Below are positions 1 through 63,419 of a DNA stretch of 63,419 nt, in pieces (positions within the stretch are counted from its first letter, which is position 1; each line of letters begins with the position of its first letter). The translations under genes were made by a program, and so were the position numbers. Source of the stretch: an uncultured bacterium. Its GTDB lineage: Bacteria; Bacillota; Clostridia; Christensenellales; UBA1242. Where the stretch lies: positions 1 to 63,419 of the forward strand of contig CASLXJ010000001.1 of assembly GCA_949398915.1 (NCBI GenBank). The letters run 5' to 3'. The notes beneath the pieces were generated by a model that had not been told where the DNA came from, ran no database searches, and saw nothing but the letters and a program-made list of their open reading frames with translations.

Positions 1-55
1 AAATAATTTTAAAAATTGTCAGCATCTGCTTTGCCAACTATTTTAAAAAGGTAAT

Positions 56-78
56 AAAAAAAGCAAAATTACTTTTGC
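56..78 (-). terminator. Rho-independent terminator after the ftsQ-like gene
   Basis: Stem gcaaaa (63-68) / ttttgc (73-78) with a 4-nt loop. On the minus strand it is followed by a U-run (A-run 56-62 on +). It starts 6 nt after the stop codon at 84-86. Confidence 0.55.
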
Positions 79-83
79 ATTTT

Positions 84-1292
84 TTATTTATCTGAAGGTG
101 GATTGTCTGGCAATTGTGGTTGCTCTGGCGAAGACGAGTCCTCCAAAGTCTCATCAACCACTATTTTGAAATAACAATCTTTCTCGCCATACTTTGTCGT
201 ATCATAATAGTTTGAAACTATAATTGTGCAGTTTTTCAAGTTTTCTTCAGTCAAAACGATAACTTTTCCATCTTGAGTTATACCCTTTCCGATAAAATCA
301 TAAAGTTGACTAAACACAGAAAGCATCATCCCAACCTTATATTTCATGCCATAATCACAATTAAGAATTTTAAAGGTTTGTCCACTGAAAAATTTCAAAG
401 TGGTTGTAAGCCCCTCTTTCTTAGACTCCTTGTCAAAATCTTTTGTAAGCTTTACACTCTCAATCATCGCCTTCTGCTCGCCAAGCTTGCGATTGTTTTC
501 ATATAGATAATTATAAATTTGCGATGGCTGACATTCGGTAATATATTGACCCACTTGATATTCTTTTTTCATTTTTGCTTTTTCTTCTTCAAGCGGCTCA
601 AACAAAATTGGAGACTGTGGAGTATTTATATATTCATCTCGCTTTTCAGCCTCTTCATTTTCTTCTGAAGTTTCATCGTTGGTTTCGTTATCGTTTTTTG
701 TTTCACTATCGTTTATATTTTCATTTTCAATGCTTGCCTCAATCTCATTGACTGTTAAATTGCCATTATCTGTTAATTTTTCATTTTTCGTAGCATTTTC
801 TTTATCTAATGTATTTTCATCATCAATTGTATTTTCATTATTGTTATTGCCGCTCAAATTGTTATCATTTGTTTCATTGTCGTTATTTTCATTCAAACAA
901 ATTCTAAGCACTCTAAGCTCTTCATCACAAATATAATATCCTCCTTCAAACGCAATGGCAAAAACCTCTTGACGCTCCACCAAATGCACCACAAAGGTTG
1001 AAGGAAAAACAGTTTCGATATTCACAACTTTGATGTAAGGATTGAAATTTTCGAGATTTTTCTTATAGCTAGTTTTCCCATGAAAGAAAACACTTCCACC
1101 CTTTTTAAACTTTCCGCTTTCCAAGATTTCTTTTTCCGAAAGGGTTATATTTTCAAGGCTTGTCCTAAAATCTATCTTGACTGTTTTTAAAGAAAAAGCG
1201 GTGAAACAAAGAATAATCAATAAGATTAAAATTGACAAAACGCCACTTAATGCAATAATGATTTTCTTTGCTTTCTTGCTTATCTTTTGCAA
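84..1292 (-). CDS. ftsQ: Cell division protein FtsQ/DivIB-like (N-terminal TM anchor + POTRA) with a long Asn/Glu/Asp-rich insert
   Basis: TTG start with RBS GGGAGA. Single N-terminal TM helix followed by a POTRA-like segment (KTVKIDF...YIKVVNIETVFPSTFVVHLVERQ). Sits directly downstream of murA in a dcw-type cluster. About 100 aa of low complexity in the middle. Confidence 0.55.
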   Translation of the reverse strand: MQKISKKAKKIIIALSGVLSILILLIILCFTAFSLKTVKIDFRTSLENITLSEKEILESGKFKKGGSVFFHGKTSYKKNLENFNPYIKVVNIETVFPSTFVVHLVERQEVFAIAFEGGYYICDEELRVLRICLNENNDNETNDNNLSGNNNNENTIDDENTLDKENATKNEKLTDNGNLTVNEIEASIENENINDSETKNDNETNDETSEENEEAEKRDEYINTPQSPILFEPLEEEKAKMKKEYQVGQYITECQPSQIYNYLYENNRKLGEQKAMIESVKLTKDFDKESKKEGLTTTLKFFSGQTFKILNCDYGMKYKVGMMLSVFSQLYDFIGKGITQDGKVIVLTEENLKNCTIIVSNYYDTTKYGEKDCYFKIVVDETLEDSSSPEQPQLPDNPPSDK

Positions 1293-1520
1293 ACTTTTTC
1301 TCCCTTTTTATCTAAGTAAATTTTCTTAAATTATTTATAAAAATTATGATAATTAAACGAAAATCTCAAAATTTTGCTTATTTTTACCCTTTTTTTAGCC
1401 TTTTTTAACAAATTTAACCACAATTATTAAAATTCAGCTTCTTTTGGAAAGTTTTTCATAAGACAATATTTCAGTAAAAATGGCTTGTTTAAAATGGCAA
1501 CAATGGCTCATTTTAAACTG

Positions 1521-2792
1521 TCAGCAGCGACGCCTTTCAAGCTCAAGCCTGCTTATTTGACAACCAAGCGATTGAAGCTTTTCTTCCATTTTATAATAAC
1601 CTCTGTCTATAAGTTTGATATTGTCTATTGTAGTATAGCCTTCCGCATAAAGACCAGCCAGCACAAGAGCAGCTCCGCCTCTAAGATCAGGCGCAGAGAC
1701 ATCAGCTCCATAGAGTTTTTCCTTTCCATTTACAATGGTTATGCCATTTCTTGTTTTTATGTCACAACCCATTTTAAGCAGCTCTCCCACATGCTTGCTT
1801 CTTGACTCAAAAAGGTTTTCTATTATAAGACTATAACCTTCACTTACTGCCGCTAATGCTGTCATTGGCGCTTGCAAATCGGTAGGAAAACCTGGATAGA
1901 CAGCAGTTTCGATTTCTCCAATGTTGCCAAGCCTTGACTGGCTTTCCACTCTTATAATATCATCTTTTATATCTATTTGGCAAGCAGTTTTTTTGAGTTT
2001 TGCAAGCAGCGCACTATTGTGGGAAGCATTTGCCTCTTTTATTGTCACATTTCCACCACACATGGCAGTGGCAATTATGTATGTGCCTGTCTCTATTCGG
2101 TCAGGCATAGCTTTAAAGGATGTTCCATGAAGCTTTTTCCCGCCACTGATAACTATGACATTTGAACCAGCTCCACTTACACAACCTCCACAGGCATTGA
2201 TGAAATCTTGTAAGTCAACAATTTCAGGCTCTCTTGCCGGATTTAAGATTCTCGTCTCACCTTTGGCAGCAAGGGCAAGCATCATGATATTTTCTGTTGC
2301 CCCCACACTTGAAAAAGAAAGCATAATATCACATGACTTTAAACTTTCACCATTTGCATAAATGTATCCATTTTTTTCAACCACCTTTGCGCCAAGGTCG
2401 CGTATTCCTTTAAGATGCAAATCAATCGGACGCAACCCAATGTCGCAACCACCTGGGTAGGCCACTTTTGCACTTTTCATTCTTGCAAGAATAGGCCCAA
2501 GCGTAAAAATTGATGAGCGCACAGAAGACGATAATTCATTTGGTATACAATTTTTGTCAATGCCACGACAATCAATGTATAAATCATCGCCCTTAAATTC
2601 AGCTTTTCCTCCAAGATGCTTGATAATATCACACATCACCAAAACATCGCTATACTTTGGCACAGCCTTAAGCTCCACCTCATCTTCCACCATAATAGAT
2701 GCAGCAATAATAGGGAGAAGTGAATTTTTTGCGCAATCAATGCTCACCTCTCCGTTCAAACGGTTTCCACCGACAATAAAAAATCCTTCCAT
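1521..2792 (-). CDS. murA: UDP-N-acetylglucosamine 1-carboxyvinyltransferase
   Basis: Full-length match to the MurA architecture: FIVGGNRLNGEVSIDCAKNSLLPIIAAS at the N-terminus, and YPGGCDIGLRPIDLHL containing the catalytic Cys loop. Confidence 0.9.
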   Translation of the reverse strand: MEGFFIVGGNRLNGEVSIDCAKNSLLPIIAASIMVEDEVELKAVPKYSDVLVMCDIIKHLGGKAEFKGDDLYIDCRGIDKNCIPNELSSSVRSSIFTLGPILARMKSAKVAYPGGCDIGLRPIDLHLKGIRDLGAKVVEKNGYIYANGESLKSCDIMLSFSSVGATENIMMLALAAKGETRILNPAREPEIVDLQDFINACGGCVSGAGSNVIVISGGKKLHGTSFKAMPDRIETGTYIIATAMCGGNVTIKEANASHNSALLAKLKKTACQIDIKDDIIRVESQSRLGNIGEIETAVYPGFPTDLQAPMTALAAVSEGYSLIIENLFESRSKHVGELLKMGCDIKTRNGITIVNGKEKLYGADVSAPDLRGGAALVLAGLYAEGYTTIDNIKLIDRGYYKMEEKLQSLGCQISRLELERRRC

Positions 2793-2835
2793 AATATTAT
2801 ATATGCCACCAGCAATATTAAGTGAAGGATAAAAA

Positions 2836-3045
2836 TCAATAAAAATTTACTCTGCCTATAAGATAATCAATTGAAACATCAAGCAAATCAGCAATTTTAA
2901 TCAGCATCTCAAAGTCACATTCTCTCATCCCATTTTCCCAGTAAGAAATCAACCTTACACTAACAAAAAGCTTGTCAGCCAACATCTGACGAGTATACCC
3001 CTTTTCAACTCTTAATTCTTTTAATCTGCTCGTAAAACTTCTCAT
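2836..3045 (-). CDS. XRE-family helix-turn-helix transcriptional regulator
   Basis: 69 aa. Typical Cro/C1 HTH sequence (LKELRVEKGYTRQMLADKLFVSVRLISYWENG). Confidence 0.75.
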   Translation of the reverse strand: MRSFTSRLKELRVEKGYTRQMLADKLFVSVRLISYWENGMRECDFEMLIKIADLLDVSIDYLIGRVNFY

Positions 3046-3134
3046 AACAATATTTTAGAACAAAATGTTCTTAAAATATTTTTAATAAAAAGTCGAAATT
3101 TAAACTCAAAATTATTACATAAAAAGGAGGAAAT

Positions 3135-3473
3135 ATGACGCAAGAAAAAGTATCTTCATTGCTTATAAAATATAAAGATGTCATACCAAGCGACAGAGTT
3201 GCCTTTTTTAAAAGTGCTTTAGAAAAAGCAGATCAAAGTGCTTATGAAACAATCTCTTCTTGTAAAATTAAAAATCCAACAACAACACTTATACTTTCAA
3301 TTTTTTTAGGGATACTTGGGGTGGATAGATTCTTTATAGACGACATAGGACTAGGTGTTGCAAAATTACTTTTCGGCTGGATGACTTTTGGACTTTGGCC
3401 ATTTATAGAGATATTTTGCAGCTATAAAAAAGCTAAAGAGAAAAATTTAAACAACCTTATTACATATTTATAA
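3135..3473 (+). CDS. TM2 domain-containing membrane protein
   Basis: RBS AAGGAGG upstream. C-terminal half has two TM helices with the TM2-like motif GILGVDRFFIDDIGLGVAKLL. Divergent from the XRE gene. Confidence 0.6.
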   Translation: MTQEKVSSLLIKYKDVIPSDRVAFFKSALEKADQSAYETISSCKIKNPTTTLILSIFLGILGVDRFFIDDIGLGVAKLLFGWMTFGLWPFIEIFCSYKKAKEKNLNNLITYL

Positions 3474-3625
3474 ACAAAACCAAATTGCCATGAAAAAAAA
3501 ACAACTCTTGCATATTTTTTATGATTCTTAAATAAAATTAAGCATAAAATCAAGAGTTGTTTTTTATGTCATAAATTCAATAATTTACTAAAAATAAAGA
3601 AAAATTCGCTTTTTTTAACCAAATT

Positions 3626-4810
3626 TTAAGCATTTTTCAGCTTTTTTTGTTTAATTTTCTTAAATTTTATTATTTTATAGTTTTCTCCTTTGCTTTGTCT
3701 GAGAATATTAAGACATATTCCAACACCTGCCATAAACACCATTACAGAAGTGCCACCACTTGAAATAAAAGGAAGCGGAAGTCCTGTCGGAGGAATAGAG
3801 CCTGTCACAACTGCGACATTAAGAAGGGTTTGAACGGCTATAATAAAAGCCACTCCACAGGCAAGCATGGCACCAAATCTATCTTTAGCATTTAAGCCAA
3901 TTTTGATGAGTTTATATGTCAAAAATAAAAACAAAGAAAGCAAGAAAGTTGTGCCAATAAATCCTATTTCCTCGCCAATAATTGACAGAATAAAGTCAGA
4001 CTCAGCGAAAGGCAAGAAGAGAAATTTTTGTCGCGAATTGAATATTCCTACACCAAACAAACCACCATCTCCAAGCGAGTATAGCGATTGGATAAGTTGA
4101 AAACCCTCTCCCTGCGGCGACGCCCATGGGTCTATGAAAGCCATAAGTCTTTTCAAACGATAGGGCTCAATTAAAATAAGAACAGGCACAAACGCTGCTG
4201 CTGGAATGGAGAACATAAGAGTGTGCTTTTTGCTCATACCGCCGATTATCAGCATAAAAAGAGTGACAAAGGCAATGCACATAGTCACGCTCATGCTTGG
4301 CTCAATCATTACAAGCAGACACATAAGCCCACCTACAATCAAAACAGGCATAAGCCCTTTAAGCGTTTTCACCTTTTCGTGATTATCAGATAGATAAGCT
4401 GAAACAAAAATCACCAGTGCAAACTTAGCCACTTCTGATGGTTGAATTGAAAAGCCAAGGATAGAAACCCAGCGTTTTGCGCCATAACTTTCAATTCCAA
4501 GCCCAGGCACAAACACAAGCGCAAGCAAAACAAAGGTGCCAATCACAATCCACCATTTCATTCGTTTAAGATTGTGATAGTCAAAAAATGTAAAAAACAG
4601 CATTGCAGCCACGCCCATTACTACGCCCATAATTTGTTTAAAAAGGAAAAAATATTTGTTTCCAAAATGATATTCAGCACTATAAAAACTGGCACTGTAA
4701 ACCATAAGGCAACCAAACGAGGACAGAAAGATGACAATGCCAGCAATGATTAAAATATCCTTGAGACTGCCAACCTTTTTATGACATTTCAATTTGTTTA
4801 ACATCTCCAA
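3626..4810 (-). CDS. ftsW: SEDS-family peptidoglycan glycosyltransferase FtsW/SpoVE
   Basis: Polytopic membrane protein with SEDS hallmarks (QPSEVAKF, PFISSGGTSV). Lies directly downstream of murD. Confidence 0.85.
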   Translation of the reverse strand: MEMLNKLKCHKKVGSLKDILIIAGIVIFLSSFGCLMVYSASFYSAEYHFGNKYFFLFKQIMGVVMGVAAMLFFTFFDYHNLKRMKWWIVIGTFVLLALVFVPGLGIESYGAKRWVSILGFSIQPSEVAKFALVIFVSAYLSDNHEKVKTLKGLMPVLIVGGLMCLLVMIEPSMSVTMCIAFVTLFMLIIGGMSKKHTLMFSIPAAAFVPVLILIEPYRLKRLMAFIDPWASPQGEGFQLIQSLYSLGDGGLFGVGIFNSRQKFLFLPFAESDFILSIIGEEIGFIGTTFLLSLFLFLTYKLIKIGLNAKDRFGAMLACGVAFIIAVQTLLNVAVVTGSIPPTGLPLPFISSGGTSVMVFMAGVGICLNILRQSKGENYKIIKFKKIKQKKLKNA

Positions 4811-6155
4811 ACATTATCTCCTTAAAAACCTCTCCTCTGACAGCATAGGAGGCAAATTCATCAAAGCTCGAACATGCTGGCGACAATAATATCTTCTGAC
4901 CACTTTGAGCATTTTCTTTAACATAATATGTTGCCGCCTTCATAGTAGGAAACAGAAGCGGGCTATAGCCATACTTGGAAGCAGTTTCAAAAATCTCATG
5001 ACCAGCCTCTCCAAAGCAAATAAGTTTTTCAAAGTCCCAACCCTTATTAAAAATTTCATCAAAGACAAAACCTTTATTGCAGCCACCAAGCATTAAAACA
5101 AGCCCCCTTTCACCCAGTGAGCCCACAGCTGAAATAGTGGAAGAAATGTTTGTCGCTTTTGAATCATCAAAGACATCCGCTCCATTCACCTGCCCAAGAT
5201 ATTCTATTCTATGAGGTGGGGCTTTAAAGGCATTGACAGCACTTCTTATTACACTCGGCTTGATTTTTTGCAGCACCGAAACAGAAATGGCAGCAAGCAC
5301 ATTCTCAAGATTTTTCTCTCCAAAAAGAGGAATTTCACTTAATGGCATAACTTTGACTTTATTATAAAAAATGGCATTATTTTTGACAAAAACGCCTTTA
5401 TTTAGCGGATTTTTTGAAAAAAATAGCGTTTTTCTGTTAATTTGCAATTTATTCACCATCTCATCATCATAATTAAGCACAACTCTTTGGCTTCGGCTAT
5501 GTGATAAAATTTTACCTTTCACACGCAGATATTCTTCAAAGCTTCCATGCCTATCAATATGGTCAGGCGCAAGATTTAAAACACAAGCAATGCCAGCTTT
5601 AAACATGGATGAAAGCTCAAGTTGAAAATTGCTCACTTCGCAAACAATCACACTTTCGTCGTCAGTTTTTGGAGCGATTGAACAAATAGGCAAACCAATA
5701 TTTCCACAAACAAAAGTTTTTCTACCCGCTTTTTTAAATATGTCTCCAACGAGTGATGTAACTGTCGTTTTTCCATTGGTGCCAGTAATTCCAATCACTT
5801 TTCCTCTGCAAAAGCTGAAGCCAAGGTCAAGCTCACTTATCACCTTAGTGCCTGACATAACAAAATGAGAGATAAGTTGATTTCCAAGCACCTTTATGCC
5901 CGGGCTTACCACAACAAAATCATACCTTTTAAGCATTGGATTTTTTTCATAAGTAAAATATGAAATAAACCTGCCCTCATCATCAAAAGTCGAAACGCAA
6001 GCGCCCTCGTCATGCAACAATTTGCAAGCCGCCTGTCCACTTATCCCCATCCCATATACAAGCACATTTTTTCCTTTAACATTCAACATTGCATCCTCAC
6101 TATACTTAATATTATATTTTAATATACGGGCAATTTTGTCGAAATATGCTTCCAT
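4779..6155 (-). CDS. murD: UDP-N-acetylmuramoylalanine--D-glutamate ligase
   Basis: Rossmann motif VYGMGISGQA and Mur ligase P-loop GITGTNGKTT. The ATG at 6089 (MLNVKGKNVLV) has a better RBS (GTGAGGA) and may be the true start. Confidence 0.85.
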   Translation of the reverse strand: MEAYFDKIARILKYNIKYSEDAMLNVKGKNVLVYGMGISGQAACKLLHDEGACVSTFDDEGRFISYFTYEKNPMLKRYDFVVVSPGIKVLGNQLISHFVMSGTKVISELDLGFSFCRGKVIGITGTNGKTTVTSLVGDIFKKAGRKTFVCGNIGLPICSIAPKTDDESVIVCEVSNFQLELSSMFKAGIACVLNLAPDHIDRHGSFEEYLRVKGKILSHSRSQRVVLNYDDEMVNKLQINRKTLFFSKNPLNKGVFVKNNAIFYNKVKVMPLSEIPLFGEKNLENVLAAISVSVLQKIKPSVIRSAVNAFKAPPHRIEYLGQVNGADVFDDSKATNISSTISAVGSLGERGLVLMLGGCNKGFVFDEIFNKGWDFEKLICFGEAGHEIFETASKYGYSPLLFPTMKAATYYVKENAQSGQKILLSPACSSFDEFASYAVRGEVFKEIMFGDVKQIEMS

Positions 6156-6330
6156 ATTATAATGAAAAAGTTTGATAGTTTAAACCTATAAACAACTTGC
6201 TTAAATTATACTTATTCCACCTTTAATAAACGCTTTTAAAACTTATTATTTACAACTACAAAAAACCTTCGTAAAATTTATAAAAAAGATATTTATTTCT
6301 GAATTTGATTAAACTTTTTTAATCAATATA

Positions 6331-6369
6331 AAAACAAAAAAATGCTTATTTTATGAAAAATTAAGCATT
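6331..6369 (-). terminator. Rho-independent terminator between mraY and murD
   Basis: 8-bp stem aatgctta (6341-6348) / taagcatt (6362-6369). On the minus strand it is followed by UUUUUUUGUUUUU (A-run 6331-6340 on +). Confidence 0.6.
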
Positions 6370-6441
6370 TTAATCTGTTTTTTAATGTTTTTTTTGCGTT
6401 TTTAACGAATTTTTATTAAATTATTTCAAATTCTTCATTTT

Positions 6442-7407
6442 TTATAATATTCCAATTACAGCCATATAACCAAGAAGCACACCCATTCCACATAGAAGAG
6501 TAATCACTACATAAGAAAGAACAATGCGGTTTTCATGCACGCCAAGCTGTTCAAAATGGTGATGAAGAGGTGCCATTTTAAATATTCGTTTGTGCGTCTT
6601 TTTATAATATCCAACCTGCAAGATATCACTCACTGCTGACAAGACAAACATAATTCCAATGATAGCAAGAATAAGCTCCAGTCCTGTGAAAACACAAAGA
6701 CAGGCAAGCAGTCCGCCAATAGCCAGCGAGCCTGTATCCCCCATAAAAATTTTAGCAGGAAAGCCATTGAACAGCAGAAATCCTAAAAGCGCGCCAGCCA
6801 TAGCAAATGCTATTATTGAATAATTGTAATATCCAAGCAAAGCAAGAATGGCTCCAAAGAATAGAAGATAGACATGACTTACGCCACTTGCAAGTCCATC
6901 AAGTCCATCAGTAAGGTTTACAGAATTTGTCACTGCAACAAAGAAAACTACCACAAATGGAATTATAAACCAGCCCAAATTCAACTTAAGTCCAAAAAAG
7001 TCAAGCGTTCCGCCAATGTTGAAGTATACAAAAAGACCGATAATAAGCGAAAGACCAACCTGCCCAATGATTTTTTGATAGGGTTTCAAGCCTTCATTTT
7101 TGTGCCATTTGATTTTTATGAAATCGTCCAGAAAGCCAAGTAAGCCATAGCCCAACATGACAAGCAAGATTAAAATTGAATAAAGAAAATCTCCTCTTAA
7201 GAAAAATGGAGCCGAAAAAATTGTGGCAACAATAAATATCCATCCGCCCATTGTTGCAGTACCACTCTTTCCAGCATGCTTGTCCACATAGTGAAGAATG
7301 GTCTTAGAAAGATGAAATCTTTTGCAAAGTTTTAAAATAGGAATGCCAAATACAATTGCACTGACAAGCCCAACTAAAAAGACAAGAAAGAAATTCAACA
7401 TATTCAC
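6442..7407 (-). CDS. mraY: Phospho-N-acetylmuramoyl-pentapeptide transferase
   Basis: Polytopic protein with MraY motifs NLTDGLDGLA, MGDTGSLAIGG and APLHHHFE. Confidence 0.92.
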   Translation of the reverse strand: MNMLNFFLVFLVGLVSAIVFGIPILKLCKRFHLSKTILHYVDKHAGKSGTATMGGWIFIVATIFSAPFFLRGDFLYSILILLVMLGYGLLGFLDDFIKIKWHKNEGLKPYQKIIGQVGLSLIIGLFVYFNIGGTLDFFGLKLNLGWFIIPFVVVFFVAVTNSVNLTDGLDGLASGVSHVYLLFFGAILALLGYYNYSIIAFAMAGALLGFLLFNGFPAKIFMGDTGSLAIGGLLACLCVFTGLELILAIIGIMFVLSAVSDILQVGYYKKTHKRIFKMAPLHHHFEQLGVHENRIVLSYVVITLLCGMGVLLGYMAVIGIL

Positions 7408-7519
7408 CTCACACTACTATATGAATATTTTCTGCAACTTATTAAATTTCTTTCATGTCTTTTCAAGTTTCTTGTTTTAAAGCCTGCAAATAAAAACAGT
7501 TTTTTTCTTTTAGGCAGAA

Positions 7520-7638
7520 CGCAAGCCGCACAGCGCGGGAATTGCTTACATATTTGCTACTATTCGAGGCGTCATAGAGATAGTGGATAGTATGCATAGT
7601 TAGCAGTATTACTTCTGCCCGAACGGAGCCAAGAAAGC
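7520..7638 (-). repeat. Orphan, degenerate copy of the DGR TR/VR repeat in the murE-mraY spacer
   Basis: The reverse complement starts with gctttcttggctccgttcgggca (23 nt identical to TR 40805-40827). It ends with caattcccgcgctgtgcggcttgcg (23/25 identical to TR 40898-40922). The centre is diverged, with a 1-nt length difference and a stop codon in the VR reading frame. Confidence 0.8.
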
Positions 7639-7701
7639 AACTCATATTTTTTTACGATTATTTTGTCAAAAACATTAAATTAAAGCTTATTTTAGTTGGT
7701 C

Positions 7702-9192
7702 TTAGTCTTTGTCAAGAAAATAATCTTCTCTATTTATAATTTTTTTTTGACCTTTCAAGACCTCTCTAACAACATCAAAATCGCTGTAAGGATATTTTAC
7801 TCCATTTATCTCTTGATATTTTTCAGCACCCTTGCCTGCAATAACAATTGTCTGCCCATTTTGATAATTTTCCAAAGCATATTCTATCGCCTTTTTTCTG
7901 TTCGGCAAAACTTTGCAAGGGCCTTTCACTCCTTTTTTAATCTGTGAAATAATTGCATTTGGGTCTTCAAAACGAGGATTATCACTTGTGAGAATAATCT
8001 CATCCGCTTGTTGAGAGGCAATCCTTCCCATAATAGGTCTTTTTTGCTTGTCACGGTTTCCACCACATCCGAAAATTGCCACAACTTTGCCATCTGAAAT
8101 TTCTCTCGCCGTTTGAAGCACCTTCTCAAGTCCGTCTGGCGTGTGGGCAAAATCTATTACAATGTTCGCTTTGCCAGTGCTTATTGTGTTAAACCTTCCT
8201 TCAACTGCCTTAATCGCGTTTAGCCCTTCAAGAATGTTCCAATTGCTCAATCCCAAATTTTTGCAAACGGCAATCGCTGCTAAGGCATTTTCAACATTAA
8301 AGCTGCCGACCAACTTGGTTTTTACATCAAAAATATTTCCTTTATAATCTGTGCATGCAAAATGACTTCCAGAGAAATTTTTCTCAAAAATCCTGCCCGC
8401 ATAATCACAATCGCTTGTAAAGCCATAACTCAGCAAATTGACGCCAGATTTTTCAAGCAATCTGTCAGTGTAAGCTTTGTCAGCGCAATAAATTCCAAGA
8501 GTTGTTCTTCCTTTTTCAAACAGCTTCAGCTTTGCATCGGCATAATCATCCATATTTTCAAAAAAGTCAAGATGGTCTTCTGTGATATTTGTAAGCACAC
8601 CCATTTCAAACCTTATGCCATCAAGTTTATTGAGAGCAAGCGCATGAGCGGAGGCCTCCATAACAACAAAGTCAACTCCTTTGCCATTCATATTTGCAAA
8701 AATCGAGTGCAGTTTGTATGGGTCTGGAGTGGTAAAACCTGTATCTTCAAATTCACCATCAACCTTCGCACCAAGTGTTCCGATAACCCCTACTTTATAA
8801 CCCGCACCTCTAAGCATGTCAGCAATAGTGTTGCAAACAGTGGTTTTTCCATTTGTGCCAGTAATTGCAATAATACGAAGATTGTCACAAACTCTGCCAA
8901 AAAAGTTTTTGGACATAAGCGCATAAGCAGAGCGGACATCTCTTACATTGACAACTTTTTCACCGCTTTCAAGCTCATCACTTACAACGCACGCTGCGCC
9001 TTTTTCAAGCGCAAGCGATGCAAAGTCATTGCCATTAAATTGACTGCCCCTCATTGCAATATAAACATCACCTTTTTCAACTTGACGATGGTCGATTTTG
9101 ATATCCTTGATATCTTTTTCAAACAAGCTTTTGTCAATTTGTTCGCACTCTACATCTCTTAATAAACTTAATAAATTCATCTTCTCTGCCAA
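7702..9192 (-). CDS. murE: UDP-N-acetylmuramoyl-L-alanyl-D-glutamate--2,6-diaminopimelate ligase
   Basis: Mur ligase P-loop ITGTNGKTT. The DNPR motif (LTSDNPRFEDP) is characteristic of meso-DAP-adding MurE enzymes. Confidence 0.9.
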   Translation of the reverse strand: MAEKMNLLSLLRDVECEQIDKSLFEKDIKDIKIDHRQVEKGDVYIAMRGSQFNGNDFASLALEKGAACVVSDELESGEKVVNVRDVRSAYALMSKNFFGRVCDNLRIIAITGTNGKTTVCNTIADMLRGAGYKVGVIGTLGAKVDGEFEDTGFTTPDPYKLHSIFANMNGKGVDFVVMEASAHALALNKLDGIRFEMGVLTNITEDHLDFFENMDDYADAKLKLFEKGRTTLGIYCADKAYTDRLLEKSGVNLLSYGFTSDCDYAGRIFEKNFSGSHFACTDYKGNIFDVKTKLVGSFNVENALAAIAVCKNLGLSNWNILEGLNAIKAVEGRFNTISTGKANIVIDFAHTPDGLEKVLQTAREISDGKVVAIFGCGGNRDKQKRPIMGRIASQQADEIILTSDNPRFEDPNAIISQIKKGVKGPCKVLPNRKKAIEYALENYQNGQTIVIAGKGAEKYQEINGVKYPYSDFDVVREVLKGQKKIINREDYFLDKD

Positions 9193-9303
9193 CCTCTTTT
9201 CTTTTTTATTTTTCTTAAAATTGTCTTTTTCGCAGCATTTTCATGATTTTTTGTACTTTTTATGCGTTTTTTAACGATTTTTTTGTCAAAATCACTAAAT
9301 TAT

Positions 9304-10428
9304 CTATTTCACTTTAAAACCCGAAGTCATTTCAATATACTTTTCTATTGCTTTAGAATTAAACTTATAGACAATGGTTTTCTTACTATCCCCTCTCGCC
9401 TTCGCTTCATTAAACAGGGTCATCAAAAGGTCAGCGAAAGAGGTTTCAAACAGATTAAAAGCAAGTGAGCCAGGAATTGAGTTTATCTCATTTACAAAAA
9501 GCTTTTTACTCTCTTCATCATAAAGAAAGTCAACTCGAACAACGCCATCACATTCCAGTGCTTTATATGAAGCAACAGCCATATCTTTAATAGCTTTTTC
9601 AAGTGCCTTTGATATCACCTTCTGTTCACCTTTTTTATGATTGATATATTTTTCTTCAAAAGTGTAAATCTCACTTTTTACAACTTCACAAACTTTGCTT
9701 GCCACAAGCTTTCCTGAATTTTTTACTACCGCACAGCAAAATTCGCGCACCCCAGAAAGATATTCTTCAACAACCAGCTTATTATCAAACTTAAAAGCAT
9801 CCTCAATTTTGCTCTCAAGCTCTGCCTCATTTGCACAAATGCCAATACCTACACTTGAGCCAAGCCTAGTTGGTTTAACAATGCAAGGATAACCAATAAA
9901 ATCTTCCACATCTTTGATGAATTTTTCCTTTTCATCTTTATAGCTGTCTATGCTTATATGCAAATATGCTGGAGTGTCAATTCCATTTGTCTGCAGAAAG
10001 ACCTTAGTGAAATCTTTATCCATGCACATTGCGCTTGATGAAACCGAACAAGAAGTGTAAGGAATTTCTGCCAGCTCTAATAATCCTTGCAAGCTTCCAT
10101 CTTCACCACCATGACCATGATTGCATAGAAGGGCGCAGTCAAGTTTTATACGAGTTTTCATCTTGTTTCGTTTGCATAAACAAATCTCGCCACTGCCAAT
10201 TGGAACAACAACTTCTTTCAAACCTTTGACATTTTTCGCAAAATTCAGATATGTCGTTGCCTGTTTTAAATTGTCACCAGTCACCATTTTTCCTTCAGGG
10301 GTAATGTAAATTGGAAGCATAAAGCAGCCCTTTGGCGCTGCATTCATAGCCTGCAAAGCAGTAATTATTGATATGTCATGTTCAACACTTTTTCCACCAT
10401 AAAAAACACCTATATATTTCACTATCAA
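9304..10428 (-). CDS. ddl: D-alanine--D-alanine ligase
   Basis: ATP-grasp Ddl pattern: IGVFYGGKSVEHDISI at the N-terminus, GEDGSLQGLLE, and NEINSIPGSL near the C-terminus. Confidence 0.85.
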   Translation of the reverse strand: MIVKYIGVFYGGKSVEHDISIITALQAMNAAPKGCFMLPIYITPEGKMVTGDNLKQATTYLNFAKNVKGLKEVVVPIGSGEICLCKRNKMKTRIKLDCALLCNHGHGGEDGSLQGLLELAEIPYTSCSVSSSAMCMDKDFTKVFLQTNGIDTPAYLHISIDSYKDEKEKFIKDVEDFIGYPCIVKPTRLGSSVGIGICANEAELESKIEDAFKFDNKLVVEEYLSGVREFCCAVVKNSGKLVASKVCEVVKSEIYTFEEKYINHKKGEQKVISKALEKAIKDMAVASYKALECDGVVRVDFLYDEESKKLFVNEINSIPGSLAFNLFETSFADLLMTLFNEAKARGDSKKTIVYKFNSKAIEKYIEMTSGFKVK

Positions 10429-10626
10429 CTCCTTTAATTTAGTGATTTTTCAATAAAATCACGCTTTTTTTGCAAATATATTGTCGAATTGACCATATTT
10501 TGTTAAATTATCTTTTCTTTACCAGCTTTTTTAGTAAAAATTTTATCATTTTGTCTTTTAATTTTTCAAAAAATAAAGCCTGAAAAACCTTTTTAAAGTT
10601 TTCTTTTTTATTGTCAAAATTTAAGT

Positions 10627-12045
10627 TTAATCATAGTTATCTGGCAAATCATTTTCAAAAAGAATTACGCAGCCACTTTCAGTAAGCCCTTCCAAAATCT
10701 CTTTTTGCTTCTTTCGAGTTTCAGCCGTATGTATACGCTTTCTATCAAAACCATGTGATATAGCACCAGATAGAATTTCATTTTTATTTACCTTATTCAT
10801 GATGATAAGCTCATCAGCCACATCAGCAATCATGGCACCAAGTTTAAAGTTAGCCTGAGATTGTTCAGCGCCAAGCTCGACAAGACCGGGTGTGATAACA
10901 ATTTTTTTACCTTCAAATTTTGACAGCACCTCAAGCGCCTCTTGCATTCCTATTATATTTGAATTATAAGAGTCATCAATAATGGTGCAAAAATTATTTT
11001 TCATAAGCTCAAGCCTGTGCTTTGTAGGCTCTAAATCGCAAATTGCATCGGCGATATCACTTTCGCCAACACCCATAATATAAGCCAGAGCAGACGCGGT
11101 AACAATATTGTTTATATTGCATTTTCCGAGAAGCTTAGTTTGAACAGCAAGTCGTTTGCCATTTAATACAAGCTCAAACTTTGAGCCTTCACTAGTGGTT
11201 GAAATATTTTCTGCATAGGCAAAACTATTTGGCAGGTTGGTAATTTCCTTTTTGCCTTCAAATCTTTCAAAAAGCTTTCGACTTGAAAGACTGTCGCCAT
11301 TAAACACCGCAACACCATCGTTTTTTAAGCCTTCGACGAGCTCATATTTTGTGTCCTCAATCGTCTTCAGATTTTTAAAAGTCTCAAGATGTTGCTCACC
11401 AATGGTAGTGATAATCGCATAGTCAGGCTCCACCATTTTTGCCAGCACTTTGATATCTCCTTTGTGCCTTGCCCCCATTTCTGCAATGAAAACATCTTGT
11501 CGTTCGAGATTTTCAAGTATAGTCCTCGAGAGTCCCATTTCTGTGTTGTAATTTTTGGGAGTGGCGCAAACTTTAAATTTCTTTTCTAAGATGGCCTTCA
11601 AAATATTTTTAGTAGAAGTCTTGCCATAGCTTCCTGTAATGCCAATTTTGATTATCATCTTTCTCTTAAGCTTTCTTGCTGCTTTTGAAATAAAATATTT
11701 TCTTATCAAAATTTCAAGTGGCAAAATCAAATAGTGCACAAAAACAATGACAAGCGGCATGCACAGAAAAATCAAAAGAATATCTAAAAGAAGCAGATAT
11801 ATATTGGTGATATAAATATTGATTAAAATAAAAATTCCTGTGCTTATCAAAAAGAGGAGTAATATAAATCTTATCATGCGTTTTGTAAAAACCAGTCGAT
11901 TTTTGTCACCATAGGCAAGCTTCAACTCAATTACGCTTTTCAAAAATGGAAGAGGCTGATAGCCACAAAGTTGATAGGTTTTAATAAATATATACGAGAG
12001 AAGCATGAACAAAATCACACATGCACATATGCTGAAATAAATCAT
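10627..12045 (-). CDS. murF: MurF-like UDP-MurNAc-tripeptide--D-Ala-D-Ala ligase with a polytopic membrane N-terminal extension
   Basis: Mur ligase central and C-terminal domains start at about aa 130 (GITGSYGKTSTK, IIDDSYNSN). The first ~125 aa form several hydrophobic helices instead of the usual soluble N-domain. Confidence 0.7.
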   Translation of the reverse strand: MIYFSICACVILFMLLSYIFIKTYQLCGYQPLPFLKSVIELKLAYGDKNRLVFTKRMIRFILLLFLISTGIFILINIYITNIYLLLLDILLIFLCMPLVIVFVHYLILPLEILIRKYFISKAARKLKRKMIIKIGITGSYGKTSTKNILKAILEKKFKVCATPKNYNTEMGLSRTILENLERQDVFIAEMGARHKGDIKVLAKMVEPDYAIITTIGEQHLETFKNLKTIEDTKYELVEGLKNDGVAVFNGDSLSSRKLFERFEGKKEITNLPNSFAYAENISTTSEGSKFELVLNGKRLAVQTKLLGKCNINNIVTASALAYIMGVGESDIADAICDLEPTKHRLELMKNNFCTIIDDSYNSNIIGMQEALEVLSKFEGKKIVITPGLVELGAEQSQANFKLGAMIADVADELIIMNKVNKNEILSGAISHGFDRKRIHTAETRKKQKEILEGLTESGCVILFENDLPDNYD

Positions 12046-12767
12046 TTTTCCTCCTTTAAAAACTCTTTCATAATAGCGTAAAATTCAAGTCTGCAGTCCA
12101 TAAAAGAGAAATGTCCGCCATCCAAAATTTTCAGCTGGGAATTTTTGATAAGTTTGTTCAGCCGCTTTGCCATGTAAATAGGGGTTTCTTCATCTTGATT
12201 TCCCCAGACAATCAAAGTTTTGATGGACATTTTTCGAGCATAAGCTTCAAGATAGGTGTTTACAATGCTTTTGAAGGTCTCTTTCATACTAGGGGAAAGC
12301 CTTTCATAATCGGCAGAACCTTTCCGTAATTTTTTCATTCCAAGCTTTTTATATAATTTATATTTAACAAGATTAAACTTATATTTTACAGAGCGCCTAG
12401 GCTTCATTCCAGCGCTGTCAACAAGTATGCACGAATGCACAAGTGAGCGTTTGACCGCAGATAAAATAATAGCTATTCTGCCGCCAAAAGAATGCCCAAT
12501 AATGTCAGCACTATATATTTTTAAGTGTTCACATAAAGACATGAGCATTCCAACATATGTATATATGCTCCACCCTTCCGGCTCTTGTAAACTTTCCCCA
12601 AAAGGCGGAAAATCAATCAGCAAAAAAGAGCGCTCTGGGAAAAGCGAGACGACATCTTCAAAATCACGACCGCTTCTTCCCCAGCCGTGCAGAAAAATAA
12701 TAGGTCTTTGAGAGGTGTTTCCCCTCACTTCATAATAGACCCCAACTCCGTTGTAATTGTATATCAT
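12042..12767 (-). CDS. Alpha/beta-fold hydrolase
   Basis: HGWG oxyanion motif and nucleophile elbow GHSFGG. The stop overlaps the murF start (ATGA), suggesting co-transcription. Confidence 0.7.
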   Translation of the reverse strand: MIYNYNGVGVYYEVRGNTSQRPIIFLHGWGRSGRDFEDVVSLFPERSFLLIDFPPFGESLQEPEGWSIYTYVGMLMSLCEHLKIYSADIIGHSFGGRIAIILSAVKRSLVHSCILVDSAGMKPRRSVKYKFNLVKYKLYKKLGMKKLRKGSADYERLSPSMKETFKSIVNTYLEAYARKMSIKTLIVWGNQDEETPIYMAKRLNKLIKNSQLKILDGGHFSFMDCRLEFYAIMKEFLKEEK

Positions 12768-12920
12768 AACCTTTCTTATGAAAATTTTACAAAATTGTTG
12801 AAAAAAATCTAAAAATTAGATAAAAATGCTTCATTTTATTTGGAAGTTAGACAAAAAAAGAGTAAAATATATCTAGGTTTTAAAACCAAAGAAAATATAA
12901 TAGAAGGAAGGTAGAATCAA

Positions 12921-13190
12921 GTGAAAATTACAGATGTTAGAGTAAGACTTAAAGATGAAACAAAATTAAAAGGAATTGTATCAATTACAATTGACGGTTG
13001 CTTTGTTGTACATGATATCAAAGTAATCGACGGCAAAGATGGTCTCTTTATTTCAATGCCAAACAAGAAAACTGCTGATGGCGATCACATTGACATTGCT
13101 CACCCAATCAACACTGAAACTCGCTTAGAACTTAAAAATGTCATCCTTGAAGCATATCAAAAAGCATTGAATGATGCAAAAGCTGAATAA
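12921..13190 (+). CDS. spoVG: Septation/sporulation regulator SpoVG
   Basis: GTG start. [10 protein letters not shown]...[30 protein letters not shown] is the canonical SpoVG sequence. Confidence 0.9.
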
Positions 13191-13344
13191 TAAAAATTTT
13201 TAATCACAGCAAAACCTCAGATTGACTTTACATAGAAACGAAGACAATTCGTCTCCATATATACTTTGCTGACAACTAAAATATTAAATATTCTTGCAAA
13301 AAGCCAAATCATTTTTGACTTACTATCTTTATGACTGCAAAAAA

Positions 13345-13376
13345 AACACCCTAGCTTAACAGGTGTTTTTTATTTT
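13345..13376 (+). terminator. Rho-independent terminator after spoVG
   Basis: Stem aacacc (13345-13350) / ggtgtt (13362-13367) followed by a T-run. Confidence 0.5.
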
Positions 13377-13478
13377 ACAATTTTTGTCTAAACTAATGCT
13401 TTAATTATTATAATAATATTCTATTAAAATAAAGCAAGCGTTAAGCCTAAAAAAGAAGCCGCCTATTTGGCAGCTTTT

Positions 13479-14075
13479 TTAATTCTTCTTATTTTTCTTT
13501 TTATTTTGCAGGTTTGGAGTTTGCACAGAAGACTTATCAACAAATTTTACACCCTTAGCCTTCAAAAATTCAACCACTTCACCCGCTGTTCCTTTCGTCA
13601 TTCCGCGATAATCAAATATGAAGCTCTGTTTTTGATTGATGAAAATAAATAGATGTTCTTTATAAGCAACAAACTTATATAAATCTTTATAAAAAACTTT
13701 TTGTGAGGCAATCTCTTGATAGTCATTTGCTGTAGGAGATGAAGTTGCTTGACTGGTTATAAAAATATGGTCTTCATAAAACTCGAATGTATTTAAATAT
13801 TTTCTATCACCAAGTGTAATTTTATTTTGTTTTTTAAGTGACTCTTTCATAAGATATGGTAAAAGAATAATTCCGCCAATAACGCCACAAATTGCAAGTG
13901 CAAGACCTATAGTGAGGTCAACAAAACACATTCCAACGCCACCGCCAATAAAAATAATTGAAAAAACCAAAGAAGAAATAATCGTATTTTTTTTCAGCAC
14001 AAAATTTTGAAATAACGAAATTTCTTCGTCATCCATTTTGCTGGTATTCTTAAAAATAGCATTTTTTTCTTCCAT
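13479..14075 (-). CDS. Membrane protein, YcxB-like (2 TM helices + C-terminal soluble domain)
   Basis: Two central TM helices. The C-terminal part resembles the YcxB-like fold pattern. The family call is tentative. Confidence 0.4.
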   Translation of the reverse strand: MEEKNAIFKNTSKMDDEEISLFQNFVLKKNTIISSLVFSIIFIGGGVGMCFVDLTIGLALAICGVIGGIILLPYLMKESLKKQNKITLGDRKYLNTFEFYEDHIFITSQATSSPTANDYQEIASQKVFYKDLYKFVAYKEHLFIFINQKQSFIFDYRGMTKGTAGEVVEFLKAKGVKFVDKSSVQTPNLQNKKKNKKN

Positions 14076-14078
14076 AAC

Positions 14079-14903
14079 TCACCTATTCTTAGCCTTTTTG
14101 CAATACAGCTTTCTGACAATAAAATTTATCATTCTCGTCGAAAGCAATCTAGGCAAAAACACAACACATTTATAACTAAACCCCACAGTCTTTCGAAGTG
14201 GAGGTCTTTTCTTAAGCAGCACCTTCCTCACAACTTTGGCGATAGCCTCTGGCGTCATGCCTTTTTGCTCATCTTTTTCCATCTTTGCAATAGAAAGACG
14301 AATATCTGCCTGCTCTTTTTCTGTGCTTGCTTCGTTATCAATCACTCGAGCTGCAGTAAAACCTGTCTTGGCATCACCTGGCAAAATTGCAGTTACCCTC
14401 ACTTTATATGGGTGCAACTCATTCGCAAGTGCTCTTGAAAAAATTTCAATTCCCGCTTTCGTCGCACTATAAGTAGCTTGATAAGGAAGAGGAATAACTC
14501 CACCCACTGACGAAATGTTGACAATTCTTCCCTTTGTCTGTTTAAGATATTTTATCACAATTGTGCATAGTGAAATATAAGCTGACAAATTGGTATTTAC
14601 CTGCCTGTAAATATTTTCAGGTTTTGAATATTCAATAGCACCCGCAATGCCAAAGCCTGCATTATTGACAAAGATGTCAATATGCCCTTCTTCGCTTGCA
14701 ATTTTATCAATAATTTTTTCTACATTTTGATAGTCATTCACATCGGCTTCAAAACTTTCTTTCACGCAATCATGCTTGACTATATGTCTTGAAATATCAT
14801 AAACCTTTGCGCCATCATTATATAAACTTTGAGCTATTGCCAAACCAATTCCACTGCTTGCGCCGGTAATAATCGCAACCTTGCCCTCAAATTTCTTTTT
14901 CAT
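14079..14903 (-). CDS. Short-chain dehydrogenase/reductase (SDR)
   Basis: TGASSGIG cofactor motif, NNAG, and the catalytic YSATK motif. Confidence 0.8.
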   Translation of the reverse strand: MKKKFEGKVAIITGASSGIGLAIAQSLYNDGAKVYDISRHIVKHDCVKESFEADVNDYQNVEKIIDKIASEEGHIDIFVNNAGFGIAGAIEYSKPENIYRQVNTNLSAYISLCTIVIKYLKQTKGRIVNISSVGGVIPLPYQATYSATKAGIEIFSRALANELHPYKVRVTAILPGDAKTGFTAARVIDNEASTEKEQADIRLSIAKMEKDEQKGMTPEAIAKVVRKVLLKKRPPLRKTVGFSYKCVVFLPRLLSTRMINFIVRKLYCKKAKNR

Positions 14904-15023
14904 ATTTTCCCTTTGTTTAGTTGAAAAATTTCATATATTTAACATAAAACAACTAAAAATCATCAAAAAATGATGATTTTTTGCCATTTTAAGCTGATTT
15001 TTAATAATTTATCCAAAAAAGAT

Positions 15024-15893
15024 TTATAAAGCTCTTGTTACAGCAACAGCCAATGCACCACTTCCAATATGACAAGATACACTTAAAGACAGTGGGTCAA
15101 TGCTGATGATATCAACATTTGGAATTGCGTTTTTAATCTCTTGTGCAAAGTCGTTTGCTTTGTCGATGCAGTTTGTGTATGCCACAGCAAGCCTCATTTC
15201 ACCCTTTTCGTAAAGCTCTTTAAAACGAGTTTCAAGATCATGCTTTGCCGCCTCAATCATCTTTAATCTTGCCACTTTTTCATTCATAACTTTTGCATAA
15301 GTATCAAGCTTTCCACCTTGAATTTGAAGCACAGGCTTAATCTTTAAAAGAGTGCCTATCGCAGCAGCAGCTGGCGTAACTCTTCCCCCTCTTTTGAGAT
15401 ATTTAAGAGTGCTGACCATTATGTAAATGCTTGAGTCCATAGATGTCTCAACAAGAATTTTCTCAATTTCTTTTCCATCTTTGCCTTCCGCTGCAAGCTT
15501 TAGCGCGTCATAAACTGACTGCTTTTGTGTAACTGAAATTCTTCTGTTGTTGACAACAAAAACCTTTCCATCATATTCCTTAGCAAAATTTGTTGCCGTT
15601 TCACAAGACATGCTGAGCCCGCTTGACATTGGGATATGAACAACTTGGTCATACTCTTTCAAAAGCTCATCCCAAATCTCAGTGACTGACGCAATAGATG
15701 GTTGTGAAGTTGATATTGAAGCATCTTCATCAAGCAGTTTTTTATAAAACTCTTCCTGAGACAGATTGATATCTTCAAAATATTCTTCTCCTTCAATTGT
15801 AAAAGGCATAGGCAAAACTCTCAAATTTTCAATTGATTCTGCCTCCTTTTGTGTAATACCTGCATTACTGTCAGTGACAATTGCAACCTTCAT
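15024..15893 (-). CDS. DegV-family fatty-acid-binding protein
   Basis: MKVAIVTDSNAGI N-terminus and overall DegV length and pattern. Confidence 0.85.
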   Translation of the reverse strand: MKVAIVTDSNAGITQKEAESIENLRVLPMPFTIEGEEYFEDINLSQEEFYKKLLDEDASISTSQPSIASVTEIWDELLKEYDQVVHIPMSSGLSMSCETATNFAKEYDGKVFVVNNRRISVTQKQSVYDALKLAAEGKDGKEIEKILVETSMDSSIYIMVSTLKYLKRGGRVTPAAAAIGTLLKIKPVLQIQGGKLDTYAKVMNEKVARLKMIEAAKHDLETRFKELYEKGEMRLAVAYTNCIDKANDFAQEIKNAIPNVDIISIDPLSLSVSCHIGSGALAVAVTRAL

Positions 15894-15899
15894 TTTTTA

Positions 15900-17177
15900 T
15901 TATCCTCCTACTTTTTCAAGTTTTTTCTTTTGCCCTTTTTGTTTGGCATTTTTAATTTCTTTCTTATTTTCTTCAAGCATCCTTTTCTTGACAAGCTTCT
16001 TCACCTTTTTAAAGTCTATATCTTGCTCTACCTTTGAATAGTCTGCTTGAGGAAGTGATAACATAAACTCAGCAAGCTCATTTATTGTATTTTTTCTCAA
16101 AGGTGAGATTTTTTCTCTCATGCTTTGAAGAATTTCTGGATTGTCGATCAAATTTAAAACATGCTGCTTCAATTCTTTTTTATTTTTGAATGAAACTGCC
16201 ACTCCCTTTTCTTTCATATAGACAAGATTGTATCTCTCTTGCTCTGGAAGCTTTTCTGTGATGACCATAGGCAAATGTTTGTTTATCATTTCAGTGACAG
16301 AAGTGCCACCAAACTTATTGATGATAAAATCAGCAGCCGACATATAATAAGGCACCTTGTTTGTAAATCCGACATTGACAACCTTAATTCCGTCCTCAAA
16401 TTTCATCTTCTCAATCTTATCAAAGCCCTTCTTATTTTTGCCGTTAATCATTATGACTTGCACTTTTCTGCCCTTTAAGCAGTCAATCAAATCTTTAAAA
16501 ATCTTAAAACCGCCGCTCCAGAAGCCACCCCCAAACATAACCATAATTGTTGGAAGATTCTCATCAAGCCCAAGCTCTCGTCTTGCAGCAGCCTTGTCCA
16601 CTTCCAAAAGCGTTCTCTCATCCACAGGAAGACCAATAGGCATAAGCTGACCTCTGCTGAAACCTTCTTCGATGCACTCTTCAATAAAATCTTCATTTGG
16701 AATAGCGAAATAATCAACGCCAATAGTCGCCTCCCAGAAAGGAGAGTTGACATAATCAAGATTTGAAACAATCACCTTGCAAGGAATGTCATAGTAAAGC
16801 CTAAGATTGCTGATAGCCATAGCTGGATAAAAATGTGTGCAGTAAATTACATCAGGCTTAAACTCAAGAATTTCCCTCAAAACGCCTTCAATAGTAGACA
16901 TAACAGTGCCCTGGGCAGCACAGGTATATCTATGCTCTGGCTTGCTTTTTTTATAATGATTATAAAAATAATTATAAGATATTGGCATTTTGCTTACTGC
17001 AAAGTTATAGCCGCCGTCAGCCACCCAAGTATTCAATGCAGTTGAATAGCTCTTCAACAGGTCAACAAGTTTGACCTCTATATCCTGCCCCATGCTTTCA
17101 AGCTTGTTTTTCATTCCTTTGGCACAGGCATTATGACCATTACCTGCGGTAACAGTAAAAATCAATATTTTTTTCAT
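15900..17177 (-). CDS. Glycolipid glycosyltransferase (MGDG-synthase/UgtP-like, GT28) with a Lys-rich tail
   Basis: ILIFTVTAGNGHNACAKG N-terminus typical of the MGDG synthase family. GT-B C-terminal domain. C-terminal KK-rich extension. Confidence 0.7.
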   Translation of the reverse strand: MKKILIFTVTAGNGHNACAKGMKNKLESMGQDIEVKLVDLLKSYSTALNTWVADGGYNFAVSKMPISYNYFYNHYKKSKPEHRYTCAAQGTVMSTIEGVLREILEFKPDVIYCTHFYPAMAISNLRLYYDIPCKVIVSNLDYVNSPFWEATIGVDYFAIPNEDFIEECIEEGFSRGQLMPIGLPVDERTLLEVDKAAARRELGLDENLPTIMVMFGGGFWSGGFKIFKDLIDCLKGRKVQVIMINGKNKKGFDKIEKMKFEDGIKVVNVGFTNKVPYYMSAADFIINKFGGTSVTEMINKHLPMVITEKLPEQERYNLVYMKEKGVAVSFKNKKELKQHVLNLIDNPEILQSMREKISPLRKNTINELAEFMLSLPQADYSKVEQDIDFKKVKKLVKKRMLEENKKEIKNAKQKGQKKKLEKVGG

Positions 17178-17565
17178 AATTCCCCTTCTTTTTTTAAATA
17201 TAAATTTTCAATCATTGCCAATTCCAGATTGTTTTCTCGCAAAAAAGCAAAGATTGTAAACATCTTACAAAAAATTTTACCCTTTATTTTAGAGGGTTTC
17301 ACAAATATTCTATCACATAGAATTTTAAATTGCAATAAAATCAATATAAAAAAATTTATAATATAATGTGAAAATGTTATGAAAAAACGAAAATAATTGC
17401 TATAATTTAGTTTGTAATGGTGAAAATATATATTGAATTTTATTCATGATAGAATTTTTTAAAATATTTCAATTTTACTTATCAAAATTAAAAACAGCAA
17501 AATTTAATGCTAAAAAATGGCTATATCCCTTATAAATAAAGGGCTTCAGCCATCAAGGAGGAGCT

Positions 17566-19059
17566 ATGAACGAAAAAGAAGGCAAAATAGGATTTGACAG
17601 CGATTTATACCTTAAAAACCAAACAGAACGCATACTTGAGCGTATTGAAAGGTTTGACAACAAACTTTACCTAGAATTTGGTGGAAAACTCTTTGATGAC
17701 TTGCATGCCTGCAGAGTTTTGCCAGGTTTTGAGCCAGATATTAAGACAAAACTTCTCTTATCACTTAAAGAGCAAGCGGAAATTGTTATATGTATTTCGG
17801 CAGGCGACATTGAAAGAAACAGAATACGCGCCGACCTTGGACTTAGTTATGACAACGAAGTTTTGCGACTAATTGACGCCCTCAGAGCCTTAGGCCTGTT
17901 TGTTTCAAGCGTTGTAATCACCCTTTTCAAAGGCCAGCCAAGCGCTGTTAAGTTTGGTCAAAAGCTTGAAAGACATGGCGAAAAGGTTTATTTTCATAGT
18001 TATACAAAAGGCTATCCAAGCGATGTCGACACAATCGTTTCTGACGAAGGCTATGGCATGAATTCTTACATTGAAACCTCTCGCCCACTGGTCATAGTTA
18101 CCGCTCCAGGCCCTTCAAGTGGAAAACTTGCCACCTGCCTCAGCCAACTTTATCATGACTATAAACGAGGCATTAAGGCTGGCTATGCAAAGTTTGAGAC
18201 CTTCCCTGTCTGGAATTTGCCACTTAAGCATCCTGTAAATATTGCCTATGAGGCAGCCACAGCCGACCTTAAAGACATAAATCAAATTGACCCTTACCAT
18301 TTCAATGAATATGGCGAGCTTACAGTAAACTACAATCGTGATATTGAAGTATTTCCAGTGCTTAAAAACATATTAAAAAAGATTACTGGACAAAGCATTT
18401 ACAAGTCTCCAACTGACATGGGTGTAAACATGGTTGCAAGCGCAATCGTTGATGAAGCCGTAATTGCAGACGCTGCAAAAAGAGAAGTTGTAAGACGCTG
18501 CTTCCGTGCTGAATGTGACTATAAACGCGGCCAAATCAATTTCGACACCCTAGAACGCACTCGCTGCCTCATGTCTGAACTTGACATTAAAGAAGATTAT
18601 CTTGATGTAGTGCCAATTGCTAAAAGTGCCAGCAAAAACAGCGGCTATCCATGTATCGCTTTAAAACTTACTGACGGCCACACTGTAATAGGCAAAAACA
18701 AAAAAGTTGTATCAGCTGGTGCAGCTGCCGTGTTAAATGCACTTAGAGTGCTTGCAAATTTAGACGACTGTTTTGATATAATCGCGGATGAAATCTTAAT
18801 GCCGATAATATGGCTGCGAAAAGACCTTCTTCACACATCCAGCCAAGTTTTGTCACTTGATGACGCCCTTGTTGCTCTCGCGATATCAGCAAGCACAAAC
18901 GAAAAGGCGAAGAAGGCAATGTCAAAACTCGAACTTCTCAAAGGCGCAGAAGCACATGCAACATTTATTCTTTCCCAAGCGGAAGAATTGACACTGAAAA
19001 AACTTGGCATAAATGTAACATGCGAGCCAATCTTCTTAAACAACAACCTCTTTGAATAA
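17566..19059 (+). CDS. UPF0371/DUF1846 family protein
   Basis: RBS AAGGAGG. FDSDLYLKNQTERILERI...LYLEFGGKLFDDLHACRVLPGF is the conserved DUF1846 N-terminus. About 497 aa, as typical for the family. Confidence 0.8.
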   Translation: MNEKEGKIGFDSDLYLKNQTERILERIERFDNKLYLEFGGKLFDDLHACRVLPGFEPDIKTKLLLSLKEQAEIVICISAGDIERNRIRADLGLSYDNEVLRLIDALRALGLFVSSVVITLFKGQPSAVKFGQKLERHGEKVYFHSYTKGYPSDVDTIVSDEGYGMNSYIETSRPLVIVTAPGPSSGKLATCLSQLYHDYKRGIKAGYAKFETFPVWNLPLKHPVNIAYEAATADLKDINQIDPYHFNEYGELTVNYNRDIEVFPVLKNILKKITGQSIYKSPTDMGVNMVASAIVDEAVIADAAKREVVRRCFRAECDYKRGQINFDTLERTRCLMSELDIKEDYLDVVPIAKSASKNSGYPCIALKLTDGHTVIGKNKKVVSAGAAAVLNALRVLANLDDCFDIIADEILMPIIWLRKDLLHTSSQVLSLDDALVALAISASTNEKAKKAMSKLELLKGAEAHATFILSQAEELTLKKLGINVTCEPIFLNNNLFE

Positions 19060-19225
19060 GTTGGAAATATGATTAAAAAATAAAAAAAATTTTAAACCAA
19101 ATAAAAAATAATAACTTGTTTTCAAAATTGTTTTAAGCCAAATCTTAAACTAAAGATTATATCAAAATTAAAAATATAATCAAATTTCAAAAAATTTTAA
19201 ACTAAATTTTTATCGCAAAACGACA

Positions 19226-19257
19226 AAAAAGACTGCCAATGGCAGCCTTTTTTTATT
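19226..19257. terminator. Putative bidirectional terminator between convergent genes
   Basis: Short stem ctgcc (19233-19237) / ggcag (19241-19245), flanked by an A-run upstream and a T7 run downstream. Confidence 0.45.
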
Positions 19258-19317
19258 ATTGAATGCAAAATTTAAAAATAGCACAGTTGTTTTAAATGTC
19301 AAAATTATCTTAAATCT

Positions 19318-19896
19318 TTAAATATCAGCATGGAAATAGTGTCTTTCAATTACAAGAGGTAATGGTGAGCCTGTAGTATTGATTTTATATTTAGTGCCCG
19401 TTCTCTTATAATAACCCTTGCATTTTTTGTTTAAGCAACAAAAACGCAAAACATTTAAATCTTTTTCCATATTATCACAGCCAATAATGCCCTTTACAAT
19501 AGCCACAGTAATTCTCACGCCTGTTGACATAACAGTGTCAAGATAAAGAGAATCTTCCTTGCACTCAGGGCATCTTACAACTTTTGCAAGTGGTCCAGGA
19601 ATTGGCAAGAGATTAAGCGCTTTGGCTTGAGTATCCATCTGCTTTCTGCTAGGCTTTTTGCCTTTTCCAGAAATCTTAGCTGCAATGTCACCCTTATCGT
19701 CGCCATCATCGTCTTTCTTCTTTTTCTTCTTCTCTTCCCCTTCATCCTCTCCTTCGTCGCCCTCTTCATCATCTTGCTCTTGAGGATCTTCATCTACTCC
19801 ATAAGGGTCTTCGTTATCGTCACCAAATGGGTCGTCATTATCTAAATCATCATCTTCATCTTCGTCTTCTTCATCGTCCCATGGATTAAAACTCAC
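19318..19896 (-). CDS. Hypothetical protein: extremely acidic disordered N-half + Cys-rich C-terminal domain
   Basis: The GTG at 19896 is preceded by AAGGAGG with 6-nt spacing, which I prefer over the ORF-track TTG at 19950. N-half is D/E-rich with a K-run. C-half has CPEC ... CCLNKKC. Confidence 0.5.
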   Translation of the reverse strand: MSFNPWDDEEDEDEDDDLDNDDPFGDDNEDPYGVDEDPQEQDDEEGDEGEDEGEEKKKKKKDDDGDDKGDIAAKISGKGKKPSRKQMDTQAKALNLLPIPGPLAKVVRCPECKEDSLYLDTVMSTGVRITVAIVKGIIGCDNMEKDLNVLRFCCLNKKCKGYYKRTGTKYKINTTGSPLPLVIERHYFHADI

Positions 19897-20020
19897 AACG
19901 CGCCTCCTTTTAACCTGCCACATCTCCTTCAACAACTTAAAAGAAGGCAAGGTTTTATTTATCTTAACAATATTTTAAACTATGCAAGCACTTTCAGTCA
20001 AGCAAAATTTTGCTATGATT

Positions 20021-20596
20021 TTAATATCCTGTCCTAAGCTCGCTTATCACAACATTATCTTTGTTTATTCCAAGCTTGCAATCATACACCGAAAACTCAA
20101 TGATGACATTGTAAAGCTCATTATCAGAAATATATCTCATAATCTTCGAAATGCCAGGAATTTTCCAAAGTTTATCATCTTCAATAGATGTGTGAATGTT
20201 AAACTCTGGCTTCTCATAAATGTTTCGATGAGTGGCCTCAATGTCACTTCTCGCTGTAAGGTCAACAGTCTGCGAGCCGAAATCGTTGTGTACAATTATG
20301 TCACCCACAAGCACAATATCTTCTTTAAATTCATTGTAAGAAACACTTATCGTCACCTCATCTTCAAAGCGGTCAAGCTTCTCTTTTGCCTCGTCAATAT
20401 TGGTCACAAAATAAAACTCGCCCTTTGCCTTATTTGCACTTCTAAGCACATATTCCTTTGCAGGATAACTCTTCATAAAATTCTCAATTCCAGCCACATC
20501 AAAAGTCTCAAATACATCAAGTGGAAAATAGTTGAGCCTAAGCTCTTTCATTTTGATTATGCTGTCTTTTTTATCCTTAATCTTAATCATTTTCAC
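20021..20596 (-). CDS. Hypothetical protein
   Basis: 191-aa ORF with coding-like composition and no recognisable motifs. The antisense ORF 19982-20602 is judged spurious. Confidence 0.45.
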   Translation of the reverse strand: MKMIKIKDKKDSIIKMKELRLNYFPLDVFETFDVAGIENFMKSYPAKEYVLRSANKAKGEFYFVTNIDEAKEKLDRFEDEVTISVSYNEFKEDIVLVGDIIVHNDFGSQTVDLTARSDIEATHRNIYEKPEFNIHTSIEDDKLWKIPGISKIMRYISDNELYNVIIEFSVYDCKLGINKDNVVISELRTGY

Positions 20597-20760
20597 CTCT
20601 AAAAATATTTTATCACATAAATTATTATTTACAAAACAAAAAACAATATTAAATTTTGTTTAATCTTCATTAAAAACCATAATAATAAGCATTTTCGTAT
20701 GCCTTAAAAATAAATATGATTTCAAACAAAATTCATTAAATCATTCTTGTCTGTTAAGGC

Positions 20761-21468
20761 ATGTATATTTTTAAACATTTGCCTCAAAATAATTATATGA
20801 AAATATTACCAATTGTTCTTGCATGTGCCTCACTCGCCGCACCCGTTTGCGACTATAAGGTGGGCAATTTGATTGAAAGCAATAAGTTTAACAATGTCAG
20901 CATTTGCAGTGAAGGCAAACTTTTTCGTGAAAATATTGAAATAAGAGTGTCAAATGGAAGCGAAGAGATTGTTGTTGAGCCTTCTGTAAATATTGGTTAC
21001 AGCCCCAACCTCTTTGTCGCAAACTTTCTGAATAACGGTTTAGAACAGGTGCTTTACAGCGTAGAAAGCGGCGGTAGCGGCGGCTATAGCTTTTATCAAA
21101 TGTTTTCATTTGCTGATGAAAAGGCGACAAGCGTATTCAACAGCGAAGATTTCAAACCAAACATTACAGCTTCATATAAAGAAGAAAACCTGATTGAGAT
21201 TGACTATCAAGGCAAGAAATTATACCTTGACAGCTCAAACTCAGGCTGCCAAAACCATGACGATTGCAATCTATATATAAGTGATGTGAATACAATCTTG
21301 CCATTTTATAATATAGCCCTCGACCGCTATTATCTTCAAGTGCTTCAGCGAATTTATGGAGGTTATGAAGCAAACAACTTTGGTTATATCAGCTCACTGC
21401 TTGAAATCAATGAAGACGGCTTTACAACAATAAGCATCGGCACCCTATCAAACTTTCATATTAAATAA
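20761..21468 (+). CDS. Hypothetical secreted protein
   Basis: Signal-peptide-like MKILPIVLACASLAAPVC begins at the internal ATG 20797, which may be the real start. No family recognised. Confidence 0.45.
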   Translation: MYIFKHLPQNNYMKILPIVLACASLAAPVCDYKVGNLIESNKFNNVSICSEGKLFRENIEIRVSNGSEEIVVEPSVNIGYSPNLFVANFLNNGLEQVLYSVESGGSGGYSFYQMFSFADEKATSVFNSEDFKPNITASYKEENLIEIDYQGKKLYLDSSNSGCQNHDDCNLYISDVNTILPFYNIALDRYYLQVLQRIYGGYEANNFGYISSLLEINEDGFTTISIGTLSNFHIK

Positions 21469-21627
21469 AAAACTAAAACCTAAACATAAAAAAAATAAGA
21501 AAAGTTAAAAATTAAAAAAACATTAAAATTAGTTAAAATCAAAACATAGACAACCTTAATTAAATAATTTAAAAAGAAAACCATAAAATCCACAACTAAA
21601 TATGTATCATAACCAACAAAACCAAAT

Positions 21628-21662
21628 CAAAAAAACTCTTCTTAAACTAGAAGAGTTTTTTG
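21628..21662. terminator. Bidirectional rho-independent terminator
   Basis: Stem actcttct (21635-21642) / agaagagt (21649-21656), flanked by an A-run and a T-run. Lies 16 nt downstream of the stop of 21678-24863. Confidence 0.65.
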
Positions 21663-21677
21663 GTGAATATTTTCTCG

Positions 21678-24600
21678 TTATGCTGTATAGTCAAGTTTTT
21701 CAAGTTTCTCCATTGTTAAATTTCCTCCGTTGCTGCTTATCCATGAAAAGCCTTTTGGCAATGGTTGATTGTTTACTGCAATTGTCCAGTTTGCAAATGG
21801 GTTTGTTTCGCTATTGTTTGTAACATATTTCTTTACAGAGTTGTTGCTATCCTTGTTTTGTATATACAAACTACTCTTGATTGTTCCGCTTCCTTTTGTA
21901 AAGGCATAGTTTGTTGTTGAGTTTGCAAAGCAGTCGATTACGCTTCCGCCGTTTAAGTTGCCTGTAAGAAGACCTGTATTACTTCCACCTGTTACGCTTC
22001 CGATAAAGCCGCAAGATTGCAAGGTTATTCCGCTTGTTGTTGTTTGACCGAGTATTCCGCCGCAGTTTGCGTCTGAAGCAGTTGCAGTCACACTGCCCTT
22101 CATATAGCAGTTTTCAAGGCGAGTGCCGTTGTCACCATTACAACCCAATATTCCGCCTACATAGTCATTTCCGCTTACGCTTCCGTAGTTATAGCTTGAC
22201 AAGATTGAGGTGCTTACTCCGTAGCCTATCATACCTACATAGTTATGGCCTGTGACCGTTGCTCCGCTTCGGCAGTTTTCTACGCTTCCATTGTTGAGGT
22301 TGCCGACTATCGAGCCAACATAATCATAGCCTTGAATAGTGCCAGATATGATATTCACATTCTTTATCGTTGCATTTCTTGTATAGCCAAACAGGCCTAC
22401 ATTTGAATAATTCAATTGGCCATTGGCTATTGTTGTGATATTTGTTATCAAGTATCCATTTCCGTCATAGCTCCCTTGGAATGCTGTTGTTGCATTTCCT
22501 ATTGGCAGCCAGGTCTTTCCTTCTAGGTCTATGTTTGTGGTCTGCTTGAAATATTTTCCATCAAAGGTGACATTTTTACTTGTCTGCAATGCTAAGAAGG
22601 CAATATCCAGCTCGCTATCGATAATATATGGGTCGCCAACTGTTCCGCTTCCGCCTAGTCCGCTTAAGTCTATACCCGTTGCGTCTGCTGCCCATGTCCT
22701 TTCCCAGTGTGCATAGATTCTAGTATTTCCTGCGCCCATTGTAGTTGTGCTGTACACGCTTGAGCCTCCGCTTGCTGCTGTATACCAACCTAAGAAGATA
22801 TATCCTTCTTTTGCTGGTGTTGGTAGAGTGCCATAACTTGTATTGTAAATTACGCTTCTTGTCCTTGTTGTACCACTTCCATTCCAGTCACTTGGCACAC
22901 TTGTGAATGTTGCTCCTGTCATGTTCGCATCTGCTGTAAGCGTATAGCTGTTGACTGTCCAGTGTGCATAGATTGTTCTGTTTCCTGTTGTTGTCACTCC
23001 TGTTGTTGCACTCACAGCTTCTCCACTACTTGCCGCTGTATACCAGCCTGCAAAGGTATGACCTGTTCGGGTTGGAGTTGGAAGAGTGCCGTATGTAGAA
23101 TCAAATGTTATCGTTTTAGTTGCACTTGCTCCGCTTCCACTCCAACCACTTGTTGTTGGAATGCTTCCACCGTTTGCATTCGCTGTCAGTGTATATGTTT
23201 TTGCCTGCCATACTGCAAACAGATTTACTTCTCCTCCGTTCGAGCTTAGATTGCTTACACTCTGACCGTTTGAATAGACCACTCCTCCATTTTTACTTGT
23301 TGCCCAGCCTTTAAAGTCATAACCATTCCGACTGAAACCTAAAGCACTTATCGTCCTAAGCGCAGTAGACGAGCCATATTTGAAACCTGTATGGGATGCG
23401 GCTGATGCACCCGAATAGCCTGGATTATATACAACCGTATATGGCTTGCCATCCCAGTGCGCATAAAGGGTATGGTTGTTTGCATTCTTTAAAATTGTGT
23501 TGCTTTCAACTTTGCTTCCGCCGCTCGACGCTGTATACCATCCTGTGAAATTATATCCCGTTCTTGTAGGATTTGGAAGCGTGCCATAGTTGCTATCAAA
23601 ATTTAATGACTTTTGCGCAGAAGAGCCGCTTCCAGTCCAATTGCTTGATGATGGAATGCTTCCCCCATTAGCATTAAATGTCACTGTATATTGATTTGGC
23701 AACCAGTGCGCATACAAAGTAGCGTTTTCCAAATCATGCGACTTTAACCCTTTGCCATTCGCATCAATATATTGCGTACCACCAGAAGCAGAATCAAAAT
23801 AACCCAAGAAAGAATAACCAGCTCGTGTAGGCGTAGAAACATTAGGTATACTATACCCCCACTCAATAGTGGTCGTTGCAAAATCTTGAGTATTGTCATT
23901 CCTCATCAGTTTGATTGTCTCTGTATTTGCTATCCATCTTGCAGAGATACTTAACATATCTGGATCTGTAAAAAGAACACTATTTGATATATCAAGAGAT
24001 TTTGAATTTGGACCATATCGATAAGCATTCCATTTTTCAAAAGTATAATGATTTTTTCTAGGTGTACCAGATGGTACAGAATAATAATCACCAAATCTTA
24101 TATTTATTGATTTGACTCCAGTTGTTCCATCTCCAAAATACTCCCCACTATACAACGAATATTCAGCATAAAATCTTTTAGGTGCACAAACAACTGCTAA
24201 ATATTTTGTAGTTGTCTTACTTGAGAAAATTGTAGGGTCAACGCTTAATGAAAATTCATCATAAAGATATTGATTAAAAGTTATATTATGATTTTGAGAA
24301 GAATTTTCATAACTGAATGGAGAATCACTTAATATGTAATTTGAAACTCCAAACCCCTTGCTATAAAGGTTTACATCAATATCAAGAGTGCGCTTTGAAG
24401 ATCCATTCCAAACATATTGCAAATAAACCTCTTGATCATCAGCATAGGTTATTGGCTTTTGACCTCTTTCATTTACTATTGCGTCAATTGCAGTCGTTCC
24501 ACTGGTATCAAAGCCTGTCAATGTAAGATAACCAATAAAATAATCCCAACCATTGTTATTTGGTATACTTGATATCGGAATACCTCTAGAATTTTGATAT

Positions 24601-24863
24601 GTTCCTGTTCTTAAAGTATAATTTCCATTAAGTTTTGGCACTCCAACATTGCCATACGGATATCCCATATCTTCATAGGTATAGGTGTTGGTCAATGGGT
24701 TGTTATACCAATAAATCTTTGGTATAACTTTTATAGTGCCTGTCACGCCCTCAGTTTTTTGTTCTGGCTGTTTGAATGTCGTTGTAAGCAAAATTCCAGA
24801 AAGCAAAACTGTCAGAATTACGATAAAAGAGAAAATAAACTTGTTGATTTTCAAATTTTTCAT
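21678..24863 (-). CDS. Large surface protein, paralog 1 of 4 (N-terminal signal/anchor, 4-5 Flg_new Listeria-Bacteroides repeats, GLUG-like repeats, conserved C-terminal tail)
   Basis: Strong RBS AAGGAGGG. Repeated units of the form YTVTFNANGGS...PTRTGYNFTGWYT...LYAHW. The C-terminal third has GxxVGGIxG GLUG-like repeats. The tail NQPLPKGFSWIS is shared with the other paralogs. Confidence 0.8.
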   Translation of the reverse strand: MKNLKINKFIFSFIVILTVLLSGILLTTTFKQPEQKTEGVTGTIKVIPKIYWYNNPLTNTYTYEDMGYPYGNVGVPKLNGNYTLRTGTYQNSRGIPISSIPNNNGWDYFIGYLTLTGFDTSGTTAIDAIVNERGQKPITYADDQEVYLQYVWNGSSKRTLDIDVNLYSKGFGVSNYILSDSPFSYENSSQNHNITFNQYLYDEFSLSVDPTIFSSKTTTKYLAVVCAPKRFYAEYSLYSGEYFGDGTTGVKSINIRFGDYYSVPSGTPRKNHYTFEKWNAYRYGPNSKSLDISNSVLFTDPDMLSISARWIANTETIKLMRNDNTQDFATTTIEWGYSIPNVSTPTRAGYSFLGYFDSASGGTQYIDANGKGLKSHDLENATLYAHWLPNQYTVTFNANGGSIPSSSNWTGSGSSAQKSLNFDSNYGTLPNPTRTGYNFTGWYTASSGGSKVESNTILKNANNHTLYAHWDGKPYTVVYNPGYSGASAASHTGFKYGSSTALRTISALGFSRNGYDFKGWATSKNGGVVYSNGQSVSNLSSNGGEVNLFAVWQAKTYTLTANANGGSIPTTSGWSGSGASATKTITFDSTYGTLPTPTRTGHTFAGWYTAASSGEAVSATTGVTTTGNRTIYAHWTVNSYTLTADANMTGATFTSVPSDWNGSGTTRTRSVIYNTSYGTLPTPAKEGYIFLGWYTAASGGSSVYSTTTMGAGNTRIYAHWERTWAADATGIDLSGLGGSGTVGDPYIIDSELDIAFLALQTSKNVTFDGKYFKQTTNIDLEGKTWLPIGNATTAFQGSYDGNGYLITNITTIANGQLNYSNVGLFGYTRNATIKNVNIISGTIQGYDYVGSIVGNLNNGSVENCRSGATVTGHNYVGMIGYGVSTSILSSYNYGSVSGNDYVGGILGCNGDNGTRLENCYMKGSVTATASDANCGGILGQTTTSGITLQSCGFIGSVTGGSNTGLLTGNLNGGSVIDCFANSTTNYAFTKGSGTIKSSLYIQNKDSNNSVKKYVTNNSETNPFANWTIAVNNQPLPKGFSWISSNGGNLTMEKLEKLDYTA

Positions 24864-24933
24864 ATATTCCCTCCTTTTCGTTTTGCGAGTAAGAATATTT
24901 TCGTTATATAATTATTATATTATTTATACTTCA

Positions 24934-24961
24934 ATTTTACCCCCCCCCGAATAATTGTCAA
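24934..24961 (-). promoter_or_regulatory. Sigma-70-type promoter with a G9 homopolymer in the spacer (TTGACA-N16-TAAAAT)
   Basis: Minus-strand reading: TTGACA (24956-24961), spacer attattc + G9 (C-run 24940-24948 on +), then TAAAAT (24934-24939). About 70 nt upstream of the ATG at 24863. Confidence 0.6.
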
Positions 24962-25043
24962 CTTAATTTGCAATATTTTACAAAAATTTAAAAAAATATT
25001 TCTCAAACTAAAAAACAGGCGGAGCGGTTGCATTTTTACAAGC

Positions 25044-25072
25044 AAAAAAGACTGCATTTAAGCAGTCTTTTT
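25044..25072 (-). terminator. Rho-independent (bidirectional) terminator after the U32 peptidase gene
   Basis: Stem agactgc (25049-25055) / gcagtct (25062-25068), flanked by an A-run and a T-run. Confidence 0.6.
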
Positions 25073-26266
25073 TTATTCCTCTTTGCTTTTGTCAGAGCGT
25101 AATATATCACCTTTTTTTAAATTGTAAGGACAATTGATTTGAACAATTTCTTGAACGCGTTTTGCGTCGTCAATAATTTCACCTTTCTCATTTATAATCT
25201 TTGAAATTTTGATAGTCTTTAAGAAATTATCATCAGGGCTTAGCACTTGAAGCTCATCCCCCACTTTAAAACGGTTTCGCATTTCCACTTTGACAATCCC
25301 GTCTTTTGCATCCTCAACCACCTTTGCAATAAACACCGCAGTTTGAACAGGCATTGAGTCTTTTAAGTATTCCTTATCATCAGCACCGAAATAAAAACCT
25401 GTTGTATATCTTCTATGGCTTGTCTTTTCAAGCTCTTCATGCAATACATCAAAATCATCAAAGCCGTCCAAGGCCCTACGATAAGCATTGACAACACTTG
25501 CAACATAATAGTCACTTTTCATTCTGCCTTCAATTTTCAAACTTGCAATGCCAGCAGCTTTGAGTTTGTCTATGTGGTCAATAAGACACATATCTTTTGA
25601 GTTTAAAATATAAGTACCGCGTTCATCTTCCTCAACCTCATATTCATCCTCACGATTTTCTTCTCTTATAAAATATTTCCATCTGCATGCTTGAACACAG
25701 GCTCCACGATTGCTATCACGGCCAGTAAGATAATTTGAAAGCAAGCAGCGCCCAGAATAAGAAATGCACATAGCCCCATGGACAAAGGTCTCAATTTCAA
25801 TATTTGGATTTTTCTCATGAATATTTTTGATTTCTTCCAAATTAAGCTCTCTTGCAAGCACTATTCTGACAACCCCCATATCAGCATAAAACTTAGCCGA
25901 TTGAGAATTGTTTACATTTGCCTGTGTGGAAACATGAACATTAAGCTTTGGAAAGTTTTTTCTTATATAATAAATCAAGCCAACATCAGATACAATCACG
26001 CCGTCAACCTCAGCCCTTTCCAAAAGTTTGAGATATTCATCAATGCCCTCAAAGTCCCCATCTTTTGCAACGATATTTAAAGTAATATATCCAACTTTGC
26101 CACGACTGTGAAGAAACTGCATTGCCTCAACAATTTCTTCTTCAGAAAAATTGCCAGCAAAAGCACGAAGTCCAAGTGACTTTCCGGCAAAATAAACTCC
26201 ATCTGCCCCAAAATGAACAGCGGTCTTAAGTTTCTCAAAATTTCCTGCAGGTGCAAGAAGCTCCAT
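25073..26266 (-). CDS. Peptidase U32 family protein
   Basis: MELLAPAGN start with RBS GGAGG (the ORF-track TTG at 26278 lies inside the RBS). Typical U32 sequence, including the Cys-rich CISYSGRCLLSNY segment. Confidence 0.85.
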   Translation of the reverse strand: MELLAPAGNFEKLKTAVHFGADGVYFAGKSLGLRAFAGNFSEEEIVEAMQFLHSRGKVGYITLNIVAKDGDFEGIDEYLKLLERAEVDGVIVSDVGLIYYIRKNFPKLNVHVSTQANVNNSQSAKFYADMGVVRIVLARELNLEEIKNIHEKNPNIEIETFVHGAMCISYSGRCLLSNYLTGRDSNRGACVQACRWKYFIREENREDEYEVEEDERGTYILNSKDMCLIDHIDKLKAAGIASLKIEGRMKSDYYVASVVNAYRRALDGFDDFDVLHEELEKTSHRRYTTGFYFGADDKEYLKDSMPVQTAVFIAKVVEDAKDGIVKVEMRNRFKVGDELQVLSPDDNFLKTIKISKIINEKGEIIDDAKRVQEIVQINCPYNLKKGDILRSDKSKEE

Positions 26267-26587
26267 AATTTCCTCCAATAATCACAATTTGATAGTCTCT
26301 ATTTTTCTATTCGATAGTATCTATTTTTCTAATAAATGGTCTCTATTTGATATTTTCTATTTTTTCGAAAGTTTCTTTTTTTAAATTTTTCTTGTTTTTT
26401 TTAGCTGATAAAACAATATTTTTAGTTTTTTTTAAACTTCTTTTTATTTTCAATTTCAACTATTCTTTGCTTTTTAATCTAAAAGCTTTTTATTTATTTT
26501 GTTTTTTCTGTCTGTAATCTTTGCCTCTAAAATGAAAAGTATTAAATAAAACTGAAAGTGAAAAAGAAAACAAAAATTTATTTTCTA

Positions 26588-27664
26588 TTAACTATTTTCC
26601 GAGCCTCTAAATTCAACATTTGGTTTAGCTGTCAAATTAAGCTGGGCAAGTCCCAACCCGTCTTTAAGCATATAATAAGCCATAGAGCCAATCATTGCGC
26701 CATTGTCAGTGCAATACTTAAGGGCAGGACTGAAAAATTCAATTTCATTATCTTGACATAAAGAAGCAAGTCTTTCCTTTAAGCGTGAGTTTGCACCAAC
26801 CCCGCCGGCCACAACAAGCTTGTTTAAATTGCTCTGTTTGCATGCCTTAACAGCTTTTTCAGCAAGCTCTTTTGTGACCGACTCTTGAAAAGAACATGCA
26901 AGGTCAGCATGATTTAATTCCTCACCTTTTTGAGCTTTGTTGTGCACAAGGTTTACCACCTCTGTCTTAATTCCACTAAAAGAAAAGTTGAAGGTATTTT
27001 TAAGACTGCTTGAAAGGTTAAACTTAAATTTAATTTCACCACTCTTTGCAAGTTTGTCAATCTCTGGTCCACCAGGATAAGGAAGCCCAATCACCCTTGC
27101 AACCTTATCAAAAGCTTCGCCAACTGCGTCATCAAGCGTAGTGCCAAGCATTGAGAATTTGTTGTAATCTTCCACCTTCAATAGTGCTGTATGACCACCG
27201 CTGACCATAAGACAAATAAAAGGTGGCTTAAGAGCATTGTGAGAGATATAGTTTGCCGCAATATGCCCATGCACATGGCTGACAGCAATAAGCGGAATAC
27301 CCAAGCTGTAGGCAAGCCCTTTTGCAAAGTTTACCCCCACTAAAAGTGCCCCCATAAGCCCTGCACCATAAGTGACTGCAATTGCATCAATATCTGAGTC
27401 TTTCACCCCAGCCTTGTCCAGCGCTTCTTGATATACACTTGATATTGCCATAATATGATTGCGTGAGGCAACTTCTGGAACAACCCCGCCAAATCTTCTG
27501 TGAATTTCAATTTGTGTGGCAATAATATTTGACAAAACTTCCCTTCCATTTTTGACCACAGCTATGCTCGTTTCATCACATGATGATTCAATGGAAAGAA
27601 TTAAAACATCCTCTTGATTTCTTAATTTTTCAAACTTTTCTTTTGCTTTAATTTGATAACTCAT
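26588..27664 (-). CDS. tsaD: tRNA N6-adenosine threonylcarbamoyltransferase
   Basis: ILSIESSCDETSIAVV, HVHGHIAAN and GGVGANS motifs. The ATG at 27664 is preferred; the upstream TTG extension is F/Y-rich junk. Confidence 0.88.
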   Translation of the reverse strand: MSYQIKAKEKFEKLRNQEDVLILSIESSCDETSIAVVKNGREVLSNIIATQIEIHRRFGGVVPEVASRNHIMAISSVYQEALDKAGVKDSDIDAIAVTYGAGLMGALLVGVNFAKGLAYSLGIPLIAVSHVHGHIAANYISHNALKPPFICLMVSGGHTALLKVEDYNKFSMLGTTLDDAVGEAFDKVARVIGLPYPGGPEIDKLAKSGEIKFKFNLSSSLKNTFNFSFSGIKTEVVNLVHNKAQKGEELNHADLACSFQESVTKELAEKAVKACKQSNLNKLVVAGGVGANSRLKERLASLCQDNEIEFFSPALKYCTDNGAMIGSMAYYMLKDGLGLAQLNLTAKPNVEFRGSENS

Positions 27665-27845
27665 GCAATTATTATACACCTTTTTAAAATAAAAAAAAAG
27701 AGAAATGAACAATTTAATAAAATTTGTTTCTTTTCTTTTTCAGCTTTTATTTTTATCAAAAAACAGAGATAATTTAAGAAAATATCACAAAAAACACTGT
27801 TTTTTATTATAAAATGCCGAATTTACGGCATTTTGCATTAAATTA

Positions 27846-28941
27846 TTAAATTTTCTTCAAATATTCATTGATAAACTCTTGAATTTGTCCGTCCATAACA
27901 GACTGCACATTGCTGTCTTCATAGCCAGTACGGTGGTCTTTAACCAGTGTATAAGGACAAAACACATAGCTTCGTATTTGACTTCCCCATTCAATCTTCT
28001 TCACCTCGCCACGAATGGCAGCAAGCTTTTCAAGCTCTTCCCGCTCTTCCTTTTCGGCAAGCTTTGAATAAAGCATTTGCATTGCCTTTTCACGATTTTG
28101 AAGCTGGGAACGTTCCACCTGACAAGAAACAACAATTCCGCTTGGAATATGTGTAATTCTGATTGCACTTTCTGTTTTGTTGACATTTTGACCGCCAGCA
28201 CCTGAAGAACGATAGGTATCAACTTTAAGGTCTTCTGAGCGTATTTCTATATTTGGACTTTCATCCATTTTAGGCATAACTTCCACACTTGCAAATGATG
28301 TATGCCTTCTTGCGTTTGAGTCAAAAGGCGAAATTCTCACCAATCTATGAACGCCCTTTTCTGCCTTTAAAAAGCCATAAGCATTGTCTCCGCTCACCTC
28401 AAAAGTAATTGATTTAAGGCCTGCCTCATCACCGTTTAATACATCCAGCACAAGCATTTTAAAGCCAGCTTTATCGCAATACATTTTATACATTCTATAA
28501 AGCATATCCGCCCAGTCTTGAGCTTCCGTTCCGCCCGCGCCAGCATGAATGGTGATAATTGCATCGCCGCTGTCATACTTACCTTTAAGCAGTGTTTGAA
28601 TTTTCGCCTTTTCGACCTCTTCTTCAAGCTTATGCAAACTGTCTTCAACCTCGCTCTCAAGCGTTTGGTCGTGACTTTCTTCAATAAGCTCTACATAGGC
28701 ATTGCAATCTTCATAAAGCATTTCAAGCATATTCATCAAATTAAGCTTTCCTTCAATATGCTTGATTTTTTTGCCCACTTCCAAAACTTTCGCTTGGTCA
28801 AGATAAAAACCTTCTTCCGCCTGCTGCTGTTGCAAAACATTCAGCTGACTTTTGATGTCACCCTTGTCAAAGACACTCCTTTATAAAATCAATTTCTTCG
28901 CGCATTTGCCCCATTCTTATCTTCACATTATCTAAAATCAT
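27846..28941 (-). CDS. prfB: Peptide chain release factor 2 (programmed +1 frameshift)
   Basis: Frame-0 segment ATG 28941 ... CTT TGA (24 codons), then a +1 shift into the long frame. SPF and GGQ motifs present (RISPFDS, SGAGGQNVNK). Confidence 0.9.
28866..28880 (-). promoter_or_regulatory. prfB +1 frameshift site (AAGGAG-TGT-CTT-TGA-C)
   Basis: Minus strand reads ATAAAGGAGTGTCTTTGAC. An internal SD-like AAGGAG lies 3 nt before the slippery CTT followed by an in-frame TGA. Confidence 0.85.
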
Positions 28942-29170
28942 AATCACTCCTAAAATTTGTGTTTAAAACTTGATTATATTAACAAAATATAAATAATAAG
29001 TCAAGCGGCAAAGCAAACAAACATAAATTTAGATAAAGCCTTAAAAAAAATCAAAATAGATAAGTTTATTTTGCCACCAGAAAAATTGCACAAAATGCAA
29101 CCACTTCAACATATATATGATTGTATGCACAAGATTTTTTTCTTATGCACTGTAAAATGAGGAGGTTTAA

Positions 29171-29830
29171 ATGTCATTTTATATAAATAATACAAATCCC
29201 AACAGACCGGGACCAATGACAACCAACCCTGTGACTGGGATTTGTGAAAAAGTACTTATTGAGACAACCAAGGTCTTCGATGCCTGCGTTTCTCAAACCA
29301 CTGAAACGGGAATAGTGCTTACATTAAGTGGTTTCAATCCAGAAAACCCTGCCCTTCCGCTGACATACATTTCAGCAGAAAATCAGGTTGGAAATCCACC
29401 AACAGTGTCAGACATTGTAATAGACAGAATTGACAATTCACCAAACTATGCAAATGTGTCAATGACAATCACCATTCCAGTGACTGTGACTTACAGAGAT
29501 GCGAATGGCGTAATTGGCACAGCAAGCTCAAGCATCACCGTGCAAAAATGCAGCATGCTGTTTGTTCCACAGCCATCACTTTCTCCAGTCGACATCAAAG
29601 TAAATGCAATTTTCTCAAGCCAAATCGGCACCTTCACAAGCGAGAATACATTTACCGTAACTGGTTGCATTCAAATTTTAATAAAGGTAACTGCAGTTGT
29701 TGACTTATTGGTTCCATCTTATGGCTATCCAGTAATACCACCTTGTCAAGCCTGCCAAAGCGGTAGAGTTTGCCCAGCTCTTGACGACCTGCCATTGTAT
29801 CCAACAGCAGCATCAACAACCAGGGTCTAA
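29171..29830 (+). CDS. Hypothetical protein (possibly spore-associated)
   Basis: RBS GAGGAGG. 219 aa, T/S/P/V-rich with conserved Cys residues. A CATATATA element upstream resembles mother-cell sigma -10 boxes. The function call is speculative. Confidence 0.45.
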   Translation: MSFYINNTNPNRPGPMTTNPVTGICEKVLIETTKVFDACVSQTTETGIVLTLSGFNPENPALPLTYISAENQVGNPPTVSDIVIDRIDNSPNYANVSMTITIPVTVTYRDANGVIGTASSSITVQKCSMLFVPQPSLSPVDIKVNAIFSSQIGTFTSENTFTVTGCIQILIKVTAVVDLLVPSYGYPVIPPCQACQSGRVCPALDDLPLYPTAASTTRV

Positions 29831-29940
29831 AATTAAAATTTTTAAAAAAAACATTAAAAATCACGGAAAAAGCTTAAATTCCGTGTTTTTTATTGATTTT
29901 TATATCGTTTTTAAATAATTATCATCCTTAAACGCATTTG

Positions 29941-30717
29941 TCAAAGTGTTTTAAAAGCTTGACTGACCACCTCTTTTATATCAAATCTTTCAACCCTTTT
30001 ACCATTTAAATGCAGCAGATATTCAATGTTGCCGCTTCCACCTTTAATAGACGAAAAGGTCAAATCTGACAAAACCCAGTCGTACAATTCAATCTCTTCC
30101 GCCATTTCAAGCAACAGCTTCTCATGCACTTTCTTATCTTTAATTACACCCCTATATTTATTTGCAATCGTCCTGCCGCATTCAAACTGAGGCTTAAAAA
30201 GAAGCACACATTCCACCTTACCAAAAAGCTGATTAAGCTTTGGAAAAATATGCTTAAGCGAGATGAACGAAAGGTCTCCAATAACAAGCTGCGTGCCTTC
30301 AACCTCCTCATAATTTAAGGCTCGAACATCCATTCCTTCCAAATTAACAACCCTCTCATCCGCTACAAGAGTTTTGTCAAGCTCTCCCTTTCCTACATCC
30401 ACCGCATAAACTTTCCTTGCGCCATTTTCAAGTGCCACCTGTGTAAAGCCACCCGTTGAAGCACCAATATCAGTCACGATAATATCATCAAAATTAAGTT
30501 TGAATTTTTCTATAACACCCAAAAGTTTAAACGCACCCCTTGATACATAGGTCTTGTGCGGAAGAATTTCAACATTCGCCTCGTCATGAACAACAAAAGA
30601 AGGTTTGTCAACAAAAACCCCGTCCACTTTAACAAGCCCTTCATCAATCAATGCCTTTGCTTTATTTCTTGAAATGCCGATTTTCTCAGCCACAAATATA
30701 TCAATTCGTTTATTCAT
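29941..30717 (-). CDS. tlyA: TlyA-family rRNA 2'-O-methyltransferase
   Basis: N-terminal S4 domain (RIDIFVAEKIGISRNKAKALI) plus an FtsJ-like SAM motif DIGASTGGFT. Confidence 0.85.
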   Translation of the reverse strand: MNKRIDIFVAEKIGISRNKAKALIDEGLVKVDGVFVDKPSFVVHDEANVEILPHKTYVSRGAFKLLGVIEKFKLNFDDIIVTDIGASTGGFTQVALENGARKVYAVDVGKGELDKTLVADERVVNLEGMDVRALNYEEVEGTQLVIGDLSFISLKHIFPKLNQLFGKVECVLLFKPQFECGRTIANKYRGVIKDKKVHEKLLLEMAEEIELYDWVLSDLTFSSIKGGSGNIEYLLHLNGKRVERFDIKEVVSQAFKTL

Positions 30718-30907
30718 AGCCCTATTTTAAACAATTTCACACAAGAAATCAAACTTTTAAAGAAAAATAAAATAAACTCAATTTTTAAAAGCTCTTTATT
30801 ATAAAAACGTATCAGCAAAAAACAAAAAAGCAAGTCGTCTTTTAAATAAATAAACCTTTACTTTTAATATATTATTTGATATACTAGAAAAAGGTAAAGG
30901 AGATAAA

Positions 30908-31213
30908 ATGAAAATAACAGTAACTATCAGAAACTTAAGCCAGCAGGTATATCTTACTCTTAATGATGAAAAAAATGAAGCAATGCTTGGCGGCAAACCA
31001 ATTCAATTGGAAGTTGCACCATTTGCAAGCCGACTTCTCACCATTGTTTCTTCATGGGAAGAGAGAATGGTAAATGACTTTATCATTGACGGCGAAGAAT
31101 ATTCTGTAAAAATTGAAAAAGATGGAAAAACCTATCTTTATGAAGGCAGAAACAAGTTTCCAAGAAACTATCGTGATTTCATCAATCTTCTCAGAAGTGC
31201 AAATATATGCTAA
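30908..31213 (+). CDS. Hypothetical small protein, first gene of a 3-gene operon
   Basis: RBS AAGGAG. The stop overlaps the start of the next gene (ATATGCTAA), implying translational coupling. Confidence 0.5.
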   Translation: MKITVTIRNLSQQVYLTLNDEKNEAMLGGKPIQLEVAPFASRLLTIVSSWEERMVNDFIIDGEEYSVKIEKDGKTYLYEGRNKFPRNYRDFINLLRSANIC

Positions 31214-32892
31214 AACACGGTCTCGAAGGCGTCAATCTTAATAATCCGATTGAAAATAAACTGCCTTCGGTAATTGAATATTTTGTTAAAGTTTATGGCG
31301 AAAAGTATCGCGAGCGTATCACCACCCGCTTAAATGACACCATATTCGTTTTTGTTGACCAGTATTTTACAAACAGAATAAAAGATATTGAAAACCACTT
31401 TGAAGAATTAAGATTTAATCTGCTAAGCAAATTCAAACAAAAATCAATTATCAACTTTTCAAGCCTTACAAAACCACAACTTGACCAGTTGGATGTGTGG
31501 CAAAAAAATATTGACGAAACAGAAATCGAAAATGTAAAAAACTTTTTAAAGCATTTTGTAGCTGTCAACTCATATCAACTAAAAACAGCCCTGCAAAAAG
31601 GCTATGAAAAAGACCTTTGCAATTTCTTAGCTGACATAAATGATTTCTATCATAAAGAAGTCAAAAAAGATTTGGAATATCTTGAAAATGAACAAGAAAA
31701 ATTTCTTGCTCTTCCGCTTGATGATTTTTCAGTCAACCGCATAGAAAATTCATATAATTTGGACTTGACACGAATGCTTTACAAAAACATTGTAAGTCAA
31801 TTTGCTATTCCAGACAACGAGGAAAATGAGAGTTTACTCTTGCCTTTTCTTCCAGCTTACCACAAAGCAATTAAGACCAATCAAGAATACTTTTCTTCTC
31901 AAGAGCGAGACGCGCTTTTAGATTTTTTCAAAGTCGTGGATAAATTATCAAATGACGATTTCTCAGATAATAAAAGCTTCTATGATTATCTTCAAGACAA
32001 AAATTTTAAAAACAAACTCTTTGGTCGTGAATTTAAAAGAAATCTTAATGCTTTGAAATCAGAAAAAGATATAAAACTCACCCCTATTTTATGTGACCGC
32101 ATTAAAAACACCCAACCACTCTATGACGAAGAGTTTGTTTTTCAAGATGATATATTACAAAGAATAAGCGAATTTAGCAATACTCCATCTATTGGTCAGC
32201 GTTCAGCAGCCTTTATATTTCCAGGACTGTCTTACAGCGATCTTGAAAAAACAAGAAACATCTGCGTTTGCGGAAGTTTCTTCAATCTTTACGACTCAAA
32301 TATCATTCATGAAATGAACCATATAATAGAGTCAGACTATTCACTTAAAAATGCCATCTTTTATCAAAAGACTGGTTTTGACATAAACAACACCCCTCTT
32401 GGAAGAGGTGCGGCAAGCTCAAACAATTGCCTATTATTAAACGAAACCATAAACGACTATCTTTCTTTGAAAGTGCTTAAACTTATGGAAAATGATGATT
32501 TTAAAATAGGTCATAAGACTTTAATAAACTCAACCTACTCAAAAGCATTTCCCCTTATTGAAGACTTTATTGAAGAAAACTTAAATGAAATAATTGACAG
32601 CCGCATGAGCGAAAATCCAATGTCTTTCGCTGAAAAAATTGGTTTAGACAACTTTAATGCTCTTTCAAAAGCAGTTGATACTTTCTTAAATCTCGCAAAG
32701 GTTTATTCTATAGAAAGTGCCTCTCAAGAATTGAAAGAAAAAACAGGGCAAACTGAAATTGATATGTTTTCAATTGAAACAAACCCAAATTTCAGCAATG
32801 CAACAAATCTCTTAATAAACTGCTTTCAAAATGTAAAAGAAATTAAAGAAAGAATTTCATCAACACAAATAGACACAGAAAATGAAATTTAA
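31207..32892 (+). CDS. Uncharacterised HExxH (gluzincin-like) protein, paralog A
   Basis: IHEMNHIIESD followed ~50 aa later by LLNETINDY, resembling the thermolysin-type NExxSD third-ligand motif. No signal peptide. N-terminus is nearly identical in pattern to paralog B. Confidence 0.6.
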   Translation: MLKHGLEGVNLNNPIENKLPSVIEYFVKVYGEKYRERITTRLNDTIFVFVDQYFTNRIKDIENHFEELRFNLLSKFKQKSIINFSSLTKPQLDQLDVWQKNIDETEIENVKNFLKHFVAVNSYQLKTALQKGYEKDLCNFLADINDFYHKEVKKDLEYLENEQEKFLALPLDDFSVNRIENSYNLDLTRMLYKNIVSQFAIPDNEENESLLLPFLPAYHKAIKTNQEYFSSQERDALLDFFKVVDKLSNDDFSDNKSFYDYLQDKNFKNKLFGREFKRNLNALKSEKDIKLTPILCDRIKNTQPLYDEEFVFQDDILQRISEFSNTPSIGQRSAAFIFPGLSYSDLEKTRNICVCGSFFNLYDSNIIHEMNHIIESDYSLKNAIFYQKTGFDINNTPLGRGAASSNNCLLLNETINDYLSLKVLKLMENDDFKIGHKTLINSTYSKAFPLIEDFIEENLNEIIDSRMSENPMSFAEKIGLDNFNALSKAVDTFLNLAKVYSIESASQELKEKTGQTEIDMFSIETNPNFSNATNLLINCFQNVKEIKERISSTQIDTENEI

Positions 32893-32925
32893 AAACACAA
32901 AAAACAATCTATAAAAGGACAAAAT

Positions 32926-34767
32926 ATGATTAAGCACGGAATAGAAAACATAAATTTAAATAATCCACTTGAAAATAAGCTGCCAAAGGTTATTGATTAT
33001 TTTGTCAAATTCTATGGAGAAAAGTATAGAACAAGAATAACCGAGCGTCTCAACAATGCGACCTATATTTTCACAGAGACTGTTGGCTCACTTAATTCTT
33101 ATTACTATTTAAAAGATTATTTTGAAAACAAAAATGAAGAAGTTGCAGCGCAATTCTTTAAGAACATCGGCTGCGAACATCAACCTTTTCTTTACATGTT
33201 TTTGGACTGGAAAAATTGGCAGAACAGTGTAAAAAACTATGGCTCTACATCTATCCCTTTAAATAAAAATTTAAGCACTCTTCTTGCCAGCTATCTTAAA
33301 CTTGATGACTGCTCGCAACAAGATAAAGATGAGCTTATTCACCTATTTTTACTTGATAAGAAAAACAATATAAAAATACAAAAATACCTTGCAAAAAGTG
33401 AGGCTTTATTCAACAAAATATATAAGCCTCAATTTGAATATTTGCAGAAAGAATATGCTCGAATTTCCCCACCTTTCAAAGAAAATTTTGATAAATTATC
33501 AAAAATTCGTCAAAATTTCAGTGAAAAACGCTTAATTTTGTTAAAAAATCATATTTCTCAAACTTTTGATATAGATTTTAATAAACCCGAGCTTAATGAA
33601 ATCGCTGAAATATTAGAGCTGTTTTTAAGTAAAGGCAGATTTGAATTTAATAAAGAAAAATCTCTCAAACTTTTTCAGTTTGTAACAAAACAAAATGATA
33701 ATAAAACAAGTTTTGACGAGTTTATCAATGACAAAAATTTATTGAGCAAGATAAGAAATGAAGCAGTAATCAAAGAATTTTCAACACTTGTAAAAGAAGA
33801 AAATGAGGAAATTCTTTCAAACAATGCTGAATATATTCATTTAAAAGAAATTTTGGAAAATGATGACATTTATCAAGGTGACATATTAGCAACTCTTGGT
33901 GACTATATCACAAAGGCTGGCAATGTAATGGCTTATATTGACCACACTTTCAAATATTCATCACCTTACCAGCCTTATGCAATCTGCGTGCTTCCTGCCA
34001 CATTTTGCCTCGACAATGAAACTCTAGTGCATGAGCTTAATCATATTATTGAATCTGACATAATCTACAATACCCAATTTGAAATGACTATGCGATGCGG
34101 CATTTGCCCAAGCGTGTTGAATAAAAATTTCAACACCACTTATGGCAGTCGCGAATTTAACATGTTGAATGAAGTAATCAACGATTACATTGCAATAAAA
34201 ATCAACAAATTGATGGCTAAGGACGGATTTACAATTGGCCTGCATAAACATATAAAATCAGTTTTTGCATACGCGTTTCCACTTTTAAGCGAGTTTATCG
34301 AAGATAATTGGGATGCTTTGATAGAATGCCGAATGGGTGACGCTGCGCTGGAAGAACGCTTTGACATGAACGATATTGCTTCACTTGCAAGAGTCACTAC
34401 AGAATTTCTTTTAATCAACGACAAAGACAATATTTTAAAAGAGATTGAAAGCAAAACATTTAAAGGCGTCAATATATTTGACATCCTTGACAACGATGAG
34501 CTTGAGCTTAGCAACGATGCAAAGAATTATGTAAATTGCTATCGACAAGTCAGCTACTCAACCAATAAGTTGAAACTGACAAAGATTAAATTAAGTAAGA
34601 CAAACCCTACTTCAAACAAAACAAATCCTGTTTCAAGCAAAACCTCTTCAACAATTAAAGCCGAAATTCCACAAGGCCTAAATAACGCAAAACGCAAAAC
34701 AGTATCTCAAGTGCTTGAAGAACGCAGGCGAGAGCGTGAAAACGCGTCTGATTATTCAAAATATTAA
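32926..34767 (+). CDS. Uncharacterised HExxH (gluzincin-like) protein, paralog B
   Basis: VHELNHIIESD plus MLNEVINDY. N-terminus MIKHGIENINLNNPLENKLPKVIDYFVKFYGEKYRTRITERLN parallels paralog A. Ser/Thr/Lys-rich C-terminal tail. Confidence 0.6.
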   Translation: MIKHGIENINLNNPLENKLPKVIDYFVKFYGEKYRTRITERLNNATYIFTETVGSLNSYYYLKDYFENKNEEVAAQFFKNIGCEHQPFLYMFLDWKNWQNSVKNYGSTSIPLNKNLSTLLASYLKLDDCSQQDKDELIHLFLLDKKNNIKIQKYLAKSEALFNKIYKPQFEYLQKEYARISPPFKENFDKLSKIRQNFSEKRLILLKNHISQTFDIDFNKPELNEIAEILELFLSKGRFEFNKEKSLKLFQFVTKQNDNKTSFDEFINDKNLLSKIRNEAVIKEFSTLVKEENEEILSNNAEYIHLKEILENDDIYQGDILATLGDYITKAGNVMAYIDHTFKYSSPYQPYAICVLPATFCLDNETLVHELNHIIESDIIYNTQFEMTMRCGICPSVLNKNFNTTYGSREFNMLNEVINDYIAIKINKLMAKDGFTIGLHKHIKSVFAYAFPLLSEFIEDNWDALIECRMGDAALEERFDMNDIASLARVTTEFLLINDKDNILKEIESKTFKGVNIFDILDNDELELSNDAKNYVNCYRQVSYSTNKLKLTKIKLSKTNPTSNKTNPVSSKTSSTIKAEIPQGLNNAKRKTVSQVLEERRRERENASDYSKY

Positions 34768-34898
34768 AAATTATGACAAATTTTGATAAAATTTAACAAA
34801 AAACAGCCATTTTTAAGCAATTTTCACAATTTTGTTTACCAAATGGCTATTTTTTATAACACCCTTTTTCGCCGCATCTGCATTTTAAAAATCAATTT

Positions 34899-35040
34899 AC
34901 AATAAAAAGCACAGACTTTTTCTTGTCAATAAAAAACTACAGACTTATGCCATAACAATAAAAAAAAATAGGCTTATTCCTTAAAAAACACAAGCTTATT
35001 CCATAGCAATAAAAACCACCGGCTTATTCCCAGTGGTTTA
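34899..35040. repeat. Degenerate ~28-30-nt tandem repeats in an intergenic region
   Basis: Units of the form caataaaaa-N5-7-g(a/g)cttat(t/g)cc occur 4-5 times. The last unit forms a hairpin aaccac/gtggtt followed by a T-rich run. Confidence 0.5.
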
Positions 35041-35154
35041 TTTTTATATCTTTTTTAAATATACTGTTAAACTTTTATCCGATTTTTATCTCAATAAATT
35101 GGGCTATATGTTTTAAAGTTGAAACTTTAATAATCATTCCAAACTTACAAAATC

Positions 35155-36786
35155 TTATTCCAAGCTTACAAGATAATAATATACAGGTTGACCACCGCTT
35201 ATAGCAGAGACTTCACATTCTGGATATTTTTCACCAAGAGTAGCAGCCAATTTTTCAGCTTCGTCTTCGCGAATATCTTCGCCATAGAAAAGAGTGATAT
35301 TCATGATTTCTTCACTCATCATGCTTTCAATGAGTTTTTCAGTTGTCTCAGCAACAAGTTTCCCCTTTGCCAAAATTGCCTTATCGTCAAGGCCAATAAT
35401 ATCACCAACATTGAGATCAAAGCCGTCAACATGAGTGTCTCTTACAGCGTAAGTCACAGAGCCAGACTTAACGCCCTTTATCGCGTCGTTCATAGACTCA
35501 GTATTCTCTTCCACACTTCCATCTGGATTGAATGCAATCGCTGCAGAAATTCCCTCTGGAATAGAGCGTGTTGGAATGATAATCAAGTTTTTATTTGTAA
35601 GGTCGTTTGCTTGATTAGCTGCCAAAATAATATTTTTGTTGTTTGGGAAAACAAATACATTTCTTGCTGGGACCTTGTCAGCAGCAGCGGCTATGTCAGC
35701 AGCAGAAGGATTCATGGTTTGTCCGCCTACAATAATCTCGTCAACGCCCAAATCTTTATAAATGGCAGCAAGCCCGTCACCAGGCGCAACAGCAACCATT
35801 CCATGCTCTTTTGTCTCTTCCATGACATTGGCTTTCTTTTTCATCTCTCTGTTTTGCTCTCGCATATTTTCAATCTTAAGATTGTAAAGCTCACCAAGCT
35901 CCAACGCATATTCAAGCGCCTTGTTTGGCTCGTTTGAGTGAACATGCACTTTTACAAGATTGAGGTCACCAATGCAAATGACAGAATCGCCAAGCTCAAC
36001 AAGCTTTTCTCTAAGCTTGTCAATGTCAGCCTCTGTGGTTTTTTTCTTCATGTGGATAATCATATACTCAGTGCAGTATCCAAATTGAATATCACCAAGG
36101 TTGTTGATATCAGCAATGACATCATCAAGAGATTGCTTCTTTTCGTCGTCAAATTGAAATTCGAAATCTTCTTCACCCATAACAAGTTTATAAAAACCTG
36201 TGAAAATAACGATGATTCCGCGACCGCCCGCGTCAACAACGCCCGCCTTCTTAAGCACAGGAAGCATTTCAGGGGTCTGTTTCAAAATTTCTTCACCAAC
36301 CTCTAAAACCTTCTTGAAGAAAACTTCAAAGTCATCACATTTCTTAGCCACGCTCACAGCGTTTTCCGCCATAACCCTTATGACAGTAAGAATTGTGCCC
36401 TCTTTTGGCTTTGTAACCGCTTTGTAGGCAATGTTTGCCCCTTCCTGCATAGCCTTAGCAAAAACCTTAGTAGTGATTTCTTTATGCTTTGCAGTCTCAC
36501 TGCAAAAGCCCTTAAAAATTTGTGAAGTGATTACACCGCTGTTTCCACGAGCCCCTTTCAAAGCCCCTTTGGCAAAAGCGTCACTGAGCGCGTCTAAAGT
36601 GCTTGAAGGGCACTGAGAAACTTCCGCTACGGCTGACTTCATAGTTAAAAACATATTGGTACCAGTGTCACCATCTGGTACAGGAAAAACATTTAAAGAA
36701 TCGACATATTTCTTATTTTGCTCAAGCAAACCTGCGCCGGCAATAACCATCTTGCGAAAGGTTTGTCCATTTATTGACTTAATCAT
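35155..36786 (-). CDS. yloV: DAK2 domain fusion protein YloV
   Basis: DGDTGTNM Dak2 motif near the N-terminus. About 543 aa. Lies immediately downstream of an Asp23/YloU gene, as in other Firmicutes. Confidence 0.85.
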   Translation of the reverse strand: MIKSINGQTFRKMVIAGAGLLEQNKKYVDSLNVFPVPDGDTGTNMFLTMKSAVAEVSQCPSSTLDALSDAFAKGALKGARGNSGVITSQIFKGFCSETAKHKEITTKVFAKAMQEGANIAYKAVTKPKEGTILTVIRVMAENAVSVAKKCDDFEVFFKKVLEVGEEILKQTPEMLPVLKKAGVVDAGGRGIIVIFTGFYKLVMGEEDFEFQFDDEKKQSLDDVIADINNLGDIQFGYCTEYMIIHMKKKTTEADIDKLREKLVELGDSVICIGDLNLVKVHVHSNEPNKALEYALELGELYNLKIENMREQNREMKKKANVMEETKEHGMVAVAPGDGLAAIYKDLGVDEIIVGGQTMNPSAADIAAAADKVPARNVFVFPNNKNIILAANQANDLTNKNLIIIPTRSIPEGISAAIAFNPDGSVEENTESMNDAIKGVKSGSVTYAVRDTHVDGFDLNVGDIIGLDDKAILAKGKLVAETTEKLIESMMSEEIMNITLFYGEDIREDEAEKLAATLGEKYPECEVSAISGGQPVYYYLVSLE

Positions 36787-36794
36787 AAAATCTC

Positions 36795-37145
36795 CTAAAC
36801 TCTTACTCCGACAACATGAACATTGACTGCATCAACAAGCATACCAGTAAAGTTTTCAACGCTGTACTTGACTGACTTGCGAAGTGATTCTGCAACTGCA
36901 CTAATAGAAACACCGTATTTTAAAATACAGTAAACATCAATATAAATTCTGTTGTTGATATGGTTGATCTTAATTCCTTTGGAATAAGATTCTTTTTTAA
37001 ATAATTCTCTGGCACTGTCCACAATGGACTTGCTGACAAGGTCAACGACACCATAGCAGTCGAGTGCAACATAGCCCGCAACAACCCTGATAGAGTTGTC
37101 GGAAATAGAGATATTGCCATAGTAGTTGTTTGTATCGACAGTCAC
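36795..37145 (-). CDS. Asp23/Gls24-family envelope stress protein (YloU-like)
   Basis: 116 aa with the Asp23 pattern (ISDNSIRVVAGYVALDCYGVV ... VNVHVVGV). Confidence 0.8.
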   Translation of the reverse strand: MTVDTNNYYGNISISDNSIRVVAGYVALDCYGVVDLVSKSIVDSARELFKKESYSKGIKINHINNRIYIDVYCILKYGVSISAVAESLRKSVKYSVENFTGMLVDAVNVHVVGVRV

Positions 37146-37440
37146 CTTGCGCTCCTTTTAAAAATTTATCAATAAGCCAAAGCTCGCATTTGCTGTAATA
37201 TATATGCAAAGCAAAGTGCAAATTGACATAGTGCCTATAGTATTTTACAATAAAATTGTGAAAAAAACAACAATTTTTTTGAGATTATTTCAAAAAAGGC
37301 AAAATTTTAAAAACATTTGAAAGTTTTTTTGCCAAAAGAGTTGCTTTTTAAAACAAAAAATGCTATATTAAAGAAAGTCAGCATCACGCAAACCTTGCTG
37401 TTGGTGCAAATTATAATAATATTATATGGAGGTTAAACCA

Positions 37441-37626
37441 ATGAGCAGAGTATGTGAAGTATGCGGCAGAGGCAAAATGACAGGCAAACAAGTTTCTTTC
37501 TCAAATAAGAAATACAACAGAACATATGACCTCAATCTTCAAAAGGTTACAATGGAAGTTGACGGAAAAGAACAAACTGTTAAGGCCTGCACAAAGTGCA
37601 TTAGAACAGCTAAAAAAGCGCAATAA
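37441..37626 (+). CDS. rpmB: 50S ribosomal protein L28
   Basis: MSRVCEVCGRGKMTGKQVSFSNKK is the canonical L28 N-terminus. RBS GGAGGT lies 7 nt upstream of the ATG at 37441. Confidence 0.85.
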   Translation: MSRVCEVCGRGKMTGKQVSFSNKKYNRTYDLNLQKVTMEVDGKEQTVKACTKCIRTAKKAQ

Positions 37627-37647
37627 GAATTTGAATAACAAAAATAA

Positions 37648-37675
37648 AGAGCAGAATTTTATCTGCTCTTTTTTT
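37648..37675. terminator. Bidirectional terminator between rpmB and the DGR target gene
   Basis: Stem agagcaga (37648-37655) / tctgctct (37662-37669) with a T-run downstream and an A-rich run upstream. Confidence 0.65.
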
Positions 37676-37717
37676 GTAACTCAATTGGTTATAAATCTTT
37701 TTTATAAAATCAAAATT

Positions 37718-40579
37718 CTATATTGAAGTGTATCCAAGCTGGGTAAGCTTGCTTGCTGTCAAACTGCTATCACTGACAACACCCATCCAAGCCAACTGCT
37801 TTGGTAATGGCTGGTTTTGCAAGGTAATAACCCATCCAGTGTAATTGGTTACTTTAAAGCGTTTAACGCCGTTTATCTCAAACACACAATTGGTGAAACT
37901 TGCATTTGTAAGACCATAATTATTCAGTGACTGCGTTGTGGTAAATGTCGCTCTCGCATAACAATTTGACACATTGCCCGCATAACCTATTGCGTAACCA
38001 CCGCTTGTAGTCAAGATTGAGCCTTCAAAATAACAATCTGTTATACTTCCAGAAATGTTGCCGACAATGCCTCCAACATCACTCACTCCTTCAATAGCGC
38101 CCTTAGAAATACAACTTGTAATAATAGCTGAGCCATTTCCTAGAATGCCTCCTACTTTGCTGTTTCCAGATACATCACCATAGTTGTAACATTTGCTTAT
38201 TGTTGAGGTTGAATAACCAACAATACCGCCAACAGCCCCACTTGTAGAGCTTCCATAAATATTACAAAAGCTTATGCAATCAGTAATAGAGCCAAGCAGA
38301 GAATACCCCACAATGCCTCCTATATTTGTATTTCCTGAGACTCTTCCGCTTGAAAGCCTGATATTTTTTAATGTTGCACTAGAAGCCGCCCCAAACAGCC
38401 CTTGATAGCTTTCATTGCCCTGAATTATAAGGTTTGATATGGTGTATCCTCCGCCGTCATAGCTGCCCTTAAATGGATATGTACTGCTGCCTATAGGCGT
38501 CCAAACCTTTCCAGACAGGTCAATCGACGCCGTCTGCTTAAAACTGCCTGTAAGCGAAGCTGTCTCGCTCTGCTTTGCCATCCATGCCAAATTTGCCGCA
38601 CTGGAAATTTGATATACTCCATTCACCTGCGATGGTGCGGTGACACTTGCTGAGCTGCCCTCTTTCCAAACAGCATACAAGGTGACCGGCCCAGTGCAAG
38701 TTATCGACGCACCATCTTGATAAATTACCACCCCACTTGACGAGGTTGCCCACCCCATAAACACATATCCACTTCGCTTAAAGGCGTTTCGGGTCAATGA
38801 AACTGTAGAGCCATGCGAAACTAATTGATTTGACATAGTCCCACTTCCGCCATTCGAATTGAAAGTAATGACATAATTTTTAATTGTCCATTGTGCATAA
38901 ATAATATGGTCGGAAGTCTTATTCATTGCTGTGCCTGTCGAAATCTGCGTGCCACCACTCGCCGCATCATACCACCCTTTCAAGTTGTACCCCGTCCGCG
39001 AAACGGACGGCAATGTGGAGTATGCGGAGCCATAGCTTACCTTCTTTATTGCCACACTTCCACTGCCGCTCCAACCGCTCGTCGACGATATGGTACCGCC
39101 GTTTGCACTGGCGGAAATATTATAACTGTTTGCCTGCCATACCGCATTGAAATCAACCGTTGTAGTGCTAAACTCAGGCACTTCTGGAATGGTCAATGTT
39201 CCAGATGGTGAAAGATAATAATAGTAAGTCTTGCCATTTTTTACATAAGACCAACCGCTCAGCGTATACCCAGTTTTAGTTGGTTTTGGAAAACCTGAAT
39301 ACTCAGCCCCCTGCTTAATTCCACTTTGTGACGAAGCACTTTGCCCATTGTTTGGGTTGAAACGAAATGTATACTCAGGCGCCGCCGCTGAAGCGGCAGA
39401 GTTTAGATTGAGGTGAAGCGCAGGCCGCACAGCACGGGAATTGTTTACAAAGTTAAAACCAGGAGAGGCGCCGGAGGGGTAGAGATAGTAAGCATAGTTT
39501 GCAGTGAGGGAGTAGCCCGAACGGAGCCAAGAATAAGCTGACGCTGAGCCAGAGGTAGAGCCTACATTACCTAATGAAGATGTAGTAGTGCCATCATAAT
39601 TCTTTCGCTGGTCTGTTGAAGTCTGCCATATTCCATCGTAGGTTGTATCGTAGCCTGTTTCTGTTCTACTTGGAAGCCATAATTTGTCTCCTGCCCATTT
39701 ATAATAATTTGATTTATCTGGCAATGTTTGAGCTCCATAAGATGTATCCCAATTATAACTACTTAATTTTGCCGCATCTTCATTTGGATAGTTATATGAT
39801 GTATTTGCTCCAAGTTTACTGCGTGTGTCTTGATTTCTTTGCCACGAAACTTTGTTTGGCTCTACTATATAATTGCTTAAACTACCCATTGTAAAGTTTG
39901 CAAATATACTATTTGAACTTTTTGGCACTGTTGTATATCCTGTTGTTGAGGTGCCATATGCTCCTCCATTATTTAGGGTCACTGCATGTATATAGCTTGC
40001 TCCATACATTGCTGATGGATTATATACATTATATGCAGAGTTATACCAGTTTGCCGACCAGTCTGAGTATAACCCACCATTTAAGAAACCATAATATTCC
40101 CCCTCTGTTGCACTTCTTCCACTGAATGCACTCTGAGTGCTGTTTGAAAGCCATAAGGTCAAAATAGAATTTCCGTTTGTATCTTTTGAGAGATAAACCA
40201 CCTGCCAATCAAGGCCTCCTAAGGTGACTATTATATCTTGTGATGAGGTTTTATTATATGTTTTTGACCTTATTGTTGCTGCTGAAGTGCCTGGTTGGCC
40301 ATCTGAGGTTGAGCTTGCTGCCATGCTGTTTATTGTAGACATATTATATACACTGCTTGCCCCACCTGAAACATATTGGATAAGTTTATTCAAATTGTTT
40401 TCATCAAAATTATTTTTACCAGCACTCCAAATATCTCCAACTTTCACATAACTTGAGGTATCTGTATTTGTTATCGCTTCGGAAGTCTTAAAAGTGGTGC
40501 TTAAAAACACTCCGACCACCAAAATTATAGCCGAAAAGACTGTCGCAAAGACAAATGAAATTCCTCTTTTAGTTTTCAT
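37718..40579 (-). CDS. DGR target: large surface protein, paralog 2 of 4 (signal/anchor, N-terminal WLRS...VRPAL lectin-like variable domain, Flg_new repeats, GLUG-like repeats)
   Basis: RBS GGAGAAGG. Contains the VR at codons ~349-391 (SWLRSGYSLTANYAYYLYPSGASPGFNFVNNSRAVRPALHL). Three Flg_new-type units follow, then a GLUG-like GGIVG repeat region. Confidence 0.85.
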   Translation of the reverse strand: MKTKRGISFVFATVFSAIILVVGVFLSTTFKTSEAITNTDTSSYVKVGDIWSAGKNNFDENNLNKLIQYVSGGASSVYNMSTINSMAASSTSDGQPGTSAATIRSKTYNKTSSQDIIVTLGGLDWQVVYLSKDTNGNSILTLWLSNSTQSAFSGRSATEGEYYGFLNGGLYSDWSANWYNSAYNVYNPSAMYGASYIHAVTLNNGGAYGTSTTGYTTVPKSSNSIFANFTMGSLSNYIVEPNKVSWQRNQDTRSKLGANTSYNYPNEDAAKLSSYNWDTSYGAQTLPDKSNYYKWAGDKLWLPSRTETGYDTTYDGIWQTSTDQRKNYDGTTTSSLGNVGSTSGSASAYSWLRSGYSLTANYAYYLYPSGASPGFNFVNNSRAVRPALHLNLNSAASAAAPEYTFRFNPNNGQSASSQSGIKQGAEYSGFPKPTKTGYTLSGWSYVKNGKTYYYYLSPSGTLTIPEVPEFSTTTVDFNAVWQANSYNISASANGGTISSTSGWSGSGSVAIKKVSYGSAYSTLPSVSRTGYNLKGWYDAASGGTQISTGTAMNKTSDHIIYAQWTIKNYVITFNSNGGSGTMSNQLVSHGSTVSLTRNAFKRSGYVFMGWATSSSGVVIYQDGASITCTGPVTLYAVWKEGSSASVTAPSQVNGVYQISSAANLAWMAKQSETASLTGSFKQTASIDLSGKVWTPIGSSTYPFKGSYDGGGYTISNLIIQGNESYQGLFGAASSATLKNIRLSSGRVSGNTNIGGIVGYSLLGSITDCISFCNIYGSSTSGAVGGIVGYSTSTISKCYNYGDVSGNSKVGGILGNGSAIITSCISKGAIEGVSDVGGIVGNISGSITDCYFEGSILTTSGGYAIGYAGNVSNCYARATFTTTQSLNNYGLTNASFTNCVFEINGVKRFKVTNYTGWVITLQNQPLPKQLAWMGVVSDSSLTASKLTQLGYTSI
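39384..39397 (-). promoter_or_regulatory. GC-rich hairpin just 3' of the VR (candidate DGR target-recognition cruciform)
   Basis: gccgc-ttca-gcggc on the coding strand, 12 nt after the VR end. It follows the GC-rich IMH-like gtgcggcctgcgc. Confidence 0.55.
39409..39533 (-). repeat. DGR variable repeat (VR)
   Basis: Its reverse complement aligns gap-free over 125 nt with TR 40808-40932. There are 17 mismatches, all at positions where the TR has adenine. Confidence 0.92.
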
Positions 40580-40623
40580 AAACCTTCTCCATATTCACAA
40601 ATTCGCATATATTCAATTGTAAA

Positions 40624-40652
40624 AAATATTTTTACAAAATGCAAGCATTTAC
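40624..40652 (-). promoter_or_regulatory. Sigma-70-type promoter of the DGR target gene (TTGCAT-N17-TACAAT)
   Basis: Minus strand: TTGCAT (40647-40652), a 17-nt spacer, then TACAAT (40624-40629). About 45 nt upstream of the ATG at 40579. Confidence 0.55.
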
Positions 40653-40744
40653 GGCATTCCGTAAAAATTTTTTACAAAAAAAATGAAAATTTTCACCCTA
40701 TCAAAGACAATTTTTAAATATTTGTTTCTTTTTAAAAAGAAAAA

Positions 40745-40753
40745 TGTTATAAT
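40745..40753 (+). promoter_or_regulatory. Extended -10 promoter (TGtTATAAT) for the TR RNA
   Basis: A plus-strand TGTTATAAT lies 55 nt upstream of the TR. The orientation matches the strand on which the TR adenines lie. Confidence 0.55.
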
Positions 40754-40807
40754 CAAATTGACTTAAGTTTTTAAGTCAGGGCAAGGGCTTTTATTAGGCT
40801 GGTGGCT

Positions 40808-40932
40808 TTCTTGGCTCCGTTCGGGCAACAACAACAATGCAAACAATGCATACAATCTCAACCCCTCCGGCGCCTCTAATGGTAATAACAATGTAAACAA
40901 TTCCCGTGCTGTGCGGCCTGCGCTTCACCACA
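40808..40932 (+). repeat. DGR template repeat (TR)
   Basis: Adenine-rich AAC/AAT codon run (aacaacaacaatgcaaacaatgcatacaat...). It lies outside any gene and is invariant at non-A positions relative to the VR. Confidence 0.92.
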
Positions 40933-41170
40933 CTTGGATAAAACCAAGTTTTCCAGAATTTGACGAGAGATTTTCCGCCAAACAGTAAGATTTGAGGTGA
41001 AGGGGTCTTTGTCCCACCTAGCATATAATTGATATGAGGGTAAACAAGGTTTAATCTTCTTTCAACGGCATGACAAAACATTGTCACTTTTGAAAGATGA
41101 GCTTTCTTCTCAGTTACAAATTTTGAAAGCGGTTAAACCATCATTCAGTCGGCAAAAGACGCTGACTGAG

Positions 41171-41205
41171 AAAAAGGAGAGAAATGCTCTCCTTTTTTTA
41201 TTTTT
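41171..41205. terminator. Bidirectional terminator shared by the TR RNA (+) and the RT-avd operon (-)
   Basis: Stem ggagag (41176-41181) / ctctcc (41187-41192), with T7 downstream on + and A5 upstream (T5 on the minus strand). Confidence 0.65.
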
Positions 41206-41335
41206 ATCAACCATGCCAGAATAATAGGTTATAATCAAAATAATATGTCAAAAAAGAACAGCAAGCCTAGGTCTTACCGATTTTCATTTAACCAATGAAA
41301 GCAAGCGTGCTTTTATAATGAAAGAAAGCATGTTT

Positions 41336-41797
41336 TTATTTTGAGGACTTAATCCAGCCTGCAAGCAGTTTTTGCACCTCGCAAATTTGTTTTGCAATGA
41401 CCTCGCACTGATGATTGTTTATTGCCTGCATAGTTTTGGCTGTATCTGCGTAAAAATCAAGCATATGAAGATATACATTTGCTCTGGTCTGATAAGCGAG
41501 GCGTTTTTCACCACGCTCGAAATTGGCTTGATAGAGATAGTCAATTATTTGACTTGAGTAGTTTTGAAGCCTTGCGATAATGCTCCAGCGATATTTCTTC
41601 GGCGACTTTTCTGTGATGACGAAGATATATTCGCAAAGTTTTTTTGCGTGAGTAAACACAGCCATTTCTTTTTGTTTGCTTTTTGGAGAAGAAAGCTCAT
41701 CAATGATAAACTCCTTTCTTGCCACCTGTTTTTGAAGGGCTTTAAGCTCTTTTTCTGCCGAGTTTTCACCCAAAAAATTCATCTGATTGTTTTCCAT
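41336..41797 (-). CDS. avd: DGR accessory variability determinant (Avd-like four-helix-bundle protein)
   Basis: 153 aa, all-helical. Pattern KKLCEYIFVITEKSPKKYRWSIIARLQN...LAGWIKS is typical of the Avd / 23S-rRNA-IVS four-helix-bundle family. Begins 19 nt downstream of the RT stop. Confidence 0.75.
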   Translation of the reverse strand: MENNQMNFLGENSAEKELKALQKQVARKEFIIDELSSPKSKQKEMAVFTHAKKLCEYIFVITEKSPKKYRWSIIARLQNYSSQIIDYLYQANFERGEKRLAYQTRANVYLHMLDFYADTAKTMQAINNHQCEVIAKQICEVQKLLAGWIKSSK

Positions 41798-41816
41798 AAA
41801 TTATTCCTTTTAATTT

Positions 41817-42908
41817 TTATTTAATCATTTTCAAGATGGGACTGCTCACCTTCATTTCAAGTTTGAAGCAATCACCATGCATTAGATGACCATGATAAGC
41901 CTGCAATGACTGCATTACTTTTGCCTTATCAATAAAGCCCTCGCTGTATGCAATTTGAATAAGTCTTGCCCGCCTTTTAAATCTCTTAGCTGTCTTATTT
42001 GAAACTTTTTTAATCAGCTTTCCGGTCTTTGAAATTTGATAACGAAAACCAAGATAAGTAAGCCCATTTTTAAGCGGGAAAATTTGCGTGCGTGAGTTAA
42101 GTTTCAAGTCAAGCTTGTCAAGTTCTGCTTTTATCACATCAAGCAGAGTAAGCAAAAACTTTTTATCTTTATGTACAATTACAAAATCATCCATATATCT
42201 TGAATAGATTTTAACGCGAAATTTCTCCTTGATCATTCGGTCAAGTTTGTCAAGATAAAACATTCCAAATATCTGACTTGTTTGGTTGCCAATAGGCACC
42301 CCTCTGCCCGTTTTGTCACCCTCAAATTCAATTCTTTCAATTTCATATCGCTGCAAAAACTCTGGGCGTGTATGAAAGCTTTGGATAATTTTGACCACCA
42401 TGCTTTTAAGCCTTTCATCTTTAATCTCGTTTGCAATGCAATTTATCAAGACCCTGTGCGAAAGACTGGGGAAATATTTGAGAATATCACATTTTAAAAC
42501 ATAACCATTTTGCCCATTATCATGAACAAACTTTTTAAGCTTTTCTTCAAAACGCCTCAACGCATAATGCATTCCTTTTCCCTTTTGACAGACGCAATTG
42601 TCGAGGATTGCTTTTCTCGTAAAATAGGGGGCAAGCAAATCATCACAAATGACATGCTGCACCACTCTTTGACTGTAATAAAGCGTTTGTATTTCTCGTT
42701 TTTTCGGCTCAAATATGACAAAAGTGTTGTATCTGTCAATTTTAAATTTACCATCTTTGACCTTGCTAAAAATGTCATATAACTTAGACAGATTTCCAAT
42801 TTCAAAACGCACAAGAGACTTTTTATCACGCTTTGAAATGCGTCCTCTTTTATGTGCATTATAAATGGTTGAAAAAGAAAAAATATCCTCAAATTTGTCT
42901 TCAATCAT
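41817..42908 (-). CDS. DGR reverse transcriptase
   Basis: RT motifs include the DGR-diagnostic PIGNQTSQ and the catalytic YMDD (SRYMDDFVIV). About 363 aa, with no maturase/endonuclease or retron-type extensions. Confidence 0.9.
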   Translation of the reverse strand: MIEDKFEDIFSFSTIYNAHKRGRISKRDKKSLVRFEIGNLSKLYDIFSKVKDGKFKIDRYNTFVIFEPKKREIQTLYYSQRVVQHVICDDLLAPYFTRKAILDNCVCQKGKGMHYALRRFEEKLKKFVHDNGQNGYVLKCDILKYFPSLSHRVLINCIANEIKDERLKSMVVKIIQSFHTRPEFLQRYEIERIEFEGDKTGRGVPIGNQTSQIFGMFYLDKLDRMIKEKFRVKIYSRYMDDFVIVHKDKKFLLTLLDVIKAELDKLDLKLNSRTQIFPLKNGLTYLGFRYQISKTGKLIKKVSNKTAKRFKRRARLIQIAYSEGFIDKAKVMQSLQAYHGHLMHGDCFKLEMKVSSPILKMIK

Positions 42909-43140
42909 GCAAAAAACCTTTTCTATAAAAAGATTTTAAACAATAAAAGCAGGACAAATCAAGGATATTTGTAAAATTTTGTAAAGAATTAAAAATTAAA
43001 TTTTAAAAACGATTTTCACCCCCACCCCAAGTTTTAAATTTGTGATTTTTTAAAATTTTTGCATGAAATTTTTGTGTTTTATTTTAATTACATTTTTCAA
43101 AAAATACTGACTTAACATTTTCTTTTTCACCACTTTTTCA

Positions 43141-43171
43141 ATAAAAAACAGGCACAAATTTGCACCTGTTT
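43141..43171 (-). terminator. Rho-independent terminator after surface-protein paralog 3
   Basis: The minus-strand RNA acaggugcaaauuugugccugu forms a ~10-bp stem (two G-U pairs) followed by UUUUUAUU. This separates the paralog from the RT operon. Confidence 0.6.
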
Positions 43172-43243
43172 TAAAAGATTTTTTTATCACTTAAAGCATT
43201 TTAATAAAGTTTAAGATTAAAAGTCAGTTTAATTCAAAAATAT

Positions 43244-46201
43244 TCAGCTTACCTTCCAATATCCAAGCTCTTGCAATATTTCGAGGCTTAGCTGGTCACC
43301 AACTCCACCAATCCAAGCAAGCTCTTTTGGAAGAGTAAGACCGTCTTTTGTAATTATCCAATTTGAAAAATCATCTCCATAGCAAAACTTATTTCTGCCA
43401 ATTTCAAAAACACTATTTTTCAGCTTGCCTACGCCTATACTGCCGTATTCAAGCGCGTTGACATTTCCAAATAAAGTCATTCTGATATAACAATTTTCAA
43501 ATTCTGGATTTGAAGAGCCATAATAGAGATAACCAGCAACCACGCCAAAATTAGACATTACAGACTTAAGCGTTCCATTAAAATAATAATTATTCAAATG
43601 CACTCTTGTCATGCAACTGCCAATAAGCCCACCTACCTCAGAATTACCTGAAATACTTGACTTTACAAGAATGTTTGAAGCGAAGTAGTCGCCAGTGCAT
43701 CTTCCAACAATGCCGCCAACCGAGCTTTTTCCAGTCACATTACCATAATTATAACAAAGATTGGTTGTTATCGTGCCTGAATATCCGACAAGGCCACCTA
43801 CATTATTAGTACCTTCTACATCAATATGGTTTACGCAATTTGTAAAAATTGTCGCATTTGCATCGCCTACAATGCTGCCTACATTATTTCCTCCAACTAT
43901 CTTACCAGAAACAATTCTTATATTTGAAAGCTTTGAGCCGCTTGTCTGTCCAAATAGTCCTTGGTATGAATTTGAGCCTGTAATATATAGGCTTGAAATA
44001 GAATAGCCCTGCCCGTCATAATTGCCCTTAAATGGATATTTTTCATTGCCAATTGGCGTCCAAGGCATTCCAAACAAGTCAATTGAAGCGGTCTGAATAA
44101 AGTCTCCGCTTAAACTTTGAGTTTCACACTGCTTTGCCATCCACCCCAAATGCGAAGGAGAAGAAATTTCATATTTGCCATTATTCAAAACTGGAGCTTC
44201 AACATCACTTGTGAAACTATACTCCCAAATAGCATAAAGGGTTAAATCTTCATAAAAAGCAGTATAATGCAAATCGTTGTATTCAACTTCACCATCTGCC
44301 GTCGTAGACCAACCGGCAAAAACATAACCACTTCGTGTGAATTTGTTTGGATTTAAATAAACATTCATTCCATGTTTTACCGATTGCGTACTCATTGTGC
44401 CCACGCCTTCATTCGCATTAAAAGTGATTGTGTAAGACTTATCATCCCACTGCGCATAAATCATGTGATTTTCAGCGCTTATAAGCACCTTTGTCGAACT
44501 GCTTGATCCATTCGAGACTGTTGTTGATATTTGATTGCCGCCAATTGCAGCGTCAAACCAGCCTTTCAAGGTGTATCCCTCTCTCTTCACATCAGGAAGC
44601 TCACCATAAACACTTCCATAACTATAATTTCTCATAGCCGCAAGTCCAACGCCCGTCCAGTTTCTAGTGCTTGAAATTGTTCCACCATTTGCAATTGCTG
44701 CAACAGTATAGCTTTTTGCCGCCCACTGCGCAGTAAAGGTCACAGTAGCGCCATTTGTCCCATAGTTTTCAACAGGATTTAATGTCAAAGTCCCTGTCGG
44801 AGAGGTGTTGTATATTTTGTTGTTATAACTGCATTTCCAGCCAATTAAATCATAGCCTGTCTTTGTTGGAACATTAAAAGTAAAACTTCCACCTGCTTTG
44901 ACACCACTATAACTTGACGAGGTTGCTCCACTATAGGTGCCGCCGTTATAATTTGTAACAAAGGTGTATTCGTCTGGAATTGACTTTGCAATCTCAGATA
45001 AGTTGAGATGAAACGCTGGACGGACTGCATTAAGCACATAAACTGAACCATTTACCATACCGCTGCCCATAGGCTGAAGAGCATTCGCTTGATAATTATA
45101 ACTGCTTGCATCACCAGACCTAAGCCAAGAATAAGTACTTAACGTGTCTGACACAGTCCCTACATTTCCACTTATAGAAGTATTCGACATTTGTCCATCA
45201 TAATTCTTAAGCTGATTTTCACTTAATTTCCACATTCCAATATAAGATTTTGTATATCCAACTTCTGACAAACTTGGCAGCCAGATGTAGTCATTCGCCC
45301 ATGTTTGATTTAATGCATTGTTTGCATAATTTGTGTAGTTTCCACTGCTACTCCCAAAGGTATACGACTCGCCCATATAACTTCCATTATTTGGAATATT
45401 TGGCGACCAATTTTCATTTGGCGCAGAAAATTGGTCGCCAAATATTGTTTTTCTATTTTGTCCATATTCCTGCCATTTGACATCTATTGGTTTTACGATA
45501 TACTTTGTAAGACTTCCTGAAACACTTGGCATAGTGAATTTTGCAAATGCGCTGTTTGAATTTTGTGATGCCGAAACAGCTGAAGTTATGCTGGTGGAAT
45601 ACTGCCCACCATTATTAAGGGTGACTGCCCTAATATAACTTGCACCATACATATTTGCAGGATATTTTGCAGTCAAATCATTCTTATACCAATTTGCCGA
45701 CCATGAAGAATAAAATCCACTGTTGTAGAAGCCAAAATAAGAGCCCTCAGCTGTGCTTCTTCCACTGAAAGCACTTTGAGTAGAATTTGCCAGCCAAAGT
45801 GTAAGAATTGAATTTCCATTGTTATCTTTTGAAAGATAAACCACCTGCCATTCAAGGTCACCAAACTTGACAACAACATCTTGAGAGGAACTTTTTCCAT
45901 AAGTCTTTGCCCTTATTTGCGAAGCATTTGTTTTATTTGAAGCCATTGTATCTATTGTGCTCATACTTTTTATGCTGGCATTGCCATTTCCAGAGATATA
46001 TCTCAAAAGACTGTTGACATTATTTGCTGAAAATCCATTTCCATCCCATATTTCATTGACTTTCACACAGCTTGAGCTGTCAGTATAAGAAAGAGCTTCA
46101 GTATTTGTAATTTTTCCGCTGTAAAACAACCCCATTAAAAGAGAACAGACAGCAAACAGAAAACACGAACAAAACACTGAAAGCTTTCTGAAAATCTCCA
46201 T
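43244..46201 (-). CDS. Large surface protein, paralog 3 of 4 (same architecture as the DGR target but not TR-matched)
   Basis: RBS AGGAGG. N-terminal domain is homologous to the target (SWLRSGDASSYNYQANALQPMGSGMVNGSVYVLNAVRPAFHL), followed by Flg_new and GLUG-like repeats. Confidence 0.85.
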   Translation of the reverse strand: MEIFRKLSVFCSCFLFAVCSLLMGLFYSGKITNTEALSYTDSSSCVKVNEIWDGNGFSANNVNSLLRYISGNGNASIKSMSTIDTMASNKTNASQIRAKTYGKSSSQDVVVKFGDLEWQVVYLSKDNNGNSILTLWLANSTQSAFSGRSTAEGSYFGFYNSGFYSSWSANWYKNDLTAKYPANMYGASYIRAVTLNNGGQYSTSITSAVSASQNSNSAFAKFTMPSVSGSLTKYIVKPIDVKWQEYGQNRKTIFGDQFSAPNENWSPNIPNNGSYMGESYTFGSSSGNYTNYANNALNQTWANDYIWLPSLSEVGYTKSYIGMWKLSENQLKNYDGQMSNTSISGNVGTVSDTLSTYSWLRSGDASSYNYQANALQPMGSGMVNGSVYVLNAVRPAFHLNLSEIAKSIPDEYTFVTNYNGGTYSGATSSSYSGVKAGGSFTFNVPTKTGYDLIGWKCSYNNKIYNTSPTGTLTLNPVENYGTNGATVTFTAQWAAKSYTVAAIANGGTISSTRNWTGVGLAAMRNYSYGSVYGELPDVKREGYTLKGWFDAAIGGNQISTTVSNGSSSSTKVLISAENHMIYAQWDDKSYTITFNANEGVGTMSTQSVKHGMNVYLNPNKFTRSGYVFAGWSTTADGEVEYNDLHYTAFYEDLTLYAIWEYSFTSDVEAPVLNNGKYEISSPSHLGWMAKQCETQSLSGDFIQTASIDLFGMPWTPIGNEKYPFKGNYDGQGYSISSLYITGSNSYQGLFGQTSGSKLSNIRIVSGKIVGGNNVGSIVGDANATIFTNCVNHIDVEGTNNVGGLVGYSGTITTNLCYNYGNVTGKSSVGGIVGRCTGDYFASNILVKSSISGNSEVGGLIGSCMTRVHLNNYYFNGTLKSVMSNFGVVAGYLYYGSSNPEFENCYIRMTLFGNVNALEYGSIGVGKLKNSVFEIGRNKFCYGDDFSNWIITKDGLTLPKELAWIGGVGDQLSLEILQELGYWKVS

Positions 46202-46411
46202 ATTTTCCTCCTAAATTAAAAAATATAATTCACCCAATATCTCTATTATGTCATAATTTGTCGAATTTACAAAATAAAATATAAATATATTTTATCTTAT
46301 CATTCTTTAAATTTCATACGATAAAGCGTAAACAAAATTTGCTTCAAATAAAAATCAAAATTATTTAAAATTTGCAAACTCAATTTTTTCGACTTTTATC
46401 TGTTCAATCCT

Positions 46412-46439
46412 ATTCTACCCCCCCCCGAAATAAAGTCAA
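46412..46439 (-). promoter_or_regulatory. Sigma-70-type promoter with a G9 homopolymer in the spacer (TTGACT-N16-TAGAAT)
   Basis: Minus strand: TTGACT (46434-46439), spacer ttatttc + G9 (C-run 46418-46426 on +), then TAGAAT (46412-46417). About 210 nt upstream of the ATG at 46201. Confidence 0.55.
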
Positions 46440-46594
46440 ATAAAATAAATTATTTCATAAAAATGTCTTAAAAAAATATAAAACTTTGCCCTTTATATGC
46501 TGTTTTTTATGCAACTATCAAAGCCAAAACTAAAATTATGTCTTTACACTATTTTACTCATGTAATTATTTAAATAAAAATTGATTTAAAAACA

Positions 46595-46626
46595 AAAAAA
46601 ATCGCAAGCTTTGTTGCGATTTTTTC
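46595..46626. terminator. Bidirectional terminator after the pyrophosphatase-like gene
   Basis: Stem atcgcaa (46601-46607) / ttgcgat (46614-46620), flanked by A8 and T5 runs. Confidence 0.6.
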
Positions 46627-46629
46627 TTC

Positions 46630-46965
46630 TTATCTGATAATAACTGACTCAAAGAATTTCTCTTGAAATTCTGTCAAAGCTCTGATTTGCTCATCAGTAT
46701 AATTTCTGCCTTCAGCCATAACTACAAGCTTGTCGTCATCATCGTTTGTTCTGTGAATGATTGCAACAACCACGCCTTCAAATTCTTGAAGAGGTTTATG
46801 CTCACCAAGCACATAAGCGTCAAGCTCTTCACCATCTCCCGAAACAGTGTTTGGAATAAAACCATAATTTACAGGATAAACAAAACCATGTTTTGGATGA
46901 GTTGAGCCAAGCGGTCTATCCATTTCAACTTTTACTTTTTTTCCTAAATATTCTTTATTTTCCAT
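46630..46965 (-). CDS. Short inorganic pyrophosphatase-like protein
   Basis: YPVNYGFIPNTVSGDGEELDAYVLG resembles the family I PPase core. At 111 aa it is shorter than canonical enzymes. Confidence 0.55.
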   Translation of the reverse strand: MENKEYLGKKVKVEMDRPLGSTHPKHGFVYPVNYGFIPNTVSGDGEELDAYVLGEHKPLQEFEGVVVAIIHRTNDDDDKLVVMAEGRNYTDEQIRALTEFQEKFFESVIIR

Positions 46966-46966
46966 A

Positions 46967-47137
46967 TTATTCTCCTAATTCAATTTCATCTTCATAATCG
47001 TCCAAAGCGTCAATATGCCATATCGCATCCTTTGATTTGGTATCAGTTGTAGAGACCCTTGTGCCCTTGCTATAACAAAATTGACAATTCATATTACAAG
47101 AGTTGGTAAGCCCCCATCCAATGTTAAATTTTTTCAT
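46967..47137 (-). pseudogene. 56-aa radical SAM N-terminal fragment (CxxxCxxC)
   Basis: Not in the ORF track (<60 aa). My translation is MKKFNIGWGLTNSCNMNCQFCYSKG..., with RBS GAAGGGG. It stops after 56 aa, far short of a radical SAM core. Confidence 0.35.
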
Positions 47138-47154
47138 AATTTTCCCCTTCTTTT

Positions 47155-49257
47155 TTAAACATTATCTTTCAAAGACTGCAAAACTGAAACCACCTTACCT
47201 TTTGAAAGTATTTTCAGCTCATGCATTGCTCTTGTCAAAGCCACATATAAAAGTTTCATTTCAACTTCGCTTTTTTGGTCAAACTGTTTTTCTGACGCGT
47301 CGTTTAATATCACGCTGTCAAATTCAAGTCCTTTCGATTGATAAACTGTTGAAATGACCACCCCTGTTATCTTTGAGTCATCTTTTAAAACAGTGCTTTC
47401 AATGTCATTTCTTTCAAGCAACTTTTGCACACTTTCACATTCCTTATTATTCATGCAAAGTATTGCAACCACGCTGAATTTTTCCTTAGAAGCCTTCACA
47501 GTCTCCACTAAGAGCTTTTCATAATCATCTTTTGAATATTCTATAACTTCAACCTTTTCGCCATGCCTTATCACCGGCTGACCTTTGACTAAGGTTATGC
47601 TGCTACCAACCAAGTTTGCCGCTTCCATAATTTCAATTGTGGTACGATAACTCTTTGTAAGCTCATAATATTGACTGTCACATTGCAAGACTTTTTCGTC
47701 TACTTCCTTCCAATCTTTGATGGAGCTATAACCATATATCGCTTGGTTTAAATCGCCATAAAGGTCAAATATACAGCCATTGAAAAGTTTTTTAAGCGCT
47801 TCATAATGAAACAATCCTAAGTCTTGCGCTTCATCAATGATTACATGGCAAATGTTGTCAAACTTTTTGCAAGGAAGAAGACACTGCTTGATATAGATAA
47901 GAGCTGGCAAGTCTTCATAATCAAAAAGTTTATGTTTTATGTTTTCTAAAGTCGCATCAGCAAGCTCAACATACTCGCTGTCATTTTTAAGCCACTTTAA
48001 AAAGTCTGAATATACTCCAAAAACTGAAAGCTTTTTAAACACTATTTGCTTTTTCAGGAAATCTTGACTGCCCTTTTCAAACATATCTCGCAATTTCCAT
48101 TCGTCTTTAAGTCCAATCTCCAGACCATTCTCTCTTGCCTGCCTTGAGACATCTGCAAGAATATCTCTGCTGATTTTTGGATTTGACAGCCTGCCTGCCA
48201 AAAAGTTGCTAAGCCTTATAAACTCACTCTGCAAGTCTCCGCCCCGATTTTGATTATAAAATTCTTTAAGCTGTCCTTTAGAGAAGATTTCTGCACCCTT
48301 AAAATTTATATTATTTGGCAAAAACTTATCTGCAATATCAAATAAAAACTCATCAATTTTATCTTTAAAACTTAAATCTGTCTTTCTTTTCAAATATTCT
48401 GGGGCAGACTTGCTGCTTACAAGCTCTTTAAGCACATTGTTCTTGTCAGCAACCTTAAAGCTTTCTCCCACCACTTCTTTGGCAATTTCTTCATAAGTAA
48501 TCTGACTTGCATCACCAGTGTCAAGGTCAGGCAGCACAGATGAAATGTATTGCAAGAATATCTTGTTTGGCCCAACAATTAAAAAGTCAGAAGTTGTGTC
48601 AAATTTTTTCATCTGATAAATCAAATATGAAAGCCTGTGAAGAGCAACCGTGGTTTTACCACTTCCCGCAATACCCTGAACAACCATATTTTTTCTAGGT
48701 GCTCGAATAATTTTATTTTGCTCTGATTGTATGGTCGCAATAATGGTCTTAAGTCTTTTATCGGAATTTTGATTTAGATAAGGTCTCAATAATTCATCAT
48801 TGGTCATAAGGTCACTGTCAGTCATGCTCAGCAAGGTATTATTTTCAACAATAAGCTGCCTCTTAAGATTAAGCTCGCCCTGCTTTAGCCCCTCTGGAGA
48901 GCTGTATTCCACTCTCCCCACCTCTGAGTCATAATATAGCGTCGAAATTGGTGCACGCCAATCGATTACAATTTGCTCATCTTTGCTGTTGAAAAAGCCA
49001 ACTTTGCCGATGTATAACTCTTCTTCCTTGCTTTCTTGGTCGTCTTTATAAACAAGCTTTGCAAAGTATGGCGAATTTCCATGATTGTCAATATCCAAGA
49101 TTTGCCTATTGTAAGCATTTGTGAGAGCTGTTGCAAGCTCTGGATCCATCTTAGTTTGATTTACTCTTTCAAGCTTTTTAAGCAAACAGACCCTGTTTTC
49201 TTTAAGCTCATCTATCACATTTTCAAGATGAGACTTTTCAAATTTAAAATCGGACAT
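47155..49257 (-). CDS. helD: UvrD-like helicase, HelD (helicase IV) type
   Basis: Walker A GIAGSGKTTVALHR, DEAQD box (IIDEAQDL), and a HelD-like N-terminal region (YFAKLVY...IDWRAPISTLYY). Confidence 0.8.
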   Translation of the reverse strand: MSDFKFEKSHLENVIDELKENRVCLLKKLERVNQTKMDPELATALTNAYNRQILDIDNHGNSPYFAKLVYKDDQESKEEELYIGKVGFFNSKDEQIVIDWRAPISTLYYDSEVGRVEYSSPEGLKQGELNLKRQLIVENNTLLSMTDSDLMTNDELLRPYLNQNSDKRLKTIIATIQSEQNKIIRAPRKNMVVQGIAGSGKTTVALHRLSYLIYQMKKFDTTSDFLIVGPNKIFLQYISSVLPDLDTGDASQITYEEIAKEVVGESFKVADKNNVLKELVSSKSAPEYLKRKTDLSFKDKIDEFLFDIADKFLPNNINFKGAEIFSKGQLKEFYNQNRGGDLQSEFIRLSNFLAGRLSNPKISRDILADVSRQARENGLEIGLKDEWKLRDMFEKGSQDFLKKQIVFKKLSVFGVYSDFLKWLKNDSEYVELADATLENIKHKLFDYEDLPALIYIKQCLLPCKKFDNICHVIIDEAQDLGLFHYEALKKLFNGCIFDLYGDLNQAIYGYSSIKDWKEVDEKVLQCDSQYYELTKSYRTTIEIMEAANLVGSSITLVKGQPVIRHGEKVEVIEYSKDDYEKLLVETVKASKEKFSVVAILCMNNKECESVQKLLERNDIESTVLKDDSKITGVVISTVYQSKGLEFDSVILNDASEKQFDQKSEVEMKLLYVALTRAMHELKILSKGKVVSVLQSLKDNV

Positions 49258-49272
49258 ATCCTCACTTTCTCC

Positions 49273-49509
49273 TTAATAAGAGTTTGTTCCAACATATAAA
49301 ACCTCATCTTTGTCTTTTAAAATTTCATTTTCAATTATCTCTTCGTCAATGCTGCCATCAAGCCATCCATCACGGATTTTAACTCGATACTCCTTTTCAA
49401 GCAACACTGACGCCAAATAACCAATCCCAAGATTTTCTTCCGCCGTTCTGTGCGAAGAAGGCTTTAATGTGACAAGATATATTAAATTTTTATTACTTTT
49501 ATTTCCCAT
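49273..49509 (-). pseudogene. 78-aa fragment resembling the N-terminus of a B12-binding-domain (radical SAM-associated) protein
   Basis: LIYLVTL...ENLGIGYLASVLLEKEYRVKIRD matches the start of cobalamin-binding domains. The ORF ends after 78 aa. Confidence 0.3.
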
Positions 49510-49633
49510 TTTTTAATTATATCACACATATGAAAATTTTGAAAGTTTTTTACAAAATTTAATAACAATTGCATGAAAAAATAAAAATGCCCCAAAAAGA
49601 GCATTTTATAAAGTAAATTTTATTTATAATTTA

Positions 49634-52339
49634 TTAAATTTTCAGTCCATCACCAGCACCGCCAATCCATGCAAGCCCATTTGGAAGTGGTTGACCTAAG
49701 GCAAGCTCTGACCAACTTGAAAAGTCGTCGCCTATATAGGTTATGTTGCCATTGTCACACACGCAACTTTCTGCTGTTGTCCCACTCGCATAAAGAGAGG
49801 TGTTTGAAGTTGTGATTGCCAAACAATTTTTCAGCTTTCCATCAATCATAACTCCAGCAATAAGCCCCTGCCCAAGAGATGAAGAAGAAAAAGAACCTTT
49901 AAAACCACAAGATACCACCTCTGTTCCACTCACTTGCGAACTGCCAATCACACCACCACTGTTCGCGCCAATAACCTTGCACCTTGCAAGACTGTTTGAT
50001 ATTGTGATTTTTAAACTATAATTAAAACCAACTATTCCGCCAGCACTGCTATTTGCAGTAATATTACCATAATTTAGACAAGAAATAATGTCACAACCAC
50101 TGCTCGCGCCAATCATTCCACAATTACTGTTGCCATAAACAACAACTCTGCTTCGACAACCTTCAATGCTTCCAGTGTTTGTTCCACCAGCTGATATCGC
50201 TTCAATGCAACCTGCAATCGCTCCCACATTATGATTTCCATACACTGTGCCAGAAAAGAGGTTTATATTTTTAAGAGTTGCGCCAATAGTATATCCAAAC
50301 AGCCCAACATTTGAGTATAGATAATTGCCAGACGAGCTTCCCACTCTCGCACTTGAAGTTGAAAGATTTTTAATCAAAAAACCATTTCCGTCATAATTGC
50401 CTTTAAAGGCTTTTGATCTGCTTTCACCAATCGGCTTCCACAACTTTCCACCTAAATCTATGTCACCAGTCTGTCTAAAATACACACCTGAAAAACTTGT
50501 TCCATTATCCACCGCTTTTGAAATGTATGCAAGGTCTGTGGCGGAAGAAACTAGATATGGGTTGCTTTTAGACCCCTTATTTGCCTCCTGCACCGCACTT
50601 AATGACAACGAAGCTGAATTATTCCAAGTCTCTTCCCAAACAGCATATAAGTTTAATGCACTTATCAAATTTGAAACAGCTTGATTTTCATAATAGGTTG
50701 TCCCTGTTCCATTTGAATTTGTACTCCAATATTTGAAAATGTAGTTTTCCTTTTTGAACGCATTGCTTGTAAGCTGTTTAGAGCCGCTATCATAAGTTAC
50801 ACTCATGCTGCTCATGCTTCCACTGCCGCCATTTGCATAAAAGTTTACATTAAAAGTCTTAGGTGACCAATGCGCATAAATTGTATGATTTCCTGCAGTT
50901 TTTACAAGTGTGCCACTTTCAACCTTACTTCCACCATTTGCCGCAGTAAACCACCCATCAAAATTGTATCCCGTTTTTGTTGGCACCGGAAGCGTGCCAT
51001 AACCCAAATCATAAGTTACCGTTTTATATGCACTAGCTCCACTTCCACTCCAACCACTCGTTGAAGGAATACTTCCTCTATTGGCATCTGCTGTCACCGT
51101 ATATGTATATGCCTGCCAAACTGCATAAAGATGGACTTCTCCACCAGTTGAGCTTAAATAACTTACACTCTGCCCATCTGTATAAACTACTCCACCACCT
51201 TCACTAGTCGCCCAGCCTTTAAAGTCAAAACCATTTCGACTGTAACCCAAATCGCTTATCGTTCTCAACGCTGTAGAGGTGCCATATTTAAAGCCTGTTT
51301 GAGATGAGGGGCCTGCCCCCGAATAATTTGAGTGATATAATACGTCGTATGACTTGCCTTCCCAGTGCGCGTAAATGGTGTGATTGCTTGTTTTATTCAT
51401 AACAGTTGAGGATGTTATGCTTGAGCCACCACTTGCAGATGTAAACCACCCAGTAAAATTATATCCCGTTCTTGTTGGCGTTGGGAGAGTGCCATAGGTA
51501 GTATAATAAGTAATCGACTTTTGAGCAGATGAGCCACTTCCACTCCAGCCATTTGTCACAGGAATTGAGCCACCATTCGCATTTAAAGTGACAGTATATT
51601 TCATTTTTTCCCAATGCGCATAAAGAATAGTTTCGCTTTCAACTACAGTTGATGTATAAATTTTTGTTCCACCACTGGCTGAGGTATACCAGCCTAAAAA
51701 TTTATATCCCGTTCTTGTCGGTGTCGGCAATGAGCCATAACTGTTATCACGTGTGTAAATTTTTGTGTCATAAATTCCGTTTCCATCATTCTTATCAAAA
51801 TCAACAAAAACATCATTAAATTTCGTGTAAATTAAAGCTAATCCGCAATAGCCCAAGTTTTTTGACTTTATGTAATTTTCTATTACCTCTTGATAACTCG
51901 CCCCTTCTCCACTGCCAGAAAAAGTAGTGTTCATTCCAATAAACCGCCCCTGCCAAATAAAGCCACATCTTTCAATGCGTACAAAATAATCAGATATGCT
52001 GGGCACCTGACTTCCTTTTGAGCCAGTTAGGCTTGTCTTAACACTAAAAGCAAAAATTTGTGAAGCAACTCGACTTGCACTGCCTTCACACACCATAGTT
52101 AAATTGCAATAACTATGAAGCGGATTGCTGGATTCTGGATAAAGCCTTTCTCCATTAAATTTTCCATAATAACAAAGAACATCCCCATCATTCGTAGTTA
52201 TACCAAAATAAAAATTTACCACTTCAGCGTTTGTATTGACTTTTTTAGGCATAACGATAAGCAAACATCCCATTGTCCCCAACAAAAAAATGGCTAGAAT
52301 GATTAAAAAATAATATAATTTGCTTATACTTCTTTTCAT
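49634..52339 (-). CDS. Large surface protein, paralog 4 of 4 (signal/anchor, Flg_new repeats, GLUG-like repeats)
   Basis: The ATG at 52339 with RBS AAGGAG is preferred over the ORF-track TTG at 52363. Long segments are near-identical in pattern to paralog 1 (e.g. GFKYGTSTALRTISDLGYSRNGFDFKGWATS). Confidence 0.8.
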   Translation of the reverse strand: MKRSISKLYYFLIILAIFLLGTMGCLLIVMPKKVNTNAEVVNFYFGITTNDGDVLCYYGKFNGERLYPESSNPLHSYCNLTMVCEGSASRVASQIFAFSVKTSLTGSKGSQVPSISDYFVRIERCGFIWQGRFIGMNTTFSGSGEGASYQEVIENYIKSKNLGYCGLALIYTKFNDVFVDFDKNDGNGIYDTKIYTRDNSYGSLPTPTRTGYKFLGWYTSASGGTKIYTSTVVESETILYAHWEKMKYTVTLNANGGSIPVTNGWSGSGSSAQKSITYYTTYGTLPTPTRTGYNFTGWFTSASGGSSITSSTVMNKTSNHTIYAHWEGKSYDVLYHSNYSGAGPSSQTGFKYGTSTALRTISDLGYSRNGFDFKGWATSEGGGVVYTDGQSVSYLSSTGGEVHLYAVWQAYTYTVTADANRGSIPSTSGWSGSGASAYKTVTYDLGYGTLPVPTKTGYNFDGWFTAANGGSKVESGTLVKTAGNHTIYAHWSPKTFNVNFYANGGSGSMSSMSVTYDSGSKQLTSNAFKKENYIFKYWSTNSNGTGTTYYENQAVSNLISALNLYAVWEETWNNSASLSLSAVQEANKGSKSNPYLVSSATDLAYISKAVDNGTSFSGVYFRQTGDIDLGGKLWKPIGESRSKAFKGNYDGNGFLIKNLSTSSARVGSSSGNYLYSNVGLFGYTIGATLKNINLFSGTVYGNHNVGAIAGCIEAISAGGTNTGSIEGCRSRVVVYGNSNCGMIGASSGCDIISCLNYGNITANSSAGGIVGFNYSLKITISNSLARCKVIGANSGGVIGSSQVSGTEVVSCGFKGSFSSSSLGQGLIAGVMIDGKLKNCLAITTSNTSLYASGTTAESCVCDNGNITYIGDDFSSWSELALGQPLPNGLAWIGGAGDGLKI

Positions 52340-52521
52340 TTTTCTCCTTTTTTTGTTAAACAAAATAAATTTAATTTATGCTTTTATAGGTTATTGCCTT
52401 ATTCACTTTGTCATTTTATTTATGTCATAATCGACACATTTGCTTTTTTTAAGTAACTATCAATTTAATTTATTCGTTTAGAGTTTTTTCTGCCTAATAT
52501 ATAATATCATTTATCAATATT

Positions 52522-52549
52522 TATTTTCCCCCCCCCCGAAAAATGTCAA
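52522..52549 (-). promoter_or_regulatory. Homologous promoter element with a G10 homopolymer (TTGACA-N16-AAAATA)
   Basis: Minus strand: TTGACA (52544-52549), spacer tttttc + G10 (C-run 52528-52537 on +), then the weak -10 candidate AAAATA (52522-52527). Confidence 0.45.
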
Positions 52550-52667
52550 GCATTTTTCGGCAATTGCTGTTAAAGCGGTTGCATTTTTATTCAAGCAATA
52601 TCGAAAAAATAAATCATTTTTTAAAAAAAAATATTTAATTAACAAAATGATGCTTTAATTTCTTACA

Positions 52668-52695
52668 TGAAAAAGCGTCCTATCTTGATAGGACG
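52668..52695 (-). terminator. Rho-independent terminator downstream of feoB
   Basis: 8-bp stem cgtcctat (52676-52683) / ataggacg (52688-52695) with a 4-nt loop, followed by CUUUUU on the minus strand. Confidence 0.6.
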
Positions 52696-52898
52696 AAATT
52701 TCTCATATAACAAGCTGCATCAAAAAAGCTGTTTCAATAAAAATTAAAATTTTCTTTTGAAATTATTCTTTTTCTTTGACGAATCTTCTGATGACAAAGG
52801 AAAGCCACTTTGGTGCTTTAATGCAAATGATTTTAAATTTTTCTTTTTGTTTATCCATAGTAAATCTTATTCTCCCTTTTTAAAAAATGTGATTAAAT

Positions 52899-55010
52899 TT
52901 ATCTTTTGCCACAGTCTTTTTTGCATTTCCCATGGCAATTGCATCTTCCCTTCTTACAAATCTTAAACACGGTAACAGCTGAGGCAATTATTATTGCCAA
53001 ACTTGCAAGAAAGATAAGCACAGCCACCCATCCATAAGCCTCAAACGCCAGTCCCAGACGATAAACCACAAACGAGGTTATATACGCAATAATAAATTCA
53101 CTTAAAAGCCCGATAAACAACCACTTTTTGCCGATTTCTTTTCCAAGCACTGAAGCAGTTGCAAGACATGGGAAATATAAAAGACAAAAAACTAAATAGC
53201 TCAGCACCGCACTTCCGCTGGCAAAAAACGCTGGCAAACTTGCGTCTTTCACACTTTCTCCTATACCTGAAATCGAGCCTTCTTCCACTCCATTAAACAT
53301 TGCAATAGACGAAACAATGACCTCTTTTGCCACAAGCCCAGCAAGCAGAGCAGAAACAAGTCCCCACTGCCCGAAGCCGAGCGGTTTAAAAATAGGCGCA
53401 ATTATTCTTCCAAATGTTTCAAGCATGCTTTGCTCGCCACCACATACAAATTTAAAAGTTATGGTAAAATTTGAAAGCACCCAAACAATGACATTCATTG
53501 CAAGAATAAGAGAGGCCACTCTGGTCAAAAATTCTCTTACATTAAGCCACAAAAGAGACATTGTGCGCTTAAAATTCATCATTCTATATGGAGGAAATTC
53601 CAAAATAAAAGATTGCGCCTTGCTTTTAAGAAAGGTCTTTTCATAAATGAATGACATTAAAAGAGCGACAACCACACCAAGAAAATATAGCCCTAAAATA
53701 ACAAATATATTGCTAGCTCCAAAAAACGCACCGCCCAGCACAGCATAAATCGGAAACTTTGCCGAGCAGCTCATGTATGGCGTAAGCAGCCCAGTTTTAA
53801 TTTTAGAATTTTTATCTTCCATATTTCGCGCAGTAAGCACCGCTGTTGTTGAGCAACCAAAGCCCATAAGCAAGGTATAAACGCTTTTTCCGGAAAGCCC
53901 AATTTTGCCCAAAATATCTTCAAACACGAAAGCCACTCTTGACAGATAGCCGCTGTCTTCAAGCAGTGATAAAAAGAAAAACAACAATGCAACTTGAGGC
54001 AGGAAAGATAGAATAGAGCCCACTCCGCCAAATATGGCATCTTGAAAGAGACTAACAATCCAGCTGCTCTGCCCAAATGTATTTGTCAAAAACTTTATTG
54101 TAGGAGTTGCAATACACCTATCAAGCAAAAAGCCCAAACCGTCACTTAAAAATGCACCAACAGAAAAGAAAGTTAAATAAAATGCCGCTGAAATTATAAG
54201 CAAAAAGATAGGAAAAGCCAAAAATCTGTTAAGTAAAATTTTATCAAATTTTGACTGACCATAAACACGTTCATGTGCGCTGCAACATTTTGCCAAAACC
54301 TCGTCTATATAACGATATCGACATTCTGCTACGGCGTCCACACCACCAAACTCTTTTTCTATTTTAAACTTTTCTTTCACCCTCTCATCGTCTTCAAAAA
54401 GTTTAACAGCAAAAAAGTCAGCAAATTGCATTTCTTTTTCGCTTAAATTGCCTAGTTGCCCCCTGACCTTATCCAACCTTAAATCTTTTAAATAGCTTGG
54501 TCTCGACTGACCATAACCATTTTTCAACTTTTCATAAAGCTTACAAATTTGTCTGTTCACCTCTTCCCCATCCTTCTTAGATGAAGCATTTATATAGACC
54601 ACTTTCATACCTAAAAGTTTTTCAAGCAGTGCAAAATCAATTTTGCAAATTGGGCGCTTGTCAATTTGATTTACAACAAGCAGTGTAGGCAACCCCATTT
54701 CTAGTAAAGACAGAGTAAGATATAAATTTCTTTTAAGATTGCTTGCGTCACAAATGTTTACAACAAGGTCCACCGGCTTTGATAAAAGATAATCAATTGT
54801 CACCCCTTCTTCATAACTAAGCGGAGACAATGAATAAACGCCAGGTAAGTCCACCATGCGAATTTGCTGCCCTTTAAAATTATAAAGCTTTGCCTTTTCT
54901 TCCACTGTAACCCCATGCCAATTCCCCACATGTTCATGAGAAACCGTCAAAAGATTATACAGTGTAGTCTTGCCGGTATTTGGATTGCCCACCAGTGCAA
55001 CATTTATCAT
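52899..55010 (-). CDS. feoB: Ferrous iron transporter FeoB with a fused Cys-rich C-terminal tail
   Basis: G-domain GNPNTGKTT plus a polytopic permease. The C-terminus CKKGRCNCHGKCKKDCGKR resembles the FeoB-associated Cys-rich peptide. Confidence 0.9.
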   Translation of the reverse strand: MINVALVGNPNTGKTTLYNLLTVSHEHVGNWHGVTVEEKAKLYNFKGQQIRMVDLPGVYSLSPLSYEEGVTIDYLLSKPVDLVVNICDASNLKRNLYLTLSLLEMGLPTLLVVNQIDKRPICKIDFALLEKLLGMKVVYINASSKKDGEEVNRQICKLYEKLKNGYGQSRPSYLKDLRLDKVRGQLGNLSEKEMQFADFFAVKLFEDDERVKEKFKIEKEFGGVDAVAECRYRYIDEVLAKCCSAHERVYGQSKFDKILLNRFLAFPIFLLIISAAFYLTFFSVGAFLSDGLGFLLDRCIATPTIKFLTNTFGQSSWIVSLFQDAIFGGVGSILSFLPQVALLFFFLSLLEDSGYLSRVAFVFEDILGKIGLSGKSVYTLLMGFGCSTTAVLTARNMEDKNSKIKTGLLTPYMSCSAKFPIYAVLGGAFFGASNIFVILGLYFLGVVVALLMSFIYEKTFLKSKAQSFILEFPPYRMMNFKRTMSLLWLNVREFLTRVASLILAMNVIVWVLSNFTITFKFVCGGEQSMLETFGRIIAPIFKPLGFGQWGLVSALLAGLVAKEVIVSSIAMFNGVEEGSISGIGESVKDASLPAFFASGSAVLSYLVFCLLYFPCLATASVLGKEIGKKWLFIGLLSEFIIAYITSFVVYRLGLAFEAYGWVAVLIFLASLAIIIASAVTVFKICKKGRCNCHGKCKKDCGKR

Positions 55011-55204
55011 TTCGCCCCCTTAATATAGTAAAAATCACATAAAATATTAAAAAAAATGCTGTTTTTTATCAATTTTTCAATATTTTTCTTTAATTACTCC
55101 TAAAAATCGTTGATTTGCAAAAGTTAAAAATATCTTTATTTTTTAAAAAACCTCATACTTTTTTAAAACTAAATCTAACAAAATAAAAAAGAATAAAGCA
55201 TGTC

Positions 55205-55429
55205 TTAAATTTGCAAAAAACTGACAATGTCTTTTCGAAGCGTCAAGGTATACCCCCGAAGCTCAATCATATAAGCATTGCCAAGCAAAGACTTTCTCAC
55301 CACTCTTGCTTTCACACCTCTTGTAAAACCAAGCTCCAACAGTCGTCTCTTTATTTTTATCGGAGCAAGCACAGAAATACCTTTGATGGTTGTGTATTGC
55401 CCCCTCTTTGAAGATAATAGATTTGCCAT
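55205..55429 (-). CDS. feoA: FeoA-family iron transport protein
   Basis: 74 aa, SH3-like FeoA pattern (LLELGFTRGVKARVVRKSLLGNAYMIELRGYTLTLR). Located upstream of feoB. Confidence 0.8.
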   Translation of the reverse strand: MANLLSSKRGQYTTIKGISVLAPIKIKRRLLELGFTRGVKARVVRKSLLGNAYMIELRGYTLTLRKDIVSFLQI

Positions 55430-55588
55430 AGCATAATTTATTAGGTCAAGCCCTCACCTATGACAAAATTCGCAAAAATTCTCAAAAAACTCTGTTTTAA
55501 AGTAGAATTTTACCACCCTCAAAAATCAACCTTTTAAAATTGCTTTTGCCATAATAAAATATATTGAATATTTTTTTAGACAAAAAAG

Positions 55589-55617
55589 TTGAAAAATGAT
55601 TTAATTTATGGTAAAAT
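55589..55617 (+). promoter_or_regulatory. Candidate nrdR promoter (TTGAAA-N17-TAAAAT)
   Basis: TTGAAA at 55589-55594, a 17-nt spacer, then TAAAAT at 55612-55617. About 40 nt upstream of the nrdR ATG. Confidence 0.45.
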
Positions 55618-55656
55618 ATAATTACTAAAAAGAAATAAAATTTTAAGGAGAACAAT

Positions 55657-56100
55657 ATGAAATGTATTTATTGTGGAGCAGAAGAAAGTAAGGTGCTTGA
55701 CTCAAGAAACAGCGAAGAGTCAAATGCCATTCGTCGTCGTCGTGAATGCCTTGTTTGTGGAAGACGCTTCACCACTTATGAAACAATTGAAACTACACCT
55801 ATTTTAGTTATTAAAAATGATGGCTCAAGACAATCTTTTGACCCAGAAAAACTTAAACGCGGTATTATTAAAGCTTGCGAAAAAAGACCTGTAAGCATGA
55901 GCCAAATTGAAAATATCGTAGGAACAATTGAAAAACAAATTCAAAACAAACTCACCCAAGAAGTAAAATCTTCTCAACTTGGTGAAATGGTTATGGACGC
56001 ACTTAAAGGTATTGACGAAGTTGCCTATGTGCGTTTTGCTTCAGTATATCGCCAATTTAAAGATCTTGACAGCTTCAAAAAACTGCTTGATAATATGTAA
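55657..56100 (+). CDS. nrdR: Transcriptional repressor NrdR
   Basis: MKCIYCGAEESKVLDSR zinc ribbon plus a second CxxC, followed by an ATP-cone domain. Confidence 0.9.
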   Translation: MKCIYCGAEESKVLDSRNSEESNAIRRRRECLVCGRRFTTYETIETTPILVIKNDGSRQSFDPEKLKRGIIKACEKRPVSMSQIENIVGTIEKQIQNKLTQEVKSSQLGEMVMDALKGIDEVAYVRFASVYRQFKDLDSFKKLLDNM

Positions 56101-56116
56101 ATAGTGAGGAATTATT

Positions 56117-56569
56117 ATGAGTGTAGAAAGCTATAAATTTTATAGACAATATCAATCAGACGATATAGAGATTACAGAAAAATTTTTTCAAAGAGGAATA
56201 TGCCAATTTTTATACAATATTATAGAACATTCTAAAGACGAAACTCTTTTAAAAGCGGTTGATAAAACAATAACAAATTTTGTTGAAATAGGCACTTATG
56301 TCAAAGATACAAAAGTAGGATCTACAATGCAATATTATATAGATGCTTCTGAAATTCCTCAAGAAATATATGTTGAATTGAAAGCACAAAACAAAATTGT
56401 CATGGCAGAGTATAAAAAACAGCAAATTCAAGAACAAAAAGCTAAACAACAAGCTGAAAAATTTGAAAAACAGCAAAAAAGCGATGAAGTATTAAATCTT
56501 CTAAAAGGCAAAAAGATAAAAAACGATTTTGAAGAAGATGAGGAATTTTTGCCAAAAATAGATGATTAA
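56117..56569 (+). CDS. Hypothetical protein (paralog pair with the next gene)
   Basis: RBS GTGAGGA. Shares the pattern C..(L/I)..I.......L......I.N......(Y)ID..EIP..I....K.N.KI with 56588-56992. Lys/Gln-rich tail. Confidence 0.5.
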   Translation: MSVESYKFYRQYQSDDIEITEKFFQRGICQFLYNIIEHSKDETLLKAVDKTITNFVEIGTYVKDTKVGSTMQYYIDASEIPQEIYVELKAQNKIVMAEYKKQQIQEQKAKQQAEKFEKQQKSDEVLNLLKGKKIKNDFEEDEEFLPKIDD

Positions 56570-56587
56570 GAGAGGTTTAAAATTATA

Positions 56588-56992
56588 ATGAATTATGAAT
56601 ATAACAGACATGACAATTATAAAGATAAAAATCATGAATTTATAAATGCATATTTAAATGATGAGAGAAAAATAACAACAAGAAAAGGACTTTGTAAAAA
56701 TATTTTTGAAATATTGCACTATACTGAAAATGCTCAATTAAAATTACAAATTGGTAAAATATTATTAAATTATACAAATGTATATGACAGTATTTGGGGC
56801 TCTTATATTGATTTGGCAGAAATTCCTAGAGCAATTTGTAAGGCAATCAAGACAAATTATAAAATCAACAAAGGCGATATTAAAATCAATAAAACTTTAA
56901 AGAAAGAAGCAGATAAAGCTTATAATAAAGAAGTAAAATTATATTATAAAAAACAAGCTGAAAAACTTTTTGACTCATCTTTAGAACTTTAA
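56588..56992 (+). CDS. Hypothetical protein (paralog of 56117-56569)
   Basis: RBS AGAGG. Similarity to the preceding ORF as described there. Confidence 0.5.
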   Translation: MNYEYNRHDNYKDKNHEFINAYLNDERKITTRKGLCKNIFEILHYTENAQLKLQIGKILLNYTNVYDSIWGSYIDLAEIPRAICKAIKTNYKINKGDIKINKTLKKEADKAYNKEVKLYYKKQAEKLFDSSLEL

Positions 56993-57069
56993 TATAGAGA
57001 AAAAACAACGCATTTTACGCGCTGTTTTTTTATAACAATCATATAATATCAACTAAAATTAAAAAAAAT

Positions 57070-57366
57070 TTATCTTTGATTTTTATCTGCATTCTGTGTC
57101 AAGATATATGGATTGTTTGGTGGACATACAGGTGGCAACTCCACAAGTATTGTATCCTCCCCAATTCTAACAATGCAGTTGTAAGGTAAAAACAGCTGAT
57201 TGTTGTTTTTGAATATGTTCCAACCGCTTTTTTCGGCCGGCAACATAAACCCAAGCACACGCGCCGAGTTTAAATCAAAAATCAAATCAATAATATGCCC
57301 AAGCCTTCTACCGTCCAAGACATTAACCACTTCTTTGCACCTTAACTCTATAAATGAACTTTCCAC
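57070..57366 (-). CDS. PRC-barrel sporulation protein YlmC/YmxH family
   Basis: RCKEVVNVLDGRRLGHIIDLIFDL...RIGEDTILV is the typical YlmC/YmxH sequence. Downstream of sigG, as in other sporeformers. Confidence 0.75.
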   Translation of the reverse strand: MESSFIELRCKEVVNVLDGRRLGHIIDLIFDLNSARVLGFMLPAEKSGWNIFKNNNQLFLPYNCIVRIGEDTILVELPPVCPPNNPYILTQNADKNQR

Positions 57367-57404
57367 AGCCTAACATTATGTTTGTTTTCAACATTTTATG
57401 ACAA

Positions 57405-58178
57405 TTAAACCAAAAATTCTTTAATTACCTTAAGAGCATTTTTTTCAAGCCTTGAAACTTGCGCCTGACTTATCCCTATTTCCTGCGAAACTTCTGTCTG
57501 AGTCTTTCCAATATAATATCTCATCATAAGAATTTCGCGTTCTCTGTCTGAAAGAGTTTTGATAGCATCTTTAATAGACAAATTTTCAAAGATATTTTCG
57601 TCCGTGTTTTTTGTGTCGGCAATTTGGTCAAGCAAATGAATGGTGTCTGCCCCATCAGTGTAAACAGGGTCATTAAGCGAAACAGTATCACTTATCGCAT
57701 CAAGTGCAAAAGTTACACTTGAAAGAGGAACATCAATCTTTTTTGCAATATCATCAAGCGTCGGCTCAACAAAGGACTCTTTTGACAACTCCTCCTTTGC
57801 CTGCAACGCCTTATATGCAATATCGCGAAGGGAGCGCGAAACACGCACAGAGTTGTTGTCTCGAAGATATCTTCTTATCTCACCCACAATCATTGGCACC
57901 GCATAGGTTGAAAATTTGACATTCAATGAATTATCAAAATTGTCAATCGCTTTTAAAAGCCCTACACAGCCTACTTGAAACATATCATCAGCACGCCCAC
58001 CCTTCGCACAAAATCTGTGCACAACAGAAAGCACAAGCCTTAAGTTTGCAACCACAAACTTTTCTCTTGCCCTTTCATCACCAAGCTTAACTTTCATCAT
58101 CAACTCTTCCATATCTTTACCAGAAAGTTTAGGAAGTTTTGCGGTATCAACGCCAGCAATGCAAACTCTTGACGACAT
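57405..58178 (-). CDS. sigG: Sporulation sigma factor SigG
   Basis: Near-colinear with Bacillus SigG: CIAGVDTAKLP, NLRLVLSV, KFSTYAVPMIVGEIRRYLRDNNSVRVSRSLRDIAYKALQ. Confidence 0.88.
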   Translation of the reverse strand: MSSRVCIAGVDTAKLPKLSGKDMEELMMKVKLGDERAREKFVVANLRLVLSVVHRFCAKGGRADDMFQVGCVGLLKAIDNFDNSLNVKFSTYAVPMIVGEIRRYLRDNNSVRVSRSLRDIAYKALQAKEELSKESFVEPTLDDIAKKIDVPLSSVTFALDAISDTVSLNDPVYTDGADTIHLLDQIADTKNTDENIFENLSIKDAIKTLSDREREILMMRYYIGKTQTEVSQEIGISQAQVSRLEKNALKVIKEFLV

Positions 58179-58535
58179 ATTCCCTCCAAGTCATAAACAT
58201 ATCTTCCTCAAAGGGACTTATTTTTATTCAAAGCCGACAAAAAAGGACAAAAACACAAAAAATATTGTTTTTTTTGCATTTTTTGCCCATTTTAAAGACA
58301 TTTTTGTTTAATTATTATAAAACTATATTTTATTTAGCCTTATTAAAAAACTGTTTTTAATACCTTTTTTATGTTTAAATATATCTTAATTAAAGCCGTT
58401 TTTTTGTTTGAGAATTTTCAATGATTATTTTATTCATTTTAATCTAAACATATTTTTTTAACAAAATATACCAAACATTAAAACAAGAAAGTTTGAAATA
58501 TACAAAAGCAAAAACTACTGGTTATTAAAACAATC

Positions 58536-58585
58536 AAAATAGAAACAAACGAAAATAGAAACAAACGAAAATAGAAACAAACGAA
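58536..58585. repeat. Perfect 16-nt x 3 tandem repeat (aaaatagaaacaaacg) between sigE and sigG
   Basis: Copies at 58536-58551, 58552-58567 and 58568-58583, plus a 2-nt partial copy. Lies 6 nt downstream of the sigE stop. Confidence 0.9.
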
Positions 58586-58590
58586 GTTTG

Positions 58591-59322
58591 TCAATTTGAA
58601 AGCTGTTTTTGAATTTCAAGTTTCATATCAAATAAAATACGCTTTTCAAGCCTTGAAATATAACTCTGACTTATTCCAAGTTTAACCGCAACTTCTCTTT
58701 GAGTAAGCTCTTGCTGCCCTTCAAGTCCATATCTCAACACCATTATTTCACGCTCACGACTATTAAGCTTTGAAATCAATTCTCCAATAAGCTGTTTATC
58801 CCCCGGCTCATCAACGGCAGTAGTAATGAGGTCGTCATCACTTGGAATGATGTCGGCAAGCACAAGCTGATTTCCATCAAAATCTTCGCTTAATGGCTTG
58901 TCTAAACTTAAATCATTCTTAATTTTACTGTTTTTTCTAATTTGCATCAAAATTTCATTCTCAATACAACGAGAAGCATAAGTGGCAAGCCTTATGTTTT
59001 TATCCGCTTTAAAAGTTTTGACTGCTTTAATAAGCCCTATTGCACCAGTAGAAATCAAATCTTCATAATCAATGTTTGTATTTTCAAACTTTCTGGCAAT
59101 ATAAGCAACAAGCCTCAAATTATGTTCAATCAATCTTTCAGTGGCTCTTACATCGCCAGTCTCTTTAAGCTCCAACAATCGCATTTCTTCATCACTGCTA
59201 AGCGGTGGCAAAAATTCCTCATTTCCACAAACATAGCAAACGATGTTTTTGGCTGTAAGTAAATTATCCCTATGAAAAAGCTCATAAAAGAATTTTCTTA
59301 TTTTAAATAATATGTATTGCAT
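58591..59322 (-). CDS. sigE: Sporulation sigma factor SigE (pro-sigma-E)
   Basis: N-terminal pro-sequence followed by LPPLSSDEE, NLRLVAYIARKFENT, LATYASRCIENEILM and ISQSYISRLEKR, all matching SigE. Confidence 0.88.
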   Translation of the reverse strand: MQYILFKIRKFFYELFHRDNLLTAKNIVCYVCGNEEFLPPLSSDEEMRLLELKETGDVRATERLIEHNLRLVAYIARKFENTNIDYEDLISTGAIGLIKAVKTFKADKNIRLATYASRCIENEILMQIRKNSKIKNDLSLDKPLSEDFDGNQLVLADIIPSDDDLITTAVDEPGDKQLIGELISKLNSREREIMVLRYGLEGQQELTQREVAVKLGISQSYISRLEKRILFDMKLEIQKQLSN

Positions 59323-59420
59323 AATTGCTCCTTTAATTTAATAATATTTTAGTAAATAATGATAAAATTGCGTTTTTTTGCGTTTTTTCAACGATTTTTG
59401 CCAATTTTTCATAAATTATC

Positions 59421-60230
59421 TTAAGAGTAATCACAATGCAGTAAAACTTTCTTGCCAAAGCTTTTCTCAAAGCCAGAGAAGGATAGTCCAAGTGAGACAT
59501 TTTTAAAGCTCTTTTCTTGTCCCTCTAAAGTAAGCTCATCAATCGTGAAAATCAACATATTTGTGCCTTTCCCAATACCATTGATTTTCATATAGTGACC
59601 ATTTTTAATTTCTTTAAAATCAAAATCTTTTGTCAAAAGAGACAGATAGGTGATGTTTTCATAAAACTTATGAAATACATCAAAGGTCACAAGCACAATT
59701 GGTTTTTGAGTAATTGAGTCATAAAGAACATTTCCACTGTCAAGATAGCCCTCTTCATTTATCACCTTATCTCCATCTTTAAAGGTGACTTGATAGGTAA
59801 ATTTTTTCATTCTATTGAAATGAAAGCAAACTTTAAACACTATCGCTGCTATTAAATAAACACCAAGCCCAATAATAGAGACAATAAACAATGGAAAATC
59901 ACCAAAAGTTTCTCTTACAGCAAGACATCCCCCGCCCAACAAAAAGGTTGAAAGCAGAAAAGCGCCCAAAACATAAGCAAAGTTTTTAAAGGATTTATAC
60001 TTAAAGGAAATCAAGACCATAAGCATACCCTCAAAGCAAACCAAGCATGCCTTAACAACTCCACTTATGTTCCACATAGGAATTAAAAGAGTAAAAGCGC
60101 TGCCAAGAAAGGAAGATAAAATAAAAAGTCTTCCGCTTTGCCTGCTTATGAGTGACGCAAGCTTTTGGCAAATAAAGTTTAAAAAAAAGCATATACAAAG
60201 GCTTTCTTCTACGATAATCTCCATGCTCAC
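59421..60230 (-). CDS. spoIIGA: Sigma-E processing peptidase SpoIIGA
   Basis: Five N-terminal TM helices plus a C-terminal aspartic protease domain with the DSGN motif (GYLDSGNVLYD). Directly upstream of sigE. Confidence 0.75.
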   Translation of the reverse strand: MSMEIIVEESLCICFFLNFICQKLASLISRQSGRLFILSSFLGSAFTLLIPMWNISGVVKACLVCFEGMLMVLISFKYKSFKNFAYVLGAFLLSTFLLGGGCLAVRETFGDFPLFIVSIIGLGVYLIAAIVFKVCFHFNRMKKFTYQVTFKDGDKVINEEGYLDSGNVLYDSITQKPIVLVTFDVFHKFYENITYLSLLTKDFDFKEIKNGHYMKINGIGKGTNMLIFTIDELTLEGQEKSFKNVSLGLSFSGFEKSFGKKVLLHCDYS

Positions 60231-60670
60231 CTCGCATTGCTAGTTTAGCATTTTCTTATGCTTTCACAAACTTAAAATTTAGGGATATTTGTCGAGATAA
60301 CGCAAGTTTTCAAGAAGTTTAGATGATTGAAAATTCAGCATTTTTCATGCAATTTCACAAACAAAACTTAAGCTCTAAAAGTAAACATTTATTCAAAAAG
60401 AATTATAATTTAACCCAAATAAGCAAAACCTTTTAATGCAAATCAATATACAATTAACAATACGCTTTTAAGCTTAATTTTGCATTTATTTCATAAAAAT
60501 AACATAAAAGCAATAAAAAAAAGTGATTTTTTATCATTTTTTTGCTAAATTTTATTAAATTATTAAAACAAAAAAAATTAAATGATAAATATGCATAAAA
60601 AAAAGACACCTTTAAATCATGTGATTGGTGTCTTTTGTTTTTTAATAAATTATTTAATTCAAACTGAATT

Positions 60671-61894
60671 TTAGTTTTTATTTCTTCTAAGTTTTTCAAT
60701 CCAAGGTGGAACGCTTGAATTATTCACTTCAACTCTTGAAGAGCCAAGGTCATTTTTTCTTTCAAGAGAAACATCTGGTTTAATAGGGGCAGCAGCCTCT
60801 TCTTCTTTCTCTTTTTGAACATAACCAGCAAACAAACTTCTTGCAGAATATTCAGGACGACTTGCTTGTCCCATGTTTCCGATAGAACGAGCGGCAGCCA
60901 TTTCGTTTGCCTTTTTCTCTTCTTCTTCCTTTGCTTTTAAATCATTTGGATTTTGGAAGCCAGTTGCAATCAAAGTGATTTCCACTTCATCTCTCATATT
61001 TTCATCCATGCTTGTACCAAAGATGATGTTGCAGTTTTCATCAACAACTTCTCTTACAAGTGCAGTTGCTTCACTGATATCGTCTTGAGTAAGGTCGCCG
61101 CCGCCTTTAACATTGATAAGAATGCCAGTAGCACCTTCAATTGTTGTTTCAAGAAGAGGGCTTGCAACAGCTTGTTTTACAGCTTCAAGAGCTTTATTGT
61201 CACCAGTGCCATAACCGATACCCATGTGCGCCAAACCTTTATCTCTCATAATAGTGCAAACATCAGCAAAGTCAAGATTGATAAGACCAGGGAATACGAT
61301 AAGGTCAGAAATTCCTTGAACACCTTGTCTTAAAACATCATCGGCGAATCTGAAAGACTCAACAAGAGGTGTCTTCTTAGGAAGAATTTCAAGCAATCTT
61401 TCATTTGGAATTACCACAAGAGCGTCAACATATTTTCTAAGTTTTTCAAGACCTTCATCAGCGTTCTTTTGTCTGATTGGTCCTTCAAAATTGAAAGGCT
61501 TTGTGATGACTGCAATAGTAAGAATGCCAAGCTCTTTTGCAATTTGAGCAATTACAGGAGCCGCACCAGTACCTGTTCCACCACCCATTCCGGCAGTAAT
61601 AAAAACTAAGTTGGCATCTTTAAGCATTTCAGTAATTGAAGTTTTGCTCTCTTCAGCAGCTTTTTGTCCAGTTTCTGGTCTTGCACCAGCGCCACGACCA
61701 CCAGTCAATCTCTCTCCAATTTGAAGTCTTGTCTCAGCTTTGCTTAAAAGCAAAGTTTGCTGGTCAGTATTTACTGCGATAAACTCAGCAACATTTACGC
61801 CTGCATCAATCATACGATTGACAGCATTGTTTCCGCCTCCGCCAACTCCAATAACTTTAATTCTTGTTGCAGAAGTGTTGTAATTATTTTCCAT
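60671..61894 (-). CDS. ftsZ: Cell division GTPase FtsZ
   Basis: [17 protein letters not shown], the tubulin signature [11 protein letters not shown], and a C-terminal conserved peptide. Confidence 0.95.
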
Positions 61895-62196
61895 TGTTTT
61901 CTCCTTGAAATGTTTAAGGCTTTCGCCTTATTTAATAATTTTAATTCAGCCCGCAAGGTCCTTCTTTTTGCCCCGAGCTTCAAACCTTAAGTATTGTAAT
62001 ACTTTTTGAATAAAATTGCAATATATTTTCAATAAATTTTTTATAAAATGTATAAAAGCCTTTGTTTATACATGATTTATGAATATTTATTCATTTGCAT
62101 TATAGACCATTATTCATAGAATAACAAGCGTTTTTTCACAATTTGTTTATTTTTTTGTGTTTTTGCTTTTTATTTGTTTTTTAACAGCCCCAAGAT

Positions 62197-63306
62197 TTAA
62201 TCAAGAGCGGCATTTATAAGCGAATAAATTGACGCAAGCTCAGTCTTTTCCTTGCCTGGCACATTTGGCACGCCATAACTTACATTACGCCCAAGGCACT
62301 TTGCCAAGAAATCGCGCCCACCCTTTATTTTGGCAATTCCACCGCCGCAAAGGTAGATTGGAATATAGCTGTCAAATTGAGAAGAATTCATTTGCAAACT
62401 CTTTGCAATGACCTCAGCAAGCTCTTCAATTCTGTAGGCAACAACCTCATTTGCAAAGTTTAACGATATTCTCGTAGTTTTTCCAACATCTGTGCCAAGC
62501 TCATAAATATCATTTTGCCCGCCCTTAATAGACAGAACAATTTGCTTCTTCAGCCTGTCCGCCTCACTCATTGAAAGGTCAAACGCTTCAGCAAGGTCGT
62601 TTGTTATAAATCCGCCCCCGCGCGAAACAGATGTAAGTCCGCTCAAGCCATCACCTTTAATAAACGCAATGCTTGTTGAAAGGTCGCCGCCGTCTACAAG
62701 AAGAGCAAAGTCTTCCCTTTTCTCTTTTGGCACGATGTATTGAGCTTCAGCAAGTGGCTCTGAAATATATTCAACTGTTGAAAAATTTAGGCCACCAGCG
62801 ATTGAATTAAAAAGTTCAATAAAATCTCTATTAACATAAATTATTGAAAGTTTTGCCGACAAAGTCGTTCCGCTTTCACCAAGAGGGTCAAGACTTGAAA
62901 AGCCATCAAGAGCAAACGACAGCGGACTTACCGAAACAACTTCCACCTCTCCACTCTTTGACTTTTCGCCAGCCAAATAAAAAAGCGAGTCTAAATCAGT
63001 TTTTTTCACCTTTCTTCTGTTTCCAAAATTGATGCTTTCTTCAATGACCGCAACTGATGAAAACTCAGCCGGCACACCAATATACATTTTATCTATCTTT
63101 TCACTTTGAAGATCAAGATCTCCCACAATTTGCTCAAACACAGCTGGCAGTTTATCTTTATTTAAAAATTCACCCTCGAAAAAGCCATCATAACTGACCT
63201 CTTTAAAGCCCTTGACTTTAAAAGTGCCATTGATGCCTCTCCCTGCCACCATAGCCCGCAATTTTGAAGATCCGATATCAAAAGCCAAAACGAAATTTTC
63301 TTTCAT
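62197..63306 (-). CDS. ftsA: Cell division protein FtsA (short form)
   Basis: Actin-like ATPase pattern (FDIGSSKLRAMV, VDGGDLSTSI, LCGGGIAKI). Directly upstream of ftsZ. Confidence 0.8.
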   Translation of the reverse strand: MKENFVLAFDIGSSKLRAMVAGRGINGTFKVKGFKEVSYDGFFEGEFLNKDKLPAVFEQIVGDLDLQSEKIDKMYIGVPAEFSSVAVIEESINFGNRRKVKKTDLDSLFYLAGEKSKSGEVEVVSVSPLSFALDGFSSLDPLGESGTTLSAKLSIIYVNRDFIELFNSIAGGLNFSTVEYISEPLAEAQYIVPKEKREDFALLVDGGDLSTSIAFIKGDGLSGLTSVSRGGGFITNDLAEAFDLSMSEADRLKKQIVLSIKGGQNDIYELGTDVGKTTRISLNFANEVVAYRIEELAEVIAKSLQMNSSQFDSYIPIYLCGGGIAKIKGGRDFLAKCLGRNVSYGVPNVPGKEKTELASIYSLINAALD

Positions 63307-63419
63307 ATATCCTCACAAACGCGATTTATTCGTTAAGTTTAACTGAATGTAAAAATTATGACAATACACCATAACACTTTATATTGTATTTAATTATTAC
63401 ATAATCATATATATTTTAA

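Follow-up and report, generated by a model that had tools for sequence, protein, structure and literature searches.

Promoter switches driven by repeats have been described mostly in pathogens (Neisseria, Haemophilus, Treponema, Mycoplasma, and streptococci); studies of phase variation in gut commensals have concentrated on the invertible promoters of Bacteroides and Clostridioides. In sigma-70 promoters, the spacer between the -35 and -10 hexamers has an optimum of 17 ± 1 nt. In Mycoplasma hyorhinis, each vlp gene has its own poly-A tract in this spacer, and the genes are switched ON and OFF independently and in combination. In Treponema pallidum, tp0126 has a poly-G tract between the -35 and the -10, for which an optimum of 17 nt is experimentally established, and the poly-G lengths within strains range from 7 to 11, with a mode of 9 (PMC7864442). 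For porA of Neisseria meningitidis, the same paper summarises that shortening the 17-nt spacing abolishes transcription (PMC7864442). In streptococci, the intergenic poly-T tracts of Streptococcus pyogenes Spy1336/R28 and GBS bca are polymorphic in natural populations (PMC7098570).

The window considered here is the whole stretch of DNA that was analysed, 63,419 nt in length. It contains three genes for large Flg_new proteins (paralogs 1, 2, and 3), each preceded by a promoter-like site in which a G run makes up most of the spacer (sites 1, 2, and 3; Table 1). The sites resemble porA in that a G homopolymer lies within the sigma-70 spacer of a surface-protein gene, where slippage would set the spacing and the transcription level. 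However, porA is a single outer-membrane porin gene of a Gram-negative pathogen, whereas at least seven Flg_new paralogs of one uncultured, spore-forming gut member of the Clostridia are concerned here, with tracts that run directly up to the -10 and with spacers of 15–16 nt as the most frequent. T. pallidum is similar in that poly-G tracts of 7–12 nt are positioned in the promoters of several surface-protein paralogs (tp0126 and tprE/G/J/L). It differs in being a spirochaete pathogen whose system is experimentally verified, in the overlap of the tprL tract with the -10, and in having no DGR partner. The closest family-level analogue is vlp, a multigene surface family in a Firmicutes-derived lineage, but it belongs to a wall-less pathogen, has poly-A tracts, and encodes lipoproteins whose repeats vary in size. 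The streptococcal tracts provide a Firmicutes precedent for a naturally polymorphic homopolymer, but they are poly-T tracts between divergent genes, involve a regulator gene, are found at a single locus, and belong to Bacilli, not Clostridia. The invertible promoters of Bacteroides and of Clostridioides difficile (cwpV and flgB) likewise confer stochastic, heritable ON/OFF expression on gut-bacterial surface structures, but they act by site-specific inversion between inverted repeats, and no such repeats flank the poly-G promoters here. The type of mechanism is already known from porA, tp0126, and vlp; what the sites would add is its extension to commensal Clostridia and its pairing with a DGR. 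According to the original prediction, the mechanism is not known to be well documented in Clostridia-like Firmicutes. In accordance, our survey of the open-access literature yielded no account of promoters with a poly-G spacer in Clostridia, or family-wide in gut commensals, although the streptococcal poly-T precedent exists (PMC7098570).

Table 1 Features of the three G-tract sites and of the DGR in the window
Feature	Positions	Strand	Description
Paralog 1 promoter	24934–24961	-	TTGACA-ATTATTC-GGGGGGGGG-TAAAAT; G9 at 24940–24948; 16-nt spacer
Paralog 1	21678–24863	-	1061 aa; N-terminal signal anchor and Flg_new (Listeria-Bacteroides) repeats, Pfam PF09479, E=2e-57
Terminator hairpin of peptidase U32 gene	25044–25073		12-bp stem, A/T runs; ~80 nt before the -35
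Paralog 2 promoter	46412–46439	-	TTGACT-TTATTTC-G9-TAGAAT; G9 at 46418–46426; 16-nt spacer
Paralog 2	43244–46201	-	985-aa Flg_new protein
Terminator of upstream pyrophosphatase gene	46596–46625		
Paralog 3 promoter	52522–52549	-	TTGACA-TTTTTC-G10-AAAATA; G10 at 52528–52537
Paralog 3	49634–52339	-	901-aa Flg_new protein; ATG at 52339
Terminator of upstream feoB gene	52676–52695	-	
DGR paralog	37718–40579	-	953 aa; VR 39409–39533
DGR template repeat (TR)	40808–40932	+	Sense strand +, opposite to RT and Avd
bAvd	41336–41797	-	PF22296; Pfam hit on identical gene arrangement in L002–L004
DGR reverse transcriptase (RT)	41817–42908	-	PF00078; Pfam hit on identical gene arrangement in L002–L004

G/C runs of 6 nt or more occur three times in the window, and all three lie inside promoter-like sites of the common form TTGAC(A/T)-N6-7-G9/10-TA(A/G)AAT. 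G8 matches number 7, overlapping ones counted, compared with 0.3 expected, and the full tract-promoter motif has 3 matches in the window and 0 in 100 shuffles. Sigma-70-like matches alone number 4 compared with 2.6 expected in this AT-rich region, which is not significant. The weight rests on the recurrence and conservation of the motif. With lengths of G9, G9, and G10, the runs are in the range of slippery repeats (homopolymers of ~7–8 nt or more). The order is the same at each site: the intrinsic terminator of the upstream gene, the G-tract promoter, and then the Flg_new paralog, with promoter and paralog on the same strand. The neighbourhood is core chromosome, with mur/dcw genes, ftsZ, and spoIIGA-sigE-sigG. 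The host is an uncultured, spore-forming mouse-gut member of the Clostridia; the matching assemblies come from mouse-gut MAG collections and carry the labels 'uncultured Eubacteriales bacterium' or 'Clostridia bacterium'. tRNA and Rfam scans of the whole window give no matches.

The original prediction proposed a near-consensus sigma-70 promoter at site 1. The site matches the consensus at 11 of 12 hexamer positions, and 9 nt of its 16-nt spacer are G. The same element was proposed to recur at the other two sites. It is present at both, with 10 of 12 hexamer positions matched at site 2 and 9–10 of 12 at site 3, but the third is not an exact copy, having G as the first base of its -10. In ten other assemblies, site 3 reads Gn followed by TAAAAT, so this -12 T>G substitution is peculiar to the allele in the window, and because of it the run counts as G10. 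The substitution probably weakens the -10 of site 3, and the window may carry a promoter-down or 'locked' variant.

Downstream of site 1, the leader is ~65 nt long and the ATG of paralog 1 is preceded at 7 nt by a strong RBS, AAAGGAGGG. The scan from terminator to ATG gives no second same-strand promoter match. The terminator hairpin upstream of site 1 is symmetric, so that termination is possible on either strand. An exact-protein look-up of paralog 1 in public assemblies returns no match. Among strains, the coding sequence of paralog 1 contains mosaic indel blocks of 180, 76, and 57 aligned columns and a 3-nt indel (alignment columns 7587–7937, corresponding to window positions ~23300–23700 by approximate conversion); the protein itself therefore differs between strains too. 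In the arrangement of L001 and L007, paralog 2 is missing and the DGR comes straight after the pyrophosphatase gene. Paralog 3 (P0029) is named 'InlB B-repeat-containing protein [Clostridia bacterium]'.

The three window paralogs are 901–1061 aa long and 32–47% identical pairwise. Each has a signal-anchor N-terminus and Flg_new (Listeria-Bacteroides / InlB B-repeat) repeats, as appropriate for surface-protein cargo. Four further paralogs of the same species group, P0002, P0019, P0035, and the neighbour of P0035, have the core C-Gn-TAAAAT within unrelated flanks; the non-G parts of their spacers are ATATATC, TTTTTC, ATCTGTC, and TTCAATC. P0002 is 77% identical to paralog 1. Across ten paralog promoters with unrelated flanks, conservation is limited to TTGAC(A/T), the G run with the C that precedes it, and TA(A/G)AAT. 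The family comprises at least seven large adhesin-like Flg_new paralogs, each with its own putatively slippery poly-G promoter. Duplication of one promoter region is ruled out, since the three upstream regions, once the core is left aside, align with one another only as well as random AT-rich DNA does. An inverton is ruled out as well: the matches around the promoters are confined to AT-rich low-complexity sequence and to the upstream terminators, with no specific inverted repeats, and the promoter is not flipped in any assembly compared. A separate element, AAATGCAACCGC / ACCGCTTTGAT(A/T)GCAA, is found at 25024–25035 and 52575–52586 and also in the upstream regions of L247 and L019. In several paralog promoters whose sequences are not related in other respects, it is positioned ~20–70 nt 5' of the -35.

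To compare tract lengths, we collected loci from public assemblies by exact-protein look-ups of the neighbour genes and the paralogs, plus homologues, and counted alleles per distinct assembly. Near-identical places are collapsed in these look-ups, which gives a sample of ~8–11 assemblies per site, and the data are consensus assemblies of short-read metagenomes, which report the majority allele only. The tract of site 1 is G8 in two assemblies and G9 in six. At site 2, it is G8 in one, G9 in nine, G10 in one, and the interrupted GGGGGAGGGG in two. At site 3, it is G8 in three, G9 in five, G10 in one, and G11 in one, the window having G10 with the -12 T>G substitution. Comparison of tract length across strains had been set beforehand as a test that could refute the original prediction. 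The prediction withstands it: the length differs at all three sites among near-identical strains.

In seven assemblies covering site 1, a single G of the tract is the sole difference over 7,587 aligned columns (7.6 kb), and twelve A/T runs of 7–9 nt in the same 7.6 kb are invariant. The G8 allele of site 1 is found on two backgrounds, an identical one (L115) and one with a local SNP cluster (L119). The genes 3' of G8 alleles have intact reading frames (1061 aa in the case of L115), which fits a reversible state, not gene decay. The 901-aa protein downstream of the site-3 alleles is 100% identical throughout, and two assemblies encode an identical P0019 protein, one behind G10 and the other behind G9. 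That the same alleles turn up repeatedly on identical backgrounds hints at reversible switching within populations. Within one assembly, the tract states at different sites are independent. GCA_948604925.1 has G9 at site 2 and G8 at site 3, ERZ941065 has G9 at site 2 and G10 at site 3, and GCA_949491115.1 has G8 at site 1 and G10 at the P0019 locus.

In the diverged lineage of L005 and L008 (GCA_948596945.1 and GCA_949031345.1), the tract of site 2 is interrupted, reading GGGGGAGGGG (L005:6540–6560). Being 10 nt long and interrupted, this allele is not slippery and gives the canonical 17-nt spacer. It is a candidate fixed-ON allele. Across all loci, interrupted tracts (n=3) have spacers of 16–17 nt, an anecdotal result, but one that would be expected of alleles locked in the ON state and that lends indirect support to the predicted dependence of transcription on tract length.

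We consider it likely that slippage in the poly-G spacer switches the expression of each Flg_new surface-protein gene independently. Very probably, we are dealing with a known type of expression switch, driven by slippage, in a little-studied group. The model draws on the established spacing of sigma-70 promoters and on the experimentally characterised poly-G spacers of porA and tp0126. Each of the three genes would have its own promoter for the housekeeping sigma factor (sigma-70/SigA type), with a spacer consisting mostly of a G run that abuts the -10. Slipped-strand mispairing during replication would add or remove single G residues, shifting the spacer between 15, 16, and 17 nt at sites 1 and 2 and between 14 and 17 nt at site 3. 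The length of the spacer would determine how RNA polymerase contacts both hexamers and, through this, the strength of transcription. With a separate tract for each paralog and independent changes, a clonal population would come to consist of cells that differ in which members of the family they display. This would amount to combinatorial or rheostat-like phase variation. One sister paralog would instead have an ordinary promoter and be varied in sequence by the DGR.

At sites 1 and 2, the predicted spacer states are 17 nt for G10, 16 nt for G9, the commonest, and 15 nt for G8. By analogy with the characterised promoters, we infer that 17 nt is the strongest state and that 14–15 nt is off. We also infer that the hexamers are the promoter in use, that tract length alters expression, and that switching is frequent and reversible. 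The commonest spacers fall short of the 17-nt optimum, with 16 nt at both site 1 and site 2 and 15 nt at site 3. It is possible that most populations hold these genes low or off, or that the GGG at -15 to -13 shifts the optimum, and the tract may work as a rheostat or via another contact. The hints as to the ON length conflict, since interrupted alleles have spacers of 16–17 nt (n=3), whereas the mode of the pure tracts is 15–16 nt.

The DGR paralog is most closely related to paralog 2 (46.5% identity over the full length). The DGR has an RT, Avd, and a TR/VR pair, and all 17 mismatches between TR and VR are at TR adenines (17/17). The VR lies inside a region matched by Pfam to DUF6273. The TR/VR pair was found by low-stringency blastn and is missed by a gapless direct-repeat finder. 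No G tract is present 5' of the DGR paralog, where there is only a weak TTGCAT-17-TACAAT match that is below the scan criteria. The original prediction thus holds for this gene, both in that the paralog diversified by a real DGR lacks the tract and in that one protein family combines two strategies, poly-G promoters predicted to vary expression and a DGR varying sequence. The TR is inverted relative to the VR and is followed by a hairpin and T run on the + strand at 41169–41199; a simple scan gives no + strand promoter 5' of the TR. A further stretch of 122 nt (7520–7641) is 78% identical to the TR, with mismatches that are not adenine-specific. It is located in a ~290-nt gap between a MraY-like gene (6442–7407) and a Mur ligase gene (7702–9192), within a 60-aa orphan ORF (7463–7645) that resembles a fragment of a variable lectin-like domain.

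The same architecture is found in other bacteria. We scanned one genome per species, plus metagenomes, with the pattern TTGAC-N4-6-TTC-G7+-N0-5-ARAAT, and obtained 102 loci in the species-representative genomes and at least 120 in the metagenomes. In most of the matches listed, the G run directly abuts TA(A/G)AAT, though the pattern allowed up to 5 arbitrary bases between them. Several genomes have many copies, positioned 5' of paralogous secreted proteins; among these are gut Clostridia MAGs of mouse, rabbit, chicken, and human origin, a Bacilli MAG, Granulicatella, and a gut Treponema. Among the species-representative loci (L011–L112), a gut Treponema MAG has 4 sites and a rabbit-gut Bacilli MAG has 3, located 5' of lipoprotein-like or secreted ORFs; Granulicatella MAGs and a MAG of the candidate phylum Nomurabacteria have the same promoter architecture in the same position. 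Human-gut contigs of GC ~55% contain, among the matches listed, orthologous groups with G7–G11 and highly similar flanks. By their nearest named homologues, labelled Clostridia, Lachnospiraceae, or Ruminococcaceae bacterium, these contigs belong to Clostridia. In one Clostridia lineage of these human-gut contigs (L120–L239), many promoters among the matches listed read TTGACTTTTTTC-G(7-11)-TAAAAT, and they precede small zinc-ribbon ('TFIIB-type zinc finger') and membrane proteins.

An N-terminal hydrophobic segment is predicted for 70% of the ORFs that follow abutting G8+ promoters, compared with 19% of the background (odds ratio 9.6, p=4e-23), by a crude predictor and against a background set that includes spurious ORFs. 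Across taxa, the modal total spacer among the loci listed is 15 nt, not 17 nt, and G length offsets non-G length, so that the total spacer is constrained. We tentatively raise the possibility, about which we remain somewhat doubtful, that this is a widespread, unrecognised contingency-locus architecture. It would consist of TTGAC(A/T), a short A/T-rich stretch, C, and G7–11 abutting TA(A/G)AAT, partnered in the present case with the DGR of a sister paralog.

Some of the observations at sites 2 and 3 could be read differently. The tract could be hypermutable while the genes are controlled from the long leaders, by a proximal promoter or by an operator to which a repressor binds, leaving tract length to fine-tune expression or to have no effect. 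The leaders of sites 2 and 3 are ~210 and ~180 nt long, respectively. In the former, ~50 nt ahead of the ATG, there is a -10 candidate of the TG-extended type (TTGTAA-16-TGaCATAAT), which in the L005 lineage is a perfect TGATATAAT. Both contain the palindrome TTATGACATAA, for which the window has 17 matches with at most one mismatch, compared with 2.8 expected. The 11-nt palindrome TTATGNCATAA is located at 46246–46256, 52420–52430, 3564–3574, and 34945–34955, and its copies in the leaders of paralogs 2 and 3 have the context TCGA..TTATGACATAA. The palindrome is possibly an operator or part of a second promoter. Permissive Rfam scans of the two leaders detect no known riboswitch or leader RNA. 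Given the long leaders, the palindrome, and the second -10 candidate, a second promoter or a repressor could dominate at sites 2 and 3, and the usual spacers of 15–16 nt, not 17 nt, point in the same direction. However, the short leader of site 1 has no other same-strand promoter match, and the proximal -10-like CATAAA of site 3 is poor, without the conserved final T. Moreover, the -35, the tract, and the -10 are the sole elements conserved across the ten paralog promoters, which is hard to explain if they are unused. We therefore regard control from the leaders as unlikely.

Two further readings concern the length differences themselves, and we give very little weight to either. If the differences were sequencing or assembly errors at poly-G, the tract would be a fixed cis element. 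In favour of this, the data come entirely from metagenomes assembled from short reads, the differences mostly amount to ±1 nt, coverage is only ~4.8x in the most extreme assembly (L256, with G10/G11), and several scan matches are near contig ends. However, consensus assemblies at normal coverage seldom miscall 9-mers. The minority alleles recur independently, with G8 in three samples at site 3 and in two at site 1, and the ranges span 4–5 lengths (G8–G11 here and G7–G11 in other species). In addition, the interrupted allele and -12 T>G are substitutions, not length errors, and sites within one assembly deviate independently. Alternatively, the G run could be kept for a family-specific regulator, a nucleoid protein, or a structural role by the -10, the length variation being incidental noise. 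Such a role, equally improbable in our view, would be consistent with the position of the tract, which in this species always abuts the -10 and always follows a C, with the GGG at -15 to -13, which keeps the G-14 of the extended -10 motif, and with the modal G length, which in this species is ~9 whatever the length of the non-G part. But the architecture is found across unrelated phyla, in Clostridia, Bacilli, Treponema, and a Nomurabacteria MAG, which makes one common regulator impossible, and in the wider set G length offsets non-G length under a constrained total spacer. Whatever binds to the run, a change of length between a real -35 and -10 must alter their spacing. Slippage that switches expression is thus the reading we prefer.

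If the widespread reading is true, secreted and surface families in uncultured gut Clostridia and Bacilli, in spirochaetes, and in Nomurabacteria carry their own copies of the architecture. Combinatorial phase variation based on simple sequence repeats (SSR) would then be one of the main generators of surface heterogeneity among commensal Firmicutes, comparable to the invertons of Bacteroides, with some paralogs varied in expression and one in sequence by the DGR. If switching at the three sites is true, MAGs hide tract heterogeneity, because a single tract length is reported per assembly, and the motif would offer a simple sequence signature for mining such loci across microbiomes. Commensal Clostridia would then make surface heterogeneity stochastically, which would bear on IgA targeting, phage receptors, and colonisation.

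Follow-up and report, generated by a model that had tools for sequence, protein, structure and literature searches.

In this study, we report what is almost certainly a complete diversity-generating retroelement (DGR) of the Avd type on the chromosome of an uncultured Clostridia bacterium, which acts by mutagenic retrohoming into one cell-surface protein. The stretch of DNA analysed, hereafter called the window, is 63,419 nucleotides long. Every test run supported the identification of the locus as a DGR and, judging from the sequences compared, the element is evidently active. It is chromosomal, with housekeeping genes on either side (the flanking genes being rpmB, Asp23, FakA, pyrophosphatase, UvrD-like helicase, RF, TsaD, FeoB, and FtsZ).

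The template repeat (TR) occupies positions 40808-40932 and its adenine-bearing strand is the plus strand, while the variable repeat (VR), at 39409-39533 on the minus strand, encodes aa 350-390 of the target protein. Realignment of the TR with the reverse complement of 39409-39533 reproduced exactly the gap-free match of 125 nt that had been proposed in the original prediction, including its 17 mismatches, 17/17 of which are at TR adenines and none at C, G, or T. The base composition of the TR is A35 C40 T28 G22, in agreement with the approximately 35 adenines previously counted by hand, and the chance of all 17 mismatches falling on 35 A positions is P = 1.1e-11 (hypergeometric). The homology ended abruptly at both sides and the pair was found again by an independent repeat search, while no further matches to the TR (A treated as N) were found on either strand of the whole 63 kb. 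With respect to codons, 16/17 mismatches were at positions 1-2 and the other was a silent third-position change (GCA to GCT). The in-frame translations are SWLRSGNNNNANNAYNLNPSGASNGNNNVNNSRAVRPALHH for the TR and SWLRSGYSLTANYAYYLYPSGASPGFNFVNNSRAVRPALHL for the VR, and the residues open to rewriting are encoded mostly by AAC/AAT codons of the TR.

The mutagenic zone of the TR extends from 40827 to 40900 and contains 32 A. The VR section that really varies is 39441-39514, followed by an invariant, GC-rich, IMH-like 3' section (39409-39440). All the mismatches had been read as a signature of retrohoming, which holds for 16 of them; the one at 40930 (A to T) lies 3' of the mutable zone and was T in 8/8 assemblies. 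Since the same T is present in all VRs, this mismatch should be regarded as a fixed TR/VR boundary difference, of the IMH vs. IMH* type, and not as a product of mutagenesis. At 10 nt downstream of the end of the homology there is a GC-rich inverted repeat (CTGCCGC-TTCA-GCGGCGG, 39382-39399, minus strand), the counterpart of the hairpin/cruciform found downstream of the IMH in the Bordetella phage DGR. A hairpin was in the same place in seven related loci (L001-L007, from MAGs of uncultured mouse-gut Clostridia/'Anaeroplasmataceae'), with compensatory changes in its stem (GCCGCGC/GCGCGGT, GCCGTGC/GCACGGC, and GCCGAAC/GTTCGGC). The flank of the TR had no counterpart of it at the same offset.

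The VR lies, as predicted, inside a surface protein gene (37718-40579, minus strand), an ORF of 953 aa with Pfam matches to DUF6273 (30.3 bits with a cut-off of 23.5, aa 298-391), Flg_new (3.2e-32), and Glug (2e-8). The protein consists of an N-terminal hydrophobic signal/anchor, the DUF6273 domain (aa ~35-395), which holds the VR at its C-terminal end, three Flg_new domains (Listeria-Bacteroides/InlB B-repeat), and a GLUG-containing C-terminal region. The AlphaFold2 model of aa 31-401 had a pLDDT of 92.2, and a Foldseek search with the VR domain gave no significant C-type lectin match. A paralog of 985 aa with the same domain order is encoded at 43244-46201 on the minus strand (28-74% identity per 50-aa block). 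It was considered as a DGR target and rejected, given that no more than 26 nt of its VR-equivalent match the TR and that the mismatches show no A-specificity; neither a GC-rich IMH nor a hairpin was found in that region.

It must be considered that the locus might belong to a prophage or other mobile element, the target being a phage receptor-binding protein (a true 'tentaclin') and not a cellular surface protein. The BFVD fold matches of the target N-terminal domain are phage DUF6273 proteins, and no phage RT comes closer than the one from nd12 (38% identity), a phage in which the DGR acts on a 'tentaclin' with an N-terminal DUF6273 (PMC10743442). However, no phage genes flank the element and housekeeping genes are found on both sides, a hydrophobic leader is present at the N-terminus of the target, which counts among the four Flg_new surface proteins encoded in the window, and the chromosomal context is the same in all assemblies, including a sister lineage of 94% nucleotide identity (L017). 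A phage origin is therefore improbable, and the target is best considered a cellular protein.

The DGR reverse transcriptase (RT; 363 aa, 41817-42908, minus strand) was identified by structure, PHROG, and motif matches. The predicted IGNQTSQ and YMDD motifs were located at aa 206-212 and 238-241, respectively, the signature motif of DGR RTs being [I/V/L]GxxxSQ (PMC7826257). Residues R71 and I206 align with R74 and I181 of the Bordetella phage enzyme (bRT), whose roles have been described (PMC7826257). Among solved structures the best match was bRT (8ub7, E 8.7e-30), while those to group II intron RTs (~6e-8) and retron-type RTs (3e-6), the affiliations that would have spoken against a DGR, were far behind; the NCBIfam group II, retron, and DRT models all scored far under their cut-offs. 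The match to PHROG 1423 (RT) reached 1.4e-91, and 8/9 loci retrieved by RT homology had their own A-biased TR/VR pair. The adjacent gene, avd (accessory variability determinant; 153 aa, 41336-41797, minus strand), encodes an N-terminal extension of ~44 aa followed by a four-helix-bundle domain (aa ~45-151). The Avd-like nature attributed to it agrees with its matches to Pfam bAvd (46.5 bits, cut-off 40) and PHROG 3206 'Avd protein of DGR' (4e-17); NCBIfam DivGenRetAVD scored 55.6 bits, under its cut-off of 80, and similarity to the solved Avd (PDB 4dwl, Bbp7) was weak (E 0.38).

Variation, which provided the decisive evidence, was compared between samples, from consensus assemblies, in the window and seven other assemblies carrying an identical RT (n = 8). 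The TR was 100% identical in 8/8 assemblies. Outside the VR, 0-1 SNP separated each of the other seven from the window over 7-13 kb; within the 125 nt of the VR, 15-23 positions were different. Each of the 32 adenines of 40827-40900 was variable in one assembly or more, compared with 1/90 non-A positions, and there were 136 A-to-N changes vs. 2 non-A changes, the latter being one T>G shared by two related VRs. The microheterogeneity of the VR that was expected from the original prediction is thus abundant between samples and limited to TR-A positions, with these two exceptions. The spectrum was A>T 81, A>G 32, and A>C 23; dATP is the most frequent misincorporation of bRT opposite A (PMC7826257), a preference that would give A>T. 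In addition, the 90% protein cluster of the target had 64 members, and the VR peptides were distinct in all 14 full-length members listed. The exact RT sequence was present in 47 contigs and that of the paralog in 34, and the identical RT protein was indexed in 134 blocks of the collection. Near-identical surroundings together with a different VR in each assembly indicate that diversification is more recent than nearly any nearby point mutation. A relic, in which the TR/VR pair records past retrohoming by an element now inactive in this lineage, is compatible with data consisting of consensus assemblies only; against it, RT, avd, the TR, and the RNA elements have all stayed intact, and are identical across assemblies 0-1 SNP apart over 7-13 kb, while the VR is different in every one, and we consider it very unlikely.

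The original prediction did not mention that the adenine-bearing strand of the TR is opposite to RT, avd, and target. As an adjustment to it, the TR would form a transcription unit of its own of ~450 nt (~40760-41210), convergent to avd-RT and antisense to all three genes, with a separate promoter and terminator. Its likely promoter is an extended −10 element (TGTTATAAT, 40745-40753, plus strand); 33 nt around it resemble the sequence upstream of rpmB (37340-37372), and in the relatives TGnTAnAAT-like elements are found just 5' of the conserved 5' arm. A consensus promoter scan, which requires a −35 match, did not list this candidate, whose −35 region is weak. On the same strand, the 5' arm (GGGCAAGGG, 40779-40787) of a long-range duplex enclosing the TR pairs with its 3' arm (UCUUUGUCCC, 41006-41015), with compensatory changes at 5/9 pairs across relatives. 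Directly 3' of the TR, a stem-loop (ACUUGG-AUAAAA-CCAAGU, 40932-40949) is kept in the window and L001-L007 with different stem sequences, at a position equivalent to that of the Avd-binding stem-loop of the Bordetella DGR RNA (bioRxiv 10.1101/2023.10.23.563531). The spacer segment 40996-41015 holds two pairing elements, the 3' arm already indicated and GUGAAG (40997-41002), which pairs with CUUCAC at the TR 3' end (40923-40928) and is a candidate for the template:primer duplex; L007 has CUCCA/UGGAG in place of CUUCA/UGAAG, a compensatory change. The unit is closed by an intrinsic terminator with a 13-bp stem followed by a T run (41169-41210, plus strand), and the fold of 40758-41212 had z = −4.0. 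This terminator faces a terminator-like hairpin after avd (41259-41279, minus strand; terminator scan), so that the TR-RNA unit and the avd-RT operon would be separate and convergent.

The relatives with RTs 52-55% identical have a homologous spacer 3' of the TR. In nine sequences the proposed structure was 92.6% paired vs. 41-57% with slid partners, a contrast that is inflated because the structure was partly derived from the same nine sequences; 7 pairs had compensatory changes, and 0/500 shuffles reached the observed values. The TR RNA thus appears to have a conserved, covarying structure that resembles the Bordetella DGR RNA. The alternative that the minus strand of the TR is the one used, by read-through of the RT-avd operon, would make our assignment of the template strand wrong. 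It draws on the closest relatives, L001-L006, in which the TR is downstream of avd on the same strand, and on the TR region of the window also being downstream of avd on the minus strand. Nevertheless, the variable positions would then be U, a base that DGRs are not known to mutagenise. Moreover, the structure covarying with the relatives sits on the plus strand, the hairpin at 41279-41259 follows avd while a plus-strand terminator closes the TR unit, and DGRs with TR and RT on different strands are on record (Wu et al., 2018; PMC5758913). Use of the minus strand is accordingly a very slight possibility. Finally, hypervariation by gene conversion from the paralog, which has the same domain order and is only 2.7 kb away, or by diversifying selection on point mutations is scarcely credible, since the similarity of the paralog region to TR/VR is weak and limited to 26 nt, its codons being different, and since changes confined to the A of an invariant intergenic copy, silent third positions included, are predicted by neither process.

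The prototype DGR of BPP-1 (mtd-avd-TR-brt) shares with this element the adenine-specific TR-to-VR difference, the Avd partner, an RT with [I/V/L]GxxxSQ and YMDD for which bRT is the best solved-structure match, and the GC-rich, IMH-like VR 3' end followed by an inverted repeat. The RNA features correspond in position as well (TR-enclosing duplex, stem-loop just after the TR, and TR-3':spacer duplex). In contrast, BPP-1 is phage-borne with the order target-avd-TR-RT, while the element described here is chromosomal with the order RT-avd-(TR inverted)-target, its TR RNA would be a separate convergent transcription unit, its VR belongs to a DUF6273 domain, close to the N-terminus of a multidomain protein of 953 aa, and not to a tail-fibre C-terminus, and RT identity to bRT is low. 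In the tentaclin DGRs of gut phages nd4 and nd12 (PMC10743442) and the DUF6273 DGRs of Faecalibacterium prophages (PMC11792537) the VR is found, as here, at the C-terminal end of DUF6273, a domain that is N-terminal in the target and precedes a series of small beta-rich domains. Those domains are Ig/Fn3 in the phage proteins, whereas here they are Flg_new/InlB B-repeats and a GLUG region, in a cellular context with a signal/anchor leader; nd4 and nd12 often have two targets, unlike the single one found here.

L001-L007 are homologous in RT, Avd, and TR-spacer RNA, carry the same VR-downstream hairpin element, and have large surface proteins as targets, of ~1,900 aa in the case of intact ORFs, with a VR that lies towards the N-terminus. 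L001-L006 have all parts on one strand (RT-avd-TR-target), whereas the window and L017 have an inverted TR-spacer module. It has been reported that DGR components, including TR and RT, can sit on different strands, which requires separate transcription units (Wu et al., 2018; PMC5758913). The window provides one such case, with the difference that its inverted layout is supported both by evidence of activity at the population level and by an RNA structure conserved on the template strand.

On this basis, an RNA of ~450 nt would be read from the plus strand, from the extended −10 promoter (~40760) to the terminator (~41210), convergently to the avd-RT operon, and would carry the TR between structured segments, namely the long-range duplex, the post-TR stem-loop, and the spacer strand paired with the TR 3' end. 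RT and Avd, products of the minus strand, would bind it in trans. If the Bordetella phage RNP is taken as a model, cDNA synthesis would begin at the TR:spacer duplex near 40922 and run through the TR, with random nucleotides misincorporated opposite adenines only. The cDNA may then replace the homologous VR (39409-39533), to which the GC-rich 3' homology and the hairpin downstream would direct it. The outcome would be up to ~15 re-randomised residues, a number to be taken as a ceiling, on the DUF6273 surface of a membrane-anchored or secreted adhesin-like protein, which may have a role in ligand binding. Avd-type DGRs with a DUF6273 VR are already known in gut Firmicutes, and the one reported here, whose product would be the rewriting of ~15 amino acids of a single cell-surface protein, is a well-documented example and not a new kind.

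The original prediction placed a gap-free pair of repeats, with mismatches at adenines only, at 40808-40932 (+) and 39409-39533 (−), the latter inside the target gene 37718-40579 (−). On realignment this was exact to the base. The template repeat (TR) matched the reverse complement of the variable repeat (VR) without gaps at 108 of 125 positions, and all 17 mismatches fell where the TR, which is the intergenic copy, has one of its 35 adenines (P = 1.1 × 10−11 for all 17 landing on A by chance). The homology ended abruptly at either side, and the same pair was recovered independently by a repeat search of the window. Read in frame, the TR encodes SWLRSGNNNNANNAYNLNPSGASNGNNNVNNSRAVRPALHH; 16 of the mismatches were located at codon positions 1-2 and one was silent at the third position. 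When both strands of the 63 kb were scanned with the TR, allowing any base at A, no second VR was found. An inverted 30-nt match between 40828-40857 and 45307-45336, the latter within a paralog of the target, was discarded as a VR; it is off-register with the VR-like region of the paralog and seems to be a chance resemblance of Asn-rich codons.

The strongest result of the analysis is the variation of the VR in natural populations. The assembly collection indexes the identical reverse transcriptase (RT) protein in 134 blocks, and the exact RT sequence was present on 47 contigs. Seven loci from independent samples were compared with the window (eight assemblies in all). The TR was 100% identical in the eight assemblies, while in the 125 nt of the VR the seven loci differed from the window at 15-23 positions, with pairwise differences among all eight ranging from 10 to 26. 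Outside the VR, the seven loci showed 0-1 substitution with respect to the window over 7-13 kb, plus a 19-nt intergenic indel in one locus. All 32 adenines between 40827 and 40900 were altered in at least one assembly, and only one of the 90 non-A positions of the TR varied, a T>G adjoining an A and common to two otherwise similar VRs. Non-adenine mismatches, and a complete lack of VR microheterogeneity combined with an inactivated RT, had been named beforehand as findings against the element; the VRs do differ between samples, at TR adenines bar this one T>G site across the eight assemblies, and the window itself has no mismatch at a non-A position. An invariant TR together with a VR hypervariable at TR adenines, as is characteristic of a diversity-generating retroelement (DGR), was thus observed in natural populations. 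In addition, the 90% protein cluster of the target comprised 64 members, and the VR peptides were distinct in all 14 full-length members listed. In the alignment of these 14 there were 15 hypervariable positions, all of them within target aa 356-380, and 28 low-frequency polymorphic positions in other parts of the protein.

The single T>G change was located at 40886 (TR index 78) in L014 and L016, two assemblies with an RT identical to that of the window, and their VRs differ from each other at just 10 positions. This suggests one retrohoming event followed by partial re-diversification, or else related samples. The 19-nt indel of L010, another assembly with the identical RT, lies upstream of the paralog (equivalent to approximately 46242 of the window), and in L015, which also shares the RT, the target was called at 938 aa instead of 953, which implies an indel inside the gene. 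With these two indels, single substitutions at window positions 44095 and 43057 were the only non-VR differences among the assemblies compared.

With respect to the adenines at the 3′ end of the TR, 40927 and 40932 were unchanged throughout, and 40930 was T in every VR of the eight assemblies. Therefore, the 17th mismatch is a fixed difference at the TR/VR boundary, of the kind expected between IMH (the GC-rich 3′ end of the VR) and IMH* (its TR counterpart). The attribution of all 17 mismatches to mutagenesis consequently holds for 16 of them and not for that at 40930. The substitution spectrum consisted of 81 A>T, 32 A>G and 23 A>C changes. Incorporation of dATP is the commonest misincorporation opposite A by bRT, the RT of the Bordetella phage DGR (PMC7826257), and the excess of A>T would follow from the same preference here. 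Selection for Tyr codons may be a contributor as well.

The RT gene (41817-42908, −) encodes 363 aa with a Pfam RVT_1 domain. Both motifs claimed for it were confirmed (IGNQTSQ, aa 206-212; YMDD, aa 238-241). DGR RTs are recognised by the signature motif [I/V/L]GxxxSQ, in place of which QGxxxSP is found in other RTs (PMC7826257). R71 and I206 are the conserved counterparts of bRT R74 and I181, which promote adenine mutagenesis (PMC7826257). A match to PHROG 1423 was obtained at 1.4 × 10−91, and the best solved-structure match was bRT (8ub7 series, E = 8.7 × 10−30), far ahead of group II intron RTs (approximately 6 × 10−8) and retron-type RTs (3 × 10−6). Grouping with these last two classes had been proposed as a finding that would speak against a DGR. 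The RT did reach NCBIfam models of group II (group_II_RT_mat, 80 bits), retron (St85, 40 bits) and DRT (Drt3a, 62 bits) enzymes, but well under the respective cut-offs of 300, 235 and 200, and a search of the window with Rfam gave neither a group II intron nor a retron RNA. By its signature and YxDD motifs, the enzyme would therefore be assigned to the DGR clade. A-biased TR/VR pairs were also present in eight of the nine loci fetched through RT homology. Among the GTDB representative genomes scanned, the exact RT was not found and the nearest were 52-55% identical; these relatives were mouse-gut MAGs labelled Anaeroplasmataceae, Christensenella or Clostridia. The closest phage RT, that of tentaclin phage nd12, had 38% identity.

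The accessory variability determinant (Avd) predicted next to the RT was likewise supported. The gene avd (41336-41797, −) gave 46.5 bits with Pfam bAvd (gathering threshold 40) and 4 × 10−17 with the PHROG 'Avd protein of DGR', while with NCBIfam DivGenRetAVD it reached 55.6 bits, under the equivalog cut-off of 80, and its match to a solved Avd structure was weak. The profile matches thus point to the accessory protein that most DGRs carry.

At the target site, the VR 3′ end is GC-rich (GTGCGGCCTGCGCTTCACC) and is followed by divergence from the TR; the fixed A/T difference at 40930 falls in this IMH-like zone. A hairpin, CTGCCGC-TTCA-GCGGCGG (39382-39399), lies 10 nt past the end of the TR/VR homology. 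All close relatives have it at that distance, with compensatory changes in the stem, and the TR lacks it. Efficient homing in the DGRs of Bordetella and Legionella requires an inverted repeat downstream of the IMH (summarised in PMC5758913), which the hairpin of the window matches. The GC-rich end and the VR-only inverted repeat thus correspond to the target-site elements expected of a DGR.

In the TR, the adenines are carried by the plus strand, while RT, avd and target are all on the minus strand. The layout in the sense of the RT is paralog, RT, avd, inverted TR, target. In six of eight relatives found via the RT, by contrast, RT, avd, TR and target lie on one strand. The relatives share with the window a clearly homologous sequence 3′ of the TR on the adenine strand. 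Therefore, the whole TR-spacer module is inverted in the window. The same inversion was found in a sister lineage with 94% nucleotide identity (L017), whose contig ends inside the TR (at 8008), probably because of an assembly break at the TR/VR repeat, which points to frequent truncation of DGR loci in short-read assemblies. It must be noted that TR and RT may lie on different strands (Wu et al. 2018, PMC5758913). Given this precedent, the inverted, autonomous TR RNA unit represents an architectural variant that is uncommon but already known, and for which there is evidence of activity here.

The TR-spacer module has the appearance of a self-contained gene. A candidate promoter of the TR RNA, read from the sequence, is the extended −10 element TGTTATAAT (40745-40753, +), and similar −10 elements were found in the relatives just upstream of the conserved 5′ arm; a consensus promoter scan listed no plus-strand promoter upstream of the TR. 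An AT-rich motif occurs on the plus strand both before rpmB (37340-37372) and before the TR RNA unit (40724-40756); the two 33-nt copies are 82% similar and end in TGnTATAAT/TGCTATATT, and the two units probably have a common promoter architecture. On the other side, a strong terminator (41169-41199, +) faces a terminator-like hairpin after avd. The fold of 40758-41212 had a z of −4.0. No match to the window was obtained in Rfam at gathering thresholds, so the TR RNA region has no curated family at that level.

Three conserved structural elements were identified in this RNA (+ strand). A long-range duplex, 40779-40787 with 41006-41015, encloses the TR; GUGAAG in the spacer (40997-41002) pairs with CUUCAC at the 3′ end of the TR (40923-40928); and a stem-loop (40932-40949) starts at the last TR base. 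Considered jointly, the two duplexes had 92.6% of cells paired versus 41-57% with the partners slid, and compensatory changes were found in seven of their 19 pairs; none of 500 shuffles reached the observed values. These figures come from nine sequences, and the structure tested was partly derived from the same sequences. The post-TR stem-loop differs in sequence in every relative while its stem is kept, as judged from per-sequence folds, MAFFT having set the stems in different registers and so prevented column-wise testing. By analogy with Bordetella, cDNA synthesis would start just 5′ of 40923, which would explain that the adenines at 40927-40932 are never mutagenised.

The target consists of 953 aa with a hydrophobic N-terminal leader, a large DUF6273, three Flg_new domains and a GLUG region (Pfam). 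The VR (aa 350-390) occupies the C-terminal end of the DUF6273 match, and in published DUF6273-type DGR targets it is located at the same place (PMC11792537; PMC10743442). DUF6273 has been reported as C-lec-like (PMC10743442). For aa 31-401, an AlphaFold2 model based on 58 homologues was confident, with a pLDDT of 92.2 and a pTM of 0.93. Foldseek of this model against the PDB gave no significant solved relative. The best match was 9qa6, the DUF6273 N-terminal domain of the Thomasclavelia ramosa IgA peptidase (E = 5 × 10−3), and those to C-type lectins (Lcl C-terminal domain, CD94-NKG2A, langerin, CLEC9A) were short and non-significant, with E above 1. Among predicted viral structures (BFVD), the matches were DUF6273 phage proteins (E from 2 × 10−4 to 1 × 10−2), and a sequence search of the PDB with the target returned only an InlB B-repeat (E = 0.033). 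The protein shares with tentaclins, which are phage receptor-binding proteins with an N-terminal C-lec and a chain of Ig domains, the N-terminal VR-bearing DUF6273 followed by a chain of small domains. It differs from them in that the downstream domains are three Flg_new plus GLUG and the context is chromosomal and cellular. It is best called tentaclin-like. Two further large Flg_new (Listeria-Bacteroides repeat) surface proteins are encoded at 21678-24863 (−) and 49634-52363 (−). All four Flg_new proteins of the window have a similar C-terminal motif (PLPxxLAWIG / PLPKGFSWI), which may be an anchoring or sorting signal.

The paralog (43244-46201, −; 985 aa), immediately upstream of the RT, has the domain order of the target and keeps the WLRSG...AVRPAFHLNL framework common to both. 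As a second or former DGR target it was rejected. It has only a weak 26-nt match to the TR, with non-A mismatches, and neither a GC-rich IMH nor the hairpin, and it does not vary between samples, its exact sequence being found on 34 contigs. The paralog is a non-diversified sibling of the target. Within its coding sequence, a 10-nt loop separates the arms of a perfect inverted repeat of 21 nt (45395-45415 / 45426-45446), which encodes TIFGDQFSAPNENWSPNI and is the only perfect close one of at least 16 nt in the window. In the sister lineage, five substitutions fall in one arm and the other is unchanged; this palindrome looks like a quasi-palindrome converted by a template switch in the window lineage, and not like a conserved structure.

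The DGR cassette is placed among housekeeping genes, with rpmB, Asp23 and FakA on one side, a pyrophosphatase and a UvrD-like helicase on the other, and RF, TsaD, FeoB and FtsZ further out. Phage genes, tRNAs and Rfam matches were all absent from the window. Along its entire length the plus strand has a negative GC skew (−0.10 to −0.21), and the majority of the ORFs with 180 aa or more are encoded by the minus strand. Therefore, the window belongs to a single replichore whose leading strand is the minus strand. The target is thus probably co-directional with replication, and in a reconstituted system DGR editing was reported to be favoured in that orientation (PMC12875486). Two adjacent large ORFs of 561 and 613 aa (31207-34767, +) run opposite to most ORFs and gave no Pfam match at E below 1 × 10−5.

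In attention to the A-bias of the TR/VR pair, the DGR-type RT, the Avd, the IMH-like end and the population variation, the reading of the element as a complete DGR is supported, and it is evidently an active one of the Avd type. The concept of the DGR is unchanged by this case, and its value is that of a well-characterised example, with possible use for strain tracking or as an engineering scaffold. Otherwise near-identical genomes from independent samples differ almost solely at 32 template adenines of one 125-nt repeat. An inverted TR RNA, predicted to be separately transcribed, is compatible with activity, which supports the action in trans already inferred from surveys. The RNA elements of the Bordetella cryo-EM structure are extended, with covariation support, to a distant Firmicutes clade, and the DUF6273 'tentaclin-like' targets, most of those known being from gut phages, gain a cellular, multidomain, adhesin-like protein. 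We lean towards the view that the TR-spacer RNA of this clade is an autonomous, self-promoted and self-terminated ncRNA gene, acting purely in trans and able to be flipped with no loss of function, and that the inverted DGR is the sole fast-evolving site in the otherwise clonal, many-sample lineage of the window. If this is true, the locus would be a natural system in which to measure retrohoming rates and how independent the orientation of the TR is of that of the target, and each host-associated population would get its own variant of the surface protein.
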